Source: Anaerolineae bacterium (lineage in GTDB: Bacteria > Chloroflexota > Anaerolineae > CG2-30-64-16). From it: 64,000 bases of DNA. The notes beneath the pieces were generated by a model, which saw nothing but the letters and a program-made list of their open reading frames with translations, did no database searches and was not told the origin of the DNA. Positions within the stretch are counted from its first letter, which is position 1; each line of letters begins with the position of its first letter. A program made the translations under genes and the position numbers. Positions 1-64,000 of this stretch are shown here, piece after piece. The stretch is taken from assembly GCA_026645775.1 (NCBI GenBank), contig JAPKMS010000040.1, positions 20,406 through 84,405 of the forward strand, given 5' to 3'.

Positions 1-990
1 ATGCACGTGCTGCCTCGGCCGGTCAAGCTCTACTCCATCGGCCCGATCTTCCGCCACGAGGCGCCCCAGGCCGGCCGCTACCGCCAGTTCCACCAGTTCA
101 ACGTCGAGATGTTGGGCGAGATGGATCCCGCCGTGGACCTGGACGTGATGTCCGTTGCGTGGATGCTGTTGACGCGGTTGGGTTATCGCGGCCTCAACTT
201 CCAGCTTAACTCGACGGGGTGTCGCAAGTGCCGGCCAGGCTATCGGGCCGCGCTGGTGGACTATTTCAAGGCCTACGAGGATCGGCTCGGTGACGTGGAC
301 CGCCGCCGGCTGGCGATCAATCCGCTGCGGCTGTTGGATTCCAAGGAACCCGCGGTGCAGCCGCTGCTTGATGCGGCGCCGCACAGCGCGGATCACCTGT
401 GCGATGAGTGCGCGACGCACCTGGCAGGACTGCGCGGGTATCTGGCTGCATTGGGGATGCCCTACACGATCAACTTCCGGCTGGTGCGCGGGCTGGATTA
501 TTACACCAAGACGGTGTTTGAGGTGTGGGCCGAAGGGATCGGCTCGCAGTCGGCGGTTTGCGGCGGCGGCCGTTACGATGGCTTGGTCGAGGAGCTGGGC
601 GGCCCTCCCACACCGGGCATCGGCTTCGCAATGGGTATCGAGCGGGTGATCGCCAGCCTCAAGCAGCAGGGGATCACGCCTCCGGCGCTGGCCGAGCCGC
701 GTGTCCAGGTCTCACCACTGGGTGAGGCCGCGCGCCTGCCGGCTATCCGCCTGGTGAATGACCTGCGGGCCGCGGAAATCGGCGCGCTGCTGGCGTTCGG
801 CGGCCGCAGCCTGAAATCCCAGCTTAAGAGCGCGGACAAGGCCGGGGTCGCCTACACGGTCATCTTGGGCGACACGGAGCTGGCAAACGGCGTCGCTGTG
901 GTGCGCGATATGGCGAGCAGCCAGCAGGAAACAGTGGCTGCGGATGGCATCGTGGATTGGTTGCGGGCAAGAGTGATTCGTAACACGTGA
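1..990 (+). CDS. hisS: histidine--tRNA ligase (HisRS), 5'-truncated at window edge
   Basis: The 329-aa translation has the class II aaRS core and anticodon-binding region (YSIGPIFRHEAPQAGRYRQFHQFNVE, GLDYYTKTVFE, CGGGRYDGL). The gene runs off the left edge. Confidence 0.9.
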   Translation: MHVLPRPVKLYSIGPIFRHEAPQAGRYRQFHQFNVEMLGEMDPAVDLDVMSVAWMLLTRLGYRGLNFQLNSTGCRKCRPGYRAALVDYFKAYEDRLGDVDRRRLAINPLRLLDSKEPAVQPLLDAAPHSADHLCDECATHLAGLRGYLAALGMPYTINFRLVRGLDYYTKTVFEVWAEGIGSQSAVCGGGRYDGLVEELGGPPTPGIGFAMGIERVIASLKQQGITPPALAEPRVQVSPLGEAARLPAIRLVNDLRAAEIGALLAFGGRSLKSQLKSADKAGVAYTVILGDTELANGVAVVRDMASSQQETVAADGIVDWLRARVIRNT

Positions 991-1056
991 CACGTGGGAA
1001 CCTGGCGTCTGACGTATCCCGCGTCACGCATCACGCCGTTTCCACCGGAGGCGCAT

Positions 1057-4000
1057 ATGGACTTACGCGACTACCCTCGGCCAAAAGGCGACACCGGCAT
1101 CGGTGTTCATTGGAGCGCCGGTTTCCCGACTGCTGCCGGCTTGGCGCAAATCCGGGATGTTTGGGCGCCCGAGTTGCAGGCGCTGGGCGTCAAGTGGGTC
1201 AAGATCGCCCGGCATGACGGGGCGCTCGATCTGGCTGAGCTGCTGCTGAGCCGCGACATCATGCCCATCGTGCGGCTCCAGCGGCCGCAGCCCAATCCCT
1301 CCCGGCTGGACGAGACCCTGTTGCGCGCGGTCAAGGATCATGTGGCTGCCGGCGTGCGGTATTTCGAATTCAGCAGCGACCCCGATCGGGCCGCGGAGTG
1401 GCAGGGCGGCTATGTGCCTGGGGATGCGCTGGAGATCGTGGCGCGCAACGCCATCGCCGACATGGAGGCGATCCTGGCGTGCGGCGGCTTTCCCGGCATC
1501 CCGGCGGTGTCGCCCGCGTCCCGGTGGGATATCGTCGGCGAGATTTGCCGCCTGGGGCGTCGCGACCTGCTGGCGCAGCCCGTGTGGCAGGCGGTCCACA
1601 ACTACAGCTTCAACCGGCCCCTGGATTATCCGGCGGATGCCGGCAACCGAGAGGGCAAGCCGTGCAGCGCGGACTTTTATGGCCGGTTGGCCGGCGAAGC
1701 CTGGGAAGGCGATGCCTGGGGCGGCTGGAGTTTGGAGCGTGTCAACGAGGAGCGGCGTGAGCGAGCAAACCCGGCGCTCACCGCCTTTGAGGACCCGGCC
1801 TGCTGGCGCGCGTACGAGCGTTACGACCAGCTTATCCGGCGCCAGATTGGCCGCTCGCTGCCGATTCTGGCCACTGAAAACGGTCCCCTCGTGGGTCAAC
1901 GGGCCGACACGCGCTACCCGGCCGTGACCCCCCAATTGCACATGGCGCACACGCTGGAGGCCTGCCGTGTGATGATGGGCGCCAGCGTCCGGTTTGATCA
2001 CGCGCCGGACTATTACTTCTGCACCGCATTTTGGCTGCTGGGCAACTACGCGCTGGGCAACTGGACCCCTGAGTGGGAAAGTCAGGCCTGGTACAGCAGC
2101 CGTTGGCCCGGCGGGCAGCTTCCCATTGTCGCGGCGCTGCAGGCCGAGCCCAAGCTGGCCCGCGGGTGGCGCGGCGATGCGGGCGTGGCCGGCCGGGTGA
2201 GCGGCGCCGTGAAGGGCGGAGCCGGGCTGGCGGTGCAATTGCTGCGGGCTGATGGCTGGACCCTTGCCGGTCGCGTGGGTCCCGACGACCGCTATGAGTT
2301 CATCGATGTGCCGCCGGACCGCTATACTGTCCTCGTGGCCGGCGCGGGGCAGAGCGAGACCGTCACCCTGTCGCGCGAACGGCCCGCCGCGGCCGCCAAC
2401 TTCGATGTGGCCGGCGCCGCGCAGGTGTTTGGGGCGGGCGTGATCCGCGGCACAGTGCGCGGCGGCGCGGGGCTGATCGTGCGGCTGCTCCGTCCCAGCG
2501 ATGGCTGGACACAAGAGCAAGCCGCCGCCGAGAATGGCGCCTATGCGTTCAGCGGACTGCGGACTGGCGTCTACACCATCGGGCTGGCTGGCACGGCGAC
2601 GGCCCAGACCGGCGTGACCGTCGATGGCCGGGGCGAGCTCATCATGGATCTGGCCGCGCCTGGCTGGGGCTGGGAGCTGGTCGATGGCGGCCCCGGGCCG
2701 GGTTACGGCGTGGTGCGCTGTCGGGTGCTGGGCCGGGTGGATCAAGCGGTGCAGTTGTGGACCGCCGGCTGGGAGGGCATGCTGGCGCATACTGGCAGCC
2801 AGCCCGAGCTGGGCGCGGCCGACGTCTGCGAGTTTGCCCCCCTGGGGCCCGGCCGCTACAGCGTGCGCCCCCAGAACCTGGATGTGACCGCGGAGGTGCC
2901 GGTGGATGGCAGCCGCGTGATCTGGGTGAACTTCACCGAGCGCCTCGTTCACGCGACGGAACCCGGCGCGGCCGCTGCGGCGCCATCGCTCAAGGCCGAA
3001 CACGCGGTCGTAACCCGCGGCGTCAGCGCCGAACCGAGCGCGGAAACACCTGAGCTGCGCTGGGCGGTGGAAGATGGCGGGCCGGGACCCGGCCACAGCG
3101 TGGTCCGCTGTCGCGTGGCCGGGCAGACGGGTCGTGCGATCAGCCTGTGGGCCTACGGCTGGGGCGGCATCACGCAGTTCACCGGCAGCCAGCCGGACTA
3201 CGGCCCGGATGTGTGCGAGTTCGCACCCCTGGGGCCGGGCGTCTATTTCCTGGAATTGGAGGACGCCGACCCGGTCACGGGCGAGATGCGCACGGTGCGG
3301 GCCGAGGTCAAACTGGAGCCCAACCGGGTGCTTTGGGTTACCTTCGAGCATCCCGGTGACGGGCGCAGCGCGGAAGCCGCGCCGGCCATCGTCGCTGAAC
3401 CTGGGCCTGCGGCCTTTGGCGAGTCAGCGGCCGCGCCTGCGGTGACCGGCGAGAGCGTGATCGCGGGGATGGTGACCAACGGCGAAGGGCTGCTGCTGCT
3501 GTTGACCGGGCCGGCCGGCGAGGATCACGTCCGGGTCTCCGAGGGCCGTTATCGGTTCGACCGCTTGCCCATGGGGACTTATCGCCTGGCCGTGTTGGCG
3601 GGCGACGTTACCTCGGATGAGCTGGCCATCCGCGAGAGCCTGGCCATCGATGGGCGCAGCGCGGTCGTCGTAGATTTCGATCTGCCGGCGCAGCGCTTAT
3701 CTGAAAGCCGCGTGGCCGGCCGGGTGCGCGGCGGCGCCGGGCGCGCCATCGTCCTGGAAGGGCCTTTGACGGACGCCCTGACCGGTGCGGTGCGCACGGC
3801 CCTGGTGGCCCAGGATGAAACCTATAGTTTTGACGATCTGCCGGCGGGCAGCTATCGGGCCACCCTGCGCGACACCGAACCGCCGACCGGAACCGGGCAG
3901 ATTCAGAGCGGTATCGTGGTGGATGGCGCCAACAGTGTGCGCGTCGATTTCGGCCTGGACGCGTTGGGGCCGGGCAAGACGCTGGAGCACTACCTGCTGG

Positions 4001-4251
4001 CGGGCAGCATCGCGCGGTCTAAAGATGATTTTCTGACGGTTTTGCGCTACGTGGCGCGTTTCCGACCGGTGGTCGGCAGCGATGAGGCGGAGGCGCGGCG
4101 GGCCCGGCACGTCACCATCTTGGGCGGCGTCAGCGGTGTCAGCGCACTGGCCGAGCAAGGTCTTCGCTTGAGCGGCTGCCAGGTGCAGCGCATCGAAGGC
4201 GATTTTGCCGAGAACCTGGGCAAGTTGATCGACGAAGGCAGGGCGTACTGA
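1057..4251 (+). CDS. large multidomain protein with an N-terminal TIM-barrel-like (glycoside-hydrolase-like?) region, several CarboxypepD_reg/Ig-like beta-sandwich repeats, two copies of a novel roughly 95-aa module, and a C-terminal CWB2-like domain
   Basis: ORF 994..4251. The likely start is the ATG at 1057 (MDLRDYPRPKGD), which follows a CCGGAGG RBS. Internal repeats include GRVRGGAG(L/R)IV. The duplicated module reads W..DGGPGPG..VVRCRV.G....LW..GW.G....TGSQP.YGPDVCEFAPLGPG. The C-terminal roughly 85 aa are shared with the ORFs at 62204 and 63537. Confidence 0.7.
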   Translation: MDLRDYPRPKGDTGIGVHWSAGFPTAAGLAQIRDVWAPELQALGVKWVKIARHDGALDLAELLLSRDIMPIVRLQRPQPNPSRLDETLLRAVKDHVAAGVRYFEFSSDPDRAAEWQGGYVPGDALEIVARNAIADMEAILACGGFPGIPAVSPASRWDIVGEICRLGRRDLLAQPVWQAVHNYSFNRPLDYPADAGNREGKPCSADFYGRLAGEAWEGDAWGGWSLERVNEERRERANPALTAFEDPACWRAYERYDQLIRRQIGRSLPILATENGPLVGQRADTRYPAVTPQLHMAHTLEACRVMMGASVRFDHAPDYYFCTAFWLLGNYALGNWTPEWESQAWYSSRWPGGQLPIVAALQAEPKLARGWRGDAGVAGRVSGAVKGGAGLAVQLLRADGWTLAGRVGPDDRYEFIDVPPDRYTVLVAGAGQSETVTLSRERPAAAANFDVAGAAQVFGAGVIRGTVRGGAGLIVRLLRPSDGWTQEQAAAENGAYAFSGLRTGVYTIGLAGTATAQTGVTVDGRGELIMDLAAPGWGWELVDGGPGPGYGVVRCRVLGRVDQAVQLWTAGWEGMLAHTGSQPELGAADVCEFAPLGPGRYSVRPQNLDVTAEVPVDGSRVIWVNFTERLVHATEPGAAAAAPSLKAEHAVVTRGVSAEPSAETPELRWAVEDGGPGPGHSVVRCRVAGQTGRAISLWAYGWGGITQFTGSQPDYGPDVCEFAPLGPGVYFLELEDADPVTGEMRTVRAEVKLEPNRVLWVTFEHPGDGRSAEAAPAIVAEPGPAAFGESAAAPAVTGESVIAGMVTNGEGLLLLLTGPAGEDHVRVSEGRYRFDRLPMGTYRLAVLAGDVTSDELAIRESLAIDGRSAVVVDFDLPAQRLSESRVAGRVRGGAGRAIVLEGPLTDALTGAVRTALVAQDETYSFDDLPAGSYRATLRDTEPPTGTGQIQSGIVVDGANSVRVDFGLDALGPGKTLEHYLLAGSIARSKDDFLTVLRYVARFRPVVGSDEAEARRARHVTILGGVSGVSALAEQGLRLSGCQVQRIEGDFAENLGKLIDEGRAY

Positions 4252-4252
4252 G

Positions 4253-5098
4253 TTGAAATCACCGCATTCGATCGGGCTGCTGTATCAGCCCAAGAAACCG
4301 GAATCGGTCACGCTGGCGGATGAGATGGCGCGCTTCCTCAGCGCGCACGGGTGCGCTGTCTGGGCCGGCTCCGCGTGGGATGAGCCCGAGGCGTTAGCCC
4401 ATGTCGCCGGGCTGGATGTGCTGGTGACGTTGGGCGGCGACGGCACCATGTTGCGCGCGGCCCGCGTCGGCAGCCGGCACGGCGTGCCCATCCTCGGCAT
4501 CAAGCTGGGCCGGGTGAGCTTCCTGGGCGAGGTTCCGGCGGACGACTGGCAGGCGCCGATGCTGAAGATGCTGGCAGGCGACTACTGGCTGGAAGAGCGG
4601 ATGATGTTGGAGGTTCGGGTGGCGCGCGGCGGCGAGCCGCCTGTCAACCACTCCTATCAGGCGCTCAACGATGTCGTCATCAGCCGCGGGGGCATGGCGC
4701 GCCTGGTCACCATCGGAGCCTGGGTCGATCAACGTTACCTGACCAGTTACCGCGCCGATGGCGTGATCGTGTCGACGCCGACTGGGTGCACCGGCTATGC
4801 GTTGGCGGCCGGCGGGCCGATCCTGCCGCCTGAGCTGAAGAATATCCTGCTGATCCCGATCTGCCCGCACCTGAGCCTGGATCGCCCGGTGGTGCTGGCC
4901 CAGGGCGCCACCGTCATCTTGGAGGCGCACGCCGATTACGCGCCGATCCTCACGGTGGATGGTCAGTTCGAGATTGCCCTGGCCGAAGGCGACCGTGTAG
5001 AAGTGTTGGCGAGCCAACACGTCAGCAATTTTGTGCACATGCTGGATCGGGCCTATTTCTATCGGACGTTGATGGAACGTTTACGGTGGGCACTCTAG
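4253..5098 (+). CDS. nadK: NAD(+) kinase
   Basis: GGDGTMLRAAR motif and full-length similarity to PpnK/NadK. A TTG start sits 1 nt after the upstream stop. Confidence 0.85.
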   Translation: MKSPHSIGLLYQPKKPESVTLADEMARFLSAHGCAVWAGSAWDEPEALAHVAGLDVLVTLGGDGTMLRAARVGSRHGVPILGIKLGRVSFLGEVPADDWQAPMLKMLAGDYWLEERMMLEVRVARGGEPPVNHSYQALNDVVISRGGMARLVTIGAWVDQRYLTSYRADGVIVSTPTGCTGYALAAGGPILPPELKNILLIPICPHLSLDRPVVLAQGATVILEAHADYAPILTVDGQFEIALAEGDRVEVLASQHVSNFVHMLDRAYFYRTLMERLRWAL

Positions 5099-5661
5099 CC
5101 ATGACAGACGAAACACTCCCCACCCTGCGTTGCGCGAATCACCCCGCTCGCGAGACGATGTTGCGCTGCAACAAATGCGACAAGCCAATCTGTGTGCAGT
5201 GTGCGGTGCGCACCCCGGTCGGCTATCGGTGTAAAGAATGCGTGGCCGGCCAACAAGCCATTTTTTACAACGGCAACCCCTCTGATTCGCTGATCGCCGG
5301 CGCGGTCGCGCTGGTCCTGGGTGCGATCGCCGGCGCGTTGGCGTATGCGTTCCTGGGTTTCTTCGGTTGGTTCAGCTTCATCGCGGCCATCTTTGTCGGC
5401 CCGGTGGTCGGCGGCCTGATCGCGGAGGCGGCCCGCCGCGCAGTGCGCAAGCGGCGCTCCCGGCAGATGAAATGGATCGTCGCCGCGGCGTGCGTGATCG
5501 GCATCCTTGCGGGCGGCCTGTTGGTCACCGTGGGGCCGGCGCTCGGCTGGGGCGGCGCTGTGGCTGATTTTACCTGGATCATCCCGACTGTGTTCCTGCG
5601 CTGGGACGTGCTGCTCTTTGCCGCACTTGCTGCAAGCACGATCTATACAAGGCATCTGTGA
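5086..5661 (+). CDS. membrane protein with N-terminal B-box-like zinc ribbon (CxxC...CxxC...CxxC) and three or more TM helices
   Basis: CANHPARETMLRCNKCDKPICVQCAVRTPVGYRCKEC is followed by hydrophobic helices. No specific family was recognised. Confidence 0.5.
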   Translation: MGTLAMTDETLPTLRCANHPARETMLRCNKCDKPICVQCAVRTPVGYRCKECVAGQQAIFYNGNPSDSLIAGAVALVLGAIAGALAYAFLGFFGWFSFIAAIFVGPVVGGLIAEAARRAVRKRRSRQMKWIVAAACVIGILAGGLLVTVGPALGWGGAVADFTWIIPTVFLRWDVLLFAALAASTIYTRHL

Positions 5662-6908
5662 TGGCCGCGCCGCCCGCCGCTCGCAGTCAGCTCGCTGCTA
5701 CTTTTGCCGCCCTGCGCTATCCCAACTTCCAGCGCTGGTTCATCGGCCAGGCGCTCTCGTTGGCCGGCACCTGGATGCAGTCGGTCGCCCTGGGGTGGCT
5801 GGTCTACCAGATCACCGGCTCGAAGTTGGCGTTGGGCGCCATTACCGCCGCGGGAACCATCCCCACGCTTTTCTTTATGCTGCCCGCGGGTGTGCTTGCG
5901 GATCGGATGTCCAAGCGCCGGCTGCTGATGATTACCCAGGTCGTGATGATGATCAGCGCTCTGCTCCTGGCCGCGCTCACCTGGCTGGGAGTGCTCCAGG
6001 TGTGGCAGATCGCGGCGCTGGCATTGCTTTCGGGCATCGCCCAGTCGTTTGATGCCCCTGCCCGGCTGGCATTGACGCCGATGCTGGTCGATGACCGCCG
6101 TGACCTCCAGAACGCGATTGCGATGGGCTCGACGATCTTCAACCTCGCACGGGTGGTGGGCCCGGCCATCGGCGGGCTGGTGCTGGCGAGCATGGGCGCG
6201 GCGTGGTGCTTCGCGATCAACGGCGCCAGTTTTATCGCGGTGCTGATCGCGCTCTCGGGGATGAACCTGCCTGCCGACGTGGGCCGGCCGCCGAGCCAGC
6301 GGCACATGCTCGCGGAGATCGGCGACGGGCTGCGCTACGTGTGGCAGCAGCCGGTGGTGCGCACCCTGACCGTCCTGATCGGCGTCACTTCGATCTTCGG
6401 GTTCTCCTACTCGGTGCTGCTCCCGGCCTACGCGGTGGATGTGCTGAAGGTCGGTGAGACGGGCTACGGCCTGCTGAACGCGGCGGTGGGCGTCGGCGCA
6501 CTGGTCGGCGCGCTGACCGTCGCGTCGTTGAGCCGCCGGAAGAACAAGGGCGTGCAGCTCACGGTGGGCAACCTGATTTTTCCGCTGGCGGTGCTGGCCT
6601 TCGCTGTCACGCGCTCCTTCCCGCTGACCTTGGTCTGTATGGCGGGCGCAGGCATCGGGTTCGTCATCCAGAACGCCACCAGCAACACGATCATCCAGTT
6701 GATGGCGCCCGATGAGCTGCGCGGCCGCGTGATGAGCGTTTATGCGCTCTTCTTCTTTGGCACCACACCGATCGGCGCCCTGTTTGCGGGCGCCGTGGCC
6801 GAGCGGTGGGATTCCACGGCATCGATCGTGCTCGGCGCGGGCGTGACGCTGGCCTTTGCGTTGGTGATTTTCTTCTTCGTCCCGGCCGTGCGAAGGACGC
6901 AAATCTGA
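5658..6908 (+). CDS. MFS transporter
   Basis: Twelve hydrophobic segments and the MFS signature G(x)LADRMSKRRLL after TM2. Confidence 0.8.
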   Translation: MMAAPPAARSQLAATFAALRYPNFQRWFIGQALSLAGTWMQSVALGWLVYQITGSKLALGAITAAGTIPTLFFMLPAGVLADRMSKRRLLMITQVVMMISALLLAALTWLGVLQVWQIAALALLSGIAQSFDAPARLALTPMLVDDRRDLQNAIAMGSTIFNLARVVGPAIGGLVLASMGAAWCFAINGASFIAVLIALSGMNLPADVGRPPSQRHMLAEIGDGLRYVWQQPVVRTLTVLIGVTSIFGFSYSVLLPAYAVDVLKVGETGYGLLNAAVGVGALVGALTVASLSRRKNKGVQLTVGNLIFPLAVLAFAVTRSFPLTLVCMAGAGIGFVIQNATSNTIIQLMAPDELRGRVMSVYALFFFGTTPIGALFAGAVAERWDSTASIVLGAGVTLAFALVIFFFVPAVRRTQI

Positions 6909-6950
6909 CCCTTGTCTACCCATTTCCTTGTTTCCTGATCGACAAAGCCT

Positions 6951-8819
6951 ATGCTAACTGAACTCCGAATCCGTGACCTTGCCATCATTGACGAGCTCGA
7001 CCTGACCTTCGAGCCGGGCTTCAACGTGCTCACCGGTGAGACCGGCGCGGGCAAGTCGATCATCATCGACGCCGTCAACCTGCTGCTGGGTGACCGGGCC
7101 TCGGCTGATGTGGTGCGCGCCGGCGCGGAACGCACCGAGATCGAAGGCACGTACCAGCTTCGCGCTGCGGCCTCGGCGCGCCTGGCGCCGATCCTGGCCG
7201 AACATGGGTTGGAAGGCGACAGCCCGGACGAGCTCGTTCTGGCCCGCGAGGTGCGCGCCAATGGCCGTTCGATCGCCCGCGTCAACGGCCGGGCGGTCAC
7301 TACCGCCCTGCTGGGCGAGATCGGTGGGCGGCTGGTGGATGTGCACGGCCAGGGCGAACACCTCTCGCTGCTGCATGAACGGGAGCATCTTGGGTTGCTC
7401 GATCGCTATGCCGGGCTCAACGGGCAGGCCGCGGAGTTGGCCGAGCTGGTGCGGCGCGTGCGGGCCGTGCGGCGGGAACTGGAAGGGCTGCGCCAGAACG
7501 AGCGCGAGCGCGCCCGCCGCATCGATCTCCTCACCTACCAGATGGAAGAGATCGGCGCGGCCGCGTTGCAGCCGGGGGAGGAAGAGGCGCTGGAGGTCGA
7601 ACGCAAGCGCCTGGCCAACGCCGAGCAGCTTGCCGCTCTTAGCAGTGAGGCGGTCGCGCTCCTCGCCGGCGGCGATGATCCCGCGGAGGGGGAGCGGCTG
7701 GGCGCGGTGGATGCCCTGGGCGCGGCCGAGCAGGCGCTGACACGCCTCGCGCGCATTGACCCTGGCGCAGGGCCGCTGGCCGAACAACTCGGCGAGGCGG
7801 CCGCGGTGCTGGCCGATCTGACACACGAGCTGACGCGCTACCGCGAGGCTGTCGAGTTCAACCCCCGGCGGCTGGGACAAGTGGAGGAGCGCATCTATCT
7901 GCTCCATGCCCTGCAGCGCAAATACGGGGACACGGTGGCCGAGGTGTTGGCCTACGCCGAGCGCGCTGCGGCCGAGCTCGAGACCATCGGCCACGCGGAG
8001 GAGCGCATCGCCGATCTGGAAGCCGAGGAGGCCGGGCTGCTGAGCCGGATCGGCGCGGCCGGCGCGACGCTCTCGGCCAGGCGGCGGGCGGCCGGCGTGA
8101 CCCTGGCCCGCGCCATCGAGGCTGAGCTGGCCGATTTACAGATGGCCAAGGCGCGTTTCGCCGCCGACATCCACTGGACGGCCGATCCGACGGGCGCGAT
8201 CCTGGATGCGGAGACGGCCGCACAGGCCGGGCAGCCAGCCGGTCGCTATGCCTTCGACGGCCACGGGCTGGACGCGGTGGCTTTCCTCATCTCGGCCAAC
8301 CCCGGCGAGCCGCTGAAACCGATGGCCAAGGTGGCTTCCGGCGGCGAAACCTCACGGCTGATGCTGGCCCTGAAAACCGTCCTTGGCCGCGCCGATGAAA
8401 CCCCGACCCTGATTTTTGACGAGATCGACCAGGGCATCGGCGGCCGCGTGGGCGGCACGGTGGGCAGGAAGCTGTGGGAGCTGAGCAGGGGTCAGGAGTC
8501 AGGGGTCAGGAGACAGGAGTCAGGAGACAGGAGTCAGGAGACAGGGACCCGCTTCCAGCTTCTAGCTTCCAGCCACCAGGTTTTGTGCATCACCCACTTG
8601 CCGCAATTGGCGGCCTACGGCGACGCGCATTTTCGCGTCTCGAAGCATATCGTCGGCGAGCGGACGCTCACCGAGGTCAGCGTCTTGACGGACGAGGCCC
8701 GCGTGGCCGAGCTGGCGCAGATGATGGGCGCGGATTCCGAAGTCGGCCGCAGCAGCGTCGCAGAGATGCTGGGCGAAGTGGCGAGCCTTAAGCAAGCGAA
8801 AGGCGGAGATCTCAAATGA
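6951..8819 (+). CDS. recN: DNA repair protein RecN, carrying an in-frame low-complexity insertion
   Basis: N-terminal SMC-like Walker A (LTGETGAGKSIIIDAV), coiled-coil middle, C-terminal signature and Walker B (ASGGETSRLMLAL...LIFDEIDQGIGG). There are about 28 extra residues (RGQESGVRRQESGDRSQETGTRFQLLAS) before the HQVLCITHLPQ motif. Confidence 0.9.
   Translation: MLTELRIRDLAIIDELDLTFEPGFNVLTGETGAGKSIIIDAVNLLLGDRASADVVRAGAERTEIEGTYQLRAAASARLAPILAEHGLEGDSPDELVLAREVRANGRSIARVNGRAVTTALLGEIGGRLVDVHGQGEHLSLLHEREHLGLLDRYAGLNGQAAELAELVRRVRAVRRELEGLRQNERERARRIDLLTYQMEEIGAAALQPGEEEALEVERKRLANAEQLAALSSEAVALLAGGDDPAEGERLGAVDALGAAEQALTRLARIDPGAGPLAEQLGEAAAVLADLTHELTRYREAVEFNPRRLGQVEERIYLLHALQRKYGDTVAEVLAYAERAAAELETIGHAEERIADLEAEEAGLLSRIGAAGATLSARRRAAGVTLARAIEAELADLQMAKARFAADIHWTADPTGAILDAETAAQAGQPAGRYAFDGHGLDAVAFLISANPGEPLKPMAKVASGGETSRLMLALKTVLGRADETPTLIFDEIDQGIGGRVGGTVGRKLWELSRGQESGVRRQESGDRSQETGTRFQLLASSHQVLCITHLPQLAAYGDAHFRVSKHIVGERTLTEVSVLTDEARVAELAQMMGADSEVGRSSVAEMLGEVASLKQAKGGDLK
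8486..8573 (+). repeat. AGGAG-containing heptad tandem repeat (CAGGAGT/CAGGAGA, about 6 units) plus a CTTCCAGCTTCTAGCTTCCAGC tail, located in-frame inside recN
   Basis: Direct reading: ggtcaggagtcaggggtcaggagacaggagtcaggagacaggagtcaggagacaggga cccgcttccagcttctagcttccagcc. Confidence 0.6.
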
Positions 8820-9229
8820 CGCAAGCTGCGAACAATCCCCAGAAACCGGCTGCTGAAGCGATTCAGGCCTGGCTGATTGCAAATGTGGCGGAAGCCCTCG
8901 GCATCGACCCGCACGAAATCGACATTCACGAGCCACTGGAGTCCTACGGCCTGTCGTCCCGGGATGCCGTGTCGCTGACCGGCGACCTGGAGGATTGGCT
9001 GAGCTGCCGCGTTTCTCCCACGCTCGTGTGGGAGTATCCGACCATCGAGGCCATCGCCCACTACCTCAGCGGGGATGCATCGGGAGAAACAGCGCAGACC
9101 CGCCTGGGGGTTGCGCAGGCCGACGCGGCGCCCCTGCGGCCGGCTACGACGGCAGCCGAGCTGGCAGAGATGTCGGACGAGGAAGCGGAGGCTCTGCTGC
9201 TGCAGAAGCTGACCGACCTGGGGCAGTAG
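8816..9229 (+). CDS. standalone phosphopantetheine-binding carrier protein (PKS/NRPS ACP/PCP type)
   Basis: LGIDPHEIDIHEPLESYGLSSRDAVSLTGDLEDWL...PTLVWEYPTIEAIAHYL matches the PP-binding helix II motif (GLxS) and PKS ACP flanks. The ATG overlaps the recN stop (ATGA). Confidence 0.6.
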   Translation: MTQAANNPQKPAAEAIQAWLIANVAEALGIDPHEIDIHEPLESYGLSSRDAVSLTGDLEDWLSCRVSPTLVWEYPTIEAIAHYLSGDASGETAQTRLGVAQADAAPLRPATTAAELAEMSDEEAEALLLQKLTDLGQ

Positions 9230-9248
9230 TCGCATCGGGAGTGAAGCC

Positions 9249-9788
9249 ATGCTTATCCGGGCCGCCCAACTGAACGATGCCGCAGCGATCGCGCGGGTCC
9301 ATGTGGACTCCTGGCGAGCGGCATATCGCGACATCCTGTCTGCAAGCTTTCTGGCTGAGCTTTCGTATGCGGCGCGCGAGCAGCGTTGGCGCGAATGGTG
9401 GACGCAGGCCGACCCGCAACGGTGGCTGTTCGTGGCTGAAGATGACGCTGGCCGTATCATCGGGTTTGCCGGGGGCGGCCCAGAGCGCGATGCGATCCCC
9501 GGCTATGGCGGCGAGGTGTATGCGATCTACCTGGCGCCCGAAACCTTTCGTCGCGGGATCGGGCGACGCCTGATGGCCGTCGGTGCGGGCAAGCTGATCG
9601 ACCAGGGCTTTGGCGCCGGACTGGTGTGGGCGCTGGAAGACAATCGCGCCGCGCGGGCGTTTTACGAGGCGCTGGGGGGGCAGCTTATGGGCACCAAACC
9701 GGTCACCATCGGCGGTACGACGCTGACCGAGGTCGCTTACGGCTGGTCGGATCTGCGCACGCTGTGCGCGGCCGGAGATGAGGCATGA
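9249..9788 (+). CDS. GNAT family N-acyltransferase
   Basis: GNAT motif A region (RRGIGRRLMAVGAGKLIDQGF) in a 179-aa protein. Confidence 0.75.
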   Translation: MLIRAAQLNDAAAIARVHVDSWRAAYRDILSASFLAELSYAAREQRWREWWTQADPQRWLFVAEDDAGRIIGFAGGGPERDAIPGYGGEVYAIYLAPETFRRGIGRRLMAVGAGKLIDQGFGAGLVWALEDNRAARAFYEALGGQLMGTKPVTIGGTTLTEVAYGWSDLRTLCAAGDEA

Positions 9789-10633
9789 AACTGACCCGTT
9801 ATGAGGCTGCCGATGCCTTCGTGGCGCGCGCCCGGGACTGGCTGGAGCAAAATGAGGCCGCCAACAACCTGATCCTGGGCATCGCCGTGCGCCTGGCCGA
9901 ATATCCCGACCGGGTCAAGGCGCCGCCCTACCTGGCGACGGTCGAGGCGGACGGCGCGCTGGCAGCCGCGGCCGTGATGACACCGCCGCATCGTGTCGTG
10001 CTCTACTCGGCCGCAGGCGCCGACCCTGCGCCCCTGGTCCCGCTCCTGGACGATTTGCGGGCCGGCGGCTGGCACGTGCCGGGCGTGATGGCCCCGGCGG
10101 CCACGTCTGAAGCGTTCGCCTGGCTCTGGGCAGCGGCGACCGGCGGCGACTACCGCCCCGCCATGCGTGAGCGCGCCTATGAGCTGCGCCGCGTGATCCC
10201 GCCTGCGGCCGTCCCCGGTCACTTGCGGCCGGCGACGGAGACGGACCTGCCGCTGGCAGCGGACTGGGTTTATCGGTTCATGCAGGACGCTGGGTTGCCG
10301 GGCACAGTCGAAGGCGCGCAGGAACTTGCCGAGATTCGCATCGCTGACCGCGATCTGTTTATCTGGGATAACGGCGGGCCAGCTTCGATGGCCGCCAAGA
10401 CGCGCCACAGCACCCACGGCATCGTCGTTAGCCTGGTTTTCACCCCGCGCGAGCTGCGCGGGCAGGGCTATGCGTCGGCGTGTGTAGCGGCTTTGAGCCA
10501 GCAGTTGTTGGATGCCGGTTGGGAGTTCTGTGCGCTTTTCACCGATCTGGCCAACCCCATCTCCAACGACATCTACCAGCGCATCGGCTACCGGCCGGTG
10601 TGCGACTTCAATGAGTACGATTTTGATGCTTAA
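9785..10633 (+). CDS. GNAT-fold acyltransferase with N-terminal extension
   Basis: C-terminal GNAT core (LRGQGYASACVAALSQQLLDAGWEFCALFTDLANPISNDIYQRIGY). The start overlaps the upstream stop (ATGA). Confidence 0.65.
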   Translation: MKLTRYEAADAFVARARDWLEQNEAANNLILGIAVRLAEYPDRVKAPPYLATVEADGALAAAAVMTPPHRVVLYSAAGADPAPLVPLLDDLRAGGWHVPGVMAPAATSEAFAWLWAAATGGDYRPAMRERAYELRRVIPPAAVPGHLRPATETDLPLAADWVYRFMQDAGLPGTVEGAQELAEIRIADRDLFIWDNGGPASMAAKTRHSTHGIVVSLVFTPRELRGQGYASACVAALSQQLLDAGWEFCALFTDLANPISNDIYQRIGYRPVCDFNEYDFDA

Positions 10634-10769
10634 CATCACCCGACGACTGAACGTCGCAGCAACCTTTGCAAAGTCGGCCGCCGCCGCCGACTGAGATGAG
10701 TCCAGGAAGGTGAACTTTGCGGAGGTTGCCGCGATTTCAATCGCCGGGGAACCACTCAACAGGAGAGAT

Positions 10770-12578
10770 GTTGTGTCTACCCAAACCATCCCCGCCCACA
10801 GCGATATCGATCCGAAATACACCTGGAACGCGCCCAGCGTCTTCCCGTCCGATGCCGCCTGGGACGCCGAGTGCGTCAGCGTCGCGCAGGATCTGGCCGG
10901 CCTGCGGGCTTACCAGGGCCGCCTGGCAGAGGGTCCCGACGCCTTGGCCGAGGCGGTGACCGCCATCGAGCATCTCTTCCGCCGGGTCTACAAGCTGTAC
11001 GCCTACGCGGGCATGGCCTACGCGGTGGACACCACCGATCAGGCCGCAGCCAAGCGCAATGGCCGGGCCCAGGCGTTGTTCGGCCAGACGGCGGCCGCCG
11101 CGGCTTTCTTTGATCCCGAGCTGTTGGCCCTTGGCGAGCCGACGCTGCGGCGCTGGCTGGCCGAGGATGCCCGGCTGGCTTACCTGGACCACTACGTGGA
11201 TAATCTCTTCCGCAAACAGGCGCACATCCGCTCGGCCGAGGTGGAGGAGTTGTTGGGTCTGCTGGCCGACCCGTTCGGGAACACCGCCATGACCCAAAGC
11301 ATGTTGGCCGATGCCGATTTCAAGTTCCCGTTCGCAGTTGCCGGCGACGGAACCCAACGGCCGGTGACCCAGGGCGCCCTGGGCGAGATCCTCTCTGGCC
11401 CGGACCGGGAGGCGCGGCGCACGGCCTGGGAAGGCTACATGGACACCTACCTGGCCCACAAAAACACCCTGGCCTCGAATTTAATGACCTCGGTCAAGAA
11501 TTACGTCTTCACCATGCGCGCTCGCCGTCACGCCAGCACGCTGGAGATGGCGCTGCACGGTCCCAATATCCCGGTGGCGGTTTACCGGAACCTGATCGAT
11601 ACCTTCAAGAAGAACCTGCCCACCTGGCATCGCTATTGGCAGGTGCGGCGTCGGGCGTTGGGCGTGGAAACGCTGGAACCCTACGACATCTGGGCGCCGC
11701 TCGCTAAGACCCGCCCGCAGATCCCGTACGCGCAAGCCGTCGCCACGATCTGCGATGGGTTGGCGCCGTTGGGGCAGGCGTACGTGGAAACTGTGCGCCG
11801 CGGCTGTCTGCAAGACCGCTGGGTGGACGTCTACCCGTGTCAGGGTAAGATGGGCGGCGCGTTCTCATCCGGTGCGCCCGATACCTTCCCGTTCATCATG
11901 ATGAGCTACACCGACGAGGTGTTCAGCATGAGCACGCTGGCGCATGAGCTGGGCCACTCGATGCACTCCTACCTCACCTGGCAGAACCAGCCCGCCCTCT
12001 ACAGCGACTACACGATGTTTGTGGCCGAGACCGCCTCCAACTTCCACCAGGCCATGGTGCGCGCCCACTTGCTGGAGACCGCGACCGATCCCGCCTTCCT
12101 GTTGGGGACGTTGGAAGAGGCGATGTCCAACTTCCACCGCTACTTCTTTATCATGCCCACGCTGGCCCAGTTTGAGCTGGCCGTGCACGAGGCCGAAGAG
12201 CGCGGGGAAGGCATGAGCGCGGATGACATGATCGGGCTGATGGCTGACCTGTTCAGTGAGGGCTACGGCGGCGGCGTACACGTGGATCGCGAGCGGACGG
12301 GGATCACCTGGGCCACTTTCTCGCACCTGTATGCCGACTACTATGTCTTCAACTACGCCACCGGGATTTCGGCAGCCAATGCGCTCGCACTGCGTGTCCG
12401 CTCAGGGACGCCTGGCGCGGCCGATGACTATCTGCGGTTCCTGAAGGCCGGCAACTCGCTCTACCCCGTGGATGCGCTGAAGGTGGCCGGCGTTGACATG
12501 ACCACCCCCGCACCGGTGGAGGCCGCGTTCGCCGTGCTCGCCGGGCTGGTGGATCGGCTGGAGAAGCTGGTCGGGTGA
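10770..12578 (+). CDS. pepF: oligoendopeptidase F (M3B family)
   Basis: HELGHSMH zinc-binding HEXXH plus M3 architecture. GTG start at 10770 behind an AGGAGA RBS. The ATG at 10710 is less likely. Confidence 0.85.
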   Translation, partial: VVSTQTIPAHSDIDPKYTWNAPSVFPSDAAWDAECVSVAQDLAGLRAYQGRLAEGPDALAEAVTAIEHLFRRVYKLYAYAGMAYAVDTTDQAAAKRNGRAQALFGQTAAAAAFFDPELLALGEPTLRRWLAEDARLAYLDHYVDNLFRKQAHIRSAEVEELLGLLADPFGNTAMTQSMLADADFKFPFAVAGDGTQRPVTQGALGEILSGPDREARRTAWEGYMDTYLAHKNTLASNLMTSVKNYVFTMRARRHASTLEMALHGPNIPVAVYRNLIDTFKKNLPTWHRYWQVRRRALGVETLEPYDIWAPLAKTRPQIPYAQAVATICDGLAPLGQAYVETVRRGCLQDRWVDVYPCQGKMGGAFSSGAPDTFPFIMMSYTDEVFSMSTLAHELGHSMHSYLTWQNQPALYSDYTMFVAETASNFHQAMVRAHLLETATDPAFLLGTLEEAMSNFHRYFFIMPTLAQFELAVHEAEERGEGMSADDMIGLMADLFSEGYGGGVHVDRERTGITWATFSHLYADYYVFNYATGISAANALALRVRSGTPGAADDYLRFLKAGNSLYPVDALKVAGVDMTTPAPVEAAFAVLAGLVDRLEKLVG

Positions 12579-12584
12579 GTTTTC

Positions 12585-12619
12585 AGAAACCCGGTTTCTC
12601 CGAGAAACCGGGTTTCTCC
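12585..12619 (+). terminator. tandem near-palindromic 15-mers (agaaacccggtttct / agaaaccgggtttct) after pepF; hairpin or terminator-like
   Basis: Each unit is self-complementary and the two units are mutual reverse complements. Sits directly after the pepF stop. Confidence 0.4.
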
Positions 12620-12641
12620 ACAGAAGCCGGTAGGATGGAGC

Positions 12642-13562
12642 ATGGCTGAGATGATCCGGTTGGCCGATGGTCGCCGGCTGGCCTACGCCGAATACGGCGA
12701 TCCTGATGGCGCCCCGGTGTTCTTTTTCCAGGGCACGCCGAGCTCGCGGCTGATGCACCCCGACGAGGCCGTGACGCGTGATCTCGGCGCGCGGCTCATC
12801 GTGGCGGATCGGCCCGGCTTCGGCCTGTCCGACCCCAAACCCGGCCGCACGCTGCTGGACTGGCCCGACGACATCGTCGCGCTGGCGGACGCGTTGGGCA
12901 TCGGCCGCTTCGGCCTGGTCGGCATCTCTGGCGGCGGGCCCTACGCGGCCGCGTGCGCCTACAGGATCCCGCAGCGCCTGACCGCGGTCACGATTGTCGG
13001 CGGCAGCGGGCCGGTGGATCTGCGCAACACGCTTGCGGGCGCGGCGAGGGAGCGCCACATCGGCTACGTGCTGGCCCAGCGTGCGCCCTGGCTGTTGCGG
13101 TTGGTGATCCTGCTGGCGCGCAACCCGCGGCGCAACCCCGCCCGCTTTCAAGCGCAGTTCAGCCAGGGCGCGGCCGCGGCCGATCGGGCCATCATGGCGC
13201 GGCCGGCGATGCGTGAGATGTTCGTGCGCAGCTACGCCGAGGCATCGCGCCAGGGCGTGACCGCCTTCGCCGATGAGGTGATCCTGGCGTCGAAGCCCTG
13301 GGGCTTTCCCCTGCAAGACATCACGACGCCGGTCCACCTGTGGCATGGAGAGGAGGATCGCAACACCCCCCTCGCGATGGCGCGGGCGATGGCCGCGGCG
13401 ATCCCGAACTGCTGCACGACTTTCCTGCCGGGCGAAGGGCACCTGTTCCTGTTTGAGCGGTGGGGGGAGATTTTGGGCGATTTGCTGACGATCAGCGAGG
13501 TGAGGGGAAGGGCGATGATCGAAGAAAAACTGGAGCCGATACATCCTGGCGAAGTCTTGTAG
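12642..13562 (+). CDS. alpha/beta hydrolase
   Basis: GISGGG nucleophile elbow and alpha/beta hydrolase fold pattern. The 3' end is co-linear, in the same frame, with the higA-like start. Confidence 0.75.
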   Translation: MAEMIRLADGRRLAYAEYGDPDGAPVFFFQGTPSSRLMHPDEAVTRDLGARLIVADRPGFGLSDPKPGRTLLDWPDDIVALADALGIGRFGLVGISGGGPYAAACAYRIPQRLTAVTIVGGSGPVDLRNTLAGAARERHIGYVLAQRAPWLLRLVILLARNPRRNPARFQAQFSQGAAAADRAIMARPAMREMFVRSYAEASRQGVTAFADEVILASKPWGFPLQDITTPVHLWHGEEDRNTPLAMARAMAAAIPNCCTTFLPGEGHLFLFERWGEILGDLLTISEVRGRAMIEEKLEPIHPGEVL

Positions 13563-13797
13563 GAAGAATTCATAAAGCCACTGGCTCTGAGCCAGAATCG
13601 CCTGGCCATCGCCATCGGCGTGCCGGCGCGGCGCATCAACGAGGTCGTGCTGGGCCGGCGCGGCATCACGGCCGACACGGCGTTACGCCTGGCACGTTTC
13701 TTCGGCAATTCGCCGCAGTTTTGGCTGGGCTTGCAAGCCGACTACGATCTCGACATCGCCCGAAGCGTCCTGGGCGCCCGGCTGGCACGCGAGTGAG
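13515..13797 (+). pseudogene. higA: higA-family (XRE-HTH) antitoxin interrupted by an in-frame TAG at 13560-13562
   Basis: A GAGGGGA RBS precedes the ATG at 13515. The translation MIEEKLEPIHPGEVL-stop-EEFIKPLALSQNRLAIAIGVPARRINEVVLGRRGITADTALRLARFFGNSPQFWLGLQADYDLD is a canonical HigA/VapI sequence. No higB is adjacent. Confidence 0.6.
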
Positions 13798-13983
13798 GTC
13801 CTATGCCGGCGTACGTGAGGAAGGCCCGGAGTACGAGGGCTGAGTCTCCAAAGACATAATCGAACACCGAAAAAGGGACGCAGATTTACCTGATCTACCT
13901 GATTTTCCGTTTTTTCATCTTCGTCTGTGCCCCGACAGGGGCGTGGACGCTAATCCAGACCACCTTAATGAGGACACACCGCC

Positions 13984-15474
13984 GTGATCCATATTTATCC
14001 ACCCACCCTCGACGCGGCCCATGCTGAGTTCCTGGCCGCGTACCCATCCTACACGACGACGGCCGCGCTGGACGACCTGCGCACCCGCGAATACGCGCGA
14101 CTGGACGCGGCCGGCCATGTCTACCTGGACTACACCGGCGGCGGGCTGTACGCCGAGAGCCAGTTGCGGGGGCACCTCGATCTGCTGAGCTGCGGCGTCT
14201 TCGGCAACCCGCACTCGCACAATCCGACCTCCCAGGCCATGACGTGCCTGGTGGATGACGCGCGGTCGTACGTGCTGGAGTATTTCAATGCGCCGCCGGG
14301 GGAGTACGTCGCCATCTTCACGCAGAACGCCAGCGGCGCGCTCAAGCTGGTGGGCGAGGCATACCCGTTCGAGCCGGGCGACCGCTACCTGCTCACCTTC
14401 GATAACCATAATTCGGTCAACGGCATCCGCGAGTTCGCGCGGAGCAAAGGCGCGGCGTTCACCTACCTGCCGGTCGTCCAGCCGGAGCTGCGCATCGACC
14501 CGGCGACGTTGGCCGCGCATCTCGACCTGGCTCAGCCCGGCCGCCACAACCTGTTCGCGTTCCCGGCGCAGTCCAACTTCACCGGCGTGCAGCACCCGCT
14601 GGAGATGATCGCCCAGGCGCGGGCCAAGGGGTGGGACGTGCTCGTGGACGCGGCGGCGTTCGCACCGACCAACCGGCTCGACCTGGCCCGCTGGCTGCCC
14701 GATTTCGTGCCGCTGTCGTTCTACAAGATGTTCGGCTATCCCACCGGCGTCGGCTGCCTGCTGGCGCGCAAATCTGCGCTGGAGAAGCTGGTCCGGCCCT
14801 GGTACGCGGGCGGCACAATCACCATCTCGTCGGTGCAGGGGGACGGCCACTATCTCGTCCCGGGCGAGGCCGGCTTCGAGGACGGCACGGTCAACTACCT
14901 GAACATCCCCGCGGTCGAGATCGGCCTGCGCCACCTGGCCGCGGCCGGCATCGATGTCATCCACGAGCGGGCCATGTGCCTGGCCGGCTGGCTGATTGAC
15001 AGCCTGACCCGCCTGCGACACAGCACCGGCCAACCGCTCGTCCGCCTCCACGGCCCGGCGAGCCTGAATGGGCGCGGCGGCACCGTCACGGTGAGCTTCT
15101 ACGACCGGGACGGGCAGCAGCTCGACGACCGGCGCATTGAGGAGTTGGCCGGCCATCAGCGCATCTCGCTGCGCACCGGCTGTTTCTGCAACCCCGGCGC
15201 GGGCGAGGTGGCTCACGGGCTGACGCCGGAGATCATGCGCGAGTTCTTCCGCGGCCCGGCGCCGCTGTCGTTCCAGGAGCTGCGCGCCGAGATGCGCGCC
15301 CGCTTCGGCATGGACGTCAGCGCGGTGCGGCTGTCGGTGGGCATCGCCTCCACCTTCGCCGACGTGGATACGTTCATCCGCTTCGCAGCCCGGCTCCTCG
15401 ATCACACCGCGGCCGAGATCGGTGCAGTCGAGGTCACAGATCCCGGCTGCTCGGTGGATCGCGACGCGGCATAA
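13984..15474 (+). CDS. class V aminotransferase-fold PLP enzyme of the Moco-sulfurase (ABA3/MCSU NifS-like domain) type, without a MOSC domain
   Basis: VYLDYTGGGLYAESQL, FGNPHS, LEYFNAPPGEY, SFYKMFGYPTGVGCLL and RTGCFCNPGAGE are recalled to match the NifS-like domain of eukaryotic Moco sulfurases. GTG start. Confidence 0.7.
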   Translation: MIHIYPPTLDAAHAEFLAAYPSYTTTAALDDLRTREYARLDAAGHVYLDYTGGGLYAESQLRGHLDLLSCGVFGNPHSHNPTSQAMTCLVDDARSYVLEYFNAPPGEYVAIFTQNASGALKLVGEAYPFEPGDRYLLTFDNHNSVNGIREFARSKGAAFTYLPVVQPELRIDPATLAAHLDLAQPGRHNLFAFPAQSNFTGVQHPLEMIAQARAKGWDVLVDAAAFAPTNRLDLARWLPDFVPLSFYKMFGYPTGVGCLLARKSALEKLVRPWYAGGTITISSVQGDGHYLVPGEAGFEDGTVNYLNIPAVEIGLRHLAAAGIDVIHERAMCLAGWLIDSLTRLRHSTGQPLVRLHGPASLNGRGGTVTVSFYDRDGQQLDDRRIEELAGHQRISLRTGCFCNPGAGEVAHGLTPEIMREFFRGPAPLSFQELRAEMRARFGMDVSAVRLSVGIASTFADVDTFIRFAARLLDHTAAEIGAVEVTDPGCSVDRDAA

Positions 15475-15620
15475 CTCAAAATTACCACAGAGGCGCGGAG
15501 GACACAGAGGCTTCCTAAAGGCTCTCTGCGCTCTCTGTGTCTCTGCGGTGAGTTTTTCATGCGCGGGCGCGGCGCCACGCGATACCAAACGAAGAATCCC
15601 GATAGAAACGAATCGAGGAC

Positions 15621-17003
15621 ATGGAGACACACTGGGCGCACGACGCCATCTTCTACCACATCTACCCGCTGGGCCTGTGCGGCGCGCCGGCGCGCAACGA
15701 TTTCGCGTCGCCGCCGCAGCCGCGCCTGGAGCAGCTCTCGGCCTGGATCCCCCACCTGCACGACTTGGGGATCAACGCGCTCTACCTCGGGCCGCTGTTT
15801 GAGGCCACCGCGCACGGCTACGACACGGCGGACTATTACCACGTGGATCGCCGCCTCGGGACGCGCGAGACGCTGGCCCGCCTGGTGGCCGAGCTCCACG
15901 CCAACGGCATCCGCGTGATCCTGGACGGCGTCTTCAACCACGTCGGACGCGACTTTTGGGCCTTCCGCGATGTGCTCCGAAACGGGGCAGGCTCCCCTTA
16001 CTGCGGTTGGTTTGCGGGCCTTAACTTCGGCGGCCGCAGTCCCCTGGGCGACCCGTTCACCTATGAAAGCTGGCAGGGGCACTATGAGCTGGTCAAGCTG
16101 AACCTGCGCGTTCCCGAACCTCGCCAACATCTGCTCGAAGCCGTGCGGCACTGGATCGTTGACTACGACATCGACGGGCTGCGCCTCGACGTGGCGGACA
16201 GCCTGGACCTGGATTTCCAGCGGGAGCTTTCCAGGTTCAGCCGCGGGCTGCGCCGCGATTTCTGGCTGATGGGCGAGGTGATCCACGGCGATTACCGCCG
16301 CTGGGCCAACCCGGAGACGCTGGACGCCGTGACCAACTACGAGTGCTACCGGGGCCTCTACTCCAGCCTGAACGCCAAGAACTACTTTGAGATCGCGTAT
16401 GCGCTCAACCGGCAGTTCGGCGACAACGGCCTCTATCGCGGCCTGCCGCTCTACAACTTCGTGGATAACCACGACGTGGACCGGGTGGCCAGCAACCTGA
16501 CGAACCCGAAGCACCTCCACCCGCTCTACTGCCTGCTGTTCACCATGCCGGGCGTCCCGTCGATCTACTACGGCAGCGAGTGGGGGCTGGCGGGAAAGCG
16601 CAGCCCGCAGAGCGATGCCCCGCTCAGGCCGCAGTTGGATCTGGCGCAGCTCCGGCAGAACGTCCCGCATCCCGACCTGCTGGCTGACATCCGCAGGTTG
16701 ATCGAGGTGCGCAAAGCGTCGCCGGCCCTGCGCCGCGGCAGCTATCGCCAACTCCACGTGAGCTTCGAACAACTGGCGTTTGCGCGCGAATTCGAGGGCG
16801 AGACCGTCATCGTCCTGCTCAACGCATCCGCTGAGCCGGTGAGCCTGGAGGTCCCGGTCAACCTTGCGAACGGGCGCCAGTTGGCCGATCTGCTCAATTC
16901 TGGGCAGCGGTTTGAAGTCAGCAACGGCCGCCTGCGCGTGGATTCCGTGTATCCCTGTTGGGCGCGTGTGCTGAGCACCACGGCTCATAGAGCAATCACA
17001 TAG
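15621..17003 (+). CDS. GH13 alpha-amylase family glycoside hydrolase
   Basis: GINALYLGPLFE, GIRVILDGVFNHVG, GLRLDVAD and FVDNHD catalytic regions. Confidence 0.8.
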   Translation: METHWAHDAIFYHIYPLGLCGAPARNDFASPPQPRLEQLSAWIPHLHDLGINALYLGPLFEATAHGYDTADYYHVDRRLGTRETLARLVAELHANGIRVILDGVFNHVGRDFWAFRDVLRNGAGSPYCGWFAGLNFGGRSPLGDPFTYESWQGHYELVKLNLRVPEPRQHLLEAVRHWIVDYDIDGLRLDVADSLDLDFQRELSRFSRGLRRDFWLMGEVIHGDYRRWANPETLDAVTNYECYRGLYSSLNAKNYFEIAYALNRQFGDNGLYRGLPLYNFVDNHDVDRVASNLTNPKHLHPLYCLLFTMPGVPSIYYGSEWGLAGKRSPQSDAPLRPQLDLAQLRQNVPHPDLLADIRRLIEVRKASPALRRGSYRQLHVSFEQLAFAREFEGETVIVLLNASAEPVSLEVPVNLANGRQLADLLNSGQRFEVSNGRLRVDSVYPCWARVLSTTAHRAIT

Positions 17004-17118
17004 AGGTTGTACAAAGGAATCGAGCCTTCAGGCGGTCTGACCGGCTAAAGCCTCGAGTCCGGAGTGCGAAGTATATCTGGTTGCTTTATTAGTTTAACTT
17101 CTGTCTGGGAGAGCTCGC

Positions 17119-18219
17119 TTGGACAAGACACCGCTCTACCTCCAAATCGCCGACGCGATCCGGCAGGAACTGCTGGCGGGCAAGCTCCGCCCAGGCGACC
17201 CGCTGCCGCCCGTGCGCGAGATGGCCGAGCGCTGGAATTGCACGCCGGGCACCGTCCAGCAGGCGTACAAAGAATTGGCGCGTCAAGGCCTGGCGGTTAG
17301 CCGCGCCGGTCAGGGCACGCGCGTGGGCGCAGCGCAGCCCGCGCAGCCGCCGGACCGGACGCCACTGCGCCGTGCCTCGCTGGTGCACCAGGCCGAGGCG
17401 TTCCTGCTAGAGGTCTTGGCCGCGGGTCACACGCCCGAGGAGGCTGAGAGCGCGTTCCGCGCGGCGCTGGATCGCTGGCGCGCATTGGCTGTGATGCAGC
17501 CGGAGGTGTCGGCGCGCGTGCTGCGGTTCATCGGCAGCCATGATCCCGCCCTCTCCCTGGTCGCGAGCCGCTTCCCGGAAATCTGCCCTGGCTGCGCGCT
17601 CGAGCTGGCGTTCACGGGCAGCCTAGGCGGGCTGATTGCACTGGCCGAGGGCAAGGCTGACCTGGCCGGCAGCCATCTGTGGGACGAGGAGAGCGACACC
17701 TACAACGCACCGTTCATTCGCCGCCTGCTGCCCGGCCGCCGCGTGGCTTTGTTGACCCTGGCGCAGCGCCGGCTGGGCCTGATCGTGCCGCCCGGCAACC
17801 CGGCCGGCCTGGCGGAGCTCGGTGATCTGACTCGGCCCGGCGTGCGCTTCATCAACCGGTCGCGCGGCACGGGCACGCGCGTCTGGCTCGACGCACAGCT
17901 TGCCCGCCGCGACGTCCCATCCGATGCCATCGTCGGCTATTCCCAGGAGGCCTCCACCCACGCTGAGGTTGCCCGCGCGGTCGCCGAGGGCCAGGCGGAC
18001 GCCGGGCTGGGGATCGAGGCCGCGGCGCGGGCTTACGGGCTGGGCTTCATCTTTCTGACCACCGAGCCCTATGACCTGGTGATACCGGCCGCGGCGTGGG
18101 AGATGCCGCCCGTGCAGGCGCTCGCAACGTGGCTCCGCACGGCAGAGGCGCGCGTCGTGATCGGTGGGCTCGGCGGGTATGAGACGGCGGAAACGGGGCA
18201 GATGGTCTGGGTGGGGTGA
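17119..18219 (+). CDS. GntR-family HTH regulator fused to a periplasmic-binding-protein-like domain
   Basis: N-terminal GntR wHTH (LYLQIADAIRQELLAGKLRPGDPLPPVREMAERWNCTPGTVQQAYKEL). The C-terminal 230 aa are PBP-like. TTG start. Confidence 0.7.
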   Translation: MDKTPLYLQIADAIRQELLAGKLRPGDPLPPVREMAERWNCTPGTVQQAYKELARQGLAVSRAGQGTRVGAAQPAQPPDRTPLRRASLVHQAEAFLLEVLAAGHTPEEAESAFRAALDRWRALAVMQPEVSARVLRFIGSHDPALSLVASRFPEICPGCALELAFTGSLGGLIALAEGKADLAGSHLWDEESDTYNAPFIRRLLPGRRVALLTLAQRRLGLIVPPGNPAGLAELGDLTRPGVRFINRSRGTGTRVWLDAQLARRDVPSDAIVGYSQEASTHAEVARAVAEGQADAGLGIEAAARAYGLGFIFLTTEPYDLVIPAAAWEMPPVQALATWLRTAEARVVIGGLGGYETAETGQMVWVG

Positions 18220-18292
18220 GCATTTCAGGAGGCTTGTACCTCTCGATCTACTCCAGGCGGAGGTCGGAGGTGCGAAGTTGATCAGGGGAAGG

Positions 18293-18348
18293 CGAGGGGG
18301 GCGAGAGCATCCGTACGGATGCTGCCGCCCCCCTCGTGCTTCTTTATT
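18293..18348 (+). terminator. intrinsic terminator
   Basis: Stem cgaggggggcg...cgcccccctcg with an inner palindrome gcatccgtacggatgc, followed by tgcttctttatt. Confidence 0.5.
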
Positions 18349-18459
18349 CGCTGAAATCCACCGCCGCGGTCATGTTCCAGCGCAGGCGGGGTTTGCCTAG
18401 GTTGATTTTAAAACTCGTCAAGCGCAGAGCGATATCCGTAGGAGTACATGCCCCTGGCG

Positions 18460-18487
18460 CTTGACGTTCCCCCGCCACCGGTTATAC
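18460..18487 (+). promoter_or_regulatory. sigma70-like promoter (TTGACG-N16-TATACT) for the M20 peptidase gene
   Basis: Sequence match only. Confidence 0.35.
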
Positions 18488-18504
18488 TACATCCACCAAA
18501 TTGA

Positions 18505-19602
18505 ATGCGAGGTGGAATCTTGATCAGCGAAACTCGTCTAGTTGAAACTTTCCTTGACCTGGTTGCCATTGACAGCCCTTCCGGCCACGAAGAGCCGATC
18601 AGCAAGAATCTGGCCCGTCGCTTCACCGAGCTCGGCGGCGAGGTGGAGCAAGACGAGCATTGGAATCTGATTGCCCGCTTCCCGGCCGACCGGGGCGATT
18701 GGCTGATGCTCAGCGCGCACATGGACACCGTCGGGTTGGACACCGGTATCAAGCCGGTGATCCGCGACGGTGTGATCTACTCCGACGGCACGACGATCCT
18801 GGGCGGCGATGATAAGTCCGGCGTCGCCGCGATCCTGGAGACGATCCGTTCGCTGCGGGAAGCTGACCTGCCGCACCCACCCCTCGAGGTCGTCATCAGC
18901 GTGAGCGAGGAGGTTGGTCTGCGCGGGGCAAAGCTGCTGGACAAGAGCAAGCTGCGGGCGCGGCGCGGCTACGTGCTGGATGCCGGGGGTCCTATCGGCG
19001 TCATCGTCACCAATGCGCCCAGCCAGGATTCGCTGGAGATCAAGGTGCACGGCAAGAAGGCGCACGCGGGCAGCGAGCCGGAAAACGGCATCAATGCGAT
19101 CCGGGTAGCAAGCGAAGCCATTGCGGCAATGCCGTTGGGCCGCATCGACTTCGAGACGACGGCCAACATCGGCATCATCCAGGGCGGCGTTGCTACCAAC
19201 ATCGTGCCCGATGAGGTTTACATCAAGGGCGAGGCGCGCAGCCGGGACAACCTCAAGCTGGCGACCCAAACCGCGGCAATGGCTGCGGCGTTCCAGGACG
19301 CGGCGGAGCGCTATGGCGCGCACATCGATCTCAAGATCAAGCGCGCATATTCCACGTTCAAGCTGGCCGATGATCATCCTGTGGTCGCGGCCGCGGCCGC
19401 TGCGGCCCAGCGGCTGGGCCTCACGCCGATCATCAAAGGCAGTGGCGGCGGCAGCGATGCCAATATCTACGCGGAGTCTGGGGTCGAATGCGCGGTGCTC
19501 AGCACCGGCATGGCCAACGTGCACACGCCGCAAGAGCAAATCGCGATCGCCGACATGGTCGGCGCGGCGCGGCTGTTACAAGAGATCGTGGTTGAAAGTT
19601 GA
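18505..19602 (+). CDS. M20 family metallopeptidase (peptidase T / tripeptidase-like)
   Basis: SAHMDTVG and GGDDKSGVAAILE motifs. The true start may be the TTG at 18529 behind AGGTGG. Confidence 0.8.
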   Translation: MRGGILISETRLVETFLDLVAIDSPSGHEEPISKNLARRFTELGGEVEQDEHWNLIARFPADRGDWLMLSAHMDTVGLDTGIKPVIRDGVIYSDGTTILGGDDKSGVAAILETIRSLREADLPHPPLEVVISVSEEVGLRGAKLLDKSKLRARRGYVLDAGGPIGVIVTNAPSQDSLEIKVHGKKAHAGSEPENGINAIRVASEAIAAMPLGRIDFETTANIGIIQGGVATNIVPDEVYIKGEARSRDNLKLATQTAAMAAAFQDAAERYGAHIDLKIKRAYSTFKLADDHPVVAAAAAAAQRLGLTPIIKGSGGGSDANIYAESGVECAVLSTGMANVHTPQEQIAIADMVGAARLLQEIVVES

Positions 19603-19655
19603 GGATTCAAGGTTGAAGGTTGCAGTTCACACCTTCAACCTTGAACTTTCAACCA
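19589..19655 (+). repeat. AAGG/GAGG-rich tandem-repeat hairpin element overlapping the M20 gene stop
   Basis: Left arm ggttgaaagttgaggattcaaggttgaaggt, loop tgcagttcac, right arm accttcaaccttgaactttcaacc. Confidence 0.45.
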
Positions 19656-19669
19656 AAACGGAGGTCATC

Positions 19670-20695
19670 ATGTCCCATCCACTTCCCGTGATGTTCGTCC
19701 ACGGCTTCAACGGTGATCCAGGCGATTGGACTGATGGGGGGTTCCGGCAGTATCTGTTGGAACACGGCGGCCTGGACCCGGATTTGGTGCGCATCTTCCG
19801 CTATGGCTTGGCGGAGGATGGCACTTACAACAACCGCGGCGACCTGCGGCGGATCGCGGCCAGGTTGGCCGGCGTGGGGCTGACCGACGCGGAGCGCCTG
19901 ACGTGCAGCGTCGATCAGCTCAGCGCGGACAGCGTCGCCAGGGGCGGCCCGAGCCACGTCACGCTGATCGCACACAGCCTGGGCGGCATCATCAGCCGCT
20001 ACTACCTGGCTCAGGCCGCGCCCGACACGTTCGGCACGCACTACCGCGGCAACGTGGGCCGGCTGATCACCATCGGCTCGCCGCATCGCGGGGTGGATAC
20101 GTTGGAGCTGACCAAGCTGGCGCCGCGCAATTCCGTGGCCTGGGGCTTCGTCCGATTGCTGGAAAAGCTCGGTTTGGCTCCGGCGCTGCCCGCGCAAGCG
20201 ATCGACGCGTGGGAAACCGCATTGGACCAGAGCCAGCGCGAAGCGCGTGAGAAGCTGGCGGAGGGGCCGCTGCCCGAAAGCCGCGTCCTGTTGACCGATT
20301 CGCCGATCCCGGAGCAGTTGGCGCCCGATAGCCCGCTGCTGGCCGGATTGAACCAACCGGGTTCGCTGCCGGCGAACATCGACGCGCACTGCGTCTACGG
20401 TGATATCCGCTTGCGCGTGCGCGTCTTGCTGGGGGCGGGCGGCGTCTCACTGCTGGATCATGCAGTCAGCTTCGGGGATCTGGCGGTGCCGGCCCGCAGT
20501 GCGCGGGAGATCCCCGGCGCAACGTCCACGCCGCACGAGTACAGCACCGAAAAACTGATTGAGCTGACGCTGCGATTTGGCCCGGCCGCGACCGAGTCCC
20601 GCTCGCTGGCGGGTTTCTTCCCCGAGACCCAGCATGGCCGGTTGTTATCGAATCCGGAAGTTCAGGATGGGGTGTTGGCGTTGTTGAATGACTGA
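19670..20695 (+). CDS. alpha/beta hydrolase, lipase/esterase-like (PGAP1/DUF676-like)
   Basis: Start ATG at 19670 behind GGAGG. VMFVHGFNGD and AHSLGG nucleophile motifs. The ORF-track entry 19121..20695 is an upstream read-through. Confidence 0.7.
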   Translation: MSHPLPVMFVHGFNGDPGDWTDGGFRQYLLEHGGLDPDLVRIFRYGLAEDGTYNNRGDLRRIAARLAGVGLTDAERLTCSVDQLSADSVARGGPSHVTLIAHSLGGIISRYYLAQAAPDTFGTHYRGNVGRLITIGSPHRGVDTLELTKLAPRNSVAWGFVRLLEKLGLAPALPAQAIDAWETALDQSQREAREKLAEGPLPESRVLLTDSPIPEQLAPDSPLLAGLNQPGSLPANIDAHCVYGDIRLRVRVLLGAGGVSLLDHAVSFGDLAVPARSAREIPGATSTPHEYSTEKLIELTLRFGPAATESRSLAGFFPETQHGRLLSNPEVQDGVLALLND

Positions 20696-20704
20696 GGGGA
20701 AGAA

Positions 20705-21394
20705 GTGAAGGCATTCGGTGTCGTCTACCGGGCGATAATCAGTTTGGGGCGCGAATTCTACCTGTTGAGCGGCCTGAGCCTCTTGTGGTGGCTGTTGGGC
20801 GGCTTCTTTGCCGGTGTGTCCGCGGTGCTGGTGTATATCATGTTCATGGCGGGCGGGCCGTGGTGGCTCATGCCGCTGCTGGCCATCCCCGTTGGCCCCG
20901 CCACCGCGGCCCTGGCAGTGGTAACCCGGCGCTGCACCCGCAATCGTGCGGCCGACCGGGGGATTTTTATGGAGGGCCTGCGCACTTATTGGCGCATGGC
21001 GCTGGGGATCAGTGCCGTTGGCATGGTCGGGATCGTGCTGGTGCTGTTCAACCTGGTCTTTTACGTCTCGCGTTCCAATGTATATCTCCAGGTCTTCGGG
21101 CTTTTTTGGCTCTACCTCGCTTGCTTCTTGATCGCGACACAGATGTATGCGTATCCGATCCTGGTAGGCATGGAAAAGCCGTCGACGTTGGGGGCGCTGC
21201 GCCTCGCGCTGACGGCTGCTTTTGGAAACCCGTTCTTCTCAATTGTCTTGGTGCTGATGGCCGCGGCCTTGACCGCGGTGAGCGTTGTCGTGGTGATCCT
21301 GCTCTTCTTTGTCTGGCCAGCGCTGATGGCGCTCCTGGATGAGCACTCGCTGCGGCTTTTCTTGGAACGGGCCGGGGTGAAGCTGGAAGACTAA
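20705..21394 (+). CDS. polytopic membrane protein (DUF624/YesL-like?)
   Basis: Six hydrophobic helices. Family assignment is tentative. Confidence 0.45.
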   Translation: MKAFGVVYRAIISLGREFYLLSGLSLLWWLLGGFFAGVSAVLVYIMFMAGGPWWLMPLLAIPVGPATAALAVVTRRCTRNRAADRGIFMEGLRTYWRMALGISAVGMVGIVLVLFNLVFYVSRSNVYLQVFGLFWLYLACFLIATQMYAYPILVGMEKPSTLGALRLALTAAFGNPFFSIVLVLMAAALTAVSVVVVILLFFVWPALMALLDEHSLRLFLERAGVKLED

Positions 21395-21412
21395 AAGGCC
21401 ACGGTCGCGGTT

Positions 21413-22438
21413 CTATGTGAACAGTTTGGTAATCTCATCTGCGGCAAAAATTGGCCACCGCGTCGGCCGGCCGTCGCGTAAGGCCACCAGCCCTTCAGCC
21501 GCGGGCGTGATTTTTCCGATCTGCACGGTCGGATATCCGGCTGCGGTCAATGTCCCGGCCAGGCGTGCGGCGTCCCCCGCGGCTGCTGTCAAGATGATCG
21601 CCCCGGAGGCGATCGTTCCCAGCGGGTCCAGCCCGAACTCGCGACACAGCACCGCGCTCTCCGCCGGGATGGGGATGGCATCCAGATCCACTGCCAGCCC
21701 GGTCCCAGCCGCCCGCGCCACCTCCAGCAGGCCCGTCATCACACCGCCCTCTGTGGGATCGTGCATCGCATGCACCGGGGCCGTTGCCAGCGCTAACTGC
21801 GCCGGCGCCACCACGCTGATGCCCGGCTCGTGCAGATAGCGCTGCGCCGCGGCGATGAATGCCGGGCTGTAGCCCCGCCGGCGCAGCTCGTCGCTGCGTT
21901 CCAACGCAATCAACGCCGTCCCCTCGATCGGCGCGGGCTTCACCAGCAGCACGGCGTCGCCGACGCGCGCACCGGCGGTGGTGATCAGCCGCTCCTTCGC
22001 CACCTCGCCCAGCATTGTGCCTGAGATGATGGGCCGGCTCAGACCGACGGTGATCTCGGTGTGGCCGCCCACCAGGCTCACCCCCAGCGCGTCACAGGCA
22101 TGGGCGATCTGGGCGAAGATGCGTTCGGCCATCTCCGCGGTGGCCTGGCCGGCCGGCAGCAGCACGGTTGCCAGGAACCAGCGCGGGGTCGCACCCATCA
22201 TGGCGATGTCGTTGGCGTTGACGTTAACCGCGTACCAGCCGATTTCGTCCGTGGCAAAGGTGATGGGATCGGTCTTCGCGACCAGGTAGCGGTCGCCGAA
22301 GTCGAGCACGGCCGCGTCCTCGCCCGCACGCGGGCCCACGACGATGCGCGGGTCGCGCGGGGTGAGGCGGGTCAATAAGCTTTCGAGCAAGGCCAAGGGC
22401 AGTTTGCCGGCGGGCAGAAGATGCGTGTGTTCGGTCAT
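21413..22438 (-). CDS. AIR-synthase-related (PurM superfamily) protein; possibly ThiL-like
   Basis: VVGPRAGEDAAVLDF and AVNVNANDIAMMGA N-domain motifs. Start at ATG 22438 (MTEHTHLL). The 439-aa ORF-track version reads into the intergenic region. Confidence 0.7.
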   Translation of the reverse strand: MTEHTHLLPAGKLPLALLESLLTRLTPRDPRIVVGPRAGEDAAVLDFGDRYLVAKTDPITFATDEIGWYAVNVNANDIAMMGATPRWFLATVLLPAGQATAEMAERIFAQIAHACDALGVSLVGGHTEITVGLSRPIISGTMLGEVAKERLITTAGARVGDAVLLVKPAPIEGTALIALERSDELRRRGYSPAFIAAAQRYLHEPGISVVAPAQLALATAPVHAMHDPTEGGVMTGLLEVARAAGTGLAVDLDAIPIPAESAVLCREFGLDPLGTIASGAIILTAAAGDAARLAGTLTAAGYPTVQIGKITPAAEGLVALRDGRPTRWPIFAADEITKLFT

Positions 22439-22541
22439 ATGGGATGCCAGTATAGCCCGCACGCGCTCACCTGTCAACGCCGCTTTTCGTTTCGTGCATG
22501 TCAGAGTATAATCTCGGCACAAATGAGTTCTTGAGGTTAAG

Positions 22542-23075
22542 ATGAACAAACGCTCTTCCCCAGCCATGATTGCCCTGATCGCCGTGCTGATTGCCCTGGT
22601 GACCGTCTTTACGCTGCTCGTGCGTGTGCCGACGCCCGCCAAGGGGTACGTTAACCTATCCGATGTGGCGATCACTTTCGCCAGCCTGATCTTTGGGCCG
22701 TGGGCCGGGCTGGTGGCCGGGGGCGTGGGCACGGGCCTGGCCGATATGTTGGGCGGCTTCGCACCGTTTGCGCCGCTCAGCCTGGTGGCGCACGGCCTGG
22801 AAGGCTTGCTGATTGGTCTGTTGAGCCGCGGGCGGCGCGCGGTCGGGTGGCTGGTGGTGTCGTGGCTGGCCGGTGCGGTGGCGATGGTGGCCGCGTACCT
22901 GGTCGGCGAAGGCTTGTTCTACACCGGTTGGCCGCCGGCGTTGGCTGAACTGCCCATGAACGCCTTCCAGGCACTGATTGGCGCGGCCGTCGGCATCCCG
23001 CTGGTTCTGGCCGTGCGCGGAGCGTATCCGCCCATCGATCGCATCGGCCACCGGAGCACTTGGACCGAGGAATGA
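22542..23075 (+). CDS. ECF-transporter-type substrate-specific (S) component (ThiW/HmpT-like)
   Basis: 177 aa, five to six TMs. The pattern VRVPTPAKGYVNLSDVAITFASLIFGPWAGLVAGGVGTGLADMLGG is typical of S components. Confidence 0.6.
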   Translation: MNKRSSPAMIALIAVLIALVTVFTLLVRVPTPAKGYVNLSDVAITFASLIFGPWAGLVAGGVGTGLADMLGGFAPFAPLSLVAHGLEGLLIGLLSRGRRAVGWLVVSWLAGAVAMVAAYLVGEGLFYTGWPPALAELPMNAFQALIGAAVGIPLVLAVRGAYPPIDRIGHRSTWTEE

Positions 23076-23887
23076 ACCAGCGCGTGGCCGACTGCTCCGC
23101 TCGTCCGATGATCGAGGTGCGCGATCTGACGTTCGCGTACGCCGATCAGCCGCCGGTCTTCCGCGGATTCTCGTGGACTGCGGCCGTGGGCGAGGCGTGG
23201 GCGGTGATCGGGCCTTCGGGCTGCGGCAAGAGCACGTTGCTCTACCTGGTGGCCGGTTTGCGGCAGCCGACGGGGGGGCAGGTGTTGGTCGAAGCCCGGC
23301 CGGTGCCGCGGCCGCGCGCCAGCACGGGGTTGGTGCTGCAGGATTACGGGCTGCTGCCGTGGGCTACGGTGTGGGAGAACATCGCGCTGCCCATGCGTCT
23401 GGGACAGTTCTATCGCGACAAGAAGACGCTCGACGCAGAGCCGCGTCCCTACCCGCAGCCGGATCTCACCCCGGCCCAGGTGGATCGCTGGCTGACGCGG
23501 CTCGACATCGCGGTTCAGCGCGACAAGTATCCCAGCCAGCTCAGCGGCGGTCAGCGTCAACGCGTGGCCATTGCCCGCAGCCTGCTCCAGCAGCCCAACT
23601 TGCTGCTGCTGGATGAGCCCTTCTCATCGCTGGACGCGCTCACTCGCGAGGATTTGCAGCGGCTGACGGTGGAACTGCGCGCCGAGACGGACGTGACAAC
23701 CGTGGTGGTCACGCACAACATCGAGGAGGCGGTCTATCTGGGCCAGCGGATCCTGGTGCTGGGCAAAGCCCCCAACACGGCGGCGCGCATCATTGAAAAT
23801 CCGGCCGCGTGCGTCCCGGAATTCCGCGGTCAACCCGCCTATTGGCAGCAGTGCGCGGCGCTGCGCGCGGCGCTGGCCGCGGGGTGA
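23060..23887 (+). CDS. ABC transporter ATP-binding protein (NitT/TauT family)
   Basis: Walker A GPSGCGKST, signature LSGGQRQR and Walker B LLLLDEP. Overlaps the S-component gene. Confidence 0.85.
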   Translation: MDRGMNQRVADCSARPMIEVRDLTFAYADQPPVFRGFSWTAAVGEAWAVIGPSGCGKSTLLYLVAGLRQPTGGQVLVEARPVPRPRASTGLVLQDYGLLPWATVWENIALPMRLGQFYRDKKTLDAEPRPYPQPDLTPAQVDRWLTRLDIAVQRDKYPSQLSGGQRQRVAIARSLLQQPNLLLLDEPFSSLDALTREDLQRLTVELRAETDVTTVVVTHNIEEAVYLGQRILVLGKAPNTAARIIENPAACVPEFRGQPAYWQQCAALRAALAAG

Positions 23888-23902
23888 GGAGCAAGGTGGA
23901 CG

Positions 23903-24652
23903 ATGCGTCGGCGTGATCTGGCCCTGGCGACGTTGGTCTTGCTGATCGGCTGGCAGCTCTTGGCCTGGCTGATCCATCGCGAGGTGCTGCCCGGGCCGTG
24001 GGAGGTGGCACAGGCGTTCGCGCGGGCGCTACTGGCGCGGCGGGGGTTGGGTTGGCATTTCCTGGTCAGCGCCTGGCGGGTGGTCATCAGCATCGTGATC
24101 TCGATGCTGTTGGCGGTGCCAGCGGGCCTGATCCTGGGCCAGAGCCGGGCCTTGGATCGGTTTTTCGGCCCCATGATCTACATCGTGTACCCGATCCCGA
24201 AGATCGTCTTCCTGCCGGTGATTTTGCTGCTGCTGGGCCTGGGCGATCGCAGCAAGATCTTCATCATCTGCCTGGTGCTGTTCTTCCAAATCCTGGTGGT
24301 GGTGCGGGATCAGGCGAGCGCGCTGCGGCCCGAGCTGATCTACTCGGTGCGGTCGTTGGGCGCGGGCCGGCGGGCGCTGTTCCGTTACGTCTACCTGCCG
24401 GCGACCGTGCCCGCGGCGCTTACGGCGCTGCGCGTCAGCGTCGGCACAGCGATCGCTGTGTTGTTCTTTGCTGAGTCGTTCGCGACCACCGCGGGATTGG
24501 GCTACTACATCATCGTCGATAGCTGGGGCCGGCTGGCCTATCCGGATATGTACGCCGGCGTGATGGCGATGAGCCTGCTGGGGCTGTTGCTCTATTTTCT
24601 GATCGACCGGCTCGAGCGCCGGCTGGCGCCGTGGATGTTTGTGAAAGATTAA
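23903..24652 (+). CDS. ABC transporter permease (NitT/TauT family)
   Basis: Six TMs and an EAA-like loop. Confidence 0.8.
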   Translation: MRRRDLALATLVLLIGWQLLAWLIHREVLPGPWEVAQAFARALLARRGLGWHFLVSAWRVVISIVISMLLAVPAGLILGQSRALDRFFGPMIYIVYPIPKIVFLPVILLLLGLGDRSKIFIICLVLFFQILVVVRDQASALRPELIYSVRSLGAGRRALFRYVYLPATVPAALTALRVSVGTAIAVLFFAESFATTAGLGYYIIVDSWGRLAYPDMYAGVMAMSLLGLLLYFLIDRLERRLAPWMFVKD

Positions 24653-24663
24653 GGAATCGACCC

Positions 24664-25386
24664 TTGGCCAAGAATCCATCCGTCCTACCCTCCACATCTG
24701 AAAAGCGGTCCTACGTCCGCCAGATGTTCACGAAGATCGCACCGCGCTACGATCTGATGAACCGGTTGATGGCGCTCGGCCGCGACCAGGCATGGCGGCG
24801 CACCGTCATCCGGCTGTGTGCGCTGCCCACCGGCGGCCGGCTGCTGGATGTGGCGACCGGCACCGGCGACATCGCCTACGAGGCGCAGCGCCAGGATCCC
24901 ACCCTCCGCGCGGTGGGCATCGACCTGACGCGCGAGATGCTGGTGTACGGCCAGGAAAAACAGCCGGCGGTGGGCCCGGCCCTGCCCTTCATCGAGGGGG
25001 ATGCGCTGGCGCTGCCGTTCGCGGATGACACCTTCGATGCAGCCTGCTCAGGCTTCATGATGCGCAACGTCGTGGATATCCGGTCCGCTTTTGCCGAGCA
25101 GGCGCGCGTGGTGAAGCCGGGCGGCCGGGTGGTCTGCCTGGAGATTTCGCTGCCGAGCACGCCGGGTTTTAGCCAACTGTTTCGGCTGTACTTCTTCAAG
25201 CTGGTGCCGCTCATCGGTGGGCTGATCAGCGGACAACGGGAGGCCTACACCTATCTGCCGAACTCCGCGGTGCCGCTGCCGCGACCGGCTGCGCTGGCGA
25301 AGACCATGGAAGCCGTGGGGCTGCGTGACGTCCACTATCGCATGGCGATGCTGGGCACGGTGTCCATCCACTGGGGAACCAAATGA
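24664..25386 (+). CDS. ubiE: demethylmenaquinone/ubiquinone C-methyltransferase
   Basis: MFTKIAPRYDLMNRLMALGRD and SAM motif LLDVATGTGD. Start ambiguous: TTG at 24664 behind AAGGAA, or ATG at 24631. Confidence 0.85.
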   Translation: MAKNPSVLPSTSEKRSYVRQMFTKIAPRYDLMNRLMALGRDQAWRRTVIRLCALPTGGRLLDVATGTGDIAYEAQRQDPTLRAVGIDLTREMLVYGQEKQPAVGPALPFIEGDALALPFADDTFDAACSGFMMRNVVDIRSAFAEQARVVKPGGRVVCLEISLPSTPGFSQLFRLYFFKLVPLIGGLISGQREAYTYLPNSAVPLPRPAALAKTMEAVGLRDVHYRMAMLGTVSIHWGTK

Positions 25387-25970
25387 AACGCTTGATCATC
25401 GGCATGTCCGGCGCGTCCGGCCAGATCTACGGCATCCGAATGCTGGAGATGCTGCGGGATGTGGCCGAGGTGGAGACGCACCTCGTGATGAGCCAGGCCG
25501 CGCGCATAACCATCGCGCAGGAAACGGACTATGACCCGCGCGCGGTCGAGGCGTTGGCTGACGTCGTCTACCGGCCGGGTGACATCGGCGCCGCGATCGC
25601 CAGCGGCTCATTCGCGACGGCCGGCATGATGGTTGCGCCGTGCAGCATCAAGAGCCTCTCGGCTATCGCGCACAGCTTCGATAGCGACCTGCTCAGCCGG
25701 GCGGCCGATGTGCAGCTTAAAGAAGGCCGGCCTGTGGTGTTGATGGTGCGCGAGACGCCGCTGCACCTGGGCCATATCGAGTTGATGGCGCAGGCGGCGC
25801 GCATCGGATGCGTCATCTTCCCGCCGGCGCCCGAGTTCTACAGCCGGCCGCAGAGCGTGGACGACATCGTCAACGCCACGGTGGGCCGCGCGCTGGCGCG
25901 GATTGGGTTGGAGAATGCGCGCTATTACCGCTGGCCCGGCATGCGTGAGGCTAATCCCAAGCAACCATGA
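25383..25970 (+). CDS. ubiX: flavin prenyltransferase UbiX
   Basis: MKRLIIGMSGASGQIYGIRMLE and strong conservation throughout. Confidence 0.9.
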   Translation: MKRLIIGMSGASGQIYGIRMLEMLRDVAEVETHLVMSQAARITIAQETDYDPRAVEALADVVYRPGDIGAAIASGSFATAGMMVAPCSIKSLSAIAHSFDSDLLSRAADVQLKEGRPVVLMVRETPLHLGHIELMAQAARIGCVIFPPAPEFYSRPQSVDDIVNATVGRALARIGLENARYYRWPGMREANPKQP

Positions 25971-26005
25971 CCAGAATTTGCCAGATGTTTTTTCTGGGTG
26001 GTTTG

Positions 26006-26039
26006 TGCTATACTACTCCGGGTGAATGATTGACCCGGC
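26006..26039 (+). promoter_or_regulatory. extended -10 promoter (TGcTATACT) plus small inverted repeat ccgggt-N9-acccgg upstream of the parA-like gene
   Basis: Sequence pattern only. Confidence 0.3.
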
Positions 26040-26068
26040 TCAGGTGATAGGAAGGACCAGCAGTCTTC

Positions 26069-26839
26069 ATGGGCGTCATCATCGCACTGGCCAACCAGAA
26101 AGGCGGCGTCGGCAAAACGACGTCCACCATTAACCTGGGCGCGGCCCTGGCCGAGCGCGGCCTTCGCGTCCTCGTGGTCGATCTGGATCCCCAGGCCGCA
26201 CTCTCCCACGGGCTCGGCATCCAGGCCGAAGATCTGTCGAATACCATCTACAACCTGCTGGTGGACCCCGACCAGGATGCAGCCAAGGCGCTGCTGCCGG
26301 TGCGCAGCGGGATGGATCTGTTGCCGGCGAATATCGACCTGGCCGCGGCCGAGATCGAGCTGGTGTCCGCGCTCAGCCGAGAGTCGCTTTTGAAGGACGC
26401 GCTGGCGCCGTTGCGGCCGCGTTACGACTTCATCCTGATCGATTGCGGGCCGAATCTGGGGTTGCTGACGCTCAACGCGTTGACCGCGGCCGATGCGGTG
26501 CTGATTCCGTTGCAGTGCGAGTATTTTGCGTTGCGGGCGCTGACGATCCTGCTGAAGACGGTGACGCGCGTGCGCGCCCGGCTGAACCCCAATCTAGAAG
26601 TGGCCGGCATCCTGGGCACGATGTATCAGACGGGCACTCGCCACGCCGAGGAAGTGTTGGGCCAGGCGCGGGCCTTATTTGGCCAACGGGTGTTTGACAT
26701 CTACATCAAAAAAAGCATCCGGTTTGCCGAGGCGTCGGCCGTCGGCAAGTCGCTGTTGGAATATGCCCCCGATCACGAGGGCGCTCATGCTTATCGAGCT
26801 CTTGCGGAGGTGATCATCCATGACTACAGCCAGAAGTAG
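26069..26839 (+). CDS. ParA/Soj-family P-loop ATPase
   Basis: Deviant Walker A KGGVGKTT and full ParA-fold similarity. Confidence 0.85.
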   Translation: MGVIIALANQKGGVGKTTSTINLGAALAERGLRVLVVDLDPQAALSHGLGIQAEDLSNTIYNLLVDPDQDAAKALLPVRSGMDLLPANIDLAAAEIELVSALSRESLLKDALAPLRPRYDFILIDCGPNLGLLTLNALTAADAVLIPLQCEYFALRALTILLKTVTRVRARLNPNLEVAGILGTMYQTGTRHAEEVLGQARALFGQRVFDIYIKKSIRFAEASAVGKSLLEYAPDHEGAHAYRALAEVIIHDYSQK

Positions 26840-28166
26840 CGCGGGAAATTCGAGTTTGGCCCGCGGTCGCGGGTTGGATGCACTGTTCGAGAGCACGGCG
26901 AGCCCGGTGGCAACCGGTTCGCACGTGGATGCTGATCTGGCGGCCTTGCTGGATGACGAAGTGTTGGCGGCCACAGTGGGCGCGCCGGATGTGAGCGAGC
27001 CGCCTGTTGCGGCGCCGGCTGCCGCTGCGGCGGCAACGCGAGCGGCCGCAGCCGCGCAGCCGCCCGAAGCCATCGATGTGCCCCCAGCGGCCAGCGAGGC
27101 GCGGCCGGTGACGCCTCCCCAGGCCACGGTCCCGCCCGTCTCCGAGCCAGCGCCGCCGGCCCCCGCGGTTGAAACGCCGCCGCAGTTGCCCACCACCAAG
27201 CGTTTCGGAGCGATCATCATGGAATCTGCCCCCCAGGAAACCCCGCCCGATGTCCAAGTCACGCCCTCTGCGAGCGCTGCCGATGCGCTGGTGCCTGCCA
27301 TGCCGGGGACCCGGAGCGTTATGCCTCCCACTTCGGGTGTTGAAGAGGAGGTGACCCCCTTGCCGTCGGCTGTTGATCGCACCGAAGACCAAAAGGCGAT
27401 TGTCATCTCGCGGCTGGACAAGGTTCTGGATAAAGGCTGGCAACGGGCGCTGCACCAGCAGATCGACGGCCTATACAAACAGGTTGCCACGGAGTTTGCC
27501 AGCCCGCCCGAAAAGGCTGAGCGCGCCCTGTCCATGCTGCGCGAGGCGCGCCAGGTGCTGTTGGACACCCCAGAGGAATATGTGGCGGCTGAATATCGGA
27601 CGATGCAAGTGCGGGCCCTGCTGGATCGGATGCAGGTGAGCCGCAAAAAGGCCGTGGTCTTTGGGCCGCGCATCCTGCTTTACCAGGCGGCCTGGTTGGT
27701 GGTGCTCCTGACGCTGTTGATCTTCGCGGCGCCGCTGACGCAGTGGATCACCCAAGTGGGCAACGTGACTGGGGCAGCGCTGCTGAACCTCTATCCGATC
27801 GTCAACACGATGATTTGGGGCGGGATTGGCGGCATCGTTGGTGCGCTCTACGCACTGTGGTGGCACATCTCGGAGCAGCAAGATTTTGACCCTAACTATC
27901 TGACGTGGTACCTGGTGCAGCCGCTGATGGGGGTGGTGCTGGGCGGCATCATCTTCTTGATCCTGGCCGGCGGGTTCTTGATCTTGCAGGTGGACCTGAC
28001 CGACGACAAGGCTACCCAGGGCGCGCGGCTGCTGCCCTATCTGACGGCTGTGCTCGCGGGGTTCCGCCAGAACTTCGTGTATCAGCAGTTTGATCGCTTG
28101 ATCGCGCTCTTCACGCCATCGCAGCGGAGCGGCAACGGCACAACCGGCGACGGCCCCGCCGCATAA
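26820..28166 (+). CDS. membrane protein with ParB-type N-terminal ParA-interaction motif, Pro/Ala-rich linker and C-terminal TM domain
   Basis: Residues 12-23 are LARGRGLDALF, matching the ParB N-terminal peptide consensus. Residues 55-200 are Pro/Ala-rich. Residues 290-420 hold four or more TM helices. No ParB HTH or CTPase body is present. Confidence 0.5.
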   Translation: MTTARSSAGNSSLARGRGLDALFESTASPVATGSHVDADLAALLDDEVLAATVGAPDVSEPPVAAPAAAAAATRAAAAAQPPEAIDVPPAASEARPVTPPQATVPPVSEPAPPAPAVETPPQLPTTKRFGAIIMESAPQETPPDVQVTPSASAADALVPAMPGTRSVMPPTSGVEEEVTPLPSAVDRTEDQKAIVISRLDKVLDKGWQRALHQQIDGLYKQVATEFASPPEKAERALSMLREARQVLLDTPEEYVAAEYRTMQVRALLDRMQVSRKKAVVFGPRILLYQAAWLVVLLTLLIFAAPLTQWITQVGNVTGAALLNLYPIVNTMIWGGIGGIVGALYALWWHISEQQDFDPNYLTWYLVQPLMGVVLGGIIFLILAGGFLILQVDLTDDKATQGARLLPYLTAVLAGFRQNFVYQQFDRLIALFTPSQRSGNGTTGDGPAA

Positions 28167-28179
28167 CGGCATCCGCTAC

Positions 28180-28210
28180 GCTGGGCGTACGACAAGGTCA
28201 TACGCCCAGC
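28180..28210. terminator. bidirectional hairpin between convergent genes
   Basis: gctgggcgta-cgacaaggtca-tacgcccagc, a perfect 10-bp stem. Confidence 0.5.
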
Positions 28211-28286
28211 GTCTACTTCTGCCTCATTCGTCCCACGGGACCTCACCGACGCCCTCCTTGAAGGCGGCCGTTTTGCCGGAGCGCCG

Positions 28287-29570
28287 TCAAGCCTTGATCC
28301 GCTCGATGTGTGCGCCCAGCCCGCGCAGCTTTCTGTCGATCTCCTGGTAGCCGCGATCGATCTGGTCGACGTTGGCGATGCTGCTGGTGCCCTGGGCGGC
28401 CAGGGCCGCGATCAGCAGCGCCATGCCGGCGCGGATGTCGGGGCTGCTCAGCTCGGAGCCGTGCAGCGAGCCGGGGCCGACAATCACCGCGCGGTGCGGG
28501 TCGCAAAGGATGATCTTGGCGCCCATGCCGATCAGTTTGTCCACGAAATAGAGCCGGCTCTCAAACATCTTTTCATGCATCAGCACCGTGCCCTTGGCCT
28601 GGGTGGCGACCACCAGTGCGATGCTCATCAAATCAGCGGGGAACTGCGGCCACGGCGCATCGTCGATCTTCGGCACCGCGCCGCCGATGTCCTCTCGAAT
28701 CGTCAGGTGTTGCTCATCGTCGATCACCAGGATGTCGCCATCCATGTGCATATTGACGCCCAGGCGCTCGGAGAAGATCAGGTTGATCATCCGCATGTGC
28801 TCGGGCACCACGCCGTGGATGCGAATTTCGCCGCGCGTCACCGCCCCCAGACCCATGAAGCTGCCCACCTCGAGATAATCCGGCGAGATGGTGAAGTCAC
28901 CGCCGCCGAGCTTTTCCACGCCGTGGATGATCAGTTTGTTGGAGCCAACCCCCTCGATTTGTGCGCCCCAGCCGACCAGCATCTGGCACAGGTCTTGCAC
29001 GTGCGGCTCGGACGCGGCGTTGCGGATGACGGTGGTGCCCTTGGCCCGCACCGCTGCCATCACGGCGTTTTCGGTTCCAGTGACGCTCATCTCATCCAGC
29101 AGCATATCGGCGCCATGGAGGCTGGCAGCGCGCATGGTGAAATCATGGTGATTGAAATCGATCGTTGTCCCCAGGGCTTCCAGGGCCAGCAGGTGCGTGT
29201 CAACCCGGCGCCGGCCGATGCGATCGCCGCCGGGCAGCGGCAGGATGGCCTGCCCGAACCGGCCCAACATCGGCCCGGCCAGCAGCATGGAGCCGCGGAT
29301 TTGCTGGAACAGCTCGGTTCGCGGCGCGCTGAACCGGGCGTTCTTGGCGCACAAGTGGAGCGTGGCCCCCTCGTCACGCACGGTCACGCCAAATTCGCCC
29401 AGGATTTGCAGCATGGTGCCCACGTCGCCGATGCGCGGCACGTTGTGCAGTGTGACCTCGGCTTCGGTGAGCAGCATGGCCGCCAGGATCGGCAGCGCGG
29501 CGTTCTTGTTGCCGGCCGGGGTGACATCGCCGTTGAGTGGGTGGTTGCCTTCGATGACGAATTTCTCCAT
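28287..29570 (-). CDS. murA: UDP-N-acetylglucosamine 1-carboxyvinyltransferase
   Basis: Full-length MurA similarity. Confidence 0.9.
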
Positions 29571-29629
29571 TGAAGCGTCTCCTTGGTGTCAGGGGATGGG
29601 GAGTGCCGTATCTCCGCGGGCGCCCGTGA

Positions 29630-30406
29630 TCAGAGGGCTGCCCAGAGTCGAACGGGATCATCCGGCCTTGTGCCCAGTTGTTGCGCTGCGTTGCCGTTGC
29701 AGACAGCGATTTCTACGGCGCCGCCGCTGCTGATCAGCGCAATGAGTGCGCCGGGCGCTGCTTCGGCGTAAGTTGCGGTGATCCCATCAATCTGCCGGCC
29801 GGCGATTTCGCACATCCAGCGGCCGCTTGCCACCCAGGCTGCAGGGATGTCGGTGATGAGATTGCCGAACCGATCCACATGGCTGACGTGGCCGTGGATC
29901 GTTCCGTTCCCCAGCCGTTCGGCCCTCGTCGGCTTCAGGCGGACAGGATCGGCGATGGGCGTGCCCAGCCGATGAGGCGGGGCGCCCAGCGCCAGGTGGG
30001 CGGCGATCGGCGCAAAGATATCGCGGCCGTGAAACGTGTGGCTCACCTCGGGCCGCCAGAACTGCGGGCGATCGAGCACCCAGGCCTGAGCGCCGGGTGC
30101 TGCCAGGGCGAAGGTAAAGAGCCCATTGTCTGGACCCACAAAGCAAGCATCGGGGGTTGAGACCACCAGCGGGCGCCGAGCGCTGCCTACACCGGGATCG
30201 ACCACCGCCAGGTGTATGGCGCCTGCGGGAAAAAAGGGCGCTGCACCGGCCAGGATGTGCGCAGCCTGGCGGATGTTTTGCGGCATGACGTCATGGCTTA
30301 GATCGATCAGCCGGGCGTCGGGGGCGATACCCAGGATGACGCCCTTCATAATTCCCACGTAGCCATCGGCCAGGCCGAAGTCGGTCGTCAGGGTGATGAG
30401 ACTCAT
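29630..30406 (-). CDS. SAM hydroxide adenosyltransferase / SAM hydrolase (DUF62, fluorinase-chlorinase-like)
   Basis: MSLITLTTDFGLADGYVGIMKGVILGIAPDARLIDLSHDV N-terminal signature. Confidence 0.8.
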   Translation of the reverse strand: MSLITLTTDFGLADGYVGIMKGVILGIAPDARLIDLSHDVMPQNIRQAAHILAGAAPFFPAGAIHLAVVDPGVGSARRPLVVSTPDACFVGPDNGLFTFALAAPGAQAWVLDRPQFWRPEVSHTFHGRDIFAPIAAHLALGAPPHRLGTPIADPVRLKPTRAERLGNGTIHGHVSHVDRFGNLITDIPAAWVASGRWMCEIAGRQIDGITATYAEAAPGALIALISSGGAVEIAVCNGNAAQQLGTRPDDPVRLWAAL

Positions 30407-30597
30407 GGCACCTGTGATGCGTGGCGGCTTGCACTTTTGGGTGCGATTCTACCCCAGTCCGCAGTGAGCGTCAACTGCTGTTTTAGCCGCCCCGCGGATT
30501 CGCGGAAGTTGGCCTACCCAAACATTTGTGCTATCCTGGCCGATGTACGAACCTGCTTTGTTTCTGGGAAACGTCGATCTGTGGTAAAATAGATCAG

Positions 30598-31710
30598 ATG
30601 AAATCAAAATTCGTGTCACCCAAGATTGGTGTGATCGACGCTTTGGCGACCGGTTTAGCGCACGCCGCGCGCCGGCCGTGGTTGGTAGCTATCCCAGCAC
30701 TGGTCGACCTGGGGCTGTGGCTGGCGCCGCGACTGTCGGTGAAAGAGCTGCTGCAGCACCTGGGCCTGGTGGTGGAGGGGTTGCTGCGCGCCGGATACTC
30801 CACTGTGCAGGTGGCAGGGCTCGATGAGATGCTGGTCATGTTTCATGAGAGCATCCAACAACTCAGCACATCGGTGAACCTGGCGAATGCTATCGGCGGA
30901 CATTGGCTGGCGCTCCCGAGCGCACTGATGCCGGTGCAGGCCAACCGGTTTACAGTGTTTACCGATGGCATTTTGGCGCCGCTCGGTATCGGGGTGAAGC
31001 TGACCCCTGTGGCGGCCGCGCCCCTGCAATGGGCGCCCATTGAGATCAAGAGCGCCTGGTTGGCTGTGGCGATCGTCGTGGGGTTCTGGCTGGTGGGTCA
31101 TCTGTTGGCGGCGCTCTATCTGCGGGCCGCGGCCAAGGATTGGCTGGGACCCGTCGCTGGCACAGAGGTCGCACCGGCGCGGGCAGCCCGTTGGCAGGGA
31201 CTGCGCGGCCTGTTCGCTCTGACGCTCCGCCTCATCTTCGTGAGCCTGTTGATCGGGGTGGGCGTGAGCCTGCTCTTTACACCGCTGCTGATGGCGACGA
31301 GCATTGCGTCCCTGGTGGGCGGCGCCTTCGCCGAGTTAGCCTTTGCATTGACGGGCGGAATTACGCTCTGGCTGCTGTTGTGGTTTCTGACGTCGGCCTT
31401 CTTTACCAGTGAGGGGGTGCTGCTGGACGGCGTTCCCGTGTTGGGCGCCCTGTTGCAGAGCGCCGCACTGGTGCGCAGCAACGGCGTGCTGACGCTGGGC
31501 CTGGTCGTCGTCGTCAACCTTTTGATGTTGGGTTTTCGTGCGGCCTGGGGGCTGTTGGGTCAGACTCCGGTGACCGTGCTGGCGGCTATCATAGGGAACG
31601 CGTATCTGGCTACCGGGGTGTTACTGGCTGTTTTTGCGTATTACGATGGATTGCGCAAGCACTGGATCATGGTGAACGCGGCGCGATCGACGCCCACGGG
31701 GCAGAGTTAG
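30598..31710 (+). CDS. polytopic membrane protein, unknown function
   Basis: ATG at 30598 (MKSKFVSPKIG). Eight or more hydrophobic segments. Confidence 0.5.
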   Translation: MKSKFVSPKIGVIDALATGLAHAARRPWLVAIPALVDLGLWLAPRLSVKELLQHLGLVVEGLLRAGYSTVQVAGLDEMLVMFHESIQQLSTSVNLANAIGGHWLALPSALMPVQANRFTVFTDGILAPLGIGVKLTPVAAAPLQWAPIEIKSAWLAVAIVVGFWLVGHLLAALYLRAAAKDWLGPVAGTEVAPARAARWQGLRGLFALTLRLIFVSLLIGVGVSLLFTPLLMATSIASLVGGAFAELAFALTGGITLWLLLWFLTSAFFTSEGVLLDGVPVLGALLQSAALVRSNGVLTLGLVVVVNLLMLGFRAAWGLLGQTPVTVLAAIIGNAYLATGVLLAVFAYYDGLRKHWIMVNAARSTPTGQS

Positions 31711-33660
<1,950 letters not shown>

Positions 33661-33736
33661 ACTTGTAGGACCGGTTGCCAACCGGTCCACCGTTCCGACT
33701 AACTTCCTGCCAGTGCGCCGGTCAACGGGAGGAGCC

Positions 33737-35929
33737 ATGCCAGAAATCAACGCCGCGCCGCCGTCGCCAGACAAACCAGCCCCGGAACGCAGCACGCCCA
33801 TCTGGCCGGGGAAGTCCTATCCGCTCGGCGCGACGTGGGACGGCGCAGGGGTCAACTTCGCGCTCTTCTCCCAGAACGCATCTGCTGTGGATCTCTGCCT
33901 TTTCGACGGCCCGGAGGGCGAGCGCGAGGCGGGGCGCATCCGCTTGCCCGAATACACCGACCACGTCTGGCACGCCTATCTGCCGGCGGTCCGGCCAGGC
34001 CAGTTGTACGGCTATCGCGTCCACGGCAATTACGCGCCCGAAGCCGGCCGGCGCTTTAACCCCAACAAGCTCCTGCTCGATCCCTACGCCAAGGCGATTT
34101 CGGGACATCTGCGCTGGCACGACGCCCTGTTCGGCTACACTATCGGCGACCCCAAGGGCGACCTTTCGCTCGACGGCCGCGACAGCGCGCCCTACATGCC
34201 GAAGTCGATGGTGGTTGATCCGGCGTTTAGCTGGGGTAACGATGTGCAGCCGCGTACGCCGTGGCACAAGACGTTGATCTATGAGATGCACGTCAAGGGG
34301 TTCACCGCGCGCCATCCAGCCGTCCCCGAAGAGCTGCGCGGCACTTACGCCGGACTCACCCACCCGGTGGTCATCGAGCACCTGCTCAAGCTGGGCGTGA
34401 CCGCGGTTGAGTTGATGCCGGTGCATCACTGCCTGATCGACAAGCACCTGCTCGACAAAGGGCTCACCAACTACTGGGGCTATAACTCCATCGGTTTCTT
34501 TGCGCCGGACCCGCGCTTCAGCAGCAGCGGTGTGTCGGGTGGGCAAGTCGCCGAGTTCAAGACCCTGGTGAAGACGCTGCACCGGGAAGGCATCGAGGTG
34601 ATCCTGGATGTCGTCTACAACCACACCGGCGAGGGCAACCACCTGGGGCCGACCGTCTCCTTCAAGGGCATTGACAACGAGGCGTACTACCGGCTGGTGG
34701 CCGACAACAAGCGGTATTATTTTGATTACACGGGCACCGGCAACACGCTGAACGCGCTCAGCCCGCGCACTTTGCAGCTTATCATGGACAGCCTGCGCTA
34801 CTGGGCCCTGGAGATGCACGTGGACGGGTTCCGCTTTGACCTGGCCTCGGCGCTGGCGCGCGGGCTGCACGAGGTAGATCGGCTGGGCGCCTTCTTCGAC
34901 ATCATCCACCAGGACCCCGTGTTGTCGCAGGTGAAGCTGATCGCGGAGCCGTGGGACACCGGCGCCGGCGGCTACCAGGTGGGCAACTTCCCCGTGCTGT
35001 GGGCAGAGTGGAACGGCATCTATCGGGACACGGTCCGGCGGTTTTGGAAAGGCGACGCGGGGCAGTTAGGGGGCATGGCGTATCGCCTGACCGGCAGCCC
35101 CGATCTGTACGAGAAGGGGGGCTGCCATCCCTACGCCAGCATCAACTTCGTTACTGCACACGATGGCTTCACCCTGGCCGACCTGGTCAGTTACAACGAG
35201 AAGCACAACGAAGCCAATGGCGAAGGCAACCGCGACGGCGCCAACGACAACAATAGCTGGAACTGCGGCGTCGAGGGCCCGACCGACGATCCCGTGCTCC
35301 TGGCGCTGCGCGGCCGCCAGATGCGCAACTTCCTGGCTACGCTGCTGCTGTCGCAGGGCGTCCCGATGCTTCAGGCCGGCGATGAGATTGCGCGCACCCA
35401 GCGCGGCAACAACAACGCCTACTGCCAGGACAGCGAGATCTCATGGCTCGACTGGAATATCACGTCTGCGGGCGCCGATCTGCTGGAGTTTACTTGCTAC
35501 CTGGTGCGGCTGATGCAGGATCATCCGGGTCTGCGCCGGCGCACTTTCTTCCAGGGCCGGCAAATTCTCGGTTCCGAGGTCAAGGATGTGACCTGGCTCC
35601 GGCTCGATGGCCAGGAGATGACCGATGCGGACTGGAAGGCCAAGGGGGCCGGCGTCTTTGGCCTGCGTCTGGCCGGCGATGCCATTGACGAGGTCGATGA
35701 TCGGGGCAACCGAGTCAGCGATGACACGTTGTTGATCCTGCTCAATCCCGATTGGAAGCCGGCAGCCTTCGTTCTGCCCACCCAGTCCAATGCGACCCGG
35801 TGGGAGGTGCTGCTGGATACGCGGGAGTCACTGCCGCCCTCGCGCCGGCACACGGTCAAGGGGGGCGCAAAGTATAAGCTGGAAGGGCGCAGCCTGGCCC
35901 TGTTCAGGACACCTTCCGGTAACGAGTGA
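33737..35929 (+). CDS. glgX: glycogen debranching enzyme GlgX (GH13_11)
   Basis: [19 protein letters not shown]-terminus, [13 protein letters not shown] and [11 protein letters not shown] at 33737. Confidence 0.85.
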
Positions 35930-36092
35930 TGAGCGGTCCGAAGACGATATCGAGTTGCTCGGGATCCCCGGTGAGATTCTCGTCGATGCGCTGGAACGGG
36001 CCGACACGGTGAGGACTATGCGGTGATGCAGCGCCCTAACCCCGTGACCCGTGGAGTGGCGACCTCAGGCGCTTGCGCAGGACGGCAAAAGC

Positions 36093-36725
36093 TCAGCGCC
36101 CCTGGAGTCGACGCCGAACGCGCTGCCTCGCGAACCAGCGCCGCACCGGCGGCAGGCGCAGAGCCAACAACGCGGCGATGAGCGCCCCCCAGGCCAGCGG
36201 CCCGCGGATATCCGCTTTCACTGCCCACGCGTAGTGGATGATCACCAGCCCGCCGGCCGCGTACACCCAGCGGTGCAGTTGCTTCCACCGCCGCCCCATC
36301 CGCTTCATCGCCGCCCCGGTCGATGTGAACGCCAGCGCCACCAGGATGGCCAGCGCGGCCGCGCCCACCAGGATGAAACGCTTGCCCGCCACGTCCAGCC
36401 AGATCAACCCCACATCGAAGCCGTAGTCCAGTCCGAGGAACGTCAGGAAATGCAGCGCGGCGTACACAAAAGCGTAGAGCCCCAGCGGCCGGCGCCAGCG
36501 CAAGACGGACCGCCAGCCGGTGACGGTATTCAGCGGCGTGCAGGCCAACGATGCCGCCATCAGGATCAGCGCGTATTTGCCGGTGCGCTGCTCGACTGCC
36601 TGGATCGGGTTGGCGCCCAGGTTGCCCCGCGCCGCGTCGAAGATCAGCCACGCCAGTGGGATCAGCGCGGCCAGATGCACCAGAAGCTGGTAGCGGGCGA
36701 ACTTGGGCAGGGATAATCGACGCAT
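36093..36725 (-). CDS. msrQ: methionine sulfoxide reductase heme-binding subunit MsrQ (YedZ)
   Basis: Colinear with E. coli YedZ (HLAALIPLAWL... HRWVYAAGGLVIIHYAWAV). Confidence 0.8.
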   Translation of the reverse strand: MRRLSLPKFARYQLLVHLAALIPLAWLIFDAARGNLGANPIQAVEQRTGKYALILMAASLACTPLNTVTGWRSVLRWRRPLGLYAFVYAALHFLTFLGLDYGFDVGLIWLDVAGKRFILVGAAALAILVALAFTSTGAAMKRMGRRWKQLHRWVYAAGGLVIIHYAWAVKADIRGPLAWGALIAALLALRLPPVRRWFARQRVRRRLQGR

Positions 36726-36777
36726 CGAGAGTGCCTTGTAGGAATCGGAGCGGGTGGACTGGAGGCCGGGTGCATTA

Positions 36778-36848
36778 GTAGATTGGTAGAAGGTAGATTG
36801 GTCTTTGCCGTAACTAACTTACCAACCTACCTCTCTACCAATTTACCA
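36778..36848. repeat. GGTAGATTGG-type inverted-repeat element in the msrP-msrQ intergenic region
   Basis: attggtagaaggtagattgg ... ccaacctacctctctaccaat. Confidence 0.45.
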
Positions 36849-36849
36849 C

Positions 36850-37812
36850 TCAATAAAACTTCGCCAGATCCATCCCCGCGTACAGCCCTGCCACCTGTTC
36901 GGCGTAGCCGTTGAATGGCAGCGTGCGGCGCCGGGCGGTCTCACCGATGCGGCGCTCGCTGGCCTGCGACCAGCGAGGATGGTTCACGTCCGGGTTGACG
37001 TTCGCATAGAAGCCATACTCATCGGGCGCGGCGACCATCCACAGCGAGGACGGCTGTTCGGCGACCAGGTCGATCTTGACGATCGATTTGATGCTTTTGA
37101 AGCCATACTTCCAAGGCACGACCAGCCGGAGCGGCGCCCCATTCTGGGGCAGGGCCGGTTTGCCGTAGACGCCGGTTGCAAGCAGCGTCAGGTCGTGCAG
37201 CGCCTCGTCCAGCCGCAGCCCCTCGACGTAGGGCCACTCGTACCAGTCGTTCCGCTGCCCCGGCATTTGTTCGGGGTCGTTGAGGGTCTCGAAGCGCACG
37301 TATTTCGCAGCGCCGGTCGGCTCCACCGCGGCGAGCAGCTTGTTGAGCTGGAAGCCCTGCCACGGGATCACCATCGACCACGCCTCCACGCAGCGCAGCC
37401 GGTAGATGCGCTCCTCTGGCGGGAACAGGCGGATCAGATCCTCCACGCCGAAGGTCGCCGGTTTATTCACCAGCCCGCCCACCTGGACGGTCCACGGCGC
37501 GGTGCGGAAGTTCTTGGCCTGCCGGGCCGGATCGCTCTTGTCGGTGCCGAACTCGTAGTAGTTGTTGTAGGTGGTGACGTCTTCATACGTTGTCAGGCGG
37601 TCGCCGAGCTCATCGGTTGATTTGCCGGCCGTGGGCGCGAGGGTTGCGACGCTGCCGACTGCCGGTGCTGGGCTGCTCGGCGCCGCGCACGCGGCCAATG
37701 CAGCCGCCGCGGCCAGCCCCCCCAATCCCAGCATGAACTGGCGCCGGTTGATGTAGACGTGCTCCGGCGTGATCTCTGACGACGGAATTCCGGGGATATC
37801 GGTCTTTGCCAT
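36850..37812 (-). CDS. msrP: methionine sulfoxide reductase molybdopterin subunit MsrP (YedY)
   Basis: Tat signal [15 protein letters not shown] and sulfite-oxidase-family core ([21 protein letters not shown]). Confidence 0.85.
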
Positions 37813-37964
37813 TGACCCTCCAGGCTCGCAAACGCGTGCTCCTCGTGTTTGCGTGGGTGATAGTTTATGCCCGGTCTTTGATAACCGGAATATGAAGATA
37901 CTATGCGAGGGTCGTTGCGTCTGTAAGCTGCTAGGCCTTGTGCAATACTGCGGTTATCCAAAAG

Positions 37965-38200
37965 CCAGTTCTCGACGCGCAATTGCGGCACGCGGGCGAA
38001 CTTATCCACGTTAGCGGTGACCAGGGTGACATCCAGACTGGCAGCGTGCGCGGCGATGAGGGTATCGAGCGGGCCGATGGGCGTGCCGCCTGTTTCCATG
38101 TGGGCGCGAATATGACCGTATGCTTTGGCCGCACCTTAGTCAAAGTCGGCGACCACAAGCGGCAGCAGACACAGCGCCAGGGCTTCGGCATTCTGTTCGG
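37965..38200 (-). pseudogene. vapC: vapC (PIN-domain toxin) remnant: N-terminus missing, frameshifted, no cognate antitoxin
   Basis: One frame gives ...EALALCLLPLVVADFD-stop. The adjacent frame gives AAKAYGHIRAHMETGGTPIGPLDTLIAAHAASLDVTLVTANVDKFARVPQLRVENWL, the canonical VapC C-terminal half. Confidence 0.55.
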
Positions 38201-38219
38201 GGTGGTTACTTATGCAATC

Positions 38220-38243
38220 CCCGGCAACTTCAAGTTGCCGGGG
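38220..38243 (-). terminator. hairpin just downstream of clpB stop
   Basis: cccggcaacttcaagttgccggg palindrome. No clear U-tract. Confidence 0.35.
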
Positions 38244-38255
38244 ATTGGACATGCC

Positions 38256-40859
<2,604 letters not shown>

Positions 40860-40878
40860 GGTGCCCTCCGCGTTCCGG

Positions 40879-40969
40879 GAATTGGTAGATTGGTAGACTG
40901 GTAGATTGGGAAAAGCCTCGCGACAATCGGCATACCAGTTCCCCAAGTTACCGATTTACCAGTCTACCT
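40879..40969. repeat. GGTAGATTGG-type inverted-repeat element in the clpB 5' leader
   Basis: aattggtagattggtagactggtagattggg -N37- ttaccgatttaccagtctacc. Confidence 0.45.
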
Positions 40970-41052
40970 GCTCCCCGTTAGCGTCGCATTCGCGGGGTGT
41001 TAGCGAAGTGTGAGAGACGAAAAATCGGCTTTAAAAAACGCGCATTTGCCTC

Positions 41053-41081
41053 TTGACAACCCGATTGTGTTGTGTTATCCT
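41053..41081 (+). promoter_or_regulatory. sigma70-like promoter TTGACA-N17-TATCCT for the GntR(FCD) regulator
   Basis: Sequence match only. Confidence 0.4.
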
Positions 41082-41141
41082 ATCATCACATATCAGACAT
41101 CCGACATCTAATCTCTTTGCGTTGATACTTGAGAGTGCGTT

Positions 41142-41867
41142 ATGGAAAAGCTGTCTCGCGGCCCGGTGCTCAACCGGGTTATCCAGGATCAGATCAAGCG
41201 GTACATCACCGAGAACCGGCTGGGCGCGGGCGATCTGCTGCCGCCGGAAGGCCAGCTTGCGGCCGATCTGGGGGTGAGCCGCGGCTCGGTGCGTGAGGCG
41301 GTCAAGTCGCTGGAGTCGCTGGGCATCGTTGAGGTGCGCCACGGCGACGGCGTGCGCGTGCGGGCTTTCAACTTCGACTCGGTGTTTGAGCTGCTATCGT
41401 ACGGTCTCGTGTTCGATCCCGTCCGGGCTGCTGAGGTCCTTGAGATTCGCGTGTGGCTGGAAGTGGCTGCGGTGGCCGATGCCGTGCGCCGGATCAGCGA
41501 CGCGGAACTTGCCGAGATGGATGCGCTGTTGGACCGCTGGGAGCAGAAGGCGGCCCTCGGTGGGGATGCCTCCGCGGATGATCGCGGCTTCCATCGGATG
41601 CTCTACAGCTCGTTGGGCAATGAGTCGTTGATGGGGTTGATCGATATTTTCTGGGTGATCTATCATTCGCTGCCCGTCCAAAGCATCGGCACGGATCGCC
41701 AGCCGCTGGCGACCGTCAGGGCGCACCGTGAGTTGTTGGCCGCGATTCGTGCGCGTGATGTGGTGCAGGCCACGCAGCACATGCGCGATCATTTCCACAA
41801 TTTGGAGGCCCGCATGGCCCGGGCCATCGAGATCAACCAGGCCGGCGCTGAGCCGGAACACAACTAA
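41142..41867 (+). CDS. GntR-family regulator, FadR/FCD subfamily (NanR-like?)
   Basis: wHTH (LPPEGQLAADLGVSRGSVREAVKSL) plus a C-terminal FCD domain. Confidence 0.8.
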   Translation: MEKLSRGPVLNRVIQDQIKRYITENRLGAGDLLPPEGQLAADLGVSRGSVREAVKSLESLGIVEVRHGDGVRVRAFNFDSVFELLSYGLVFDPVRAAEVLEIRVWLEVAAVADAVRRISDAELAEMDALLDRWEQKAALGGDASADDRGFHRMLYSSLGNESLMGLIDIFWVIYHSLPVQSIGTDRQPLATVRAHRELLAAIRARDVVQATQHMRDHFHNLEARMARAIEINQAGAEPEHN

Positions 41868-41885
41868 CCAGGGGAGAGCCACGGT

Positions 41886-42890
41886 ATGGCGCATCTGTTG
41901 GAAGTCAAAGACCTGGTGACGCGGTTCTACTCGGACCGCACGACCATCCATGCGGTCAACGGCATCTCCTACACGCTGGACGAGGGCGAATCGCTGGCGA
42001 TTGTCGGCGAGAGCGGCTCGGGCAAGTCGGTGGGAGTAATGTCGCTGATGGGGCTCATCCGCTATCCGCCGGGCCGGGTGGAGGGGGGCGAGGCGCTCTT
42101 TAAGGGCCGCGATCTGCTCAAGCTCTCGCCCAGCGAGATCCGCAAGGTGTGCGGGCGCGAGATCGCGATGGTCTTCCAGGACCCGATGACCTCGCTGAAT
42201 CCCGTCCTGCCCATTGGGCTGCAACTGGGCGAATCGCTGCGCAAGCATATGGGGATGGATAAGGCGCAGGCCCAGGTGCGCGCGGCAGAGCTGCTCGCCC
42301 TGGTCGGCCTGCCCAACGCGGCGGATCGCCTGAAGGATTTCCCGTTCCAGTTCTCCGGCGGGCAGCGGCAGCGCATCATGATCGCGATGGGGTTGGCGTG
42401 TGATCCCAGCCTGCTGATTGCGGACGAGCCGACCACCGCGCTGGACGTCACGATCCAGGCGCAGATTGTCGAGCTGGTGAAAGAGCTCCAGCAGAAGCTC
42501 GGCATGGCGATTATCTGGATCAGCCACAACCTGGCGCTGGTAGCGGGCATGGTGGACAAGGTCATCGTCATGTATTCCGGCTACATTGTGGAGCAGGCGC
42601 CAGTGGATGACCTGTACGAGCGGCCGCTGCACCCCTACACGCTGGGCCTGCTGCACGCCATCCCCACGCTGGAGCAGCGTAACCAGGAGCGGCTGGCCTC
42701 CATTGAGGGGATGCCGCCCGATCTGCGCAAGCCGGTGACGGGCTGCCCCTTCGCTCCGCGCTGCCCGTATGCGATCGAGAAGTGCCTGCAAGCCATCCCG
42801 CCCCTGCAAGCCGTGGGCCCTCAGCGCACCTCCGCCTGCTGGCGCGCCGAAGAGCTGCGCGGGGTTCACACCTTTGGAGACAAGCTATGA
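41886..42890 (+). CDS. ABC ATP-binding protein (DppD/OppD-like)
   Basis: Walker A GESGSGKS, signature and C-terminal oligopeptide-ABC extension with Cys cluster. Confidence 0.85.
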
Positions 42891-43897
42891 CCGCCCCAAT
42901 GCCCTCAAAGACACTCGTCGAGGTCAAAAACCTCAAGGTGCATTTCCCGATCCGTCGCGGATTGCTGCGCAAGCAGGTCGGCGCGGTGCGCGCGGTGGAT
43001 GACATCAGCTTCGATGTGTACGAGGGCGAGACGCTGGGCCTCGTGGGCGAGAGCGGCTGTGGCAAGTCCACGACCGGGCTGGCCGTGCTGAAGCTGCTGG
43101 AAGCGACCGCGGGCGAGGTCCGTTTCCGCGGGCAGGACCTGACGCACCTCAGCGAGGCGCAGATGCGCCCCTTGCGCCGGCACATGATGATGGTGTTCCA
43201 GGACCCGTACTCGTCGCTTAACCCGCGCATGACCGTGGGCAACATCATCGGTGAACCGCTGGGTGTGCATGCGGTGGGCGCGGCAGCCGAGCGGGCGGAG
43301 CGCGTGCAGGAGCTGCTGCGGCTGGTGGGGTTGAACCCCGCGTTCATCAACCGCTATCCGCACGAGTTCTCCGGCGGGCAGCGCCAGCGCATCGGTCTGG
43401 CCCGCGCGCTGGCGACCAACCCGGCGTTCATCGTGGCCGACGAGCCGATCTCCGCGCTCGATGTGTCCATCCAGGCGCAGGTCGTCAACCTGATGAGCGA
43501 TCTCAAGTCGCAGCTTGGGCTGACGTACCTGTTTATCTCCCACGATCTTTCCATGGTGCGTTTCATCAGCGACCGCGTCGCTGTGATGTACCTGGGCAAG
43601 ATGGTGGAGTTGGGCAGCCGCGATGCCGTGTTCGAGCGGCCGCTGCACCCCTATACGCGGGCGCTCATGTCGGCTGTGCCCGTTGCGAACCCTCGCCTGG
43701 AGCGCCAACGGCGGCGCATCATCCTCGAGGGGGATGTGCCGAGTCCCGCGAAGCCGCCCGCGGGCTGTCGTTTCCATCCGCGCTGTGCATTTGCCACCGA
43801 TATCTGCCGTCAGGAGGAGCCCGCCCTGCGGGAGCTGGAAGGCGGGGCTGTGGCTTCGCACCGGGTGGCGTGCCATCACGCGGAGAAACTGCTCTGA
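42887..43897 (+). CDS. ABC ATP-binding protein (DppF/OppF-like)
   Basis: GESGCGKST and LSGGQRQR. ATG overlaps the upstream stop. Confidence 0.85.
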
Positions 43898-43958
43898 TTG
43901 CATTCAACGAGCTGGTCCGTCAGTGGGCCGGCGTAACCATCACTCCAAGGAGAGAACC

Positions 43959-45665
43959 ATGAAGGTCACCCAGTTGTTCGTTATCGTTGCCCTGTTCGCG
44001 ATGGTGCTGTCTGGCTGTGCCGCCCCGGCCGCCACAACGACACCCGCGACCCCCGCCCCGGCCGCCGTCGAACCGACGAAGGCCCCTGAAGCACCCGCGG
44101 CGCCCGCCGTGGAACCGACCGCTGCCCCCGCCGCTGCCACAGGGCCTGCTGGCGTCTTCCGCTCGCCCATGCGCACCGGCTGCGCGGTTGGCACGCTGTG
44201 GACCACCTGCGGCCGCCGCCTCGATGAGGCGTTCCTCCAGGGCCTGGCGGAAGTCAAGTGGACCGCCGACGGCGTCGAGCCGCTGCTGGCCACCAACTGG
44301 GACGTAGAAGATGGCGGCAAGGCGTTCGTCTTCCATCTGCGCGAAGGCGTCAAGTGGCATGATGGCGAGCCCTTCACGGCCGATGATGTCGTCTTTACCT
44401 TCAACATCTTTGCGAACCCGGCGGTTGGCTCCACTTACGCGGCTAAACTGTCGGATGTCGTCGGCTACGATGAGTTCAAGGCCGGCACCGCGACTTCGCT
44501 GGCCGGCGTGACCAAGGTCGACGACATGACGGTGCGCGTCGAACTCAAGGCCGTGACCCCGCTGTGGGTCGAGCTGCAGCAAATCTCGATCAGCATCCTG
44601 CCCGAACATATCCTTGGCAGCGTCGCGCCGGATCAACTGCGCACGCACGCCTACTGGAAGAACATGGTCGGCACCGGCCCGTTTGTTATGACCAAGTTCG
44701 TGGATGACCAGTACATCGAAGGCGCCGCCAATCCCGACTACTTCCTGGGCAAACCCAAGCTGGACAAGATCGTCTTCCAGATCTACGCCGACACCACCGC
44801 GATCCTGAACGCGCTCGAGGCCGGTGAGCTCGACGCCACCCCGTACGAGGGCGGCGGCATCCCGCTCGATCAGGTCAAGCGCTTCGAGGCGATGGACCAC
44901 CTGACCGTCCTGGGCAACATGGACGGCGGCCTGCCCACGTTCCTGTTCGTCAACTTCACCGACCCGGACTTCGCCAAGCTTGAGGTCCGCCAGGCCATGA
45001 TGTATGCGATCGACCGCCAGACCATCATGGAAACCGTCCGCATGAACTACGGCAAGATCTCCAACACCATGTTCCCTGCGGAATGGGCCCGCCCCGCGGA
45101 CCTGGAAACGTACGCGTACAATCCTGAGAAGGCCATGGAACTGCTCAAGACGGCCGGCTGGGACAGCACGCGCAAGCTCGACTTCCTTTACTACTACAAC
45201 GACCAGGTCAACAAAGACATCGTCGTGGCGATCCAGTCGTACCTGGCGGCGGTCGGCGTCAACGTCGAGCCGCGGCTGGTGGACGGCGCGGGCTTCAACC
45301 AGGCGATCGTCGACGGCACCTTCCAGGTCGGCTACGGGGCCAACGGCCAGGGCCTTGACCCCTCCATCGCGGCCAACATCCAGAAGTGCGGCACGCAGCG
45401 TGCGATGGGCTACTGCAACGAGCGGGTGGACGAGCTGTTCGGCTTGGGCCTGAGCGAAGGCACCCGTGAGAAGCGCGCCCCGTACTACCAGGAAATCAGC
45501 ACGATCCTGAACAAGGAACTGCCGAAGATCTGGCTGTGGTACGAGGTCCGGCCGATGGGCTTCAACAGCCGCATCGCTGGCCTGGCCGAGCATTTCGCGC
45601 AGCAGCCGCTGCTGATGTTCGACATCCCGGTCTACAACGAAATCCACACCTGGTACACCAAGTAA
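43959..45665 (+). CDS. ABC substrate-binding lipoprotein, family 5 (peptide/nickel/oligosaccharide type; SatA-like?)
   Basis: Lipobox LSGC, Ala/Pro-rich linker and family-5 SBP core. ATG at 43959 behind AAGGAGAG. Confidence 0.85.
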   Translation: MKVTQLFVIVALFAMVLSGCAAPAATTTPATPAPAAVEPTKAPEAPAAPAVEPTAAPAAATGPAGVFRSPMRTGCAVGTLWTTCGRRLDEAFLQGLAEVKWTADGVEPLLATNWDVEDGGKAFVFHLREGVKWHDGEPFTADDVVFTFNIFANPAVGSTYAAKLSDVVGYDEFKAGTATSLAGVTKVDDMTVRVELKAVTPLWVELQQISISILPEHILGSVAPDQLRTHAYWKNMVGTGPFVMTKFVDDQYIEGAANPDYFLGKPKLDKIVFQIYADTTAILNALEAGELDATPYEGGGIPLDQVKRFEAMDHLTVLGNMDGGLPTFLFVNFTDPDFAKLEVRQAMMYAIDRQTIMETVRMNYGKISNTMFPAEWARPADLETYAYNPEKAMELLKTAGWDSTRKLDFLYYYNDQVNKDIVVAIQSYLAAVGVNVEPRLVDGAGFNQAIVDGTFQVGYGANGQGLDPSIAANIQKCGTQRAMGYCNERVDELFGLGLSEGTREKRAPYYQEISTILNKELPKIWLWYEVRPMGFNSRIAGLAEHFAQQPLLMFDIPVYNEIHTWYTK

Positions 45666-45675
45666 GTGACTGACA

Positions 45676-45706
45676 GGTGTAGGGGCGGGGTCACCCCGCC
45701 CCTACA
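45676..45706 (+). terminator. perfect 15-bp hairpin after the SBP gene
   Basis: gtgtaggggcggggt-c-accccgcccctacac. Confidence 0.5.
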
Positions 45707-45736
45707 CAAACCCTATGCGACACGGAGTTCATCGCT

Positions 45737-46693
45737 ATGACCACGTATATCTTACGCCGCATCCTCATCAGCCTGCCCATCATCCTGGGGATCACGATCA
45801 TCGTGTTCCTGCTGGCGAACATGATGCCGGGCGACGCCGTGTTGGCGATGATCTCCTCGGATACGCCCATGGAAGCCGACCTGATCAAGCTGCGCCAGGG
45901 CCAGTTGGGCCTCGATCTGCCCCTGTACGTGCAGTATGGCCGTTGGCTGGGCAACCTGGTGCATGGCAACCTCGGTTTCTCCTTCCAGACCGGCGAACCG
46001 GTGGCGCGGATGATTGTCACGCGCATCCCGGCCACGCTGGAGCTGATGGGCATTTCGCTGCTCATTTCCATCATTTTAGGCGTCATCCTGGGGACGGTGT
46101 CGGCGCTGAAACAATATTCTGCGCTGGATTACGGCCTGACGCTGTTCGGCTTTACCGGCATCTCCATCCCCGATTTCTTCCTGGGCATGATCCTGATCTT
46201 CATCTTTGCCTTGAAGCTCAAATGGTTCCCGACCTCCGGCATGGTGACCGCGGGCACCGACTTTTCGTGGGGTGATAACCTGCGCCACTTGTTCCTGCCC
46301 GGGCTGGCGCTGGCCCTGGTGCGCACGTCCGTGTTTATGCGGTATACCCGCGCCAGCGTGCTCGAAGTCATCAACGACGATTACGTGCGCACGGCCCGCG
46401 CCAAGGGGATGACCGAATTTGTCGTCATCGCCCGGCACGTCCTGCGCAACGCCCTGATCCCCGTCATCACGGTGATCGGCGTCAGCCTGACGGTGTTGTT
46501 TGCCGGGGCCGTGATCATCGAGACCATCTTCCAGTGGCCGGGTATCGGGCTCATGTTCATCAGCGCGATCTCGCTGCGCGACTCGCCCGTCATCATGGGC
46601 TACGTGCTGGTATCCGCTTTTGTCGTGCTTATCGCCAACCTGTTGACCGACGTCGTGTATTCGTGGGTTGATCCCCGGATCCGGTACGAGTAG
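45737..46693 (+). CDS. ABC permease (DppB-like)
   Basis: Six TMs and an EAA loop. Confidence 0.85.
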   Translation: MTTYILRRILISLPIILGITIIVFLLANMMPGDAVLAMISSDTPMEADLIKLRQGQLGLDLPLYVQYGRWLGNLVHGNLGFSFQTGEPVARMIVTRIPATLELMGISLLISIILGVILGTVSALKQYSALDYGLTLFGFTGISIPDFFLGMILIFIFALKLKWFPTSGMVTAGTDFSWGDNLRHLFLPGLALALVRTSVFMRYTRASVLEVINDDYVRTARAKGMTEFVVIARHVLRNALIPVITVIGVSLTVLFAGAVIIETIFQWPGIGLMFISAISLRDSPVIMGYVLVSAFVVLIANLLTDVVYSWVDPRIRYE

Positions 46694-46702
46694 GAGATCC
46701 CA

Positions 46703-47596
46703 ATGACAACTGCCGCTGCGTCAACGATCGTGCTCGCCACGAGCAAGCCGGAGAGCCTGTGGACGAAGGCCCGCAGGCGCTTCTTCCGCCATAAGCTCGC
46801 CATGTTCGGGCTGGTCACCCTGTTCCTGCTGATCTTCGTTTCGGTGGCCGCGCCGCTGCTCACGCCGTATTCGCCCATTACGCTTGATCTGCGCGCGATG
46901 CGCAAGGCGCCGACCGCCCTGCACTGGCTGGGCACCGATGGCACCGGCCGCGACGTCCTGACGCGCATCTTCTATGCCGGCCGCATCTCGTTGTCCGTGG
47001 GCCTGGTGTCGGTTTCCATCTCCATGCTCATCGGCATCATCATCGGCAGCATCGCGGGCTACAAGGGCGGCAAGGTGGACATGTTCCTGATGCGCCTGAC
47101 CGACATGTTCATGACGTTCCCGTCGCTGGTTATCATCATTACCGTAGCGGCCGCGATGGGCCCCAGCGTCTATAACGCTATGCTCGTGATCGGCCTGCTG
47201 ACGTGGCCGTCCATCGCCCGGCTGGTGCGCGGCCAGTTCCTGACGTTGCGCGAACAGCAGTTCGTGCGCGCGGCTCGCTCCATCGGCGTATCCGATTGGG
47301 AGATCATCTTCAAACACATCTTCCCGAACACCATCAGCTCCATCGCGGTCGCGGTGACCTTCGGCGTGGCGAACGCCATCCTGTTAGAGGCGTCGCTGTC
47401 GTTCCTGGGGCTGGGGGTGCAGGCGCCGACGCCGAGCTGGGGCAACATGCTGCGCGACGCCCAGAGCCTCAACATCCTGGAAGACATGCCCTGGATGTGG
47501 CTGCCGCCCGGCCTGATGATCGGGCTGGCGGTGTTGAGCATCAACTTCATCGGCGACGGCCTGCGCGACGCGCTGGACCCGCGATCCATTTTGTAG
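46703..47596 (+). CDS. ABC permease (DppC-like)
   Basis: Six TMs and an EAA loop. Confidence 0.85.
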   Translation: MTTAAASTIVLATSKPESLWTKARRRFFRHKLAMFGLVTLFLLIFVSVAAPLLTPYSPITLDLRAMRKAPTALHWLGTDGTGRDVLTRIFYAGRISLSVGLVSVSISMLIGIIIGSIAGYKGGKVDMFLMRLTDMFMTFPSLVIIITVAAAMGPSVYNAMLVIGLLTWPSIARLVRGQFLTLREQQFVRAARSIGVSDWEIIFKHIFPNTISSIAVAVTFGVANAILLEASLSFLGLGVQAPTPSWGNMLRDAQSLNILEDMPWMWLPPGLMIGLAVLSINFIGDGLRDALDPRSIL

Positions 47597-47597
47597 A

Positions 47598-47670
47598 GAT
47601 AAGGCTAAGGATAAGGCTGAGAATTCATATGAACCTTCGACCTTAGCCTTGATCTCAACTTTAGCCTTAC
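47598..47670. repeat. AAGGCTNAGG tandem-repeat hairpin element after the permease gene
   Basis: gataaggctaaggataaggctgag ... accttagccttgatctcaactttagccttac. The right arm is homologous to the element at 50241-50292. Confidence 0.45.
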
Positions 47671-47681
47671 TGGAGACATTA

Positions 47682-48569
47682 ATGCGTACATTTGATGGTT
47701 TCTGGCCGGCGCTTATCACGCCGTATACTGAGAACGACGAAATCAACGTGAAAGTTTTGCGCGAATTGGTGGATTACCACCTCAGCAAGGGCGTCAGCGG
47801 CTTCTACCTGTGCGGCAGCACGGGCGAAGGCGCGTTCCAGACGGTGGCCGAGCGGAAGCTGGTGGTCGAGACCGCCCTGGCGCGCATCAACGGCCGCGTG
47901 CCGGTGATCGTGCACGTGGGCGCGGCGGTGTTGAACGACGCAGTCGAGCTGGCGCGGCATGCGCAGGCTCGCGGCGCGGCGGGCATCAGCAGCATCCTGC
48001 CGCCCGTGATTTACAACTTACAGGGCGTCGTGCCCTTCTTTGAGCGGATCGCGGCCGCGGCGCCGGAGCTGCCGTTCCTGCCCTACCTGTTCGGCTTCTC
48101 CCGCGATGCCGTGGCGCTGATGCGCGATCTGGCGCACATCCCCAACCTGGCCGGCACCAAGTACACCGGGCCGAACATGTACGAGATGAACCAGGTCATC
48201 CGTTTCCGTTCGGAAGGCTGGACCGTCTTTTCGGGGATGGACGAGCAGGCGGCTTTGGGGCTGATGTACGGCGCGGCCGGCGTGATCGGCTCGACCCTGA
48301 ATTTTATGCCCGGCGTCTACCGGGAGATCTACGCCAGCGTTCGGGGCGGCGACCCCGCGCGGGCGCTTGAATTCCAACGCCGCGGCAACCGCATCACCGA
48401 ACTGATGATCAGCAACGGCTTCGTCGGCTCGTTTCGCGAGGGGATGCGGCTGCTGGGCTTCGACTGCGGCCAGCCCCGCCTGCCCAATCTGCCGCTGCCC
48501 GAAGCGAAGCGCGCCGCGCTGCACGCTGGGTTCGAGGAATTTGGGTTCGCGGAACTGGCCGCGCTGTAA
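47682..48569 (+). CDS. DapA-family aldolase/lyase (N-acetylneuraminate lyase-like)
   Basis: DHDPS/NAL fold motifs (GFYLCGSTGEG, lysine-bearing strand). ATG at 47682 behind GGAGAC. Confidence 0.8.
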   Translation: MRTFDGFWPALITPYTENDEINVKVLRELVDYHLSKGVSGFYLCGSTGEGAFQTVAERKLVVETALARINGRVPVIVHVGAAVLNDAVELARHAQARGAAGISSILPPVIYNLQGVVPFFERIAAAAPELPFLPYLFGFSRDAVALMRDLAHIPNLAGTKYTGPNMYEMNQVIRFRSEGWTVFSGMDEQAALGLMYGAAGVIGSTLNFMPGVYREIYASVRGGDPARALEFQRRGNRITELMISNGFVGSFREGMRLLGFDCGQPRLPNLPLPEAKRAALHAGFEEFGFAELAAL

Positions 48570-48683
48570 CCCGAAAAATCGGACGCGGACGAGCGCGGAT
48601 CAACGCGGATGGCTGAATTGTCAGTCCATGCCTGTTGCCCCGCAGGTCCGCTGGTCCAGATCTCAACTTTCGTGAGCAAGAGA

Positions 48684-49892
48684 ATGACCGCTACTGATAC
48701 TTCAACGATCATGTCCCCCGCCCGCGTTGAGGCGCTGCTGGCAACTTATCGGGATGGCCTGCTCAACAGCACGCTGCCGTTCTGGTTCCCGCGCGCGGTT
48801 GACGAGGAGCACGGCGGATTTATGTTCTCGCGCGACCGTGACGGGTCGCCCTTGGACAGCGACAAAGCGATCTGGCTGCAAGGACGGGCTTCCTGGCTGC
48901 TGGCGACGCTCTACAGCGAGGTGGCGCCGCGGCCGGAATGGCTGGCGTGGTCGCGGCACGGCATCGATTTCCTGCGCAAGCACGGCTTCGACGCGGATGG
49001 CCGGATGTTCTTCCTGGTGGATCGGGAGGGTCGCCCCCTGCGCAAGCGGCGCTACATCTTCAGCGAGACGTTCATGATCGCCGCGCTGGCCGCGTACGGC
49101 CGTGCCGCCGGGGACGCGGCCGCGGTGCAGGAAGCGCTTGAGTTATATCAGCGCGTGCAGAGTCATCTTGACACACCCGGCGTGTTGGAGCCGAAGTGGA
49201 ACACCGCCGTGCGGCCCATGCGCGGGCTGGCCGTGCCGATGATCATGATCGTCACCGCGCAAATCCTGCGGCAGGCATTGCCCGACCCCACCTTCTGCAA
49301 TCAGACGATTGACCGCTACATCGGCGAGCTCCGCCGCTACCACATGCACCCGGAGCTGGCGACCGTGCTGGAGACCGTCGGGCCGGACGGCGAATTCCTG
49401 GATCACTTCGACGGCCGCACGCTGAACCCCGGGCATGCCATCGAGGCATCGTGGTTCATCATGCACGAAGGACGGCTGCGCGGCGACCCTGAGCTGATCC
49501 GGACCGGCCTGACGATCCTTGACTGGATGTGGGAGCGGGGCTGGGATCGGGAGTACGGTGGCATCACCTACTTCGTGGACGTCAAGGGGCTGCCGGTGCA
49601 GGAGTACTGGCACGACATGAAGTTCTGGTGGCCCCAGAACGAGACGATCATCGCCACGCTGCTGGCTTACCGGCTCACCGGGGATGAGAAGTACGCGCGC
49701 TGGCACCGCATGATCCACGACTGGACCTACGCGCGCTTCCCCGACCCGGAGCACGGCGAATGGTTCGGCTATCTGCACCGCGACGGCCGGCTCTCCTCGC
49801 GCCTCAAGGGCAACACGTACAAGGGCGCGTTCCACGTCCCGCGCATGGAGCTGATCTGCTGGAAGCTGATGGAGGAGATCAAGGCCGGGTAA
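48684..49892 (+). CDS. AGE-family epimerase/isomerase (N-acylglucosamine 2-epimerase-like)
   Basis: (alpha/alpha)6-barrel AGE signatures. ATG at 48684. Confidence 0.8.
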   Translation: MTATDTSTIMSPARVEALLATYRDGLLNSTLPFWFPRAVDEEHGGFMFSRDRDGSPLDSDKAIWLQGRASWLLATLYSEVAPRPEWLAWSRHGIDFLRKHGFDADGRMFFLVDREGRPLRKRRYIFSETFMIAALAAYGRAAGDAAAVQEALELYQRVQSHLDTPGVLEPKWNTAVRPMRGLAVPMIMIVTAQILRQALPDPTFCNQTIDRYIGELRRYHMHPELATVLETVGPDGEFLDHFDGRTLNPGHAIEASWFIMHEGRLRGDPELIRTGLTILDWMWERGWDREYGGITYFVDVKGLPVQEYWHDMKFWWPQNETIIATLLAYRLTGDEKYARWHRMIHDWTYARFPDPEHGEWFGYLHRDGRLSSRLKGNTYKGAFHVPRMELICWKLMEEIKAG

Positions 49893-49924
49893 AGGCGGCC
49901 GCAAACTTCTGGCTGCATAAATCA

Positions 49925-49960
49925 CAGGCGTCAAACGCTTTGGGTAGCGTTTGACGCCTG
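49925..49960. terminator. perfect 14-bp bidirectional hairpin
   Basis: caggcgtcaaacgc-tttgggta-gcgtttgacgcctg. Confidence 0.55.
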
Positions 49961-49979
49961 TTCGCGCCGAGGACTCGCA

Positions 49980-50228
49980 TCACAGCGCTGCCGCGTGCCA
50001 TAAGCCCTTCTCCGTCAACACATACGTCGCGGCCGGAAACTTCATATTGCTGGCGATCAGCCCGTGCCGCTTGAGGGTCTCGACCACGGCGCGCTCCACG
50101 GCCTCGTCCGGCCCGTCGAGCGGGTGCAGGGTGTAGGTCTTTTCGCCGTCCAACGTCCGGTGGGCCTTGAGGGTCGCGCCGGCGAGCATGGTGCGCAAAA
50201 TGCGAGTAGATTCGGAGGAAAGCCTCAT
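49980..50228 (-). CDS. small (82 aa) protein, possibly winged-helix
   Basis: Last gene of the radical SAM operon. Carries a Y.LTEKG wing-like motif. Preceded by a GAGG-rich repeat. Confidence 0.4.
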   Translation of the reverse strand: MRLSSESTRILRTMLAGATLKAHRTLDGEKTYTLHPLDGPDEAVERAVVETLKRHGLIASNMKFPAATYVLTEKGLWHAAAL

Positions 50229-50240
50229 GAGCTGGGACTG

Positions 50241-50292
50241 CTCAACCTCGACCTTGGCCTTAACCTCAGCCTTAACCTCAGCCTCAACCTAA
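50241..50292. repeat. tandem AACCTCAGCCTT repeat (about 3.5 units; purine-rich AAGGCTGAGGTT on the minus strand)
   Basis: ctcaacctcgaccttggccttaacctcagccttaacctcagcctcaacct. Confidence 0.5.
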
Positions 50293-50490
50293 CTCCCTGA
50301 CGTACTGCTGCAACTGCCGCTGGTTGATCTTCTGAAACTGATCCGGGATGATCTCCGCCATCTCGGCCTCGCTCAGCCGGATGCGCAGGACTTCCAGCGC
50401 GTCCTCAGGCGATTGGCCGTAGGCCAGTTTCTTTTTGCCGCTCGTCATGGCGAACAAATACATGTAGTGGGGGTTGCTGAAGCTGCTCAT
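50284..50490 (-). CDS. small (68 aa) hypothetical protein, translationally coupled to the radical SAM gene
   Basis: The ATG overlaps the radical SAM stop (ATGA). No family recognised. Confidence 0.4.
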   Translation of the reverse strand: MSSFSNPHYMYLFAMTSGKKKLAYGQSPEDALEVLRIRLSEAEMAEIIPDQFQKINQRQLQQYVRELG

Positions 50491-51905
50491 GCCTTCACCA
50501 GCGCCTGTGCGTACAATCCCTGATACCCGCGCGCTTGCTCTTCCGGGCTCAGCCCCTGGTTGATTTCGGCGTCGTACTTGCCGGCCAGCAGCTCGCGGTA
50601 GAACTGGTAGTCCACGCCCCGCACCTTCTCGTCACCGGGGAAGCGATGGTAGTTTTCCTTCGACATCAGGCTCTTGCCCTCGGCGATGAGCTGGAAACCC
50701 AGGGCCGAGCCGGGATAGGGCGCGTAGTAGGAGATCGACGGGAAGACGCGCTTCATCCGCTTGAGCATGCGCATCGTCTTGAACGCGTCCTCGTGCGACT
50801 CGCCCGGGATGCCCAGCATGATGTTGGACCAGAAGCGCGGGGGCTGTTTGCCTTCGCGCGCCATGTCATCGCCGATGCGGTTCAGCAGATCGATGGCGAA
50901 GTTGTTGTCCTCTTCGGTGCATTCCTTGTTCAGGAGCTTGAGGGTGCGGTCGCTGCCCGACTCGAAGCCGATGGAGATCAGGTTCCAGTTGGTCTCCCGC
51001 ACCAGCGCCTCGAAGAGATCGGGCCATTGGCGCACAGTGTCGGCCCGGCCGGCCGCCCAATACGTCCAGCGCTTGTGCGCCTTGCGCGGATACTTGTCGA
51101 TCCACTCCCGCAGCCAGCTCGGATTCTGGAAGAACATCGAGTCATGGATCACGAACGAGCCGACCCCGTACTTGTCATCCAGGTAGTTGAGCTCGTCTAT
51201 CACCGCATCGACCGGTTTGCGGCCCATGTTGGGGACGTAGGAGCTCTCGTTGCAGAACACGCACTGCCATGGGCATACGCGGCTGGTGAGCAAGGTGACG
51301 ACCGGGCCAGGCCCCCAGCCGCACTCCGGCTCCAGCGGCCAGTTAAAGCGGCGGCTGATGCGGCGGCTGGCCGGTTTGGGCCACAGCGTACGGTCGATCA
51401 TGGGCCACTCGGCCATCGACGCGGCGCTCTCGCCGATCACCAGGCGCGGAAACGCGGCGTGATCGTGCACCAGATCCACGATGACCTTCTCGCCCGGCCC
51501 CTGGCAGACGTGGTCGAACTCGGCGATTTCCAGCATTTCGTCCGGCGCAACGGTGGCGTGCATGCCGCCGGCCATCACGATCCCGTGTGGGTTCACCTCT
51601 TTGAAAACCTGCGCGGCCTTGCGGCCCGAGGGGAAGGTGTAGCTTCGCACGTTCATCAGCGCCATCTCGTAGCCGGCAATCTGCCGCTTGAGTTGGTCCC
51701 ACGAAGTGACGGCGCGGGTCGAGACAACATCGGTCAGGGTTCCGTTTTGATGGAGGATGGTGCGGAGGAGCCCCAAGCCATGGTCCTGCCACTGTTCGTG
51801 CGGCCCGTCCGGGTTTACCAGATCGCCCAGGTCACCCAGGTCGATCCAGACGATTTTCGGTTTTTCCTGTTTCCACGGCCAAGCTATACGCATCTTGTAC
51901 ATCAC
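50487..51905 (-). CDS. B12-binding-domain radical SAM protein (class B)
   Basis: CPWQCVFC (CxxxCxxC) cluster and N-terminal Rossmann-like B12-binding-type domain. Confidence 0.8.
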   Translation of the reverse strand: MMYKMRIAWPWKQEKPKIVWIDLGDLGDLVNPDGPHEQWQDHGLGLLRTILHQNGTLTDVVSTRAVTSWDQLKRQIAGYEMALMNVRSYTFPSGRKAAQVFKEVNPHGIVMAGGMHATVAPDEMLEIAEFDHVCQGPGEKVIVDLVHDHAAFPRLVIGESAASMAEWPMIDRTLWPKPASRRISRRFNWPLEPECGWGPGPVVTLLTSRVCPWQCVFCNESSYVPNMGRKPVDAVIDELNYLDDKYGVGSFVIHDSMFFQNPSWLREWIDKYPRKAHKRWTYWAAGRADTVRQWPDLFEALVRETNWNLISIGFESGSDRTLKLLNKECTEEDNNFAIDLLNRIGDDMAREGKQPPRFWSNIMLGIPGESHEDAFKTMRMLKRMKRVFPSISYYAPYPGSALGFQLIAEGKSLMSKENYHRFPGDEKVRGVDYQFYRELLAGKYDAEINQGLSPEEQARGYQGLYAQALVKA

Positions 51906-52029
51906 CTGTAGAGAATTAGGAAGCTATTCTAACCGATTTTGGGGAGATAAGCCAATTTGCCTGCCGCTGAGCTTGCGCGGTTTGACCTTCTGGATTGCTT
52001 CAACTATACTCGCAGCCAGGAGATCTAAG

Positions 52030-52356
52030 ATGGAAACAATCCAGGTAGAAGTATCGTCGGAACTGGCCCAACGGCTGCGGACCTATCCAGATAAGCTCAC
52101 ACAGATCTTAGAAAGGGGACTGCACATCATCGAAGCCGAAGAAAGGCCTGCTGCGACGAGTATTTCCTCTGCACGCCAAAAGACACTTGACGCCTTGCGC
52201 GCCTCCGGGCTGATGCTGGAACTCGATCCCACTCTGGTCAAGCGTTACCGGGCGGGGATAGACAAACCGCGCTGCACGCCCGTCTATGTGAAGGGCAAGC
52301 CCTTAAGCGAGATAATCATAGCAGAGCGCGGGCCGGCATGGGATGACCAGGCATGA
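52030..52356 (+). CDS. antitoxin of VapBC-type pair
   Basis: 109-aa ORF behind CAGGAGATC. It ends in an ATGA overlap with the PIN-domain gene. Confidence 0.55.
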   Translation: METIQVEVSSELAQRLRTYPDKLTQILERGLHIIEAEERPAATSISSARQKTLDALRASGLMLELDPTLVKRYRAGIDKPRCTPVYVKGKPLSEIIIAERGPAWDDQA

Positions 52357-52814
52357 CCACCTACTATCTTGATAGCAGCGCTCTGGTCAAACGTTACGCG
52401 GTAGAGATCGGCACGGCATGGGTGCGGATGCTCTGCGAACAAGCCGATAACGTGATTGCAGTAGCCTTGTTTGGGTTAGCAGAGGTAGCAGCCGCAGTCA
52501 ATGGCAAACTCCGTGGCAAAGCAATTGATTCGGCCACCAGCGACGCAATTCTGAACGACCTTAAGGCTGATGCAGTAGCGCAGTATTCATTGCTGGATGT
52601 TGACCAATTTGTGGTTGATGAGGCAATGGATTTGACCAGCCGACATCGCCTGCGCGGCTATGACGCAATCCATCTTGCCAGCGCCTTGCGTCTCAATCGC
52701 GCGTTGACCGAACTTCAGTTACCCCCGCTCATCCTGGTTTCTGCTGATGGCGATCTTTTGAAGGCGGCGCAGGGTGAGCATCTTGCAATCGAGAACCCCA
52801 ACGAGCATCCCTGA
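52353..52814 (+). CDS. vapC: PIN-domain toxin VapC
   Basis: YYLDSSALVK N-terminal acidic motif and conserved PIN Asp residues. Confidence 0.8.
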   Translation: MTTYYLDSSALVKRYAVEIGTAWVRMLCEQADNVIAVALFGLAEVAAAVNGKLRGKAIDSATSDAILNDLKADAVAQYSLLDVDQFVVDEAMDLTSRHRLRGYDAIHLASALRLNRALTELQLPPLILVSADGDLLKAAQGEHLAIENPNEHP

Positions 52815-52816
52815 CG

Positions 52817-53803
52817 ATGGGTCGAGGCGCGTACGAGCAAAACTATACCCAGCTCAATCTCCCCGAGCTGGCGATCGACGCTGTAGACGCGACGCCAACC
52901 GCGGTCGCGCTGTCTTCTGATTTGACCGGCCCTGGCCCGGCAGCGGTCGATCTGTACTGCGCCGACAACCTGGCGCTGCTCGACGCATTGAGCGGGCCGT
53001 GGGCCGGCACGTTCCAGTTGATCTACCTCGATCCGCCGTTCGGCAGCGGCAAGGTCTACAGCGCCCGCGTCGACGGCGCGCCGGGCCGGGGTGCGCAGCC
53101 GGTGGATGCCTACCGGGACACCCAAGATTTCGATGCCTATCTCGCCTGGCTGGACCGGCGGCTGGCGTTTTGCCGCGACCTGCTGGCGGCCAGCGGCACG
53201 CTGTACGTCCACCTCGACTGGCATGCGGTGCACTATGTCAAAGTGTCGCTGGACCGCCTCTTCGGCCGCGAGCGCTTCCTCAACGAGATCATCTGGTGCT
53301 ACCACGGGCCATCGCCCATCCGTAGCGCGTTCAAGCGCAAACACGACACGATCCTGGTCTACACCCGCTCGGCCGATTATTTCTTCGATGCGGACGCCGT
53401 GCGGGTGCCTTATGATCCAGCGACGGTGAAGACGTTTGCCAGCAGCCCCAAAGCCGGGTTCGGCAAGGCGCCCGATCTAGCGCGCGGCAAGGTGCCGGAG
53501 GACTGGTGGTATTTTCCGGTGGTAGCGCGGATGCACTCCGAGCGCACCGGCTACGAGACACAGAAGCCCGAGGCGCTGCTGGCGCGGATCATCAAGGCGT
53601 CCAGCCGGCCGGGCGATCGGGTAGGCGACTTCTTTGCCGGCGCCGGCACGACCGGCGTGGTCGCCGCGCGGCTGGGGCGTGGTGCGGTGCTGGTTGATCG
53701 GAACCCGGTAGCGGTGGAGAAGAGCCTGCTGCGCCTGGCGCGGCTCGAACCCCGGCCGCAGGTCAGCCTCTGGCGTTATTTTGCCCATCAGGCCCAGGAG
53801 TGA
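52817..53803 (+). CDS. beta-class N4/N6 DNA methyltransferase (orphan)
   Basis: Motif IV DPPF (LIYLDPPFGSG) lies upstream of motif I (FFAGAGTTGVVAARLGRG). No restriction-endonuclease partner is visible. Confidence 0.8.
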   Translation: MGRGAYEQNYTQLNLPELAIDAVDATPTAVALSSDLTGPGPAAVDLYCADNLALLDALSGPWAGTFQLIYLDPPFGSGKVYSARVDGAPGRGAQPVDAYRDTQDFDAYLAWLDRRLAFCRDLLAASGTLYVHLDWHAVHYVKVSLDRLFGRERFLNEIIWCYHGPSPIRSAFKRKHDTILVYTRSADYFFDADAVRVPYDPATVKTFASSPKAGFGKAPDLARGKVPEDWWYFPVVARMHSERTGYETQKPEALLARIIKASSRPGDRVGDFFAGAGTTGVVAARLGRGAVLVDRNPVAVEKSLLRLARLEPRPQVSLWRYFAHQAQE

Positions 53804-54423
53804 AAGCCATGACGAAACAAGCACAGGACAAAATCCCCGGCGGACAACAGCGCGGCGTGGTGGTGATGTTTGATGCCGAGCGTGGGTTCGGGTTCATCCG
53901 TCCGGACGGTGCGAAAGAAGGCGAGGGCAAGGATGTATTCGTTCATGTGCGTAACGTGGTGGGACGCAAGACGCTGCACGCGGGGCAGCGCGCCAGCTAC
54001 TTCGTGACGCGCACTGACAAGGGGCCGGCCGCGATCAACGTGCAGGCCGGTTCGGTGCTCGGCACCCCGTATCTGAAATACAGCTTGATCGGCCTCGGCG
54101 CCGCCTTGATGCTCCTGTTCGGGCTGGCCACGGCGCTCAATCAGCCCGGTTCCCTGGCCCTGTGGCTGGCGCTGTGGGTGGGGGCGCTGAGCCTGGTGAC
54201 GTTCGGCATCTACGGCTACGACAAGGCGCAGGCGCAGGGGGGCGGCCCGCGGGTGCCCGAGGTGGTGTTGCATCTGTTGGGGGCGTTGGGCGGCACGCTG
54301 GGGGCGTTTGCCGCGATGCGGCTGTTCCGACACAAGACCAGCAAGCAACCCTTCGGGGCCATCTTCTGGCTGATCGTGGCCGCGCAGTTTGGCGTGTTGG
54401 CTTGGTGGCTGTTGAACCGGTGA
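53800..54423 (+). CDS. cold-shock domain protein fused to DUF1294 membrane domain
   Basis: GVVVMFDAERGFGFIRPDG CSD RNP motifs. C-terminus GIYGYDKAQAQ...RVPE...HLLGALGGTLGAF. Confidence 0.75.
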   Translation: MKAMTKQAQDKIPGGQQRGVVVMFDAERGFGFIRPDGAKEGEGKDVFVHVRNVVGRKTLHAGQRASYFVTRTDKGPAAINVQAGSVLGTPYLKYSLIGLGAALMLLFGLATALNQPGSLALWLALWVGALSLVTFGIYGYDKAQAQGGGPRVPEVVLHLLGALGGTLGAFAAMRLFRHKTSKQPFGAIFWLIVAAQFGVLAWWLLNR

Positions 54424-54429
54424 ACAGAT

Positions 54430-55215
54430 CTACGCTTCGTACATCCCGCGTAGTTCGTTGCGCTTCACCCGGTAGACCTCGCGTGCCATGTCCATGGATT
54501 CGTGCAAGTAGCGGGCCAGATCGCTCTGCTGGCTTTTCGTATCGCTCACATCTCGGTTCAGCCAGACGACTTCCACCTCTTTGATGGTGTAACCGGCCTT
54601 CTCGAACAGATGGAGCAGCTCGACATCGTAAGCAGAGACCTTCCAGCCCGTGGGCCGGCTCTCCTGCTTGAAGAACTGAAGCTTCGGGAATGCATCCAGG
54701 GCCGCTTCCCGCCGGCAGGTTTTGAAGCCGCATTGTGTGTCGTTGATCCCGCGTAACAGGAACAGGCTCCGCAGCGTGCGAAAGACGAAGCTGCCCAGCT
54801 TGCGGACCACCGAGAAACCCTCCCGGGTCGCGCCGCGGGAGCCGATCACCACCTGAAATCCCGCATCGTACCAGGGCAGCAGCTTGTCCAGCTCTTCGAT
54901 GGGGGTGGACTGATCCATATCGGTGAAAAGGACCACCGCGCCCTGAGCACGCTGAATGCCGGCCCACACCGCGGCTGGTTTTCCCCCGTGAGGAATGTTG
55001 GCCAGTGAGAAGTGGGGCTGTTGCTGGACAAAAGCCTCGATCAGTTGCTGGCTCTCATCGGTGGATTCATCGTTGACGATGATCACTTCCCATGAATACG
55101 TCTGCCGGATGAGATAGTGATATACCTCATAGAGCACCCCCCGTTCGAGATTGCGCGCCTCGTTGTAGCATGGAATCACTACCGAGAGATAGGGAGCCAG
55201 CGACCCAATCGTCAT
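54430..55215 (-). CDS. GT2 glycosyltransferase (polyprenyl-phosphate sugar transferase-like)
   Basis: VVIPCYNE and DxD/ED motifs. Confidence 0.8.
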   Translation of the reverse strand: MTIGSLAPYLSVVIPCYNEARNLERGVLYEVYHYLIRQTYSWEVIIVNDESTDESQQLIEAFVQQQPHFSLANIPHGGKPAAVWAGIQRAQGAVVLFTDMDQSTPIEELDKLLPWYDAGFQVVIGSRGATREGFSVVRKLGSFVFRTLRSLFLLRGINDTQCGFKTCRREAALDAFPKLQFFKQESRPTGWKVSAYDVELLHLFEKAGYTIKEVEVVWLNRDVSDTKSQQSDLARYLHESMDMAREVYRVKRNELRGMYEA

Positions 55216-55226
55216 AACCGATCACC

Positions 55227-56075
55227 TTACATCAGAATCAGCAGCGCCAGGCCGGCCGCGACCGAAGCTCCGGCCGCCGCTGCCAGGAAGTTAACCCAAT
55301 CGTTATTCAGCCAGCGCCGGCCGCGCACCAGGCGGGTGGGTTGGCCGCACCGATGAACGAGGCGCTCGGTTTCAACGTCGCATCGGTCGCACCGGTAGAT
55401 CGCCTGAACCGTCGCGCCCAGCAGGCTGTCGAACAGCGAGCCGGCCAGGCCGCTGAGCGCGGCCACCGGGATCACCACCCAATCGCTCAATAGCCATGCG
55501 CCGGTGGTCCAGCGCGCAGCGATTTGGATCAGGCAGAACCCGACAACGCCGATGGTCGTCGCACCGGCCAGGGCCGCCAGGGTGCCCTCGACGGTGACGC
55601 CGCCCGATGTGCCTACGGGCACCGGCCGGCCGGTTGTCAGCAGCCGCGGCCGGCTGCGCGCCAGCACGCCCAGCTCAGTGGCCCAGGTATCCGCATTTAC
55701 CGCAGCCAGCGCGCCGTAGAAGCCAAATGCCAACGCCGGATAGCTGGCCGAATCTTTGCCGGTCAGGCCGATGGCGAGGGCGATGGCCGCTGCCAGGCCG
55801 CCATTGGCCAGCGTCTGCGCCAGGTCGCGGCGGCTGCCCTTGGAAAACTTTTCGGCCAGGCCGGTTTTTTGGCGGCCGCGGTAGTGCGACAGCAGGCTGG
55901 AGCTGACAAAAAAGGCGATCAAGACCAGCCCGCGCACCCAGCCGCCGAAACCGAAGATCAGCGTGCCGGTGAGCACCGCGCCGAGCACGCCGCTGCGCGA
56001 CAAGGAACGGCGCCAGTACGCCACACCCCCGATAGCAAGGCTGAGGCCCAGGCCGAGCAGGAGCTGTGAAGCCAC
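55227..56075 (-). CDS. DUF92 (TMEM19/TIGR00297) membrane protein
   Basis: Characteristic conserved polytopic pattern. Confidence 0.7.
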   Translation of the reverse strand: MASQLLLGLGLSLAIGGVAYWRRSLSRSGVLGAVLTGTLIFGFGGWVRGLVLIAFFVSSSLLSHYRGRQKTGLAEKFSKGSRRDLAQTLANGGLAAAIALAIGLTGKDSASYPALAFGFYGALAAVNADTWATELGVLARSRPRLLTTGRPVPVGTSGGVTVEGTLAALAGATTIGVVGFCLIQIAARWTTGAWLLSDWVVIPVAALSGLAGSLFDSLLGATVQAIYRCDRCDVETERLVHRCGQPTRLVRGRRWLNNDWVNFLAAAAGASVAAGLALLILM

Positions 56076-56078
56076 GCC

Positions 56079-56975
56079 TTACCACCGCATCAGGTTGAAC
56101 AAAGCTAACCCGGCAATGCCTTGCACGACCATCGCACCGCCCCACAACAGATAGGCCGCCCCGCGCTGGATGCGCCGGTACAGCCAGACGCCGGCGCCGG
56201 TGTTGAACAGCCAGGTCACCAGGCCGATCAGCGGCAGGGCAAAGAGGCCGGACTTCGGCGCAATGCGATCGGGCAGGCCGGAGATGTCGAAGTGCAGCGG
56301 CAGGTCCGACGAAAGGTACGGGAAGCGGAAACACAACACGCCGAACATCACCAATATCCCCAGTAATCCCGCACCCATCAGCACCAACGCGCCGCGATCG
56401 CGCCACAGCGGCCAGGTCCACAGCGGTGGGCGCCGCAATGCGGCCTCAACTGCGCGTGCGGGCCCCAGTGCGACACGTTCCTGCAGCGCCGTCAGAAAGC
56501 CCGGCGCATCTACCGGCGACACGCCATAGCTTTCCCCGGAAGTCACCAGGATGATTTGCTCGGCAAGGGGCCGTGCGGCGTAGGAGTTCACCACCCCTAA
56601 CCCCTCACAAACCAGGCGGCGCCGATCGGGACACGGCCAGTGCCACGGCTTGGACTTGGAGTGTACGCTGGCATCCGAGCCGACGATGAGGCGCTGGATG
56701 CTGCCGATGGGGATGACCTGGCGCGTAGGCCCCCAAACCAGGGTCACGGCATTGCGATCGACCCAGTACTCCAGGTTGAACGTCGCCAGGGTGCGATAGC
56801 CGACGTAACCCATCGCCAGCACGCTGGCCAGCACAAAGACGCCCAGCACAAAGCTCAGACCGGTCACGGGGCGCCCGATCAGCCACGACAGGAGCAAGAG
56901 ATCCAGCAGGCCTACCCCCAGCACGGCAAGCACGCCATACCAGCGTTCCAGACAGGGCAAAGATTTGTAGCTCAC
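56079..56975 (-). CDS. membrane protein with bacterial PH (YdbT-like) domain
   Basis: TM hairpin then a PH-like segment. Tentative. Confidence 0.45.
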   Translation of the reverse strand: MSYKSLPCLERWYGVLAVLGVGLLDLLLLSWLIGRPVTGLSFVLGVFVLASVLAMGYVGYRTLATFNLEYWVDRNAVTLVWGPTRQVIPIGSIQRLIVGSDASVHSKSKPWHWPCPDRRRLVCEGLGVVNSYAARPLAEQIILVTSGESYGVSPVDAPGFLTALQERVALGPARAVEAALRRPPLWTWPLWRDRGALVLMGAGLLGILVMFGVLCFRFPYLSSDLPLHFDISGLPDRIAPKSGLFALPLIGLVTWLFNTGAGVWLYRRIQRGAAYLLWGGAMVVQGIAGLALFNLMRW

Positions 56976-57014
56976 GCAAACTCTCGTAAGTAGATGTGCA
57001 TCACCGACGGTGCA

Positions 57015-57794
57015 TCATTGTAATCCCCATGTGACCAACTCGGCTAATTGGGCCGGATCAGTCATGTCCAGGTTCAAGGGGGTGATCGAAATGTAGCCCT
57101 GCGCCAGCGCGCCGACATCTGTGCCCACCACCGGTTCGCCCGCAGGTGGGTCGCCGCCGATCCAATAATAGGGGCGGCCTTTGGGGTCGAGGCGTTCGAT
57201 TAACACATCCCGGTAGATGCGGCGGCCGAGCCGCGTCAGTTGGATGCCGCGCACCTCGCCGGCCGGCAGCGCCGGAAAGTTGACGTTCAGCAGGACGTCC
57301 TGCGGCAGGCCGTGCGCCAGGACGTGCCGGGCTAGTCGGGCCACCGTGTCGGCGGCAAACGTCAGGTCTCCCGCGCAGCCGGCGCAGATGTCTTGCGATG
57401 CCGCGATAGCCGGCAAACCGAACACCGTGGCTTCCATTGCGGCCGCCAGTGTGCCGGAATAGGTCACGTCATGGCCCAGGTTGACGCCCTGGTTGATGCC
57501 CGAAACGACCAGGTCTAGCGGCTCGGCCACCACGCCCAACAATGCCAGCCCCACGCAGTCCGACGGCGTGCCGGTGGTGGTGATCACGGGTGTGCCATCG
57601 GGCCACGCGCGCCGGTCGATGCGCAGCGGCTTGTGCATGGTCTTGGTGTGGCCGGCAGCCGACCAGTTGTGATCGGGCGCGAAGACCGTCACGCGGCCCA
57701 CGGCCGAGAGTGCGGCCGCCAGCGCCTGCAATGCGGGGGCCTGGTAACCGTCGTCGTTGGTGATGAGGATATGCGGCACGATCACATCCTCCAT
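57015..57794 (-). CDS. surE: 5'/3'-nucleotidase SurE
   Basis: ILITNDDGY N-terminus. Confidence 0.85.
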   Translation of the reverse strand: MEDVIVPHILITNDDGYQAPALQALAAALSAVGRVTVFAPDHNWSAAGHTKTMHKPLRIDRRAWPDGTPVITTTGTPSDCVGLALLGVVAEPLDLVVSGINQGVNLGHDVTYSGTLAAAMEATVFGLPAIAASQDICAGCAGDLTFAADTVARLARHVLAHGLPQDVLLNVNFPALPAGEVRGIQLTRLGRRIYRDVLIERLDPKGRPYYWIGGDPPAGEPVVGTDVGALAQGYISITPLNLDMTDPAQLAELVTWGLQ

Positions 57795-60700
57795 CGCTCA
57801 TCCAACCACGCAACGGCAGGGCGGGCAGGCCAGAGCAGACCGGTCTTCTGCGGCTCCTTCGGCTTATGCATCACCAGGATGCGCACCTTTGCGCTCTCAG
57901 CTTCGTTCCCGGCCTTGTCGAACGCCTTAACGTAGATCGTGTGCGTCTCGGTCAACACGCCCGAGTCGAGGATTTGGCCGAAACCGGATTCGGTGGTGAG
58001 CACCAGACGCTGGCCCTTGGTGCCATCCTTGCGCGTGTACGTTTCTATCTTGGTTTCGCTCTGGACGTATTGTTCCACGGTGACCGTGCCATCGGTGTTG
58101 GTGATGGTCCGTGTGGCTATGATAGGCGGGCCGAGCTTGGGCACTCTGTCGGTCATCTTGATCGTCCAGCGAACGCTGTATGGCGAGACGGTAGCCTCGC
58201 CCAGCTTCTGGCTGTCGAGATAGAACACCACCCGATCCATCTCCCAGTTGTCCTGCGCATCGGCGGTGATGCTGACCAGCTCATCCGTTTCCATTTCGTA
58301 TTTCTGGTCCTTGCCGGGGTGCACAATGCTGACCACAGGCGGGGTGTTATCGACCGCCATCGGCGCTTCGTAAGTCTGGACGTTGCCGCTGTTTTCCATG
58401 ACGACCAGGCGCAGGGTGTAGAGGCCGTCGAAGCCGGTCGTGTCCCATGTTTCCAGCAGGCCATTGCTCACCTGCTCGCCGTGATCGGGGCCGATCTGCC
58501 GCCAATCGTTGGGCGTCTTCTCGGCGGCGACCTCGAGCCTGTAAGCCCGGAAGTCGCCGGAGCGGGCGTTGCCGGTGATCTGCACGCTGCCCTTGACGCG
58601 CGCACCGATGATGGGCGTGCCGATGACGACGTCGCCGACCAACTCGCCGCCGCCGCAGGGGCCATCCACCTCCACCGGCGGCTGGGCCAACCCTCTTTCA
58701 CGCACCCAGTCGGCCGAGCTGGACGGGAAGACCTGGTAGACCACCCGCTGGATCAGCTCCGGTGGGGTGCAGGCTGACGCCCGTTTGCCGTTTTCTCGGT
58801 TGATCTCGAAGGCCTGGTAGACGGTGTCTTGCTGCACCGGCTCGTGGCCCGCCAGGAAGATTTCGGTCGCTGTTTGCGGGCAGTCGGGAGTGGGCAACAT
58901 GCCCGAAGGCACGCACACGCGCACCTTGGTGATCCCTGCCGGCTGCGTCCAACCCTCGGCCGGCAGTCCCTCGACGCCCTTGGCCAGCACCTTGTTGAAG
59001 ATCGGTGCGGCCGTGATGGAGCCATCGGCCAGTTTCATCGATTTATTGTCGCTGTTGCCGGTCCAGACACCCACGGCCAGTTGCGGTGTATAGCCCATGG
59101 TCCAGGCGTCTTTCCACTCATTGGTGGTGCCGGTTTTGGCCGCGACCTGTCGCCCGGGCAAGACCAGGTAATTCGCGTAGCTGCCGAAGGCGACCGCCCG
59201 CGGGGATGGGTCGCTGAGGACATTGTTGAGCATATAGTTTGCGGCAGGCTTGACGGCCTCTTCGGTGCTGGGCGTCGTGAATTCGTGTACCAGCTTGCCA
59301 TCTTTGTCTTCGATTTTGAGGATCACAACCGGGTCGAGCTTGCGATAACCGGGGCGTTGGAGATCCTCCGGGATAGGCTGGCCGGCCATCACACCGCCGT
59401 TCGCAAAGACGCTGAACGCGTAGGTGTGGTCCAGCAGGGAAACCTGGCCGCCGCCCAGGGTCAAGCTGAGACCGTAGGTGTTCAGCTCCCGATCGAGGCT
59501 GCTGACACCGACGCGGCGCGCCGTCTTGATCACATTGGAGATGCCCACCTGATCCATCAGCCAGACAGCCGGGATGTTGTAGGAACGCTGCAAGGCCCAG
59601 CGGAGCATCTGCGGGCCATGGTACTTTCGGTCGTAGTTTTCGGGCACGTAGGGTGGGTTGCCGGGATCGGGGAAGACCGTACGCACGTCCATCACCATGC
59701 TCGAGGGCGCAAACGCGCCGCTTTCGAACGCGGTCAGGTAGGTGTACGGCTTGAACGACGAGCCTGGTTGCCGCGGCGAGGTCGCCATGTTGATCTGCCC
59801 GTCGATGCTCTCATCGAAGTAATCCAGGCTGCCCACCATCACCAGCACCTCGCCGGTGTTGGGCCGGATCGCAACGACCGATGCGTTGGTGACTTCGTGG
59901 TCGAATTTCTGTTTTAACGCCTCGGCGACGGGCGCAAAGGTCGGCAGATCGTTCTGGCACGCCTTCGGCGTTTGCAGGCGCAGCGAGCCGATGTGGCTGC
60001 GCGCCGCACACTCGGCATAGGTCTGCAGATCCCAATCCAGCGTGGTGTAAACCCGCAGCCCGTTCTGCCAGATGTAGTACGGGTCTTCGGGCGTGTTGTA
60101 CTTTTCTTCGAGCTTCTGCAGGACGTAGATGGCGAAGTGCGGCGCATCGGGCGGCACGCCAAAGCGCTCTTCAGCCGATTCCCGGGTGTACTGCCACAGC
60201 GTGCCGGTCAACTTTTTGGCGCTGTCAGCCTCTTCTTGCGTCAGCACATCGGCTTTGACCAATGCGTTCAGTGCACGGGCCGTCGCCGGCCGATCGCCCG
60301 TGGCCACCAGGGGCAAATCAGACTGGCCGAGCAGATTTTTCTCCAATAGCTCCTTCAACAGGGGGGTGTTGAAGTAGCGTTTGGCCGCGTCCGCCTGCTC
60401 TTGGGTCAGATAGCCCGCATCCACCATCGAGGTCAGCACTTTGCGCTGGCGGCGATAGGCATCGTCGGGCGCCTGGAACGGGTTCAGGCCGGGATACTGC
60501 GGGATGGCCGCCAACATAGCGACTTCATCCAGGGTCAGATCGGCGACTGTTTTGTCATAATACACTTTGGCGGCGGCTTCGATGCCGTAAGCCGCGTTGC
60601 CGTAGAAGTTGTAGTTGAGATACCACTCCAGGATCTGGTTTTTGCCTTCGATGCCGGGATATTTGCGCGTGATCTCAATGGCCATGATGGCCTCTTTGAG

Positions 60701-61240
60701 TTTGCGCGCATAGGACTGCTGGTAGCGTTCCTCGGGGGCGATCAAGACGTTTTTGACCAGTTGCTGGGTGATGGAGCTGGCGCCCTGCACACCGCCGCCG
60801 CGTAGATTTGAGATGAAGGCGCGGACGATGCCCTCGAAGTTTACGCCGATGTTGGTGTAAAAGCTGCGATCTTCCAGCGAGACGGTGGCATAGCGCACCA
60901 GCTCCGGGATCTGGTCGATCTTGAGGTAAGTGCGGTCGCCGCGAAACGGCCGCGGATCGATGGACTCGTACAGCAGGTGCTGGCCCGTCCGATCGTAGAT
61001 CTTGACCGTTTCATAGGTGGCCTGTTCGGTCTGGATGGAGCTGGGATCGGGCAGGTTTTGGGCGAAAAAGGTGTAAACGCCTGCGACCGAGCCCACGGCG
61101 CCGAAGATCAGGGAAAACACCAGGAGTAGATTGACGAGGATGAAGCCGGCGCCGATGTAAAGCGCCCACCGCCCGACGGGCGGGCCGCCCTTGGCGCGGC
61201 GGTAGCGTCGCCAGCGTTGGATTTGTTGCGTGCGATTCAT
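57782..61240 (-). CDS. class A penicillin-binding protein (transglycosylase + transpeptidase) with about 450-aa C-terminal extension
   Basis: GT51 motifs and SxxK transpeptidase region. ATG at 61240 (MNRTQQIQRW). The C-terminal 450 aa are beta-rich and Ig-like. Confidence 0.85.
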   Translation of the reverse strand: MNRTQQIQRWRRYRRAKGGPPVGRWALYIGAGFILVNLLLVFSLIFGAVGSVAGVYTFFAQNLPDPSSIQTEQATYETVKIYDRTGQHLLYESIDPRPFRGDRTYLKIDQIPELVRYATVSLEDRSFYTNIGVNFEGIVRAFISNLRGGGVQGASSITQQLVKNVLIAPEERYQQSYARKLKEAIMAIEITRKYPGIEGKNQILEWYLNYNFYGNAAYGIEAAAKVYYDKTVADLTLDEVAMLAAIPQYPGLNPFQAPDDAYRRQRKVLTSMVDAGYLTQEQADAAKRYFNTPLLKELLEKNLLGQSDLPLVATGDRPATARALNALVKADVLTQEEADSAKKLTGTLWQYTRESAEERFGVPPDAPHFAIYVLQKLEEKYNTPEDPYYIWQNGLRVYTTLDWDLQTYAECAARSHIGSLRLQTPKACQNDLPTFAPVAEALKQKFDHEVTNASVVAIRPNTGEVLVMVGSLDYFDESIDGQINMATSPRQPGSSFKPYTYLTAFESGAFAPSSMVMDVRTVFPDPGNPPYVPENYDRKYHGPQMLRWALQRSYNIPAVWLMDQVGISNVIKTARRVGVSSLDRELNTYGLSLTLGGGQVSLLDHTYAFSVFANGGVMAGQPIPEDLQRPGYRKLDPVVILKIEDKDGKLVHEFTTPSTEEAVKPAANYMLNNVLSDPSPRAVAFGSYANYLVLPGRQVAAKTGTTNEWKDAWTMGYTPQLAVGVWTGNSDNKSMKLADGSITAAPIFNKVLAKGVEGLPAEGWTQPAGITKVRVCVPSGMLPTPDCPQTATEIFLAGHEPVQQDTVYQAFEINRENGKRASACTPPELIQRVVYQVFPSSSADWVRERGLAQPPVEVDGPCGGGELVGDVVIGTPIIGARVKGSVQITGNARSGDFRAYRLEVAAEKTPNDWRQIGPDHGEQVSNGLLETWDTTGFDGLYTLRLVVMENSGNVQTYEAPMAVDNTPPVVSIVHPGKDQKYEMETDELVSITADAQDNWEMDRVVFYLDSQKLGEATVSPYSVRWTIKMTDRVPKLGPPIIATRTITNTDGTVTVEQYVQSETKIETYTRKDGTKGQRLVLTTESGFGQILDSGVLTETHTIYVKAFDKAGNEAESAKVRILVMHKPKEPQKTGLLWPARPAVAWLDERWRM

Positions 61241-61337
61241 AAAGTTCCGTTGTGCTCCGTTGCCAGGCAGGGCCTGGGTGTTATCCAACAGACTGCCTGA
61301 GCCGGTTTTTAGTTCCGTATGGGTCTTGCCACTATAT

Positions 61338-61371
61338 GAGAAAACAGCGGGGGGCAATCTCATCCCCCCGC
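61338..61371 (-). terminator. intrinsic terminator (minus sense) after the methyltransferase gene
   Basis: gcgggggg-atgagattg-ccccccgc followed by TGTTTTCT in the minus sense. Confidence 0.5.
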
Positions 61372-61416
61372 GGCCGAGGTATGTTAGCAGAAAAAGGGGG
61401 GTTTGGCAAAACAGGG

Positions 61417-62253
61417 TCAGCCGGGCAGCCGTTCCAGCACCAGGAAATGGCTCAGCCCGAATGCCTGCAAGGGCGTGTGTTCCAGGGTGTACAGCACGCG
61501 GCGCAGGATGCGCCCCAGGCCGGGGCGCCGCGCGACCACGTTATCGAAGCCGGGGTAGACGATGCTGTGATGGACCACCCGCACCGGCTGCCCGGCAAAC
61601 AGGCCAAGCAGCCCGGCGCTCGTGTAGGCGCGCACGTGCGGCGCCAAGCGGTTGCGCAGCGGATTTGGCAGCCAGTTGATCAGCGGCGTATTGCCGAAGT
61701 GATACTGCCCGCGCCAGTAGTGGCCGTGGGTCTCAAAGGGATACAGCCGATTGGGGCAGAAAAGCGTGAGCCGGCCGCCGGGCGCCAGCACGCGCACCAT
61801 CTCCGCGGCCGCAGTGCGGTCGTCGGAGACGTGCTCGATGACTTCGTGAGAGAACACGACGTCAAAGCTGCCGTCCGCGAGCGGAAGCGCTTCGGCCGGC
61901 GCCAGCACGATGCCCGGGATGCGCGCGGCGGCCTGCGCCGCGACCGCCGGGTCCACCTCAACGCCGACCACGTGCGGGCTGAACCGGCGAAACTGCTCGG
62001 TGTACATGCCCACGCCACAGCCGGCGTCCAGGATGCGCGCGTCCTCCAGCTTTGCCCATTGACGCACCAGCCCCAGCCGGCGCTCTTGTCCGGCCCGCCA
62101 GACGTAAGAAGGATGGCCGAGCCGGGCCGCGTCGTCTGCCGTCCGGCGGTAAACATCGTTAGATGATGTGTCCAACTGTCTTAATCCTGTGGAAGTTTTG
62201 AGCCTACGCCTGGCCTGCAGCGATCCGGCGCGCGAGCTCCGCCTCGATGGCAT
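61417..62253 (-). CDS. class I SAM-dependent methyltransferase (type 11)
   Basis: ILDAGCGVGMY motif I. The start is uncertain: the ATG at 62253 overlaps the upstream gene by 50 nt. Confidence 0.7.
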   Translation of the reverse strand: MPSRRSSRAGSLQARRRLKTSTGLRQLDTSSNDVYRRTADDAARLGHPSYVWRAGQERRLGLVRQWAKLEDARILDAGCGVGMYTEQFRRFSPHVVGVEVDPAVAAQAAARIPGIVLAPAEALPLADGSFDVVFSHEVIEHVSDDRTAAAEMVRVLAPGGRLTLFCPNRLYPFETHGHYWRGQYHFGNTPLINWLPNPLRNRLAPHVRAYTSAGLLGLFAGQPVRVVHHSIVYPGFDNVVARRPGLGRILRRVLYTLEHTPLQAFGLSHFLVLERLPG

Positions 62254-63532
62254 AGCTGTCGCCGTCGATCCGCGCGACCTGGCAGCCCGCGGCCTCCAGC
62301 TCCTGCGCCACCGCTGCAGGGATGGCCTCCGCGCCGCTGCCGATCAGGGTGACGCGGGCGGCCTGGCGCGCCTGGGCCTTGTCGAAGCCGACCGTGAGCC
62401 CAAACGTCTGCACGTAGGCGACGGCAAGCTGCCAGTTCACGCGGCCGGCCGGCGTGTTGACCGGGGCCAGCAACACGTAGTGCGGCAGCGGCTTCTCCGC
62501 CGGTGCGGGCATTTCCGGCACGGCCAGGTTCACGGTGACGCTGTTTTGTCCATCCAGCAGGATTTCAGCGGATGTGACCGCCGTGCCCGCCACCGAGACC
62601 TGGTAAAGCCCGGCCGCCAAGGCCCTGAACGCGAAGCTGTCATCGGCCGCGAGGGCGGTTGTGGCAACTGTGGCGCCCTCGCACAGCAGCACGATTGAAC
62701 GTCCGGCGCCGTTGGTCACGCGGCCCTGCACCACGCTGACGTTAGCAGGCGCCGGTGCGGGCGTTTCCGGCACGGCCAGGTTCACGGTGACGCTGTTCTG
62801 CCCATCCAGCACGATATCGGCGGATGTGACCGCCGTGCCCGCCACCGAGAGCCGGTAAACGCCGGCCGCCAGCGCGCTGAACGAGAAGTTGCCATCGGCC
62901 GCGAGGACCGTTGTGGCAACCGTGGCACCTTCGCGCTGCAGAACGATCGAGCGCCCGGCGCCGTTGGTCACGCGGCCCTGCACCCCGCTGGCGTTGACAG
63001 GCATCGGCACGGCCGCCGTGACACGCTGGAAGGTTACCTCGAAGCTGTGATGGAACCGGGTGTTGCCCGTGGCTTCGTCGGGGTGATCGGTGTGCAGGCC
63101 AGTCACTTTGTCGCTGGCCAGCTCTAGCCCCGGCACCCCCAGCGCGATCACATCACACACCTGGCCGGGCCACATGGGCAGATTGGTGCCAGGCTCGCTG
63201 GTTGGCTTATCCACCGTCACGACCTGGAACCCACCGGACCAGCCGATCCGCGCCTGCGCGCCGTAAATACGGGCGCCGGCCTCGTCGTTGATGTTGACAT
63301 AGAGGTTCTGCCGGCCGTTGTTTTCGTGCGGGGCTAGGTGGCGGACGCGGACGGCCTTCCAATAGCTGGCGCCGGCCGCCGGTGTCGCAGACGTCACCTG
63401 CACGCCATAGGCGGCAGCTTCGTTGGCATCACTGCTGACGCCGCGGCTGACCGCGGCCGGCTGGGATGTCGCTCGGCCAAGCAATGCCTCCCACAACCGC
63501 TTCCAAAATGTCGCGAATGTCATGGCGCGCAT
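62204..63532 (-). CDS. repeat-domain protein: novel module + 2 near-identical CarboxypepD_reg-like repeats + CWB2-like C-terminal domain
   Basis: The tandem 73-aa repeats VQGRVTNGAGRSIVL...NSVTVNLAVPE are about 90% identical. The C-terminal 85 aa align with the C-termini of the ORFs at 1057..4251 and 63537. Confidence 0.65.
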   Translation of the reverse strand: MRAMTFATFWKRLWEALLGRATSQPAAVSRGVSSDANEAAAYGVQVTSATPAAGASYWKAVRVRHLAPHENNGRQNLYVNINDEAGARIYGAQARIGWSGGFQVVTVDKPTSEPGTNLPMWPGQVCDVIALGVPGLELASDKVTGLHTDHPDEATGNTRFHHSFEVTFQRVTAAVPMPVNASGVQGRVTNGAGRSIVLQREGATVATTVLAADGNFSFSALAAGVYRLSVAGTAVTSADIVLDGQNSVTVNLAVPETPAPAPANVSVVQGRVTNGAGRSIVLLCEGATVATTALAADDSFAFRALAAGLYQVSVAGTAVTSAEILLDGQNSVTVNLAVPEMPAPAEKPLPHYVLLAPVNTPAGRVNWQLAVAYVQTFGLTVGFDKAQARQAARVTLIGSGAEAIPAAVAQELEAAGCQVARIDGDSYAIEAELARRIAAGQA

Positions 63533-63536
63533 CCTT

Positions 63537-64000
63537 TCATTGCAGTCGGGCGGCCTGTGCGTAAAGATCGCCGGCCACGCGCTCGACGGCGCAGCCCGCG
63601 GCTCGCAGTGTTTCCTCGGTGGCGGCGTTGATGACGTCGGTATCGCCCAGCAGGATCACCCTGGCGGCCAACTTGGCCTCATCGACGGAAAATCCCAGCG
63701 CGGTGGTCGGATGGCTGGCCAGATACTCCTGCAAGAGACGCAGTCGCAACTGGATGTGGCCCGCGCGGGCTCCGCTGGCCCGTTCCAGCAAGATGTATTC
63801 GGCGAAGACCTTCTCAGTGGGCGAGACCACGCTGTCAGGCGCGATCAGGGTCACGCGGCTGTCCTCGCCGGCCTTCAGCACCACATCGCTGCTGGCGCTG
63901 GAATCGGCCAGGGAAACCGTGTAGAAACCCGGTTCGAGCCGCTCGAAGGCGAACACACCCTCGCTGTCGGTGCTTGTTTCGCCGATCGCACGTCCGGCTT
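63537..64000 (-). CDS. paralogous repeat-domain protein, 3' portion (continues beyond the window)
   Basis: The frame stays open upstream of the nominal GTG. The translation ...TSTDSEGVFAFERLEPGFYTVS is the end of a CarboxypepD_reg-like repeat. The shared C-terminal domain is present. Confidence 0.55.
   Translation of the reverse strand, partial: AGRAIGETSTDSEGVFAFERLEPGFYTVSLADSSASSDVVLKAGEDSRVTLIAPDSVVSPTEKVFAEYILLERASGARAGHIQLRLRLLQEYLASHPTTALGFSVDEAKLAARVILLGDTDVINAATEETLRAAGCAVERVAGDLYAQAARLQ

Follow-up and report, generated by a model that had tools for sequence, protein, structure and literature searches.

The recN gene of an uncultured member of the Anaerolineae carries a tandem array of 7-nt units that probably represents an in-frame heptanucleotide simple-sequence repeat (SSR) in a permissive loop of RecN, evolved by slippage, with only the frame-keeping, stop-free versions surviving. 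The array lies in a 64-kb stretch of DNA (64,000 nucleotides, referred to here as the window). It is a long SSR consisting of head-to-tail 7-nt units (8.6 + 3.3 copies), far beyond what chance would produce.

The recN gene and the position of the array

The open reading frame at 6951-8819 encodes a bona fide RecN, the SMC-like DNA repair ATPase. It matches the TIGR00634 RecN profile with 530.5 bits, above the curated cut-off of 407.85, and the match is interrupted at residue 515. The following ORF begins with an ATG (8816) that overlaps the recN stop codon. The head motifs, consisting of Walker A (GETGAGKS), the signature (SGGE), Walker B/D-loop (FDEIDxGIGG) and the H-loop (TH), are invariant in alignment A1. 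The closest solved structure is that of D. radiodurans RecN (4AD8, E 5.6e-57); the RecN model gives a TM score of 0.74 against it, normalised to the target, and 0.87 against the coiled-coil structure 4ABX. The central coiled coil is modelled as helices over residues 143-395. As the original prediction held, the protein is otherwise canonical.

The features of the gene, all on the plus strand, are as follows.

6951 to 8819, plus strand: recN, 622 aa (ORF list; TIGR00634 profile match)
8415 to 8444, plus strand: Walker B/D-loop motif FDEIDQGIGG, left anchor of the linker (invariant columns of alignment A1)
8445 to 8576, plus strand: D-loop/H-loop linker, 44 aa long (residues 499-542; canonical RecN has 17 aa)
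8486 to 8548, plus strand: arm 1, nine purine-rich CAGGRGW heptads (six with AGGAG, two CAGGGGT, one degenerate CAGGGAC)
8549 to 8576, plus strand: arm 2, pyrimidine-rich heptads (C)CGCTTC CAGCTTC TAGCTTC CAGCCAC of the GCTTCCA family
8577 to 8597, plus strand: H-loop strand QVLCITH, right anchor (invariant columns H542-H549 of alignment A1)

With the conserved FDEIDQGIGG motif as the left anchor, the D-loop/H-loop linker is 17 aa long in 50 of the 78 RecN loci from Chloroflexota and also in D. radiodurans RecN (4AD8). Here it measures 44 aa, which is 27 aa or 81 nt above the canonical length. The segment is thus extra relative to canonical RecN, as had been claimed, and the earlier figure of 84-87 nt was close. 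The array is located in a structurally permissive linker of the ATPase head, between the helix that follows the D-loop and the H-loop strand. Residues 514-540 show pLDDT below 50 and no secondary structure in the model. The 27 added residues are predicted to form a disordered surface loop, polar at first and then Ser/Pro/Leu-rich, in agreement with the loop proposed earlier.

Anatomy of the heptad tract

At positions 8486-8573 of the window, about nine CAGGRGW heptads precede about three GCTTCCA heptads, and a single register is shared by them all. Read in the CAG register, 8486-8576 is CAGGGGT CAGGAGT CAGGGGT CAGGAGA CAGGAGT CAGGAGA CAGGAGT CAGGAGA CAGGGAC CCGCTTC CAGCTTC TAGCTTC CAGCCAC. Tandem Repeats Finder describes 8486-8545 either with period 7 (8.6 copies, 84% matches, score 85) or with period 14 (4.4 copies, 93% matches, score 101), and 8551-8573 as (GCTTCCA)x3.3 with a score of 39. 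With at most one mismatch, CAGGAGWCAGGAG occurs 7 times in the window, always inside 8486-8540, where shuffles expect 0.13.

Arm 1 encodes the polar stretch QESGVRR/QESGDRS/QETGT and arm 2 encodes RFQLLASSH, after which arm 2 continues in register into the conserved recN codons CAC CAG GTT. The reading frame is intact throughout and the tract translates to RGQESGVRRQESGDRSQETGTRFQLLASSH. Both the frame and this translation are the same as in the original prediction, and its count of six AGGAG-bearing units also agrees. Arm 1 (8486-8548) has no stop codon in any frame. It also has no ATG, GTG or TTG, and an internal start after the Shine-Dalgarno (SD)-like cores was rejected because the recN array contains no start codon.

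Two structural candidates were rejected for the tract. The two arms pair at 5 of 7 positions as judged by eye, one of these being a G-U, and neither as RNA (z +0.92) nor as DNA (z +1.22) does the tract fold better than its shuffles, so that a hairpin was rejected for the window's recN tract; in-gene hairpins do form in the recN loops of three relatives (L165, z -6.9; L169, z -4.4; L003, z -4.0). GGGNATC-type heptamer repeats form G-quadruplexes (PMC4692102), but this tract has just three G3+ runs (8488, 8502 and 8544, the last 38 nt apart) where four are needed. At least four G3+ tracts are present in the relatives L002, L164 and L081.

The AGGAG cores might pair with the anti-SD and pause translation, as an aid to folding of the head domain or for tuning of expression. 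AGGAG is nowhere in the window as dense as here, where 49 nt contain six of its 48 plus-strand occurrences, the host uses GGAGG-type ribosome binding sites such as that at 19661 before the ATG at 19671, and an array lacking a start codon would avoid spurious internal initiation. The feature is however unconserved, since units without an SD core occupy the orthologous site in L165 and L169 (GACGAAG/CTTCGTC) and in L003 (GACGAAC), and also in L161 (CCTTCAA). Moreover, internal SD-like pauses are absent when improved profiling and biochemical assays are used and appear to be a method artefact (PMC6377232). Such pausing is very unlikely, and the cores would be a by-product of the unit that became fixed in this strain.

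Variation between close relatives

The genome and metagenome scans had few close relatives among the matches listed, and close relatives were retrieved individually. In L172, a Logan assembly of run SRR26809233 with a 99.9% identical gene, the array is identical to that of the window. In L173, an NCBI MAG with 93.2% nucleotide identity outside the loop, it is the same minus exactly 21 nt, or 3 heptads, and the length polymorphism between strains that had been anticipated is therefore present. The proteins P0123, P0124 and P0126 have 615 aa as compared to 622 aa here, and 8 of 10 loops of the same type measure 16, 23 or 30 aa past the conserved Leu-Thr. P0125 has a further variant of the array. 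The array is in frame in the window, L172, L173 and P0125 alike.

These alleles also bear on whether the array could be an assembly or sequencing artefact, a possibility raised with the original prediction. Short tandem repeats can be mis-assembled, but the tract of ~90 nt is below the typical read length, and the identical array of L172 comes from an independent assembly of another run. With the related array of the L173 MAG and the P0125 variant, both with the frame intact, an artefact is extremely improbable.

The genes of the window and L173 differ at 6.5% of sites, and they share a mismatch-free tract of 201 nt around the array (8397-8597), the second-longest such run being 55 nt. This tract points to recent recombination or to constraint at the nucleotide level.

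Among other relatives the unit itself changes. The loop of L161, whose gene is 92% identical, is (CGGAGGAG)x4 + (CCTTCAA)x4, that of L165 is (GACGAAG)x4 + (CTTCGTC)x4, and that of L166 is (GGAGCCGA)x12.8. In L081, GGGATCA grades into GCTTCCA within one register. Import of the L161 loop by recombination together with its flanks gained no clear support, as these flanks resemble L166-type lineages no more than they resemble the window. P0002 has the loop type of the P0024/P0032/P0033 group, which places the unit types at odds with the RecN tree. Low-complexity linker loops of 23-72 aa are present at the recN site in 120 close relatives. The site is a long-standing hypervariable spot across the whole clade, with no sign of a discrete insertion.

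Does the loop itself have a selected function, for instance as a flexible charged tether or as a motif of the RecN head for partner binding or regulation? In all 120 of the closest relatives the linker at this site is extended, to 23 aa or more, and polar residues precede Ser/Pro-rich ones in 55 of 60 long loops. This polarity is however a direct consequence of the DNA, in which a purine-rich part precedes a pyrimidine-rich part in the same 55 of 60. Sequence, unit and length are unconserved even at 92% gene identity, two nested relatives (P0011 and P0116) have merely 9-11 non-repetitive residues, similar peptides occur in unrelated proteins, and the loop is predicted to be disordered. A selected function of the loop is thus quite improbable.

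A contingency locus would behave differently. Slips of one or two heptads would switch RecN off, with loss of the H-loop and the C-terminal 80 aa, and later slips would restore it. Since 7 nt is not divisible by 3, most slips would shift the frame, and four proteins (P0107, P0115, P0133 and P0136) are intact until the array and frameshifted inside it, their cluster mates P0127, P0131, P0132 and P0140 being in frame. The frameshifted proteins come from ENA assemblies, and the cluster mates include many fragments of 122-468 aa on long contigs. Such fragments are a signature of error-prone long-read assemblies, which undermines the frameshifted alleles as proof of phase variation. There is also an ascertainment bias, since frameshifts near the C-terminus alone could enter the match list. 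The array resembles the phase-variable SSR loci of Haemophilus and Neisseria (PMC2651432, PMC12721329) in having an in-ORF unit that is not a multiple of 3 and a strain-variable length. In the known loci however the repeats are perfect and belong to surface or restriction-modification genes, where they are close to the 5' end or the promoter. The recN array belongs to a repair gene and is located towards its 3' end; at 84% matches it is imperfect, a condition that reduces the rate of slippage, and every trustworthy allele is in frame. A contingency locus is for these reasons distinctly unlikely.

Heptad arrays elsewhere in the window and the clade

A second array of the window lies between genes.

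19590 to 19654, plus strand: intergenic hairpin, (GGTTGAA)x4.7 followed by its complement (TTCAACC)x4

This hairpin overlaps the stop of the ORF at 18505-19602 and ends 16 nt upstream of the ATG at 19671. As RNA, 19580-19665 folds with -34.7 kcal/mol (z -5.15), and none of 200 shuffles was as good. No Rfam match was found anywhere in the window.

The same habit is seen across the clade. Among 58 short-period arrays found in 318 kb from close relatives, 36 have period 7, as compared to ~0 in Markov-shuffled controls; over all loci the figure is 110 of 202. Units recur at distinct places: CCTTCAA is common to arm 2 of the L161 recN loop and the window's intergenic hairpin, CTTCCAG occurs directly upstream of gyrA in L002, and GACGAAC is found at three sites in L003. 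Intergenic arrays with the CAGGRGW unit are found in L164 and L003, and that at 6815-6985 of L164 folds with z -5.06. In-frame arrays are also present outside recN, in a MgsA/RarA-like gene (L161), a DEAD/DEAH helicase (L003), TrmD (L152) and the GyrA tail (L002), and two other positions of RecN bear them as well. The RecN, MgsA and helicase cases had first hinted at a bias of in-frame arrays to DNA repair. Enrichment in DNA-repair genes was rejected, because TrmD has an array too and most other candidate "ORFs" are spurious.

The original prediction assigned the tract to a repeat family found elsewhere and took it to be an element able to insert into coding DNA. The first part stands insofar as like repeats are intergenic, at 19590-19654 in the window and as CAGGRGW in L164 and L003, but the CAGGAGT array has no further copy within the 64-kb window. 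The second part was not upheld, since no discrete element is seen, the flanking codons are in register, and the site is hypervariable clade-wide.

The same observations weigh on a related explanation, that a short palindromic element, mobile in the manner of a MITE or of a Rickettsia palindromic element (RPE), inserted in frame and was kept as a surface loop. It would account for the two arms seen in relatives, which form a partial or complete palindrome, for identical units in intergenic hairpins and other genes, and for the discordance of loop unit types with the RecN tree in P0002. RPEs provide a precedent, being palindromic repeats that lie in frame in housekeeping genes at fold-compatible positions (PMC10969869). 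They are however ~150 bp long, with a family consensus and dispersed near-identical copies, whereas the recN tract is microsatellite-like with 7-nt units, has no full-length consensus and changes by whole units. The CAGGAGT array is single in the window, and copies elsewhere are alike in periodicity and short units alone, with no defined consensus, ends or length. No target-site duplication or flanking duplication is visible at the recN tract. Terminal inverted repeats are lacking there, the arms being 5/7 complementary, though some relatives have perfect inverted arms. The arrays run in continuous register with conserved flanking codons, and whole-unit differences between strains are SSR behaviour. 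A mobile element is therefore unlikely.

Comparison with known heptamer repeats

Heptamers are the most abundant class of long SSRs in many bacteria, examples being GGGAATC in Xanthomonas and GGGGAYT in Nostoc; most of them lie between genes, and in Xanthomonas 7-11% are intragenic (PMC4692102). Mrazek's survey, as summarised in PMC4679880, likewise has heptamers as the top long SSR class. The recN array is like these prokaryotic heptamer SSRs in its tandem 7-nt units, in its several to a dozen copies and in its over-representation relative to shuffles. The clade's arrays are also like them in being mostly intergenic, sometimes as inverted stem-loop pairs, with an intragenic minority and genome-characteristic units. 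Unlike them, the recN array lies deep within an essential-type repair ATPase and not at a gene edge, is two-armed with a second arm limited by stop codons, and recurs with changing units at one orthologous site across the clade (Anaerolineae). A literature search for cyanobacterial heptanucleotide STRRs gave no match; STRR heptamers of cyanobacteria were reportedly described by Mazel et al. in 1990. The literature search found no description of heptamer repeats in Chloroflexota, and the phylum is unmentioned in PMC4692102 and PMC4679880.

Stop codons restrict the placement of heptamer repeats in ORFs (PMC4679880). The TAACTGA direct repeats of marine Beggiatoaceae are similar to the present arrays in being mainly intergenic near start and stop codons, and their ORF overlaps are set by the stop-carrying orientation (PMC4679880), which is the same rule as that inferred for the recN arrays. 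They differ in having one unit type genome-wide, with ORF cases nearly all at protein termini, whereas many units and internal loops are found here.

Proposed slippage in place filtered by selection

The preferred explanation is a slippage-evolved SSR within a permissive loop. The host lineage, uncultured Anaerolineae, is prone to tandem arrays with 7-nt and some 8-nt units, which are usually intergenic inverted pairs folding into hairpins. At the recN site such arrays would grow, shrink and turn over through replication slippage or unequal exchange. Because the conserved flanking codons CAC CAG GTT are in the heptad register, growth and turnover in place are favoured.

Selection for a working RecN would then act as a double filter. 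First, only frame-keeping changes in length persist; with a 7-nt unit these come in steps of three units, or 21 nt and 7 aa, as in the alleles described above. Second, only units that are stop-free in all three frames would persist, since three heptads run through all three frames, and the units seen conform. CAGGAGT, GCTTCCA, GACGAAG, CTTCGTC and CCTTCAA arrays are stop-free, and those of ACTCCTG, ACCCCTG, GGTTGAA and TTGAAGG contain stops. Arm 2 here may be merely a degenerate complement of arm 1 because the exact complement of CAGGAGT would bring in TGA. Perfect in-gene hairpins are limited to units that are stop-free on both strands, such as GACGAAG/CTTCGTC. The 27-residue loop itself is most likely tolerated and not required.

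Four observations suggest more than local slippage. The recurrence of units at unrelated places fits it poorly and hints at spread, array exchange or unit selection instead. In L161 both arms are wholly replaced at 8% gene divergence, which is a poor fit to local slippage alone. The purine-then-pyrimidine polarity suggests a palindromic origin and not random repeat birth. The fourth observation is the mismatch-free tract of 201 nt common to the window and L173. A wider scheme would have self-propagating palindromic heptad arrays in Anaerolineae share units between hairpins and genes by conversion or exchange and repeatedly colonise permissive loops (RecN, RarA/MgsA, the repair helicase, TrmD); they would make hypervariable peptides with a 7-aa period, and a recN slippage switch would toggle recombinational repair within populations. 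Taken as a whole, this scheme seems unlikely.

Significance

The in-frame SSR of recN shows how conserved enzymes can acquire new, fast-changing peptide loops from a genome-wide mutational habit, here one of 7-nt arrays that mostly occur as hairpins between genes. Survival of in-gene arrays would follow two checkable rules, length steps of three units and a unit that is stop-free in every frame. For annotation it is a caution that AGGAG-rich or hairpin-forming in-gene tracts of Chloroflexota need not be regulatory. Should the frameshifted alleles prove genuine, recN would stand out as a repair gene that is phase-variable. In Anaerolineae populations of 93% identity, the recN array also serves as a natural marker by which strains can be told apart.

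The heptad array of recN

The curated equivalog model TIGR00634 identifies the open reading frame at 6951-8819 as RecN with 530.5 bits against a cut-off of 407.85, and the profile match is interrupted at residue 515. Tandem Repeats Finder resolves the interrupting sequence into two adjacent sub-arrays, or arms.

6951-8819, plus strand: recN, 622 aa, TIGR00634 match
8486-8545: (CAGGAGT)x8.6, 84% matches, score 85; alternatively a 14-mer x4.4, 93% matches
8551-8573: (GCTTCCA)x3.3, just after the CAGGAGT tract

In a single register the sequence reads CAGGGGT CAGGAGT CAGGGGT CAGGAGA CAGGAGT CAGGAGA CAGGAGT CAGGAGA CAGGGAC CCGCTTC CAGCTTC TAGCTTC CAGCCAC, then CAGGTTT. Thus both sub-arrays and the downstream conserved His-Gln-Val codons lie in one 7-nt phase. 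The pattern CAGGAGWCAGGAG, with at most one mismatch, has seven matches in the 64-kb window where shuffles expect 0.13. Every match falls inside the recN tract, so this tract is the only place in the window with the CAGGAGT unit. The frame is kept through the array and the translation agrees with that originally proposed. The heptad repeat in recN is confirmed, and the interpretation first placed on it is partly supported.

The array lies in a linker measured from the Walker B/D-loop motif FDEIDQGIGG to the H-loop strand QVLCITH. This linker is 17 aa long in 50 of 78 RecN loci across Chloroflexota and in the solved RecN of Deinococcus radiodurans (...AEQLSRLADTRQVLVVTH). It is 44 aa in the window (nt 8445-8576), giving 27 aa or 81 nt of extra length, where the original prediction had about 84-87 nt. 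An assembly artefact is excluded for practical purposes, because an independent Logan assembly from another sequencing run (L172, SRR26809233; gene 99.9% identical) carries exactly the same array.

An AlphaFold model of the protein was built from a 25-sequence alignment (mean pLDDT 72.9). Its best match is the D. radiodurans RecN structure 4AD8, with a target-normalised TM score of 0.74. The model places residues 514-540 between helix 498-513 and strand 543-545, assigns them no secondary structure and gives them pLDDT values below 50. In view of how SMC, Rad50 and ABC heads are generally built, this turn from helix to strand is presumably on the outside of the RecA-like lobe.

The loop in related RecN proteins

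The nearest proteins are RecNs of uncultured Anaerolineae MAGs, and the gene order near recN is conserved (MFS transporter, recN, acyl-carrier-like gene, GNAT genes). Among the 120 closest relatives (67-100% identity), linker length ranges over 23-72 aa and the sequence is mostly low-complexity. Comparison of the loop DNA in 14 fetched close relatives showed short-period arrays in nearly all loops, with differing units.

L164, L168, L162, L081: CAGGRGN type, then a second arm of CAGCTTC or CTCCAAC type
L002: CAGGRGN type, with no second arm
L161: (CGGAGGAG)x4 octamers, then (CCTTCAA)x4
L166: (GGAGCCGA)x12.8, then (AGCCATC)x6
L165, L169, L003: (GACGAAG or GACGAAC)n, then the exact or near-exact complement (CTTCGTC)n

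The loops of L165, L169 and L003 form strong in-gene hairpins (z -6.9, -4.4 and -4.0). The arms have a polarity; residues with purine-rich codons are commoner in the first half than in the second in 55 of 60 long loops.

The predicted length polymorphism between strains was seen. The MAG L173, with 93.2% identity in recN outside the loop, has the window array minus exactly 21 nt, that is three heptads or 7 aa. The L173 allele is also found in three database proteins of 615 aa, and one 622-aa database protein has a point variant. Eight of ten window-type loops extend 16, 23 or 30 residues past a conserved Leu-Thr. These are 7-aa steps, the quantum that a 7-nt unit must obey for the frame to be retained. 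Larger change also occurs: in L161 both arms have been replaced despite 92.0% identity outside the loop, and its loop flanks, when checked for import, were not clearly from another lineage.

One possible reading of the tract is a mobile or exchanged element. In its favour are the palindromic arrays of relatives, the recurrence of CCTTCAA, CTTCCAG and GACGAAC units at unrelated loci, and loop types that are discordant with the RecN tree. However, the recN unit has no second copy in the 64-kb window; the tract has neither a full-length consensus nor defined ends, and no target duplication is seen; its register runs unbroken into the conserved codons that flank it; and strain differences are whole units. 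A simple-sequence repeat evolving in place is favoured over a mobile element, though other arrays may have seeded it or exchanged sequence with it. Between the window and L173, a mismatch-free tract of 201 nt (8397-8597) covers the array together with the Walker B/D-loop codons. The two recN genes differ at 6.5% of sites, and their second-longest identical run measures 55 nt. This suggests either recent recombination or constraint at the nucleotide level.

Phase variation of recN through array frameshifts is a lead, not a finding. In four relatives (P0107, P0115, P0133, P0136), examined as proteins, the sequence is intact as far as the array and shifts frame inside it. However, many gene calls in their clusters are fragments on long contigs, as is typical of error-prone long-read assemblies, and the protein match list could capture only frameshifts near the C-terminus. 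The four alleles may reflect either genuine slippage or errors of long-read assembly.

In a RecN clade of about 55% identity, heptad or octamer arrays occur at other positions, namely residues ~420-457 and the C-terminal tail, indicating several repeat-tolerant spots in RecN.

L090 9335-9362 and 9877-9914
L091 1907-1935
L092 1783-1812 and 2347-2393
L099 2771-2797
L100 4323-4355
L116 2479-2530

Proposed constraints on the repeat unit

AGGAG is present in six units of the window array, the densest AGGAG cluster in the window, and ribosome binding sites of this organism are of the GGAGG type, as at 19661. The cores could act as Shine-Dalgarno-like motifs that pause ribosomes, as originally proposed. 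However, such cores are missing from orthologous loops built of GACGAAG, GACGAAC and other units, and improved ribosome profiling in bacteria together with biochemical assays detected no pauses at internal SD-like motifs (PMC6377232). For these two reasons the AGGAG cores are treated as probably incidental.

Stop codons may be another constraint. Three heptads traverse all three reading frames, so an in-gene array would have to be stop-free in each of them. TGA occurs in ACTCCTG and ACCCCTG, which are the exact complements of CAGGAGT and CAGGGGT, and also in GGTTGAA and TTGAAGG, while CAGGAGT, GCTTCCA, GACGAAG, CTTCGTC and CCTTCAA are stop-free. Inside recN, perfect inverted arrays are found only with GACGAAG/CTTCGTC. 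CAGGAGT-type first arms are succeeded by a degenerate complement, and the CCTTCAA second arm of L161 has a non-complementary first arm before it. In the window, pairing between the arms reaches only 5 of 7 positions, including one G-U pair, and the array folds no better than shuffles (z +0.92 RNA, +1.22 DNA). Intergenic arrays, which have no such limit, pair perfectly, as with GGTTGAA/TTCAACC at window 19580-19665 (z -5.15) and with CAGGRGW units and their true complement at L164 6815-6985 (z -5.06). In this handful of cases the pattern agrees with stop codons limiting second-arm complementarity. The same stop-codon logic has been published for the TAACTGA heptamers of Beggiatoaceae (PMC4679880).

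Other repeats in the window

19590-19654: heptad hairpin, (GGTTGAA)x4.7 then its complement (TTCAACC)x4, z -5.15
40881-40909: octamer array (ATTGGTAG)x3.6, just upstream of the probable start (~40859) of the long minus-strand ORF 38256-40946
41084-41108: weaker (CATCAGA)x3.6 array, 175 nt from the octamer array
12584-12630: palindromic 18-mer (GAGAAACCSGGTTTCTC), two tandem copies, between ORFs 10710-12578 and 12642-13562
62498-63002: 252-nt tandem duplication, 2.0 copies, 87% identity, TRF score 793

The stop codon of ORF 18505-19602 is a TGA inside the first units of the heptad hairpin, which ends 16 nt before the ATG of the next gene (19671), with its GGAGG ribosome binding site at 19661. 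The hairpin is a candidate terminator, mRNA stabiliser or regulator. The 18-mers form an intergenic hairpin pair of a kind different from the heptad arrays, and the 252-nt duplication is probably a repeated domain of a large protein.

A lineage-wide repeat habit

Of the 58 short-period arrays detected in 318 kb from close relatives, 36 have period 7 and 8 have period 8, against about 0 arrays in Markov-shuffled controls. In the full 2.2 Mb of fetched sequence, 110 of 202 arrays have period 7. The arrays are mostly intergenic and frequently inverted pairs, but some lie in frame in further housekeeping genes or adjoin such genes.

L161 18138-18168: (GGATTGC)x4.4, in frame in gene 16495-18885, minus strand, an MgsA/RarA-like AAA ATPase; encodes ...DSAIRNPQSTIH...
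L003 15837-15921: two-arm GACGAAG/CTTCGTC array, in frame in ORF 14154-16595, minus strand, an 813-aa DEAD/DEAH helicase with a Cys-rich C-terminus
L152 15652-15684: octamer array (CTCCCCTG), in frame inside TrmD
L002 14597-14631: (CTTCCAG)x5, directly upstream of the probable gyrA start; unit as in arm 2 of the window recN
L002 17278-17304: (ACGAAAA) array, in frame in the GyrA C-terminal tail

On the coding strand the helicase array is (GACGAAG-like)n then (GTCGTCC-like)n, and its peptide ADEGRTTKDED...PSFVVRRPSS lies between motif II and the SAT motif (motif III). In L003, GAACGAC arrays are also found just upstream of recN (9919-9971) and within its loop. The TrmD array yields SGGAEEQRSRGDQILPCSPALLPPC amid otherwise typical TrmD sequence, so in-frame arrays are not restricted to DNA-repair genes.

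Among long SSRs of many bacteria, heptamers form the most abundant class; they are mostly intergenic, with 7-11% intragenic in Xanthomonas (PMC4692102; PMC4679880). In-frame palindromic repeats are known in housekeeping genes of Rickettsia (PMC10969869). A search of the literature by the phylum name Chloroflexi found no description of heptamer arrays there. The RecN case differs from these known systems in three respects. First, a two-arm heptad array lies inside a repair ATPase. Second, an Anaerolineae clade shows turnover of the unit at a single orthologous site. Third, the complementarity of the arms appears to be limited by stop codons. With arrays in other housekeeping genes and at other RecN positions, the phenomenon is not specific to RecN.

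Follow-up and report, generated by a model that had tools for sequence, protein, structure and literature searches.

The 137-aa open reading frame located between recN and two GNAT acetyltransferase genes in this Anaerolineae bacterium is a genuine free-standing carrier protein (CP), kept by purifying selection. Judged by its sequence and fold, it belongs to the class of loading ACPs that are charged by FAAL in type I PKS systems, such as the Pks13 N-terminal ACP and JamC-like proteins. On balance, we consider it somewhat probable that the CP is an orphan FAAL-type loading ACP that acts in trans, with its partners encoded elsewhere in the genome, and that recN and the GNAT genes, its neighbors by insertion, do not share a pathway with it.

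Within the window (the whole 64-kb stretch of DNA that was analyzed), recN (positions 6951–8819), the CP gene (8816–9229), GNAT1 (9249–9788) and GNAT2 (9785–10633) form a tight co-directional series on the forward strand. RecN (622 aa) matched the TIGR00634 equivalog model with 530.5 bits against a cut-off of 407.85 (6.4e-159). An earlier note on this DNA had described the start of the CP gene as overlapping the recN stop, GNAT1 as following after 19 nt, and GNAT2 as overlapping GNAT1, and the ORF coordinates confirmed all three: the CP ATG lies on the recN TGA in an ATGA at 8816–8819, the 19-nt gap before GNAT1 contains GGGAG, and a further ATGA joins GNAT1 and GNAT2. GC3 was 0.74–0.83 across the four genes, as high as in real genes, and the value for the CP gene (0.78) indicates that it is ameliorated. 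The CP gene is probably co-expressed, and may be co-transcribed, with the dense string of genes that includes nadK, recN and pepF. A scan of positions 4000–14000, uninformative for Chloroflexota, placed neither a sigma-70-like promoter nor a terminator between recN and GNAT2. No LexA box (GAAC-N4-GTTC) was present upstream of recN, and the single match to this pattern, at 47252, is distant and within chance expectation.

Several searches bore out the earlier assignment of the 137-aa product as a PKS-type carrier protein. The CP matched the PF00550 PP-binding model with 60.9 bits against a cut-off of 20.8 (E = 1.4e-16). Its partial matches among the NCBIfam models were led by the Pks13 N-terminal ACP (Pks13 positions 4–82) and also included the FadD22 ACP, and a profile search of the PDB returned Asl1650 (3.9e-24) and, again, the Pks13 N-terminal ACP. 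In the AF2 model, residues 13–84 form a four-helix bundle (pLDDT 82–90), for which Foldseek gave TMt values of 0.8–0.9 to 4hkg, 6c4q, 6d8i, 7wrp and 2afd, the best folds being the free-standing carrier protein 4hkg, the Pks13 N-terminal ACP and Asl1650. Ser48, the second Ser of GLSSR and the predicted 4'-phosphopantetheine site within YGLSSRDAV (codon at 8957–8959), is placed at the start of helix 2, and is matched in alignment by the Ser in the GLSSRD of Pks13 and by that in the YGLDS of 4hkg and LipD. Conservation of this residue in orthologues had been proposed as a test of the assignment, and Ser48 was invariant in 19 homologues. The CP looks functional, and Ser48 would be expected to carry 4'-phosphopantetheine. 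The motif GLSSRD(A/V)V is common to the CP and the N-terminal ACP domains of Pks13 from C. diphtheriae and M. tuberculosis, while the longer pattern YGLSSRDAV...GDLEDWL is common to the CP and FAAL/KS-linked loci. The resemblance to the Pks13 ACP, which serves in the mycolic acid condensase and has FadD32 as its FAAL, extends to motif, fold class and best NCBIfam and PDB matches; however, the Pks13 domain is fused to KS-AT-ACP-TE and encoded beside fadD32, whereas the CP is free-standing and is accompanied in the 64 kb by neither FAAL nor KS.

Selection has acted very unevenly along the protein. The CP as a whole showed a dN/dS of 0.21–0.31 at dS of 0.5–1.6, and its ORF was intact in nine sequence clusters. 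The predicted disordered linker (residues 89–112; 9080–9151) is unconstrained, with a dN/dS of about 1, variable length and pLDDT below 50. The most constrained part is the C-terminal tail, TTAAELAEMSDEEAEALLLQKLTDLGQ (residues 113–137; 9152–9226), with a dN/dS of 0.02–0.05, an extreme conservation that implies a protein partner. AF2 modeled the tail as a single, putatively docking-type helix (residues 121–136) at a low pLDDT of about 57–60. A tail of the form SD(E/D)EAEALLLxKL also occurs on stand-alone ACPs in two other loci, L015 and L125, where the tail-bearing ACP precedes a PKS whose N-terminus has L(S/T)PLKRALLA ahead of KS; a similar motif, LS(D/E)xE(A/V)xxLL, is found at the C-termini of PKS subunits in the loci analyzed. 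FAAL-associated ACPs are known to reach their PKS via docking domains, as in the JamC-JamE and ClyB-ClyE pairs (PMC7923214), and class 2 docking domains have been reviewed (PMC9113145). The CP tail may resemble the class 2 domains of cis-AT PKS (CurG/H, CurK/L and Bamb_5925/24), as a short predicted helix at the C-terminus that follows a flexible linker, but differs from the solved examples in comprising one helix of low pLDDT rather than two, and in having no detectable sequence match to them; searched alone against PDB sequences, the tail gave no meaningful match. A six-frame search of the whole window found neither an N-terminal docking motif of the L(S/T)PLKRALL type nor a second docking tail besides that of the CP.

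Examination of loci encoding related carrier proteins revealed an association with FAAL and PKS genes. Among 81 metagenomic loci with CP-like ACPs, FAAL was present in 48, KS in 55 and one or the other in 63, the remainder being mostly short contigs. Architectures included a FAAL-ACP-KS fusion (L116), FAAL/LLM/ACP-KS (L161), and FAAL/ACP-with-tail/PKS (L015 and L125), the last of which reproduces the JamC-type order of a FAAL, a tailed ACP, and a PKS with an N-terminal dock and KS. In an exhaustive search, the best 150 of 8369 relatives of the CP were megasynthases or ACPs of 96–216 aa; those of 400–700 aa were tandem ACP repeats, and an ACP-GNAT fusion, sought by length, was not found among these 150. 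Like JamC, ClyB, Asl1650 and LipD, the stand-alone FAAL-associated ACPs of cyanobacterial type, the CP is small and free-standing and has a C-terminal extension. In contrast to the JamC-type proteins, it is encoded outside a biosynthetic cluster, between recN and the GNATs in a housekeeping string. The earlier note had seen no synthase, ligase or PPTase nearby, and this holds across the whole 64 kb: a Pfam scan of essentially every credible ORF detected no AMP-binding/FAAL, KS, AT, condensation or PPTase domain, and tblastn with FAAL and KS queries gave no match within the window. Neither FAAL nor KS was found in 10 loci of the recN type, and in none of these, nor in the window, does a FAAL lie immediately upstream of the CP gene. 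In the window, no KS-bearing PKS is fused to or directly downstream of the CP, and the next protein bears no cognate N-terminal docking partner. A housekeeping acpP was likewise not found in the window by tblastn with an E. coli AcpP query sequence. The association of the CP's relatives with FAAL and PKS points to partners encoded elsewhere in the genome.

Comparison with sister genomes indicated how the CP gene came to its present position. In four sister Anaerolineales loci (L016, L096, L097 and L098) the order is recN-GNAT1-GNAT2-pepF, with only 2 nt from the recN stop to the GNAT1 start, and in a more distant one (L020) it is recN-GNAT2-pepF. recN and the GNATs were already adjacent before the CP arrived. 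An alignment of DNA from four loci with the CP and four without it (A4) delimited an insertion of about 440 bp (approximate extent 8805–9246, forward strand), which comprises the CP gene together with a new C-terminal extension of recN and, ahead of GNAT1, a new spacer that supplies a Shine-Dalgarno sequence; the last few recN codons and the stop fall within the inserted segment. The CP-bearing loci were monophyletic, with 94.5% bootstrap in a simple NJ tree of nine taxa. Because sister genomes lack the CP and the CP-bearing clade is monophyletic, the CP gene can be attributed to an insertion into an older recN-GNAT string. Conservation of the synteny with the GNATs had been named as a further check, and the result was mixed: every CP-bearing relative (58–100% identity) retains the gene order CP-GNAT1-GNAT2 and its spacing, but the CP occurs at this type of locus only in the one clade, with no cluster beyond this narrow lineage, and elsewhere the GNATs occur without it. 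The link between the CP and its neighbors thus looks like an insertion into a packed gene string rather than a new pathway. We also considered an insert within recN as a feature specific to the CP clade, and rejected it, as a variable insert occurs in CP-less relatives too.

We can postulate a sequence of events for an orphan loading ACP acting in trans. A segment of about 440 bp entered exactly between the recN stop and the start of the pre-existing GNAT1-GNAT2 pair in the ancestor of a small uncultured Anaerolineales clade, bringing a four-helix bundle with Ser48, a disordered linker and what may be a C-terminal docking helix. A hypothetical PPTase encoded elsewhere would convert the product to holo-CP, a hypothetical FAAL, also encoded elsewhere, would load an acyl chain onto Ser48, and a distant partner would recognize the conserved tail, a role that may fall, in relatives, to the docking region at the N-terminus of a PKS with KS. 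If this is true, the locus is a tidy case of a biosynthetic carrier-protein gene relocated from its cluster and retained under selection. It would also be a warning to genome miners that docking-tailed loading ACPs may be encoded far away from the FAAL and PKS they work with, and that in a compact, GC-rich genome the close overlap of two genes is a weak sign of shared function.

An alternative proposed in the earlier note would join the CP and both GNATs in a recN-coupled unit dedicated to acyl transfer, in which an acyl or malonyl group on holo-CP would be transferred to an amine, or decarboxylated, by GNAT1 and/or GNAT2. GNAT-fold enzymes that use acyl-ACP substrates do exist (the CurA loading GNAT, FeeM/NAS, LuxI and OlsB), and the constant gene order and spacing in CP-bearing relatives and the purifying selection on the CP are consistent with such a module. 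However, both GNATs resemble ordinary acyl-CoA enzymes. GNAT1, a single-domain acetyltransferase of 179 aa (PF00583 Acetyltransf_1, 57 bits, 2.6e-15), is a close homologue of a probable acetyltransferase from Thermus (PDB 1wk4/2cy2, 3.8e-39). GNAT2 (282 aa) was modeled by AF2 as a tandem GNAT (pLDDT 94.9), the C-terminal half of which is the catalytic GNAT and matches FR47 (28 bits) and Acetyltransf_1; Foldseek related it to VipF, bovine glycine N-acyltransferase (TM 0.72), MshD and other tandem GNATs. Pfam matches of the two proteins were confined to the generic Acetyltransf_1, _3, _7 and _10, FR47 and GNAT_acetyltran families, and neither matched the PF13444, LuxI, HlyC or PKS loading-GNAT models. 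The GNAT2 family is widespread (at least 585 genomic matches), and about 75 further GNAT2 loci, ranging from Chloroflexota to Fictibacillus and cyanobacteria, had no CP within 10 kb. Since GNAT1-GNAT2 also occur in the four CP-less sisters, the GNATs are older than the CP and can do without it, and their N-termini were unaltered when it arrived. These observations, together with the lack of ACP-GNAT fusions among the best 150 relatives, the FAAL/PKS-type relatives of the CP, and a tail of the kind that docks onto the N-terminus of a PKS, argue against a dedicated unit, which we regard as unlikely. Similarly unlikely, in our estimation, is a secondary lipid pathway in which a FAAL would load the CP and the acyl chain would then go to a partner other than a PKS, encoded elsewhere, for example a desaturase, a reductase/aminotransferase or a lipid acyltransferase. 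Some close stand-alone relatives (locus L119) have a fatty-acid desaturase and an aminotransferase-reductase, not KS, as neighbors, in a JamA-JamB-JamC-like arrangement. However, relatives of this type lack the SDEEAEALLL tail, and the tail-bearing relatives with readable context, L015 and L125, precede KS-bearing proteins.

Other readings have considerably less in their favor. That the ORF is a decaying, functionless remnant of a PKS gene fragment would fit its orphan status, with no partner genes in 64 kb, and the neutral evolution of the linker, but the low dN/dS at substantial dS, overall and above all in the tail, the intact ORFs, the invariant Ser48 and the ameliorated GC3 already disfavor decay, and we give it the least credence of all. 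Hardly more probable is the recruitment of the CP as an accessory of the SMC-like RecN, its co-production ensured by translational coupling. There is a precedent in MukBEF-AcpP, where an SMC-like ATPase requires an ACP (PMC8602292), and both the extreme conservation of the tail and the ATGA overlap with recN, which three of the four sampled lineages retain, are compatible with it. However, AcpP is the housekeeping FAS ACP and acts on MukB post-translationally rather than as a gene neighbor, whereas the CP is of the PKS loading type, not the AcpP type. Furthermore, 17 nt separate recN from the CP gene in the L009 lineage, sister genomes have a normal recN without the CP, and CP-less relatives also carry the variable recN insert. 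Because the CP lies beside GNAT1 in every CP-bearing genome, there is room for a newly evolved link to its neighbors, and co-option after insertion, either as a stoichiometric partner of RecN through the C-terminal helix or as an acyl donor or acceptor for the GNATs, is improbable but slightly less so. Were it true, acyl or metabolic state would be linked to DNA repair; the locus would be of far greater importance if the CP bound RecN or fed the GNATs, and no result here points in that direction. Overlap of the kind seen with recN is, moreover, routine in the host genome: with starts taken from longest-ORF calls, 14 of the 41 co-directional neighbor pairs in the window overlap and 10 more are spaced by 25 nt or less.

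The 137-aa open reading frame at 8816–9229 (+), hereafter CP, is a PKS-type carrier protein, as the earlier note had read it. It matched the Pfam PP-binding family at 1.4e-16, well above the cut-off, and its best partial NCBIfam matches were the Pks13 N-terminal ACP and the FadD22 ACP. A profile of the CP family run against the PDB retrieved Asl1650 of Anabaena (3.9e-24), together with an Acinetobacter free-standing carrier protein, LipD and Pks13 N-terminal ACP domains, and Foldseek returned the same ACPs with the AlphaFold model of CP, which comprises a confident helical bundle at residues 13–84, a disordered stretch at 89–116 and a C-terminal helix at 121–136. [quoted passage not shown] Its serine, Ser48, was invariant in 19 of 19 homologues from a word-indexed search, bearing out the expectation that the serine of GLSSR is conserved in orthologues. 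CP is a protein of known kind, whose genomic position is unusual and lineage-specific.

The tight co-directional arrangement described previously was evident in both the ORF list and the sequence. The ATG of CP overlaps the TGA of recN (6951–8819, +; an NCBIfam equivalog) as ATGA, a 19-nt spacer containing GGGAG separates CP from the first acetyltransferase-fold gene, GNAT1 (9249–9788, +; Acetyltransf_1 in Pfam), and GNAT1 overlaps GNAT2 (9785–10633, +; FR47/Acetyltransf_1 in its C-terminal half), again as ATGA. All four genes have the GC3 of real genes, in sequence of 65% GC. The recN-CP overlap is not special, because among the window's 41 pairs of adjacent genes that share a direction, 14 overlap and a further 10 lie within 25 nt; recN itself belongs to a 13-kb series of a dozen genes that all read the same way and have unrelated functions. 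Gene content is housekeeping throughout (hisS, nadK, recN, pepF, gyrB, clpB, a class A PBP, opp and ECF transporters, EPSP synthase and others). A Pfam scan of practically all credible ORFs of the 64-kb window found no adenylating enzyme, KS, AT, condensation domain, PPTase or second ACP, in agreement with the earlier statement that no synthase, ligase or PPTase is nearby. Downstream, pepF was confirmed as an equivalog by NCBIfam, like recN; its longest ORF (10710–12578, +; 622 aa) begins with GTG at 10710, but relatives are called at 601 aa; translation probably starts about 63 nt further on, and the GNAT2-pepF gap would then be about 140 nt.

All close homologues of CP (58–100% identity, nine 90% clusters) occur in one conserved gene string, hisS-...-nadK-zf-MFS-recN-CP-GNAT1-GNAT2-pepF-hydrolase, and in no other locus of our synteny table (80 genomic loci) did a CP lie within 10 kb of GNAT2. 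The GNAT2 family is much larger: it counts at least 997 proteins, and its genomic matches, numbering at least 585, extend from Chloroflexota to Fictibacillus, cyanobacteria and Thermotogae. In the nearest genome, that of an uncultured Anaerolineales bacterium (locus L016; GNAT2 82% identical), recN-GNAT1-GNAT2-pepF occurs without CP, three further relatives (L096, L097 and L098; GNAT2 78–83% identical) also pass straight from recN to GNAT1, and locus L020 has recN-GNAT2-pepF, lacking both CP and GNAT1. Conservation of the neighbourhood holds from the side of CP but not from that of the GNATs, which form a pair without it in four genomes. DNA alignment placed the GNAT1 start 2 nt from the recN stop in these four CP-less genomes. 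The CP-bearing ones (the window's genome and the L007, L009 and L012 lineages) have roughly 440 bp of additional sequence, cleanly delimited, at the same junction. In a neighbor-joining tree of nadK, recN, GNAT2 and pepF, the CP-bearing loci grouped together (94.5% bootstrap) to the exclusion of the CP-less loci. The simplest history is a recN-GNAT2 arrangement that gained GNAT1 and then, once, CP. The GNATs are therefore older than CP and function without it.

The long co-directional string (positions 1–13562 of the window; loci L007, L009, L012, L016, L020 and L096–L098) is conserved across this Anaerolineales group and consists of hisS, a large surface protein, nadK, a zf-membrane protein, MFS_3, recN, (CP), GNAT1, GNAT2, pepF and an alpha/beta hydrolase. 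MFS_3 has been lost from L016 and L097, and L096 and L098 carry a CBM_11-like protein inserted 3' of pepF, with HicAB toxin-antitoxin genes downstream. In L096 (contig_21952, 439 kb) each of nadK, recN and pepF is represented by two split or truncated ORFs, which look like long-read assembly frameshift errors rather than real pseudogenes.

The earlier note had proposed that CP and the two GNATs could form a minimal acyl-transfer system. We found nothing that speaks for this possible arrangement, and the comparative data weigh against it, as the GNATs pre-date CP and match acyl-CoA enzymes. GNAT1 is homologous over its full length to a probable acetyltransferase of Thermus thermophilus (1wk4, 3.8e-39). 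GNAT2 is modelled as a tandem GNAT (pLDDT 95), and its best structural matches, all acyl-CoA enzymes, were VipF, bovine glycine N-acyltransferase (TM 0.72), MshD and other tandem GNATs. In the Pfam scan neither protein matched acyl-ACP-using GNAT-fold families or PKS loading GNATs, neither has become longer at its N-terminus within the CP clade, and no ACP-GNAT fusion occurred among the best 150 of 8369 CP relatives from an exhaustive HMMER search. The observation stood, and its interpretation was supported only in part.

Most relatives of CP occur in a setting of FAALs and polyketide synthases. In a metagenome scan we fetched 80 loci with CP-like ACPs. In roughly half of the loci the ACP forms the N-terminal domain of a large type I PKS (ACP-KS...), in others it is fused after a FAAL (L116), and in the rest it stands alone at 100–135 aa. 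By tblastn with FAAL and KS queries over 81 loci (the 80 and L015), a FAAL was found in 48, a KS in 55, and one or the other in 63, and nearly all of the remaining 18 are short contigs; the same queries found neither in the window nor in ten recN-type loci. In the HMMER search, where 50% clustering reduced the window's clade to one representative, the best 150 relatives aside from that representative were all megasynthases or small ACPs, several of them tailed. A tail-less stand-alone subfamily with 51–54% identity to CP (L119 4545–10724; also L120, L126 and L138) follows an aminotransferase-III/reductase fusion (801 aa) and a fatty-acid desaturase, and precedes a 782-aa protein without a Pfam match, with a FAAL about 7 kb off on the opposite strand; this lipid-tailoring setting differs from the ACP-KS one.

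Sequence evolution indicates that CP is functional. Against three relatives (dS about 0.5–1.4), overall dN/dS was 0.21–0.31, with values of 0.26–0.33 in the bundle, about 1 in the linker and 0.02–0.05 in the C-terminal tail. That the tail is the most constrained part points to a specific protein partner and speaks against CP being a decaying remnant. The tail, SD(E/D)EAEALLLxKL, is common to CP and some stand-alone homologues, and appears to behave as a C-terminal docking element, because the stand-alone homologues that bear it directly precede a PKS with the N-terminus L(S/T)PLKRALLA... followed by KS (L015, L125), fused ACP-KS versions lack it, and other PKS subunits of the fetched loci terminate in similar motifs. 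JamC-JamE and ClyB-ClyE are described cases in which a FAAL-associated ACP docks onto the PKS that follows it (PMC7923214), and a review covers class 2 docking domains (PMC9113145); we found no sequence similarity of the tail to solved docking domains.

The AcpP-MukB pair (PMC8602292) offers a precedent for CP as a RecN accessory, a reading that we consider improbable. Against it, sister genomes have recN without CP, a 17-nt recN-CP gap replaces the overlap in one CP lineage, and CP is of PKS-type origin. The best-supported explanation is that CP is an orphan loading ACP. A PPTase would make it holo at Ser48, a FAAL would next load an acyl chain, and the conserved tail would bring it to its partner, most likely the N-terminus of a KS-bearing PKS, with PPTase, FAAL and partner all encoded outside the 64-kb window; we infer these steps because the family context is otherwise near-universal.

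Several other features of the window may be recorded. Inside recN, a tandem repeat of period 7/14 nt at 8486–8573 is made up of about 8.6 copies of CAGGAGT followed by GCTTCCA x3. It is translated into a low-complexity insert, GQESGVRRQESGDRSQETGTRFQLLASS, that immediately precedes the RecN motif HQVLCITHLPQ. Both the length and the sequence of this insert change in every relative, whether or not CP is present, and L097 has a far longer one. With a unit that is not a multiple of 3, slippage at this site, in an essential part of recN, could shift the reading frame; the recN ORFs seen were intact, L096 excepted. A 191-aa protein (5086–5661, +) has a B-box-like zinc ribbon (CxxC...CxxC) at its N-terminus and is predicted to contain membrane segments; its sole family match is a marginal zf-B_box. 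In the clade it always lies between nadK and MFS/recN, and it overlaps both neighbours. The proteins at 994–4251 (+; 1085 aa, adjoining hisS in all relatives) and 62204–63532 (−) have only weak SdrD_B, CarboxypepD_reg or Ig-like repeat matches and are probably cell-surface proteins. Three ORFs with coding-like GC3 had no Pfam match at E<=0.01: 30526–31710 (+; 394 aa), 63537–63956 (−; 139 aa) and 26820–28166 (+; 448 aa), the last following a ParA/MinD-like ATPase gene with a 20-nt overlap.

Follow-up and report, generated by a model that had tools for sequence, protein, structure and literature searches.

ParA/MinD ATPases set the position of chromosomes and plasmids as well as of carboxysomes, chemoreceptor arrays and division sites, and it is a working rule of the field that any cargo can be plugged into such a system by means of a short N-terminal tag. 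To our knowledge, the well-studied partners of nucleoid-bound ParAs are all DNA-bound or cytoplasmic assemblies. Chromosomal ParA or ParB-like machinery is linked to the membrane by HubP in Vibrio, TipN in Caulobacter and Noc; we know of no ParB-type activating peptide in HubP or TipN, and Noc is a membrane-binding ParB paralogue that joins an amphipathic helix, and no TM helices, to a true ParB domain. By the account of Leonard 2005 given in PMC7993993, the first 20 residues of T. thermophilus Spo0J suffice to activate Soj. A published rule holds that an ATPase-activating protein can arise when a positively charged N-terminal stretch is grafted onto a domain that interacts with protein, DNA or membrane (PMC7993993; bioRxiv 10.1101/2022.06.09.495121). 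The same two sources describe PomX of Myxococcus xanthus, a non-ParB activator of PomZ whose N-terminal part is Ala/Pro-rich and whose C-terminal domain builds the cargo, as well as McdB of carboxysomes and TlpT of chemoreceptor clusters, which engage a nucleoid-bound ParA-like ATPase encoded alongside (PMC7993993; bioRxiv 10.1101/2022.06.09.495121).

Here we analyse a two-gene locus within a 64-kb stretch of Anaerolineae DNA (hereafter the window, meaning all 64,000 nucleotides), in which a parA gene overlaps the gene of a membrane protein that we call X. Both open reading frames appear in the ORF list at the positions claimed for them in the earlier note on this DNA, and the locus comprises the following features:

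26069..26839, plus strand: parA, encoding a Soj-type chromosomal ParA ATPase of 256 aa with the deviant Walker A motif KGGVGKT.
26806..26822, plus strand: Shine-Dalgarno sequence GGAGGTGA, 6-nt spacer and ATG of X, inside the 3' end of parA (letters inspected).
26820..28166, plus strand: X, an open reading frame encoding an integral membrane protein of 448 aa from a family without annotation.
26862..26888, plus strand: ParB-type peptide R15-F23 (RGRGLDALF), presumed from its likeness to Spo0J to bind ParA and activate its ATPase.
26913..26975, plus strand: acidic helix, residues 32-52, with the motif (D/E)LAA(L/M)L(D/E)xE (AlphaFold2 and conservation).
26982..27374, plus strand: Pro/Ala-rich disordered linker, residues 55-185 (composition and pLDDT).
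27375..27665, plus strand: helical-bundle domain, conserved and predicted to be cytoplasmic, residues 186-282.
27666..28115, plus strand: TM domain, residues 283-432 (hydropathy and AlphaFold2 helices).

X shares with ParB/Spo0J the same short motif at the extreme N-terminus ahead of a flexible segment, as well as the location of its gene directly after a Soj-type parA, but it carries a membrane body in place of the CTPase/N-terminal domain, HTH, dimerisation domain and GERRxRA box. Like PomX, it combines a charged N-terminal peptide, an Ala/Pro-rich unstructured region and a C-terminal domain; PomX, however, is cytoplasmic and filament-forming, with a peptide unlike that of ParB, and the ATPase it serves, PomZ, is a dedicated ParA outside the Soj type, whereas X is membrane-embedded and paired with the chromosomal Soj. 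The McdB/McdA and TlpT/PpfA pairs resemble the locus in the charged N-terminal extension and the neighbouring ParA-like ATPase, yet their cargo bodies are cytoplasmic and their ATPases dedicated ParA paralogues, in contrast to an integral membrane protein with a peptide of the ParB sequence type and a Soj orthologue as its ATPase. With HubP, TipN and Noc, X has no sequence or fold similarity.

The start codon of X lies within the 3' end of parA, so that the two genes overlap by 20 nt, and the strong Shine-Dalgarno sequence at 26806-26813 ends 6 nt 5' of it; given the overlap, translation of X is likely coupled to that of parA. A scan for an operon promoter and terminator returned nothing above chance. 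The overlapping or abutting layout recurs in ~50 related loci: parA stands directly 5' of X in ~50 of the 81 Chloroflexota X loci examined, and also in distant members of the family. In the window, ubiX lies upstream of parA and gyrB 5 kb away, while four Caldilineales loci (L069, L072, L075 and L076) read rsmG(gidB)-parA-X, with X occupying the usual parB position. The X-murA neighbourhood is likewise deeply conserved.

X matches no family in Pfam, NCBIfam, PADLOC or PHROGs, and since neither Pfam nor NCBIfam recognises it, it lacks the N-terminal (CTPase), HTH and dimerisation domains of ParB; without them, the protein is predicted to be unable to bind parS. The GERRxRA box of ParB (GERR[..]RA) is absent from every frame of the window, Pfam searches with ten long or distant family members revealed neither extra domains nor a ParB-TM fusion, and the AlphaFold2 model of X, a helical bundle with TM helices, has no significant PDB match and no recognisable fold. 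A look-up of the window's own X protein returned only contigs of 3-6 kb, which add no genomic context. All 163 close homologues are named hypothetical, and the family, which counts at least 1,154 cluster representatives at the 50% identity level (E <= 1e-3), merits a Pfam entry.

The earlier note had described X as a non-ParB membrane protein with a Pro/Ala-rich disordered linker, and both points stand: hydropathy identifies TM segments in a protein without a ParB family match, and residues 55-185 contain 23% Ala and 23% Pro, carry a net charge of -9 and have AlphaFold2 pLDDT values below 50 over most of 55-174. Among homologues the linker differs in length and sequence except for the short conserved motifs IDVPP (85-89), KRFGAIIME (127-135) and VMPPxxG (167-173). 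The proposed four or more TM helices, on the other hand, proved somewhat generous, as two hydropathy segments are strong (285-303 and 371-389) and the other two weaker (~326-348 and ~404-421). The TM domain is nevertheless the region of highest conservation, with the polar and Gly-rich signatures WGGIGGxxGALYxLWWH, FD, WYxVQPxxG and GFRQNFxY and with W333, G334, G337, G341, Y344, W347, H349, F356, W363, Q367, P368, G371 and G375 invariant. Six Lys/Arg residues immediately before TM1 predict that the N-terminus of X faces the cytoplasm.

The ATPase belongs to the standard chromosomal Soj type rather than to an orphan class of the PpfA/McdA/PomZ kind, as had been suggested. It matches Pfam AAA_31 at 1.8e-59, with CbiA matching too; its strongest PDB matches are the ParA 8ray (8.8e-63) and the Soj proteins of T. 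thermophilus (1wcv, 1.3e-57) and H. pylori (6iub, 4e-45), and its Caldilineales counterparts occupy the rsmG-parA slot. In B. subtilis Soj numbering, G12, K16 and D40 do not vary among 46 X-linked ParAs. R189 and R218 of B. subtilis Soj are the arginines that we take to mediate non-specific DNA binding; the R218 position holds R or K in all 46 proteins, while at the R189 equivalent 29 have R and 17 have G, the latter including the window's clade, where the window ParA has an Arg two residues downstream (TGTRH). None of the 46 ends in a C-terminal amphipathic membrane-targeting helix, the tails being short and polar (e.g., ...AEVIIHDYSQK). Since D40, R218 and the lysine of Walker A are kept and the membrane-targeting tail is missing, these ParAs should bind DNA and not the membrane; for the window's clade, with Gly at the R189 position, DNA binding is an assumption, which counts against our preferred reading. 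A MinD/MinE-type membrane system was rejected on the lack of a membrane-targeting helix and on MinD models that score far below cut-offs; a defence or phage module was rejected as well, since in PADLOC and PHROGs X had no match and the ATPase matched only P-loop or ParA entries.

The sequence LARGRGLDALF corresponds to residues 13-23 of X, one residue off the 12-23 given previously, and it provides the only [GA]RGLxAL match across the six frames of the 64-kb window. It aligns with the N-terminus of T. thermophilus Spo0J (MSRKPSGLGRGLEALLPK, sequence taken from PDB 1vz0), where RGRGLDALF (15-23) and the Spo0J segment MSRKPSGLGRGLEALL both follow the ParB-type pattern (L)G(R/K)GL-x-AL(L/F); over the GRGL[E/D]AL[L/F] core, X and Spo0J (GLGRGLEALL) are identical at six of eight positions, with two conservative replacements. 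A phmmer search of the PDB with the 54-residue N-terminus of X gave no match, the query being too short to retrieve ParB. As anticipated in the earlier note, orthologues conserve the peptide: RGRGLDALF is near-invariant in ParA-linked orthologues and among full-length homologues down to 45% identity, and variation across the whole family stays inside the ParB-type pattern G[RK]G-x-x-[AIL]-[LF]-[FL]. The stretch is also positively charged, through R15 and R17 in the case of the window protein and through a K/R-rich MA[KR]KRAS[LI]KG[RK]G in distant members. X thus has the layout of an ATPase-activating partner, namely a charged N-terminal peptide, a disordered linker and a membrane body, and the fit of this architecture to the published rule of peptide plus interaction domain supports X as a partner of ParA.

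Conservation of the peptide depends on parA. Across the 81 loci, 46 of the 49 X genes that directly follow parA encode a ParB-type peptide, versus 1 of the 28 X genes without parA (Fisher p = 2.4e-16, uncorrected for phylogeny). On the tree of the X body, ~8-10 separate lineages are ParA-less, with parA lost or unlinked, and the peptide is decayed or deleted in all of them but L029 while the X body is retained; in syntenic loci, parA has been cleanly excised, so that ubiX abuts X, and the same X genes have a lost or decayed peptide. L029 and L021 are 87% identical in the body and read RGRGLDALF versus RGRDLDAQS, whereas the window protein and L022 share only 62% of the body and all nine peptide residues. 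Even at ~29% body identity, L088 and L089 keep the ParA-X pairing, and their peptides are variants within that type. Co-variation with parA over ~8-10 independent lineages bears out a functional tie between the peptide and the neighbouring ParA. On the opposing side, peptide-like motifs in loci without an adjacent parA (L029, L034/35/41, L062, L085 and L087) indicate that adjacency itself is not obligatory.

We therefore favour, at a probability of roughly 60%, a reading in which the chromosomal Soj-type ParA has X as its integral-membrane, ATPase-activating partner, be it an adaptor or itself the cargo. In this model, parA and X would be co-expressed from the overlapping two-gene unit, and the cytoplasmic N-terminus of X would present the ParB-type peptide within its first ~25 residues at the end of a ~170-residue, largely Pro/Ala-rich disordered leash tethered to the membrane body. 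The peptide could then reach ParA-ATP dimers on the nucleoid surface and, we infer, dock as the Spo0J N-terminus does and stimulate ATP hydrolysis, thereby coupling membrane-embedded X, together with any complex formed by its helical/TM body, to the ParA-nucleoid system. Retention of X with loss of the tag alone in many parA-losing lineages points to a ParA-independent core function of the X body. ParA would then most likely play an accessory part, placing or spacing X with respect to the nucleoid through a diffusion-ratchet of the sort that serves other cargos of ParA.

A different role for the same interaction is possible, if doubtful: X might act mainly as a regulator or anchor of ParA in ParABS segregation rather than as cargo. 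A membrane-tethered sink at the cell periphery or poles could hydrolyse or capture ParA and so shape the gradient of ParA on which ParB-parS draws, or it could tether the nucleoid to the membrane, in a role like that of TipN, HubP, PopZ or DivIVA exerted through a ParB-like activating peptide. Polar membrane-anchored ParA partners exist in other bacteria, the ParA of this locus is of the chromosomal type found in the rsmG-parA slot, and a ParB-type peptide on X would compete with ParB for the same ParA site. Furthermore, perfect 16-bp canonical parS palindromes occur at L022, L028 (two), L072 and L076 (within 10 kb), against a chance expectation of ~6e-4 in 1.2 Mb, and one-mismatch sites at L069 and L076. 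Perfect parS sites near X in relatives make it very probable that a canonical ParB is encoded elsewhere in at least some genomes, where ParB-parS is probably active, and parA-X genomes in general probably have one. A pure ParA regulator, however, would be expected to vanish with parA, whereas the X body is strongly conserved in ~8-10 parA-losing lineages, and a TM domain that is the best-conserved part of the protein and bears polar and Gly-rich signatures goes beyond an anchor's needs.

The probable presence of ParB also bears on our preferred reading of X as a membrane partner of Soj, since one ParA would then have two peptide-bearing partners, an unusual situation that counts against it. 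It may also go halfway to refuting the earlier note, whose reading was to fall if a canonical parB elsewhere were paired with this parA: ParB is probably present, and it may or may not still use this ParA. X should be read as acting in addition to, or in competition with, ParB, and the wording 'rather than' a ParB is unfit.

An unlikely but more far-reaching variant holds that in Anaerolineae the chromosomal Soj has been captured by X, now its primary partner, with ParB working mainly free of ParA and a membrane complex being spaced along the nucleoid. X would have taken over the activating peptide of ParB, perhaps by way of the 5' end of parB together with its operon slot, and a ParA gradient would space the X complex along the nucleoid in multicellular filaments; from the conserved X-murA neighbourhood, that complex might relate to septum or wall synthesis. 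If true, this would be a class of membrane positioning guided by the nucleoid that was not known before.

Outright replacement of ParB, with ParA-X as the sole ParA system and unconnected to parS, is less probable still. It agrees with the position of X in the parB slot after rsmG-parA and with the lack of parS at <= 2 mismatches in the 64-kb window, as well as with tblastn searches using B. subtilis and T. thermophilus Spo0J, two probes validated against the PDB, which at relaxed thresholds found no ParB-like sequence in 80 loci (+-10 kb) or anywhere in the window, there even at E < 10. Perfect parS sites would not be expected to persist without ParB, however, and X has no DNA-binding domain with which to take its place. 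Finally, that the ParB resemblance is coincidental, the motif serving membrane insertion or another partner and its adjacency to parA being mere synteny, is highly improbable: the motif spans only ~9 residues, undetectable alone by sequence search, and several further short motifs conserved within this disordered region are clearly ParA-independent, but it follows parA across many independent lineages as its neighbours do not, its variation is confined to the ParB-type pattern, and X overlaps parA with its Shine-Dalgarno sequence inside it.

X is best read as a design known in kind, with a peptide tag joined to an interaction domain, and it belongs to a large family that has no annotation. In agreement with the earlier statement that no such adaptor was known, literature searches on the family and on ParB in Anaerolineae/Chloroflexi returned no relevant paper, and X would be the first known integral membrane protein with a tag of the ParB sequence type, paired with Soj and not with a dedicated paralogue. 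Its compact 'luggage tag plus leash' design is testable, and it raises the questions of how one ParA serves two partners with the same type of tag and of nucleoid-membrane coupling in filamentous Chloroflexota, bacteria with a cell biology that has hardly been studied. That parA and the tag were repeatedly lost together is clean evolutionary proof in itself that the N-terminal peptide of ParB forms a self-contained module for interaction with ParA.

The acidic helix that follows the peptide behaves differently from it. AlphaFold2 assigns block-mean pLDDT values of ~71 to residues 31-40 and ~87 to 41-50, falling to ~52 past residue 50, and L40, A41, L44 and E47 are invariant; many ParA-less lineages in the closer clade retain the motif, which is thus independent of ParA.

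The parA gene and the 448-aa ORF that follows it (hereafter X) are embedded among housekeeping genes, in this arrangement:

Upstream of the pair: AIR-synthase-like gene (minus strand), ECF S component, ABC ATPase, permease, ubiE, ubiX
26069..26839, plus strand: parA, 256 aa, stop codon at 26837-26839
26806-26813, plus strand: Shine-Dalgarno sequence of X, GGAGGTGA, 6 nt ahead of its ATG
26820..28166, plus strand: X, 448-aa ORF, ATG 20 nt inside parA
Downstream of the pair: murA (28287-29570, minus strand), SAM hydroxide adenosyltransferase gene (minus strand), gene for a membrane protein without assigned family, gyrB

Given this overlap and the position of the Shine-Dalgarno sequence within parA, the two genes are likely translationally coupled. 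The parA product matches Pfam AAA_31 (1.8e-59) and also CbiA; X has no matches in Pfam, NCBIfam, PADLOC or PHROGs. A 332-aa minus-strand ORF (26675-27673) opposite the Pro/Ala-rich part of X was rejected as a shadow ORF of G+C-rich coding sequence, the window averaging ~64% G+C. Convergent with X, murA is also its immediate or near downstream neighbour in eight relatives' loci (L039, L041, L052, L062, L065, L067, L078 and L088), even where X is only ~30% identical to the window protein, an adjacency that may reflect plain synteny or hint at a connection with wall synthesis. Another conserved neighbour is the gene at 30526-31710 (plus strand) for a 394-aa polytopic membrane protein without Pfam match, which keeps its place after the SAM hydroxide adenosyltransferase gene and ahead of gyrB in ~20 related loci.

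The protein itself is divided as follows:

Residues 1-30: N-terminal region, with residues 13-23 reading LARGRGLDALF
Residues 32-52: predicted acidic helix, (D/E)LAA(L/M)L(D/E)xE
Residues 55-185: 23% Ala and 23% Pro, AlphaFold2 pLDDT <50 over most of the segment, with the short conserved motifs IDVPP, KRFGAIIME and VMPPxxG embedded
Residues 186-282: helical bundle, confidently modelled by AlphaFold2
Residues 283-432: membrane domain, with 285-303 and 371-389 strongly hydrophobic and two further segments weaker

Six Lys/Arg residues directly ahead of the first transmembrane segment imply a cytoplasmic N-terminus. The acidic helix and the three embedded motifs (window 26913-27374, residues 32-185) are conserved in a 30-sequence alignment that includes five members lacking the ParB-type peptide, which suggests further binding partners.

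The N-terminal peptide is of the same type as that of Thermus thermophilus Spo0J. The genuine Spo0J N-terminus (PDB 1vz0) reads MSRKPSGLGRGLEALLPK and the corresponding X sequence SSLARGRGLDALFES; over the core GRGL[E/D]AL[L/F], six of eight residues are identical and two conservatively changed. Residues 1-20 of this Spo0J reportedly suffice for Soj activation (Leonard 2005, as cited in PMC7993993), and the window ParA matches the same organism's Soj at 1.3e-57. A six-frame translation of all 64 kb contains the motif only once. Sequence searches with the peptide region alone, too short a query, did not retrieve ParB, and the argument for ParB likeness therefore rests on conservation and context. 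X has 163 close homologues, each a hypothetical protein by annotation and attributed to Anaerolineae/Chloroflexi MAGs; in the full-length ones, RGRGLDALF is nearly invariant down to 45% identity, as the earlier note's proposal of a ParB-type peptide demands.

The same note had described the ATPase as an orphan ParA-like protein, but its best PDB matches (ParA 8ray, T. thermophilus Soj, mycobacterial-type ParA and Helicobacter pylori Soj) identify it as a typical chromosomal Soj. Across 46 X-linked ParA orthologues, G12, K16 and D40 never vary, with either Arg or Lys at R218; R189 is Arg in 29, the window's clade having Gly there and Arg two residues later, and none carries a C-terminal membrane-targeting helix. 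Four Caldilineales loci show the order rsmG(gidB)-parA-X, that of the classical gidB-soj-spo0J operon but with X in the parB slot.

A scan with one genome per species yielded 80 X loci, every one of which belongs to Chloroflexota (Anaerolineales, Caldilineales, Ardenticatenales and Ca. Amarolinea). At ~50 of these, the gene immediately ahead of X, overlapping or abutting it, encodes a ParA orthologue. With probes validated against PDB, no ParB-like sequence was detected within ±10 kb of X in any locus or in the 64-kb window, which also lacks parS at up to two mismatches. Perfect 16-bp canonical parS palindromes (TGTTTCACGTGAAACA) are nevertheless present in L022, L028 (two), L072 and L076, intergenic or near the operon, where chance alone would give ~6e-4 perfect sites over the 1.2 Mb scanned; L069 and L076 carry one-mismatch sites. 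Since parS sites would not be expected to last in a genome that has no ParB, at least some of these genomes probably encode a canonical ParB at another position. In L028, no parA adjoins X, and the two sites (19066 and 19151) lie ~1.2 kb downstream of a gyrB (15519-17912) encoding 797 aa, versus 642 aa in the window (31732-33660), with an intein-like insertion of ~155 aa after GDSAGG (CLAGETRV...VVHN|SAKQGRD).

Strong comparative evidence for a functional link between ParA and the peptide comes from loci that have lost parA. Within the syntenic block ubiE-ubiX-[parA]-X-murA, several lineages lack parA cleanly, ubiX abutting X, and exactly those X genes lack the peptide: L009-L011 have it deleted, and in L016 (GRGRGPDTLSE) and L021 (RGRDLDAQS) it has decayed. 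The acidic helix and X body are retained, which shows that the body functions without ParA. Among loci with sufficient upstream sequence, the peptide is present in 46 and absent in 3 with parA directly upstream, and present in 1 and absent in 27 without it (Fisher's exact p = 2.4e-16, uncorrected for shared ancestry). Of the three ParA-linked exceptions, the peptide is degenerate (G[IV]xALF) in two, and the sequence is masked in the third. The ParA-less genes represent ~8-10 separate lineages in the X-body tree, and the peptide is absent in all but L029 (6394-8759), the one clear exception, where RGRGLDALF is intact behind an ECF-transporter T component gene; parA may have moved elsewhere in that genome. 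Sister comparisons put numbers on this co-variation: between L029 and L021, with 87% body identity, three of the nine peptide residues differ, whereas the window and L022 share all nine at 62% body identity. Purifying selection on the peptide is thus contingent on parA.

We therefore propose, with a probability of about 0.6, that chromosomal ParA has in X an activating partner that sits in the membrane. Since X outlives ParA loss and sheds only its tag, a role as a cargo or cargo adaptor that ParA would position relative to the nucleoid is more likely than one as a dedicated regulator of ParA. That X instead regulates or anchors ParA is a serious if doubtful rival, disfavoured by the same survival. 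Full replacement of ParB by X is unlikely in view of the canonical parS sites in relatives, and a coincidental motif is very unlikely, as the peptide co-varies with parA. A literature search found no description of the X family or of a membrane protein with a ParB-type tag; X is nonetheless a variant of the known tag-plus-domain design rather than a new principle, unusual in its integral-membrane body and in its use of chromosomal Soj, probably alongside ParB.

Exhaustive HMMER searching with a profile of the family returned 1,154 representatives of 50%-identity clusters (E <= 1e-3), 215 of them at E <= 1e-30, and ten long or distant members showed no Pfam domain at all. Distant ParA-linked variants carry the same peptide type (VGRGV[DE]AFF, RASIKG[RKM]G[AV][DE]ILFG, ILGRGVDALFS), and a frequent N-terminus in the wider family is MA[KR]KRAS[LI]KG[RK]Gx[DE][IL]LFG, at times duplicated. 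ParA overlaps the start of the distant member P0166, and P0258, whose body is ~29% identical to that of X, is flanked by ParA upstream and murA downstream; P0181 and P0168 bear the peptide with no ParA next to them. It follows that the pairing is ancient, though not obligatory. P0168, with its duplicated peptide KGRGPELFGRGIDLLFG, lies (L087, 979-4647) beside rpmH-yidD-yidC-jag, a classical origin-proximal cluster. In the loci of two distant family members (L085, 8234-8587; L086, 10007-10354), a small Trypco1 gene (PF19493, trypsin-co-occurring domain 1) directly follows X.

Follow-up and report, generated by a model that had tools for sequence, protein, structure and literature searches.

The window analysed here is a 64,000-nt stretch of DNA from an Anaerolineae bacterium with a G+C content of 62-71%. 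The closest named relatives of the RecN and ClpB proteins that it encodes come from metagenome-assembled "Anaerolineae bacterium" genomes and other Chloroflexota genomes, and part of the window is identical to a contig of run SRR14932514 in Logan, a separately deposited assembly. A preliminary description had flagged seven loci in this stretch as one family of purine-rich, short-tandem-repeat hairpins placed at gene ends, in leaders, between operon genes and once inside a coding sequence. The placement was confirmed: one insert is in frame in recN, one element occupies the leader of clpB and four lie between co-directional genes at stop codons, starting 0-7 nt past the upstream stop codon or overlapping it (Table 1). 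Against the GC-rich genome the elements stand out as AT-rich islands, their stems being AT-rich relative to the genomic 65% GC.

Table 1. Positions and make-up of the repeat elements and arrays in the window
Feature	Positions	Strand	Context or composition
In-frame recN insert	8486..8573	+	CAGGAGT/CAGGGGT x8.6, then non-complementary GCTTCCA x3.3; recN 6951-8819
Element of different type	12584..12630		Palindromic 18-nt unit CAGAAACCGGGTTTCTCC x2.6, GC-rich (Tandem Repeats Finder)
Short single pyrimidine-type array	13883..13903		GATCTACCT x2.3; related to GGTAGAT unit family
Heptamer palindrome	19589..19655		GGTTGAA x4.7, loop, TTCAACC x4.0
Palindrome of GGTAGATT unit family	36777..36848		msrP-msrQ-like spacer, minus-strand operon
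Palindrome of GGTAGAYTGG unit family	40879..40969		clpB 5' leader (clpB 38256-40859, minus strand)
Tandem-repeat palindrome (47598 element)	47597..47670		Between oppC-like permease gene (stop 47594-47596) and DHDPS/NanA-like gene (start 47682)
Purine arm of 47598 element	47597-47622		AAGGCTRAGGAT-type units
Pyrimidine arm of 47598 element	47634-47657		CCTTCGACCTTAGCCTTGATCT; then one extra CTTTAGCCTTA unit
Single array, no complementary arm	50241..50292	-	RAGGYN hexamers in 12-nt units on the minus (sense) strand

Arrays in the window were located with Tandem Repeats Finder, the folding of each locus was compared with 200 dinucleotide shuffles and expressed as a z-score, and unit motifs were counted against 100 shuffles. 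Short tandem units are present at all seven loci. Hairpins are less general: the proposed folding check was borne out at 12585, 19589, 36778, 40879 and 47598, all of which fold far above their shuffles, whereas 8486-8573 (z +0.7) and 50241-50292 (z +1.4) are arrays without a hairpin. The unit period is 7 at 8486 and 19589, 8 at 40879, and 6/12 at 47598 and 50241. The 12585 element, with its repeated palindromic 18-mer, is no purine-rich array, and the seven do not make up a single homologous family; they comprise several unit families and one element of a different type (12585).

Within the window the motif AAGGCYRAGG has 7 matches against 0.5 expected, GGTAGAYTGGTA has 11 against 2.3 (at most 2 mismatches) and AAGGTTGAAGG has 3 against 0.5 (at most 1 mismatch). 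None of the 100 shuffles reached any of these counts, so that an explanation of the units as low-complexity coincidence fails. Four of the seven AAGGCYRAGG matches fall inside the 47598 and 50241 elements, and the homology claimed for the arm at 47641 and the array at 50241 is upheld as membership of a shared unit family.

The 47598 element begins directly after the oppC-like stop codon. Its array was detected at 47598-47616, and its RNA fold has a predicted energy of -26.6 kcal/mol (z -3.9). The orthologous spacer between the oppC and DHDPS genes is only 12-17 nt long and empty of any element in three related loci (L087, L089, L090), and in a fourth (L085) it holds a different, perfect hairpin of 16 bp. 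An intrastrand triplex motif (PMC4666352) was considered and rejected on inspection: positions 47659-47670 are a direct copy of the pyrimidine arm, and the triplex, according to the available part of that source, needs a mirror copy. The array at 50241 (a 12-mer x2.8 detected at 50257-50290) is flanked by ORFs of 82 aa (49980-50228) and 68 aa (50284-50490); at the orthologous spacer, L116 has a CACGAAG/CTTCGTG palindrome and L118 lacks any array.

The two arms of the 19589 element were detected at 19590-19622 and 19626-19654 and differ by one 7-nt unit. This element runs across the stop codon (19600-19602) of an M20 peptidase gene, ends 14 nt short of the next gene and has a predicted fold of -34.7 kcal/mol (z -6.6). 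The 36778 element starts 2 nt past the msrP-like stop codon (z -5.8/-5.9; array at 36820-36851) and carries the same unit family as 40879 (period 8); the msrP-msrQ spacer of L117 holds an orthologous element of this family with another copy number. At 40879 the array was detected as ATTGGTAG x3.6 at 40881-40909 (z -4.8), with the ribosome-binding site on one side and a conserved upstream block (40973-41016) on the other. The element at 12585 separates a pepF-like gene from a hydrolase gene and folds into a perfect hairpin of 15 bp (z -3.5). It is missing at the same junction in L002, a relative with 91% RecN identity, and its palindromic unit has no copies among the 118 related loci searched. 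The fragment at 13883-13903 was missed in the preliminary description and was found by Tandem Repeats Finder.

The abundance and orientation of such arrays were assessed in a pooled set made up of the window and 113 related loci, 1.5 Mb of Chloroflexota DNA in total. These loci were drawn from recN loci of GTDB genomes, DHDPS loci of metagenomes and the first recN and clpB loci of relatives; each spans at most ~22 kb (at most 10 kb on either side of the marker gene). When arrays of at least 2.5 copies are counted, period 7 is represented 139 times against 10 in a dinucleotide shuffle of the 1.5 Mb, and period 8 is represented 43 times against 14. Seven is the commonest period, above the codon-compatible periods 6 and 9. 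The typical element, ~50 to >220 nt in length, consists of two facing arrays whose units measure 6-8 nt (in some cases 12-16 nt), and the purine-rich strand always points 5' to 3' towards the centre. Elements are present in metagenome-assembled genomes labelled Anaerolineae, Anaerolineales, Caldilineales/Caldilineaceae, Thermoflexales and Chloroflexia.

The arrangement of the arrays follows a strict polarity. Among 56 pairs of neighbouring arrays at most 80 nt apart, 27 are inverted-complementary and none is direct. Polarity can be scored in the 29 pairs whose arrays differ in purine content by at least 0.2, and every one of them runs from the purine-rich to the pyrimidine-rich array (29:0, p = 4e-9), 16 of these pairs being complementary and 13 non-complementary. 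With respect to genes, 123 of 189 elements lie outside the ORFs of a crude map that covers 90% of the DNA, that is, in the remaining ~10%. Elements follow the upstream stop codon at a median distance of 18 nt, and a quarter of them overlap it. Co-directional, convergent and divergent contexts (80, 18 and 14) are occupied in the ordinary proportions of intergenic types.

The unit sequences form genome-specific dispersed families. More specifically, an identical heptamer is shared by 8.7% of same-locus arrays more than 400 nt apart and by 0.47% of arrays from different loci (odds ratio 20, p 4e-16), and the 28 instances of sharing between loci still exceed a letter-shuffled expectation of 12.9 +/- 3.0. 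The GGTAGAYTGGTA family is found in the window at 36778 and 40879, with a related fragment at 13883, and elsewhere in L010, L072, L117 and at three sites in L118. Two near-identical elements, loop included, occur in L080. The order of unit variants in the two arms also shows a tendency to mirroring: the mirrored order beats permuted orders in 21 of 25 informative pairs, only three of them individually significant, which is consistent with inverted copying of whole arms.

Comparison of orthologous sites reveals gain, loss, persistence and the replacement of one unit family by another at a single site. L118 has an 88-nt element at the precise point at which stop and start overlap as ATGA in the window and L116; no local seed was found for this insertion, and any duplication amounts at most to a possible 2-nt AT. 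The presence/absence comparison suggested earlier thus revealed elements gained at sites that are empty in relatives, along with unit families that recur in related genomes.

The in-frame site in recN illustrates how one position can be colonised by changing units. Across 120 RecN homologues the loop KLWxL(T/S)...HQVLCITH varies widely in length (38-87 residues in the aligned segment), and in many of them it encodes repeat-like peptides; it measures 2 aa in distant Chloroflexota and 20-43 aa in the close clade, with units that differ per genome. In the DNA, a purine-rich array comes first in this loop and a pyrimidine-rich one second. In the window these were detected as CAGGAGT at 8486-8546 and GCTTCCA at 8551-8573, the insert encoding ...GQESGVRRQESGDRSQETGTRFQLLASS...; in L002 they are GCGGAGGA x4 and CCTTCAA x4, in L003 GGGG(T/G)CA and CCAGCCA, and in L012 GGGGAGAT and CCAACCT. 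L009 has a complementary GACGAAC/GTCGTTG hairpin at this site, and L027 has, in frame in a different recN loop, a further heptamer palindrome. A hairpin reading of the window insert was rejected, as its two arrays are not complementary and its z-score is positive. Seeding of the arrays in situ, with native GTCAGGA and GCCACCA as starting sequences, would account for the window and L003. It fails for L002, where the units agree with those of a family present at another site (its pyrimidine array is the CCTTCAA unit of the 19631-19655 arm of the 19589 element), and it was therefore retained only as a partial mechanism. The idea of a special hotspot upstream of recN was dropped, the array frequency there being, by a rough estimate, close to the general intergenic density.

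The clpB leader shows a comparable replacement. In the window, L116 and L118 the palindrome at this site is of the GGTAGAT family, and in L117 and L122 it is of the CTGGAAG family; L120 retains a remnant, L119 and L121 have no element, and one conserved block lies upstream of the site in all eight genomes. The element of the window does not have the form of an RNA thermometer of the ROSE or fourU type: its stem stops short of the GGAGGG ribosome-binding site on the upstream side, and the predicted fold leaves that site unpaired.

These elements are a genuine class of repeat element, best described as tandem-repeat palindromes of the heptamer long-SSR kind. They share with long SSRs and STRR-like repeats a head-to-tail unit of 5-11 nt (typically 7) in at least 2-3 copies, an excess of period 7 over composition-matched expectation, an intergenic bias with proximity to the upstream stop as in Xanthomonas, and convergent (inverted) pairing of arrays. 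Their closest known relatives are the convergent GGGAATC arrays of Xanthomonas together with cyanobacterial STRRs, which they closely resemble. According to the available sections of Rehm et al. (2015, PMC4692102), Xanthomonas genomes carry ~185 GGGAATC arrays each, ~90% of them intergenic, and 70-75 convergent pairs per genome form inverted repeats; the arrays lie close to or overlap the upstream stop codon, are not conserved between Xcc and Xac, and overlap ORFs in 7-11% of cases. The same sections describe GGGGA(C/T)T arrays in Nostoc and cite Mrazek et al. (2007) for over-represented heptameric long SSRs. So far as they are described there, the Xanthomonas and Nostoc arrays agree with the Chloroflexota elements in their tandem 7-nt units, variable copy number, intergenic and stop-proximal position, convergent pairs and poor conservation. 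By the same description they differ in several respects: Chloroflexota genomes, which belong to a different phylum, hold several unit families instead of one dominant G-run unit, most of their units cannot form G-quadruplexes, and units of 8, 12 and 16 nt are also used. In-frame recN loops and the swapping of unit families at one site further set the Chloroflexota elements apart from the Xanthomonas arrays as reported in those sections. The best reading is nonetheless that they are of one kind with the heptameric simple-sequence repeats over-represented in Xanthomonas and Nostoc, and that they constitute a common, fast-turnover component of Anaerolineae/Caldilineae-type Chloroflexota genomes. 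The earlier statement that the elements belong to no described family accordingly holds in part: the same architecture is on record in the available sections on Xanthomonas (PMC4692102), but a literature search on Chloroflexi and Anaerolineae found no description of these arrays, and their presence in Chloroflexota appears to be new to the literature searched.

Other repeat classes resemble the elements less completely. The TAACTGA heptamer repeats of Beggiatoaceae and cyanobacteria are almost all direct (one inverted case in a total of 170), have one fixed unit and are oriented towards the downstream start codon (PMC4679880). Like the Chloroflexota elements, STRR and TAACTGA repeats are intergenic tandem heptamers with several unit types and a patchy distribution; unlike the TAACTGA arrays, the Chloroflexota elements usually form paired palindromes and draw on many different units. 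REP, BIME and REPIN sequences contain a stem-loop of 20-40 nt that does not vary, carry a GTAG or CGTC tag and come with a RAYT gene, whose transposase mobilises them (Di Nocera et al. 2013, PMC3733652). The likeness to REPs lies in short palindromic intergenic repeats that are mostly downstream of genes, often form long hairpins as inverted dimers, belong to species-specific families and occasionally occur in frame at a common site in DNA-repair genes (PMC3733652). Unlike REPs, the Chloroflexota arms consist of a variable number of short units with no constant sequence. The palindromic elements of Rickettsia (RPEs), which Ogata and colleagues are said to have described in 2000, are reportedly selfish repeats of 100-150 bp with a conserved sequence, lodged in frame in protein genes. 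If so, the two systems are alike in that palindromic repeat DNA is tolerated in frame in surface loops of conserved proteins, and unlike in that the recN inserts are built of arrayed 7-8-nt units, which change from one genome to another at 91% RecN identity.

The elements are probably DNA-level repeat palindromes that arise by slippage, arm-to-arm template switching and within-genome spread by copying, with any RNA stem-loops incidental or secondary. Replication slippage would lengthen and shorten the arrays, and intrastrand template switching (fold-back) could copy or correct one arm from the other and so make and maintain the palindrome. Unit families may then spread to new sites by gene conversion, short-seed insertion or trans-mobilisation, and selection would act as a filter on the places that are tolerated, these being spacers, leaders and surface loops with the stop codon or frame restored. 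Where transcribed, the elements would form long stem-loops between cistrons, with an incidental effect on mRNA processing, stability or read-through that would not be the cause of their maintenance. Template switching during replication is an established source of hairpin arms and of their homogenisation; the reported cases are rRNA and miRNA-type hairpins and yeast promoters (Monttinen and Loytynoja 2022, PMC8794818; PMC13100816). A single event can produce a perfect inverted repeat, and arms can be extended or made uniform in this way, which is consistent with the mirrored unit order observed here, but template switching explains neither the tandem arms, nor the genome-specific unit families, nor the polarity. 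Several observations sit uneasily with slippage and template switching as the preferred explanation. Slippage with fold-back alone does not predict an absolute polarity, which the 13 non-complementary pairs also obey; the L118 insertion took place with no local seed, and a mover for the spread between sites has to be supposed; the clpB leader and the msrPQ spacer keep an element across several genomes, which could mean function.

It is possible, if unlikely, that hairpin DNA is moved in trans as a non-autonomous REPIN- or MITE-type element whose arms are later varied by slippage, the mover being encoded elsewhere (for example a RAYT or an IS200/IS605-type tyrosine transposase). This reading is favoured by the dispersed genome-specific unit families, by the clean insertion in L118 at a stop/start overlap, missing in relatives, and by the two L080 copies with arms and loop in common. 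REPs are known from inside DNA-repair genes, GTAG REPs have been reported in Chloroflexi (PMC3733652), and the GGTAGAT family contains GTAG, the REP tag. That tag, however, occurs only inside GGTAGAT-family units; the AAGGCT, GGTTGAA and CAGGAGT families, like every other of the many coexisting unit families, are without it, and the GTAG/CGTC tagging of REPs and REPINs is thus not a property of the elements. Copies differ in unit number and unit family, with neither the constant stem-loop of a REP nor a constant length or sequence, and non-complementary pairs and single arrays are frequent. Comparison of filled with empty sites revealed none of the hallmarks of MITEs: there are no terminal inverted repeats apart from the arrays, no uniform length and no clear target duplication beyond the possible 2 nt in L118. 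No transposase family was matched among the ~20 window proteins scanned, a part of the genes of the window. The preliminary comparison to REP/MITE elements was therefore apt for genomic behaviour, namely recurring unit families and gain at sites empty in relatives, and not for membership of either class.

Selection for RNA structure is somewhat less likely still. Under this explanation the elements are terminators or attenuators devoid of a U-tract, RNase barriers or processing sites within operons, or control elements of the clpB leader. The folds are stable and lie right after stop codons within operons, the architecture in the clpB leader persists in five genomes despite the change of unit family, as it does in the msrPQ spacer, and transcripts of Xanthomonas start or stop at such repeats above expectation, according to the available sections of PMC4692102. 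Ordinary intergenic hairpins in these genomes place the purine arm first (63:23), which coding hairpins do not (17:14), and single arrays have a mild bias towards purines on the sense strand (25:11, p 0.03); these two biases are a hint of some transcript-level constraint. Against selected structure, the folding energy is better on the sense strand in 11 elements and on the antisense strand in 16, giving no sign of strand-specific RNA refinement. A terminator consensus scan of positions 36000-51000 placed none of its terminator-like sites on an element, and no T-run follows any element, which excludes them from the definition of intrinsic (Rho-independent) terminators. At gathering thresholds, no Rfam 15 family matched anywhere in the window. 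The orthologous spacer is empty in many cases, L119 and L121 have no element in the clpB leader, all intergenic types are occupied in ordinary proportions, and the recN arrays do not pair.

Alternatively, and quite improbably, the arrays could be written by a directional, template-guided process that adds purine-rich 7-8-nt units to 3' DNA ends. Genome-specific units would be added on both sides of a break or stalled fork, after which the ends would be joined; candidate writers are a repeat-adding polymerase, a reverse-transcriptase-like activity or an obligatory slippage of the purine-rich nascent strand. If true, such a process would explain the inward course of the purine-rich strand, non-complementary pairs included, the small set of units proper to each genome, the swapping of units with the architecture kept at one site, and the same rule in Xanthomonas.

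Shine-Dalgarno mimicry, as proposed in the preliminary description, or a role as anti-SD decoys, with purine arms acting as ribosome standby or pause sites masked by the pyrimidine arms, is very unlikely. Some units do contain GGAG, GAGG or AAGG (47598, 50241, 8486), GGAG is somewhat high in the purine arms (55 against 36 expected), and the sense-strand bias of single arrays would suit it. However, a core SD 4-mer is present in only 24 of 58 purine-rich arms, GAGG, AGGA and AAGG are at or below the expectation from composition, many families, ATGAGTA, CAGTCAA, GGTAGAT and GGACGAA among them, have no SD-like sequence at all, and it is the upstream stop codon, not the downstream start, that the purine arm adjoins. 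Chance low-complexity sequence or assembly artefact can be set aside almost entirely, for although the data come from metagenome assemblies in which repeats break contigs (L001 ends inside the 12585 repeat), the excess over shuffles is strong, the separately deposited Logan assembly has the identical sequence, orthologous elements recur in separate assemblies from other samples, and the recN arrays are kept in frame.

The odd abundance of heptamer-type tandem repeats in some bacteria has been on record since 1990 (as STRR) and 2007 (as long SSRs), and the Anaerolineae-type Chloroflexota are a third, unrelated lineage in which they are common. The elements set rules that any mechanism must meet, whether slippage with template switching or another: the polarity, the genome-specific dispersed families, clean insertions at stop/start sites, the replacement of unit families at a fixed site and the in-frame colonisation of recN loops. 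They put stems of 20-70 bp inside the operons of abundant wastewater and sediment bacteria. In practical terms they break short-read contigs and lead gene prediction astray: a clpB call ran on into an element, and a recN loop grew by up to ~40 residues.

The length that the tandem arrays can reach is revealed by comparison locus L072, in which about 35 consecutive TACCAA(C/T)C octamers, belonging to the unit family of the window elements in the msrP-msrQ-like spacer (36778) and the clpB leader (40879), open the contig (1-290). This shows that the arrays can extend to several hundred bases. The elements also have side-effects on annotation and assembly. More specifically, the 883-aa clpB call in comparison locus L122 begins within the leader palindrome (1501-1530) because the pyrimidine-rich arm lacks stop codons, and the Logan contig that is part-identical to the window (L001) terminates within the 12585 repeat, an element of the other type built from an 18-nt palindromic unit.

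Hairpins without tandem structure are likewise present. By inspection, five in the window (Table) lie at gene ends, with no T-run 3' of any of them, and may be ordinary terminators of this genome that lack a U-tract. Across the 1.5-Mb pool (the window and 113 loci), counting perfect stems of at least 10 bp, the purine-rich arm comes first in 63 intergenic non-tandem hairpins versus 23 with the pyrimidine-rich arm first; hairpins in coding regions of this pool exhibit no arm-order bias (17 versus 14). In a different clade, loci L049 and L073 carry an insert at the same recN loop as the window. This insert contains a non-tandem hairpin, so the loop accepts more than one kind of hairpin DNA.

The block upstream of clpB is kept in eight genomes (the window and L116-L122), in most of which it is made up of three C(T/C)AAC boxes at 11 nt spacing; a promoter or operator of clpB is its probable identity. 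A radical-SAM/small-ORF cluster lies directly 5' of clpB in L116, L118 and L122; in the window an operon parts the two, which makes this operon an insertion or rearrangement, about 8.9 kb in size, that is specific to the lineage. Elsewhere in the window, a small ORF together with a PIN-domain protein forms a toxin-antitoxin-like pair. The ORF containing the 252-nt repeat has CarboxypepD_reg/SdrD_B-like matches, and the repeat therefore looks like a recent domain duplication.

Coordinates of features in the window and in loci L049 and L073
Feature	Position	Remarks
Conserved block upstream of clpB	window 40973-41016	sense = minus strand; ~44 nt, CTCTCACACTTCGCTAAC...GCTAAC
Non-tandem hairpins	window 18293-18336, 28178-28212, 38215-38247, 45677-45707, 49924-49961	15-22 bp, perfect or near-perfect
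Operon	window 41142-49892	GntR/FCD regulator, peptide-type ABC transporter, NanA-like DHDPS-family lyase, GlcNAc 2-epimerase
Small ORF and PIN-domain protein, then N6/N4 DNA methylase	window 51757-53803	
252-nt unit, two copies	window 62498-63002	87% identity; inside ORF 62204-63532 (minus strand)
recN loop insert	L049 11492-11590, L073 11492-11590	33 residues; non-tandem hairpin GCCGCAGCATCACGGAG...CTCCGTGAGGCTGCGGC
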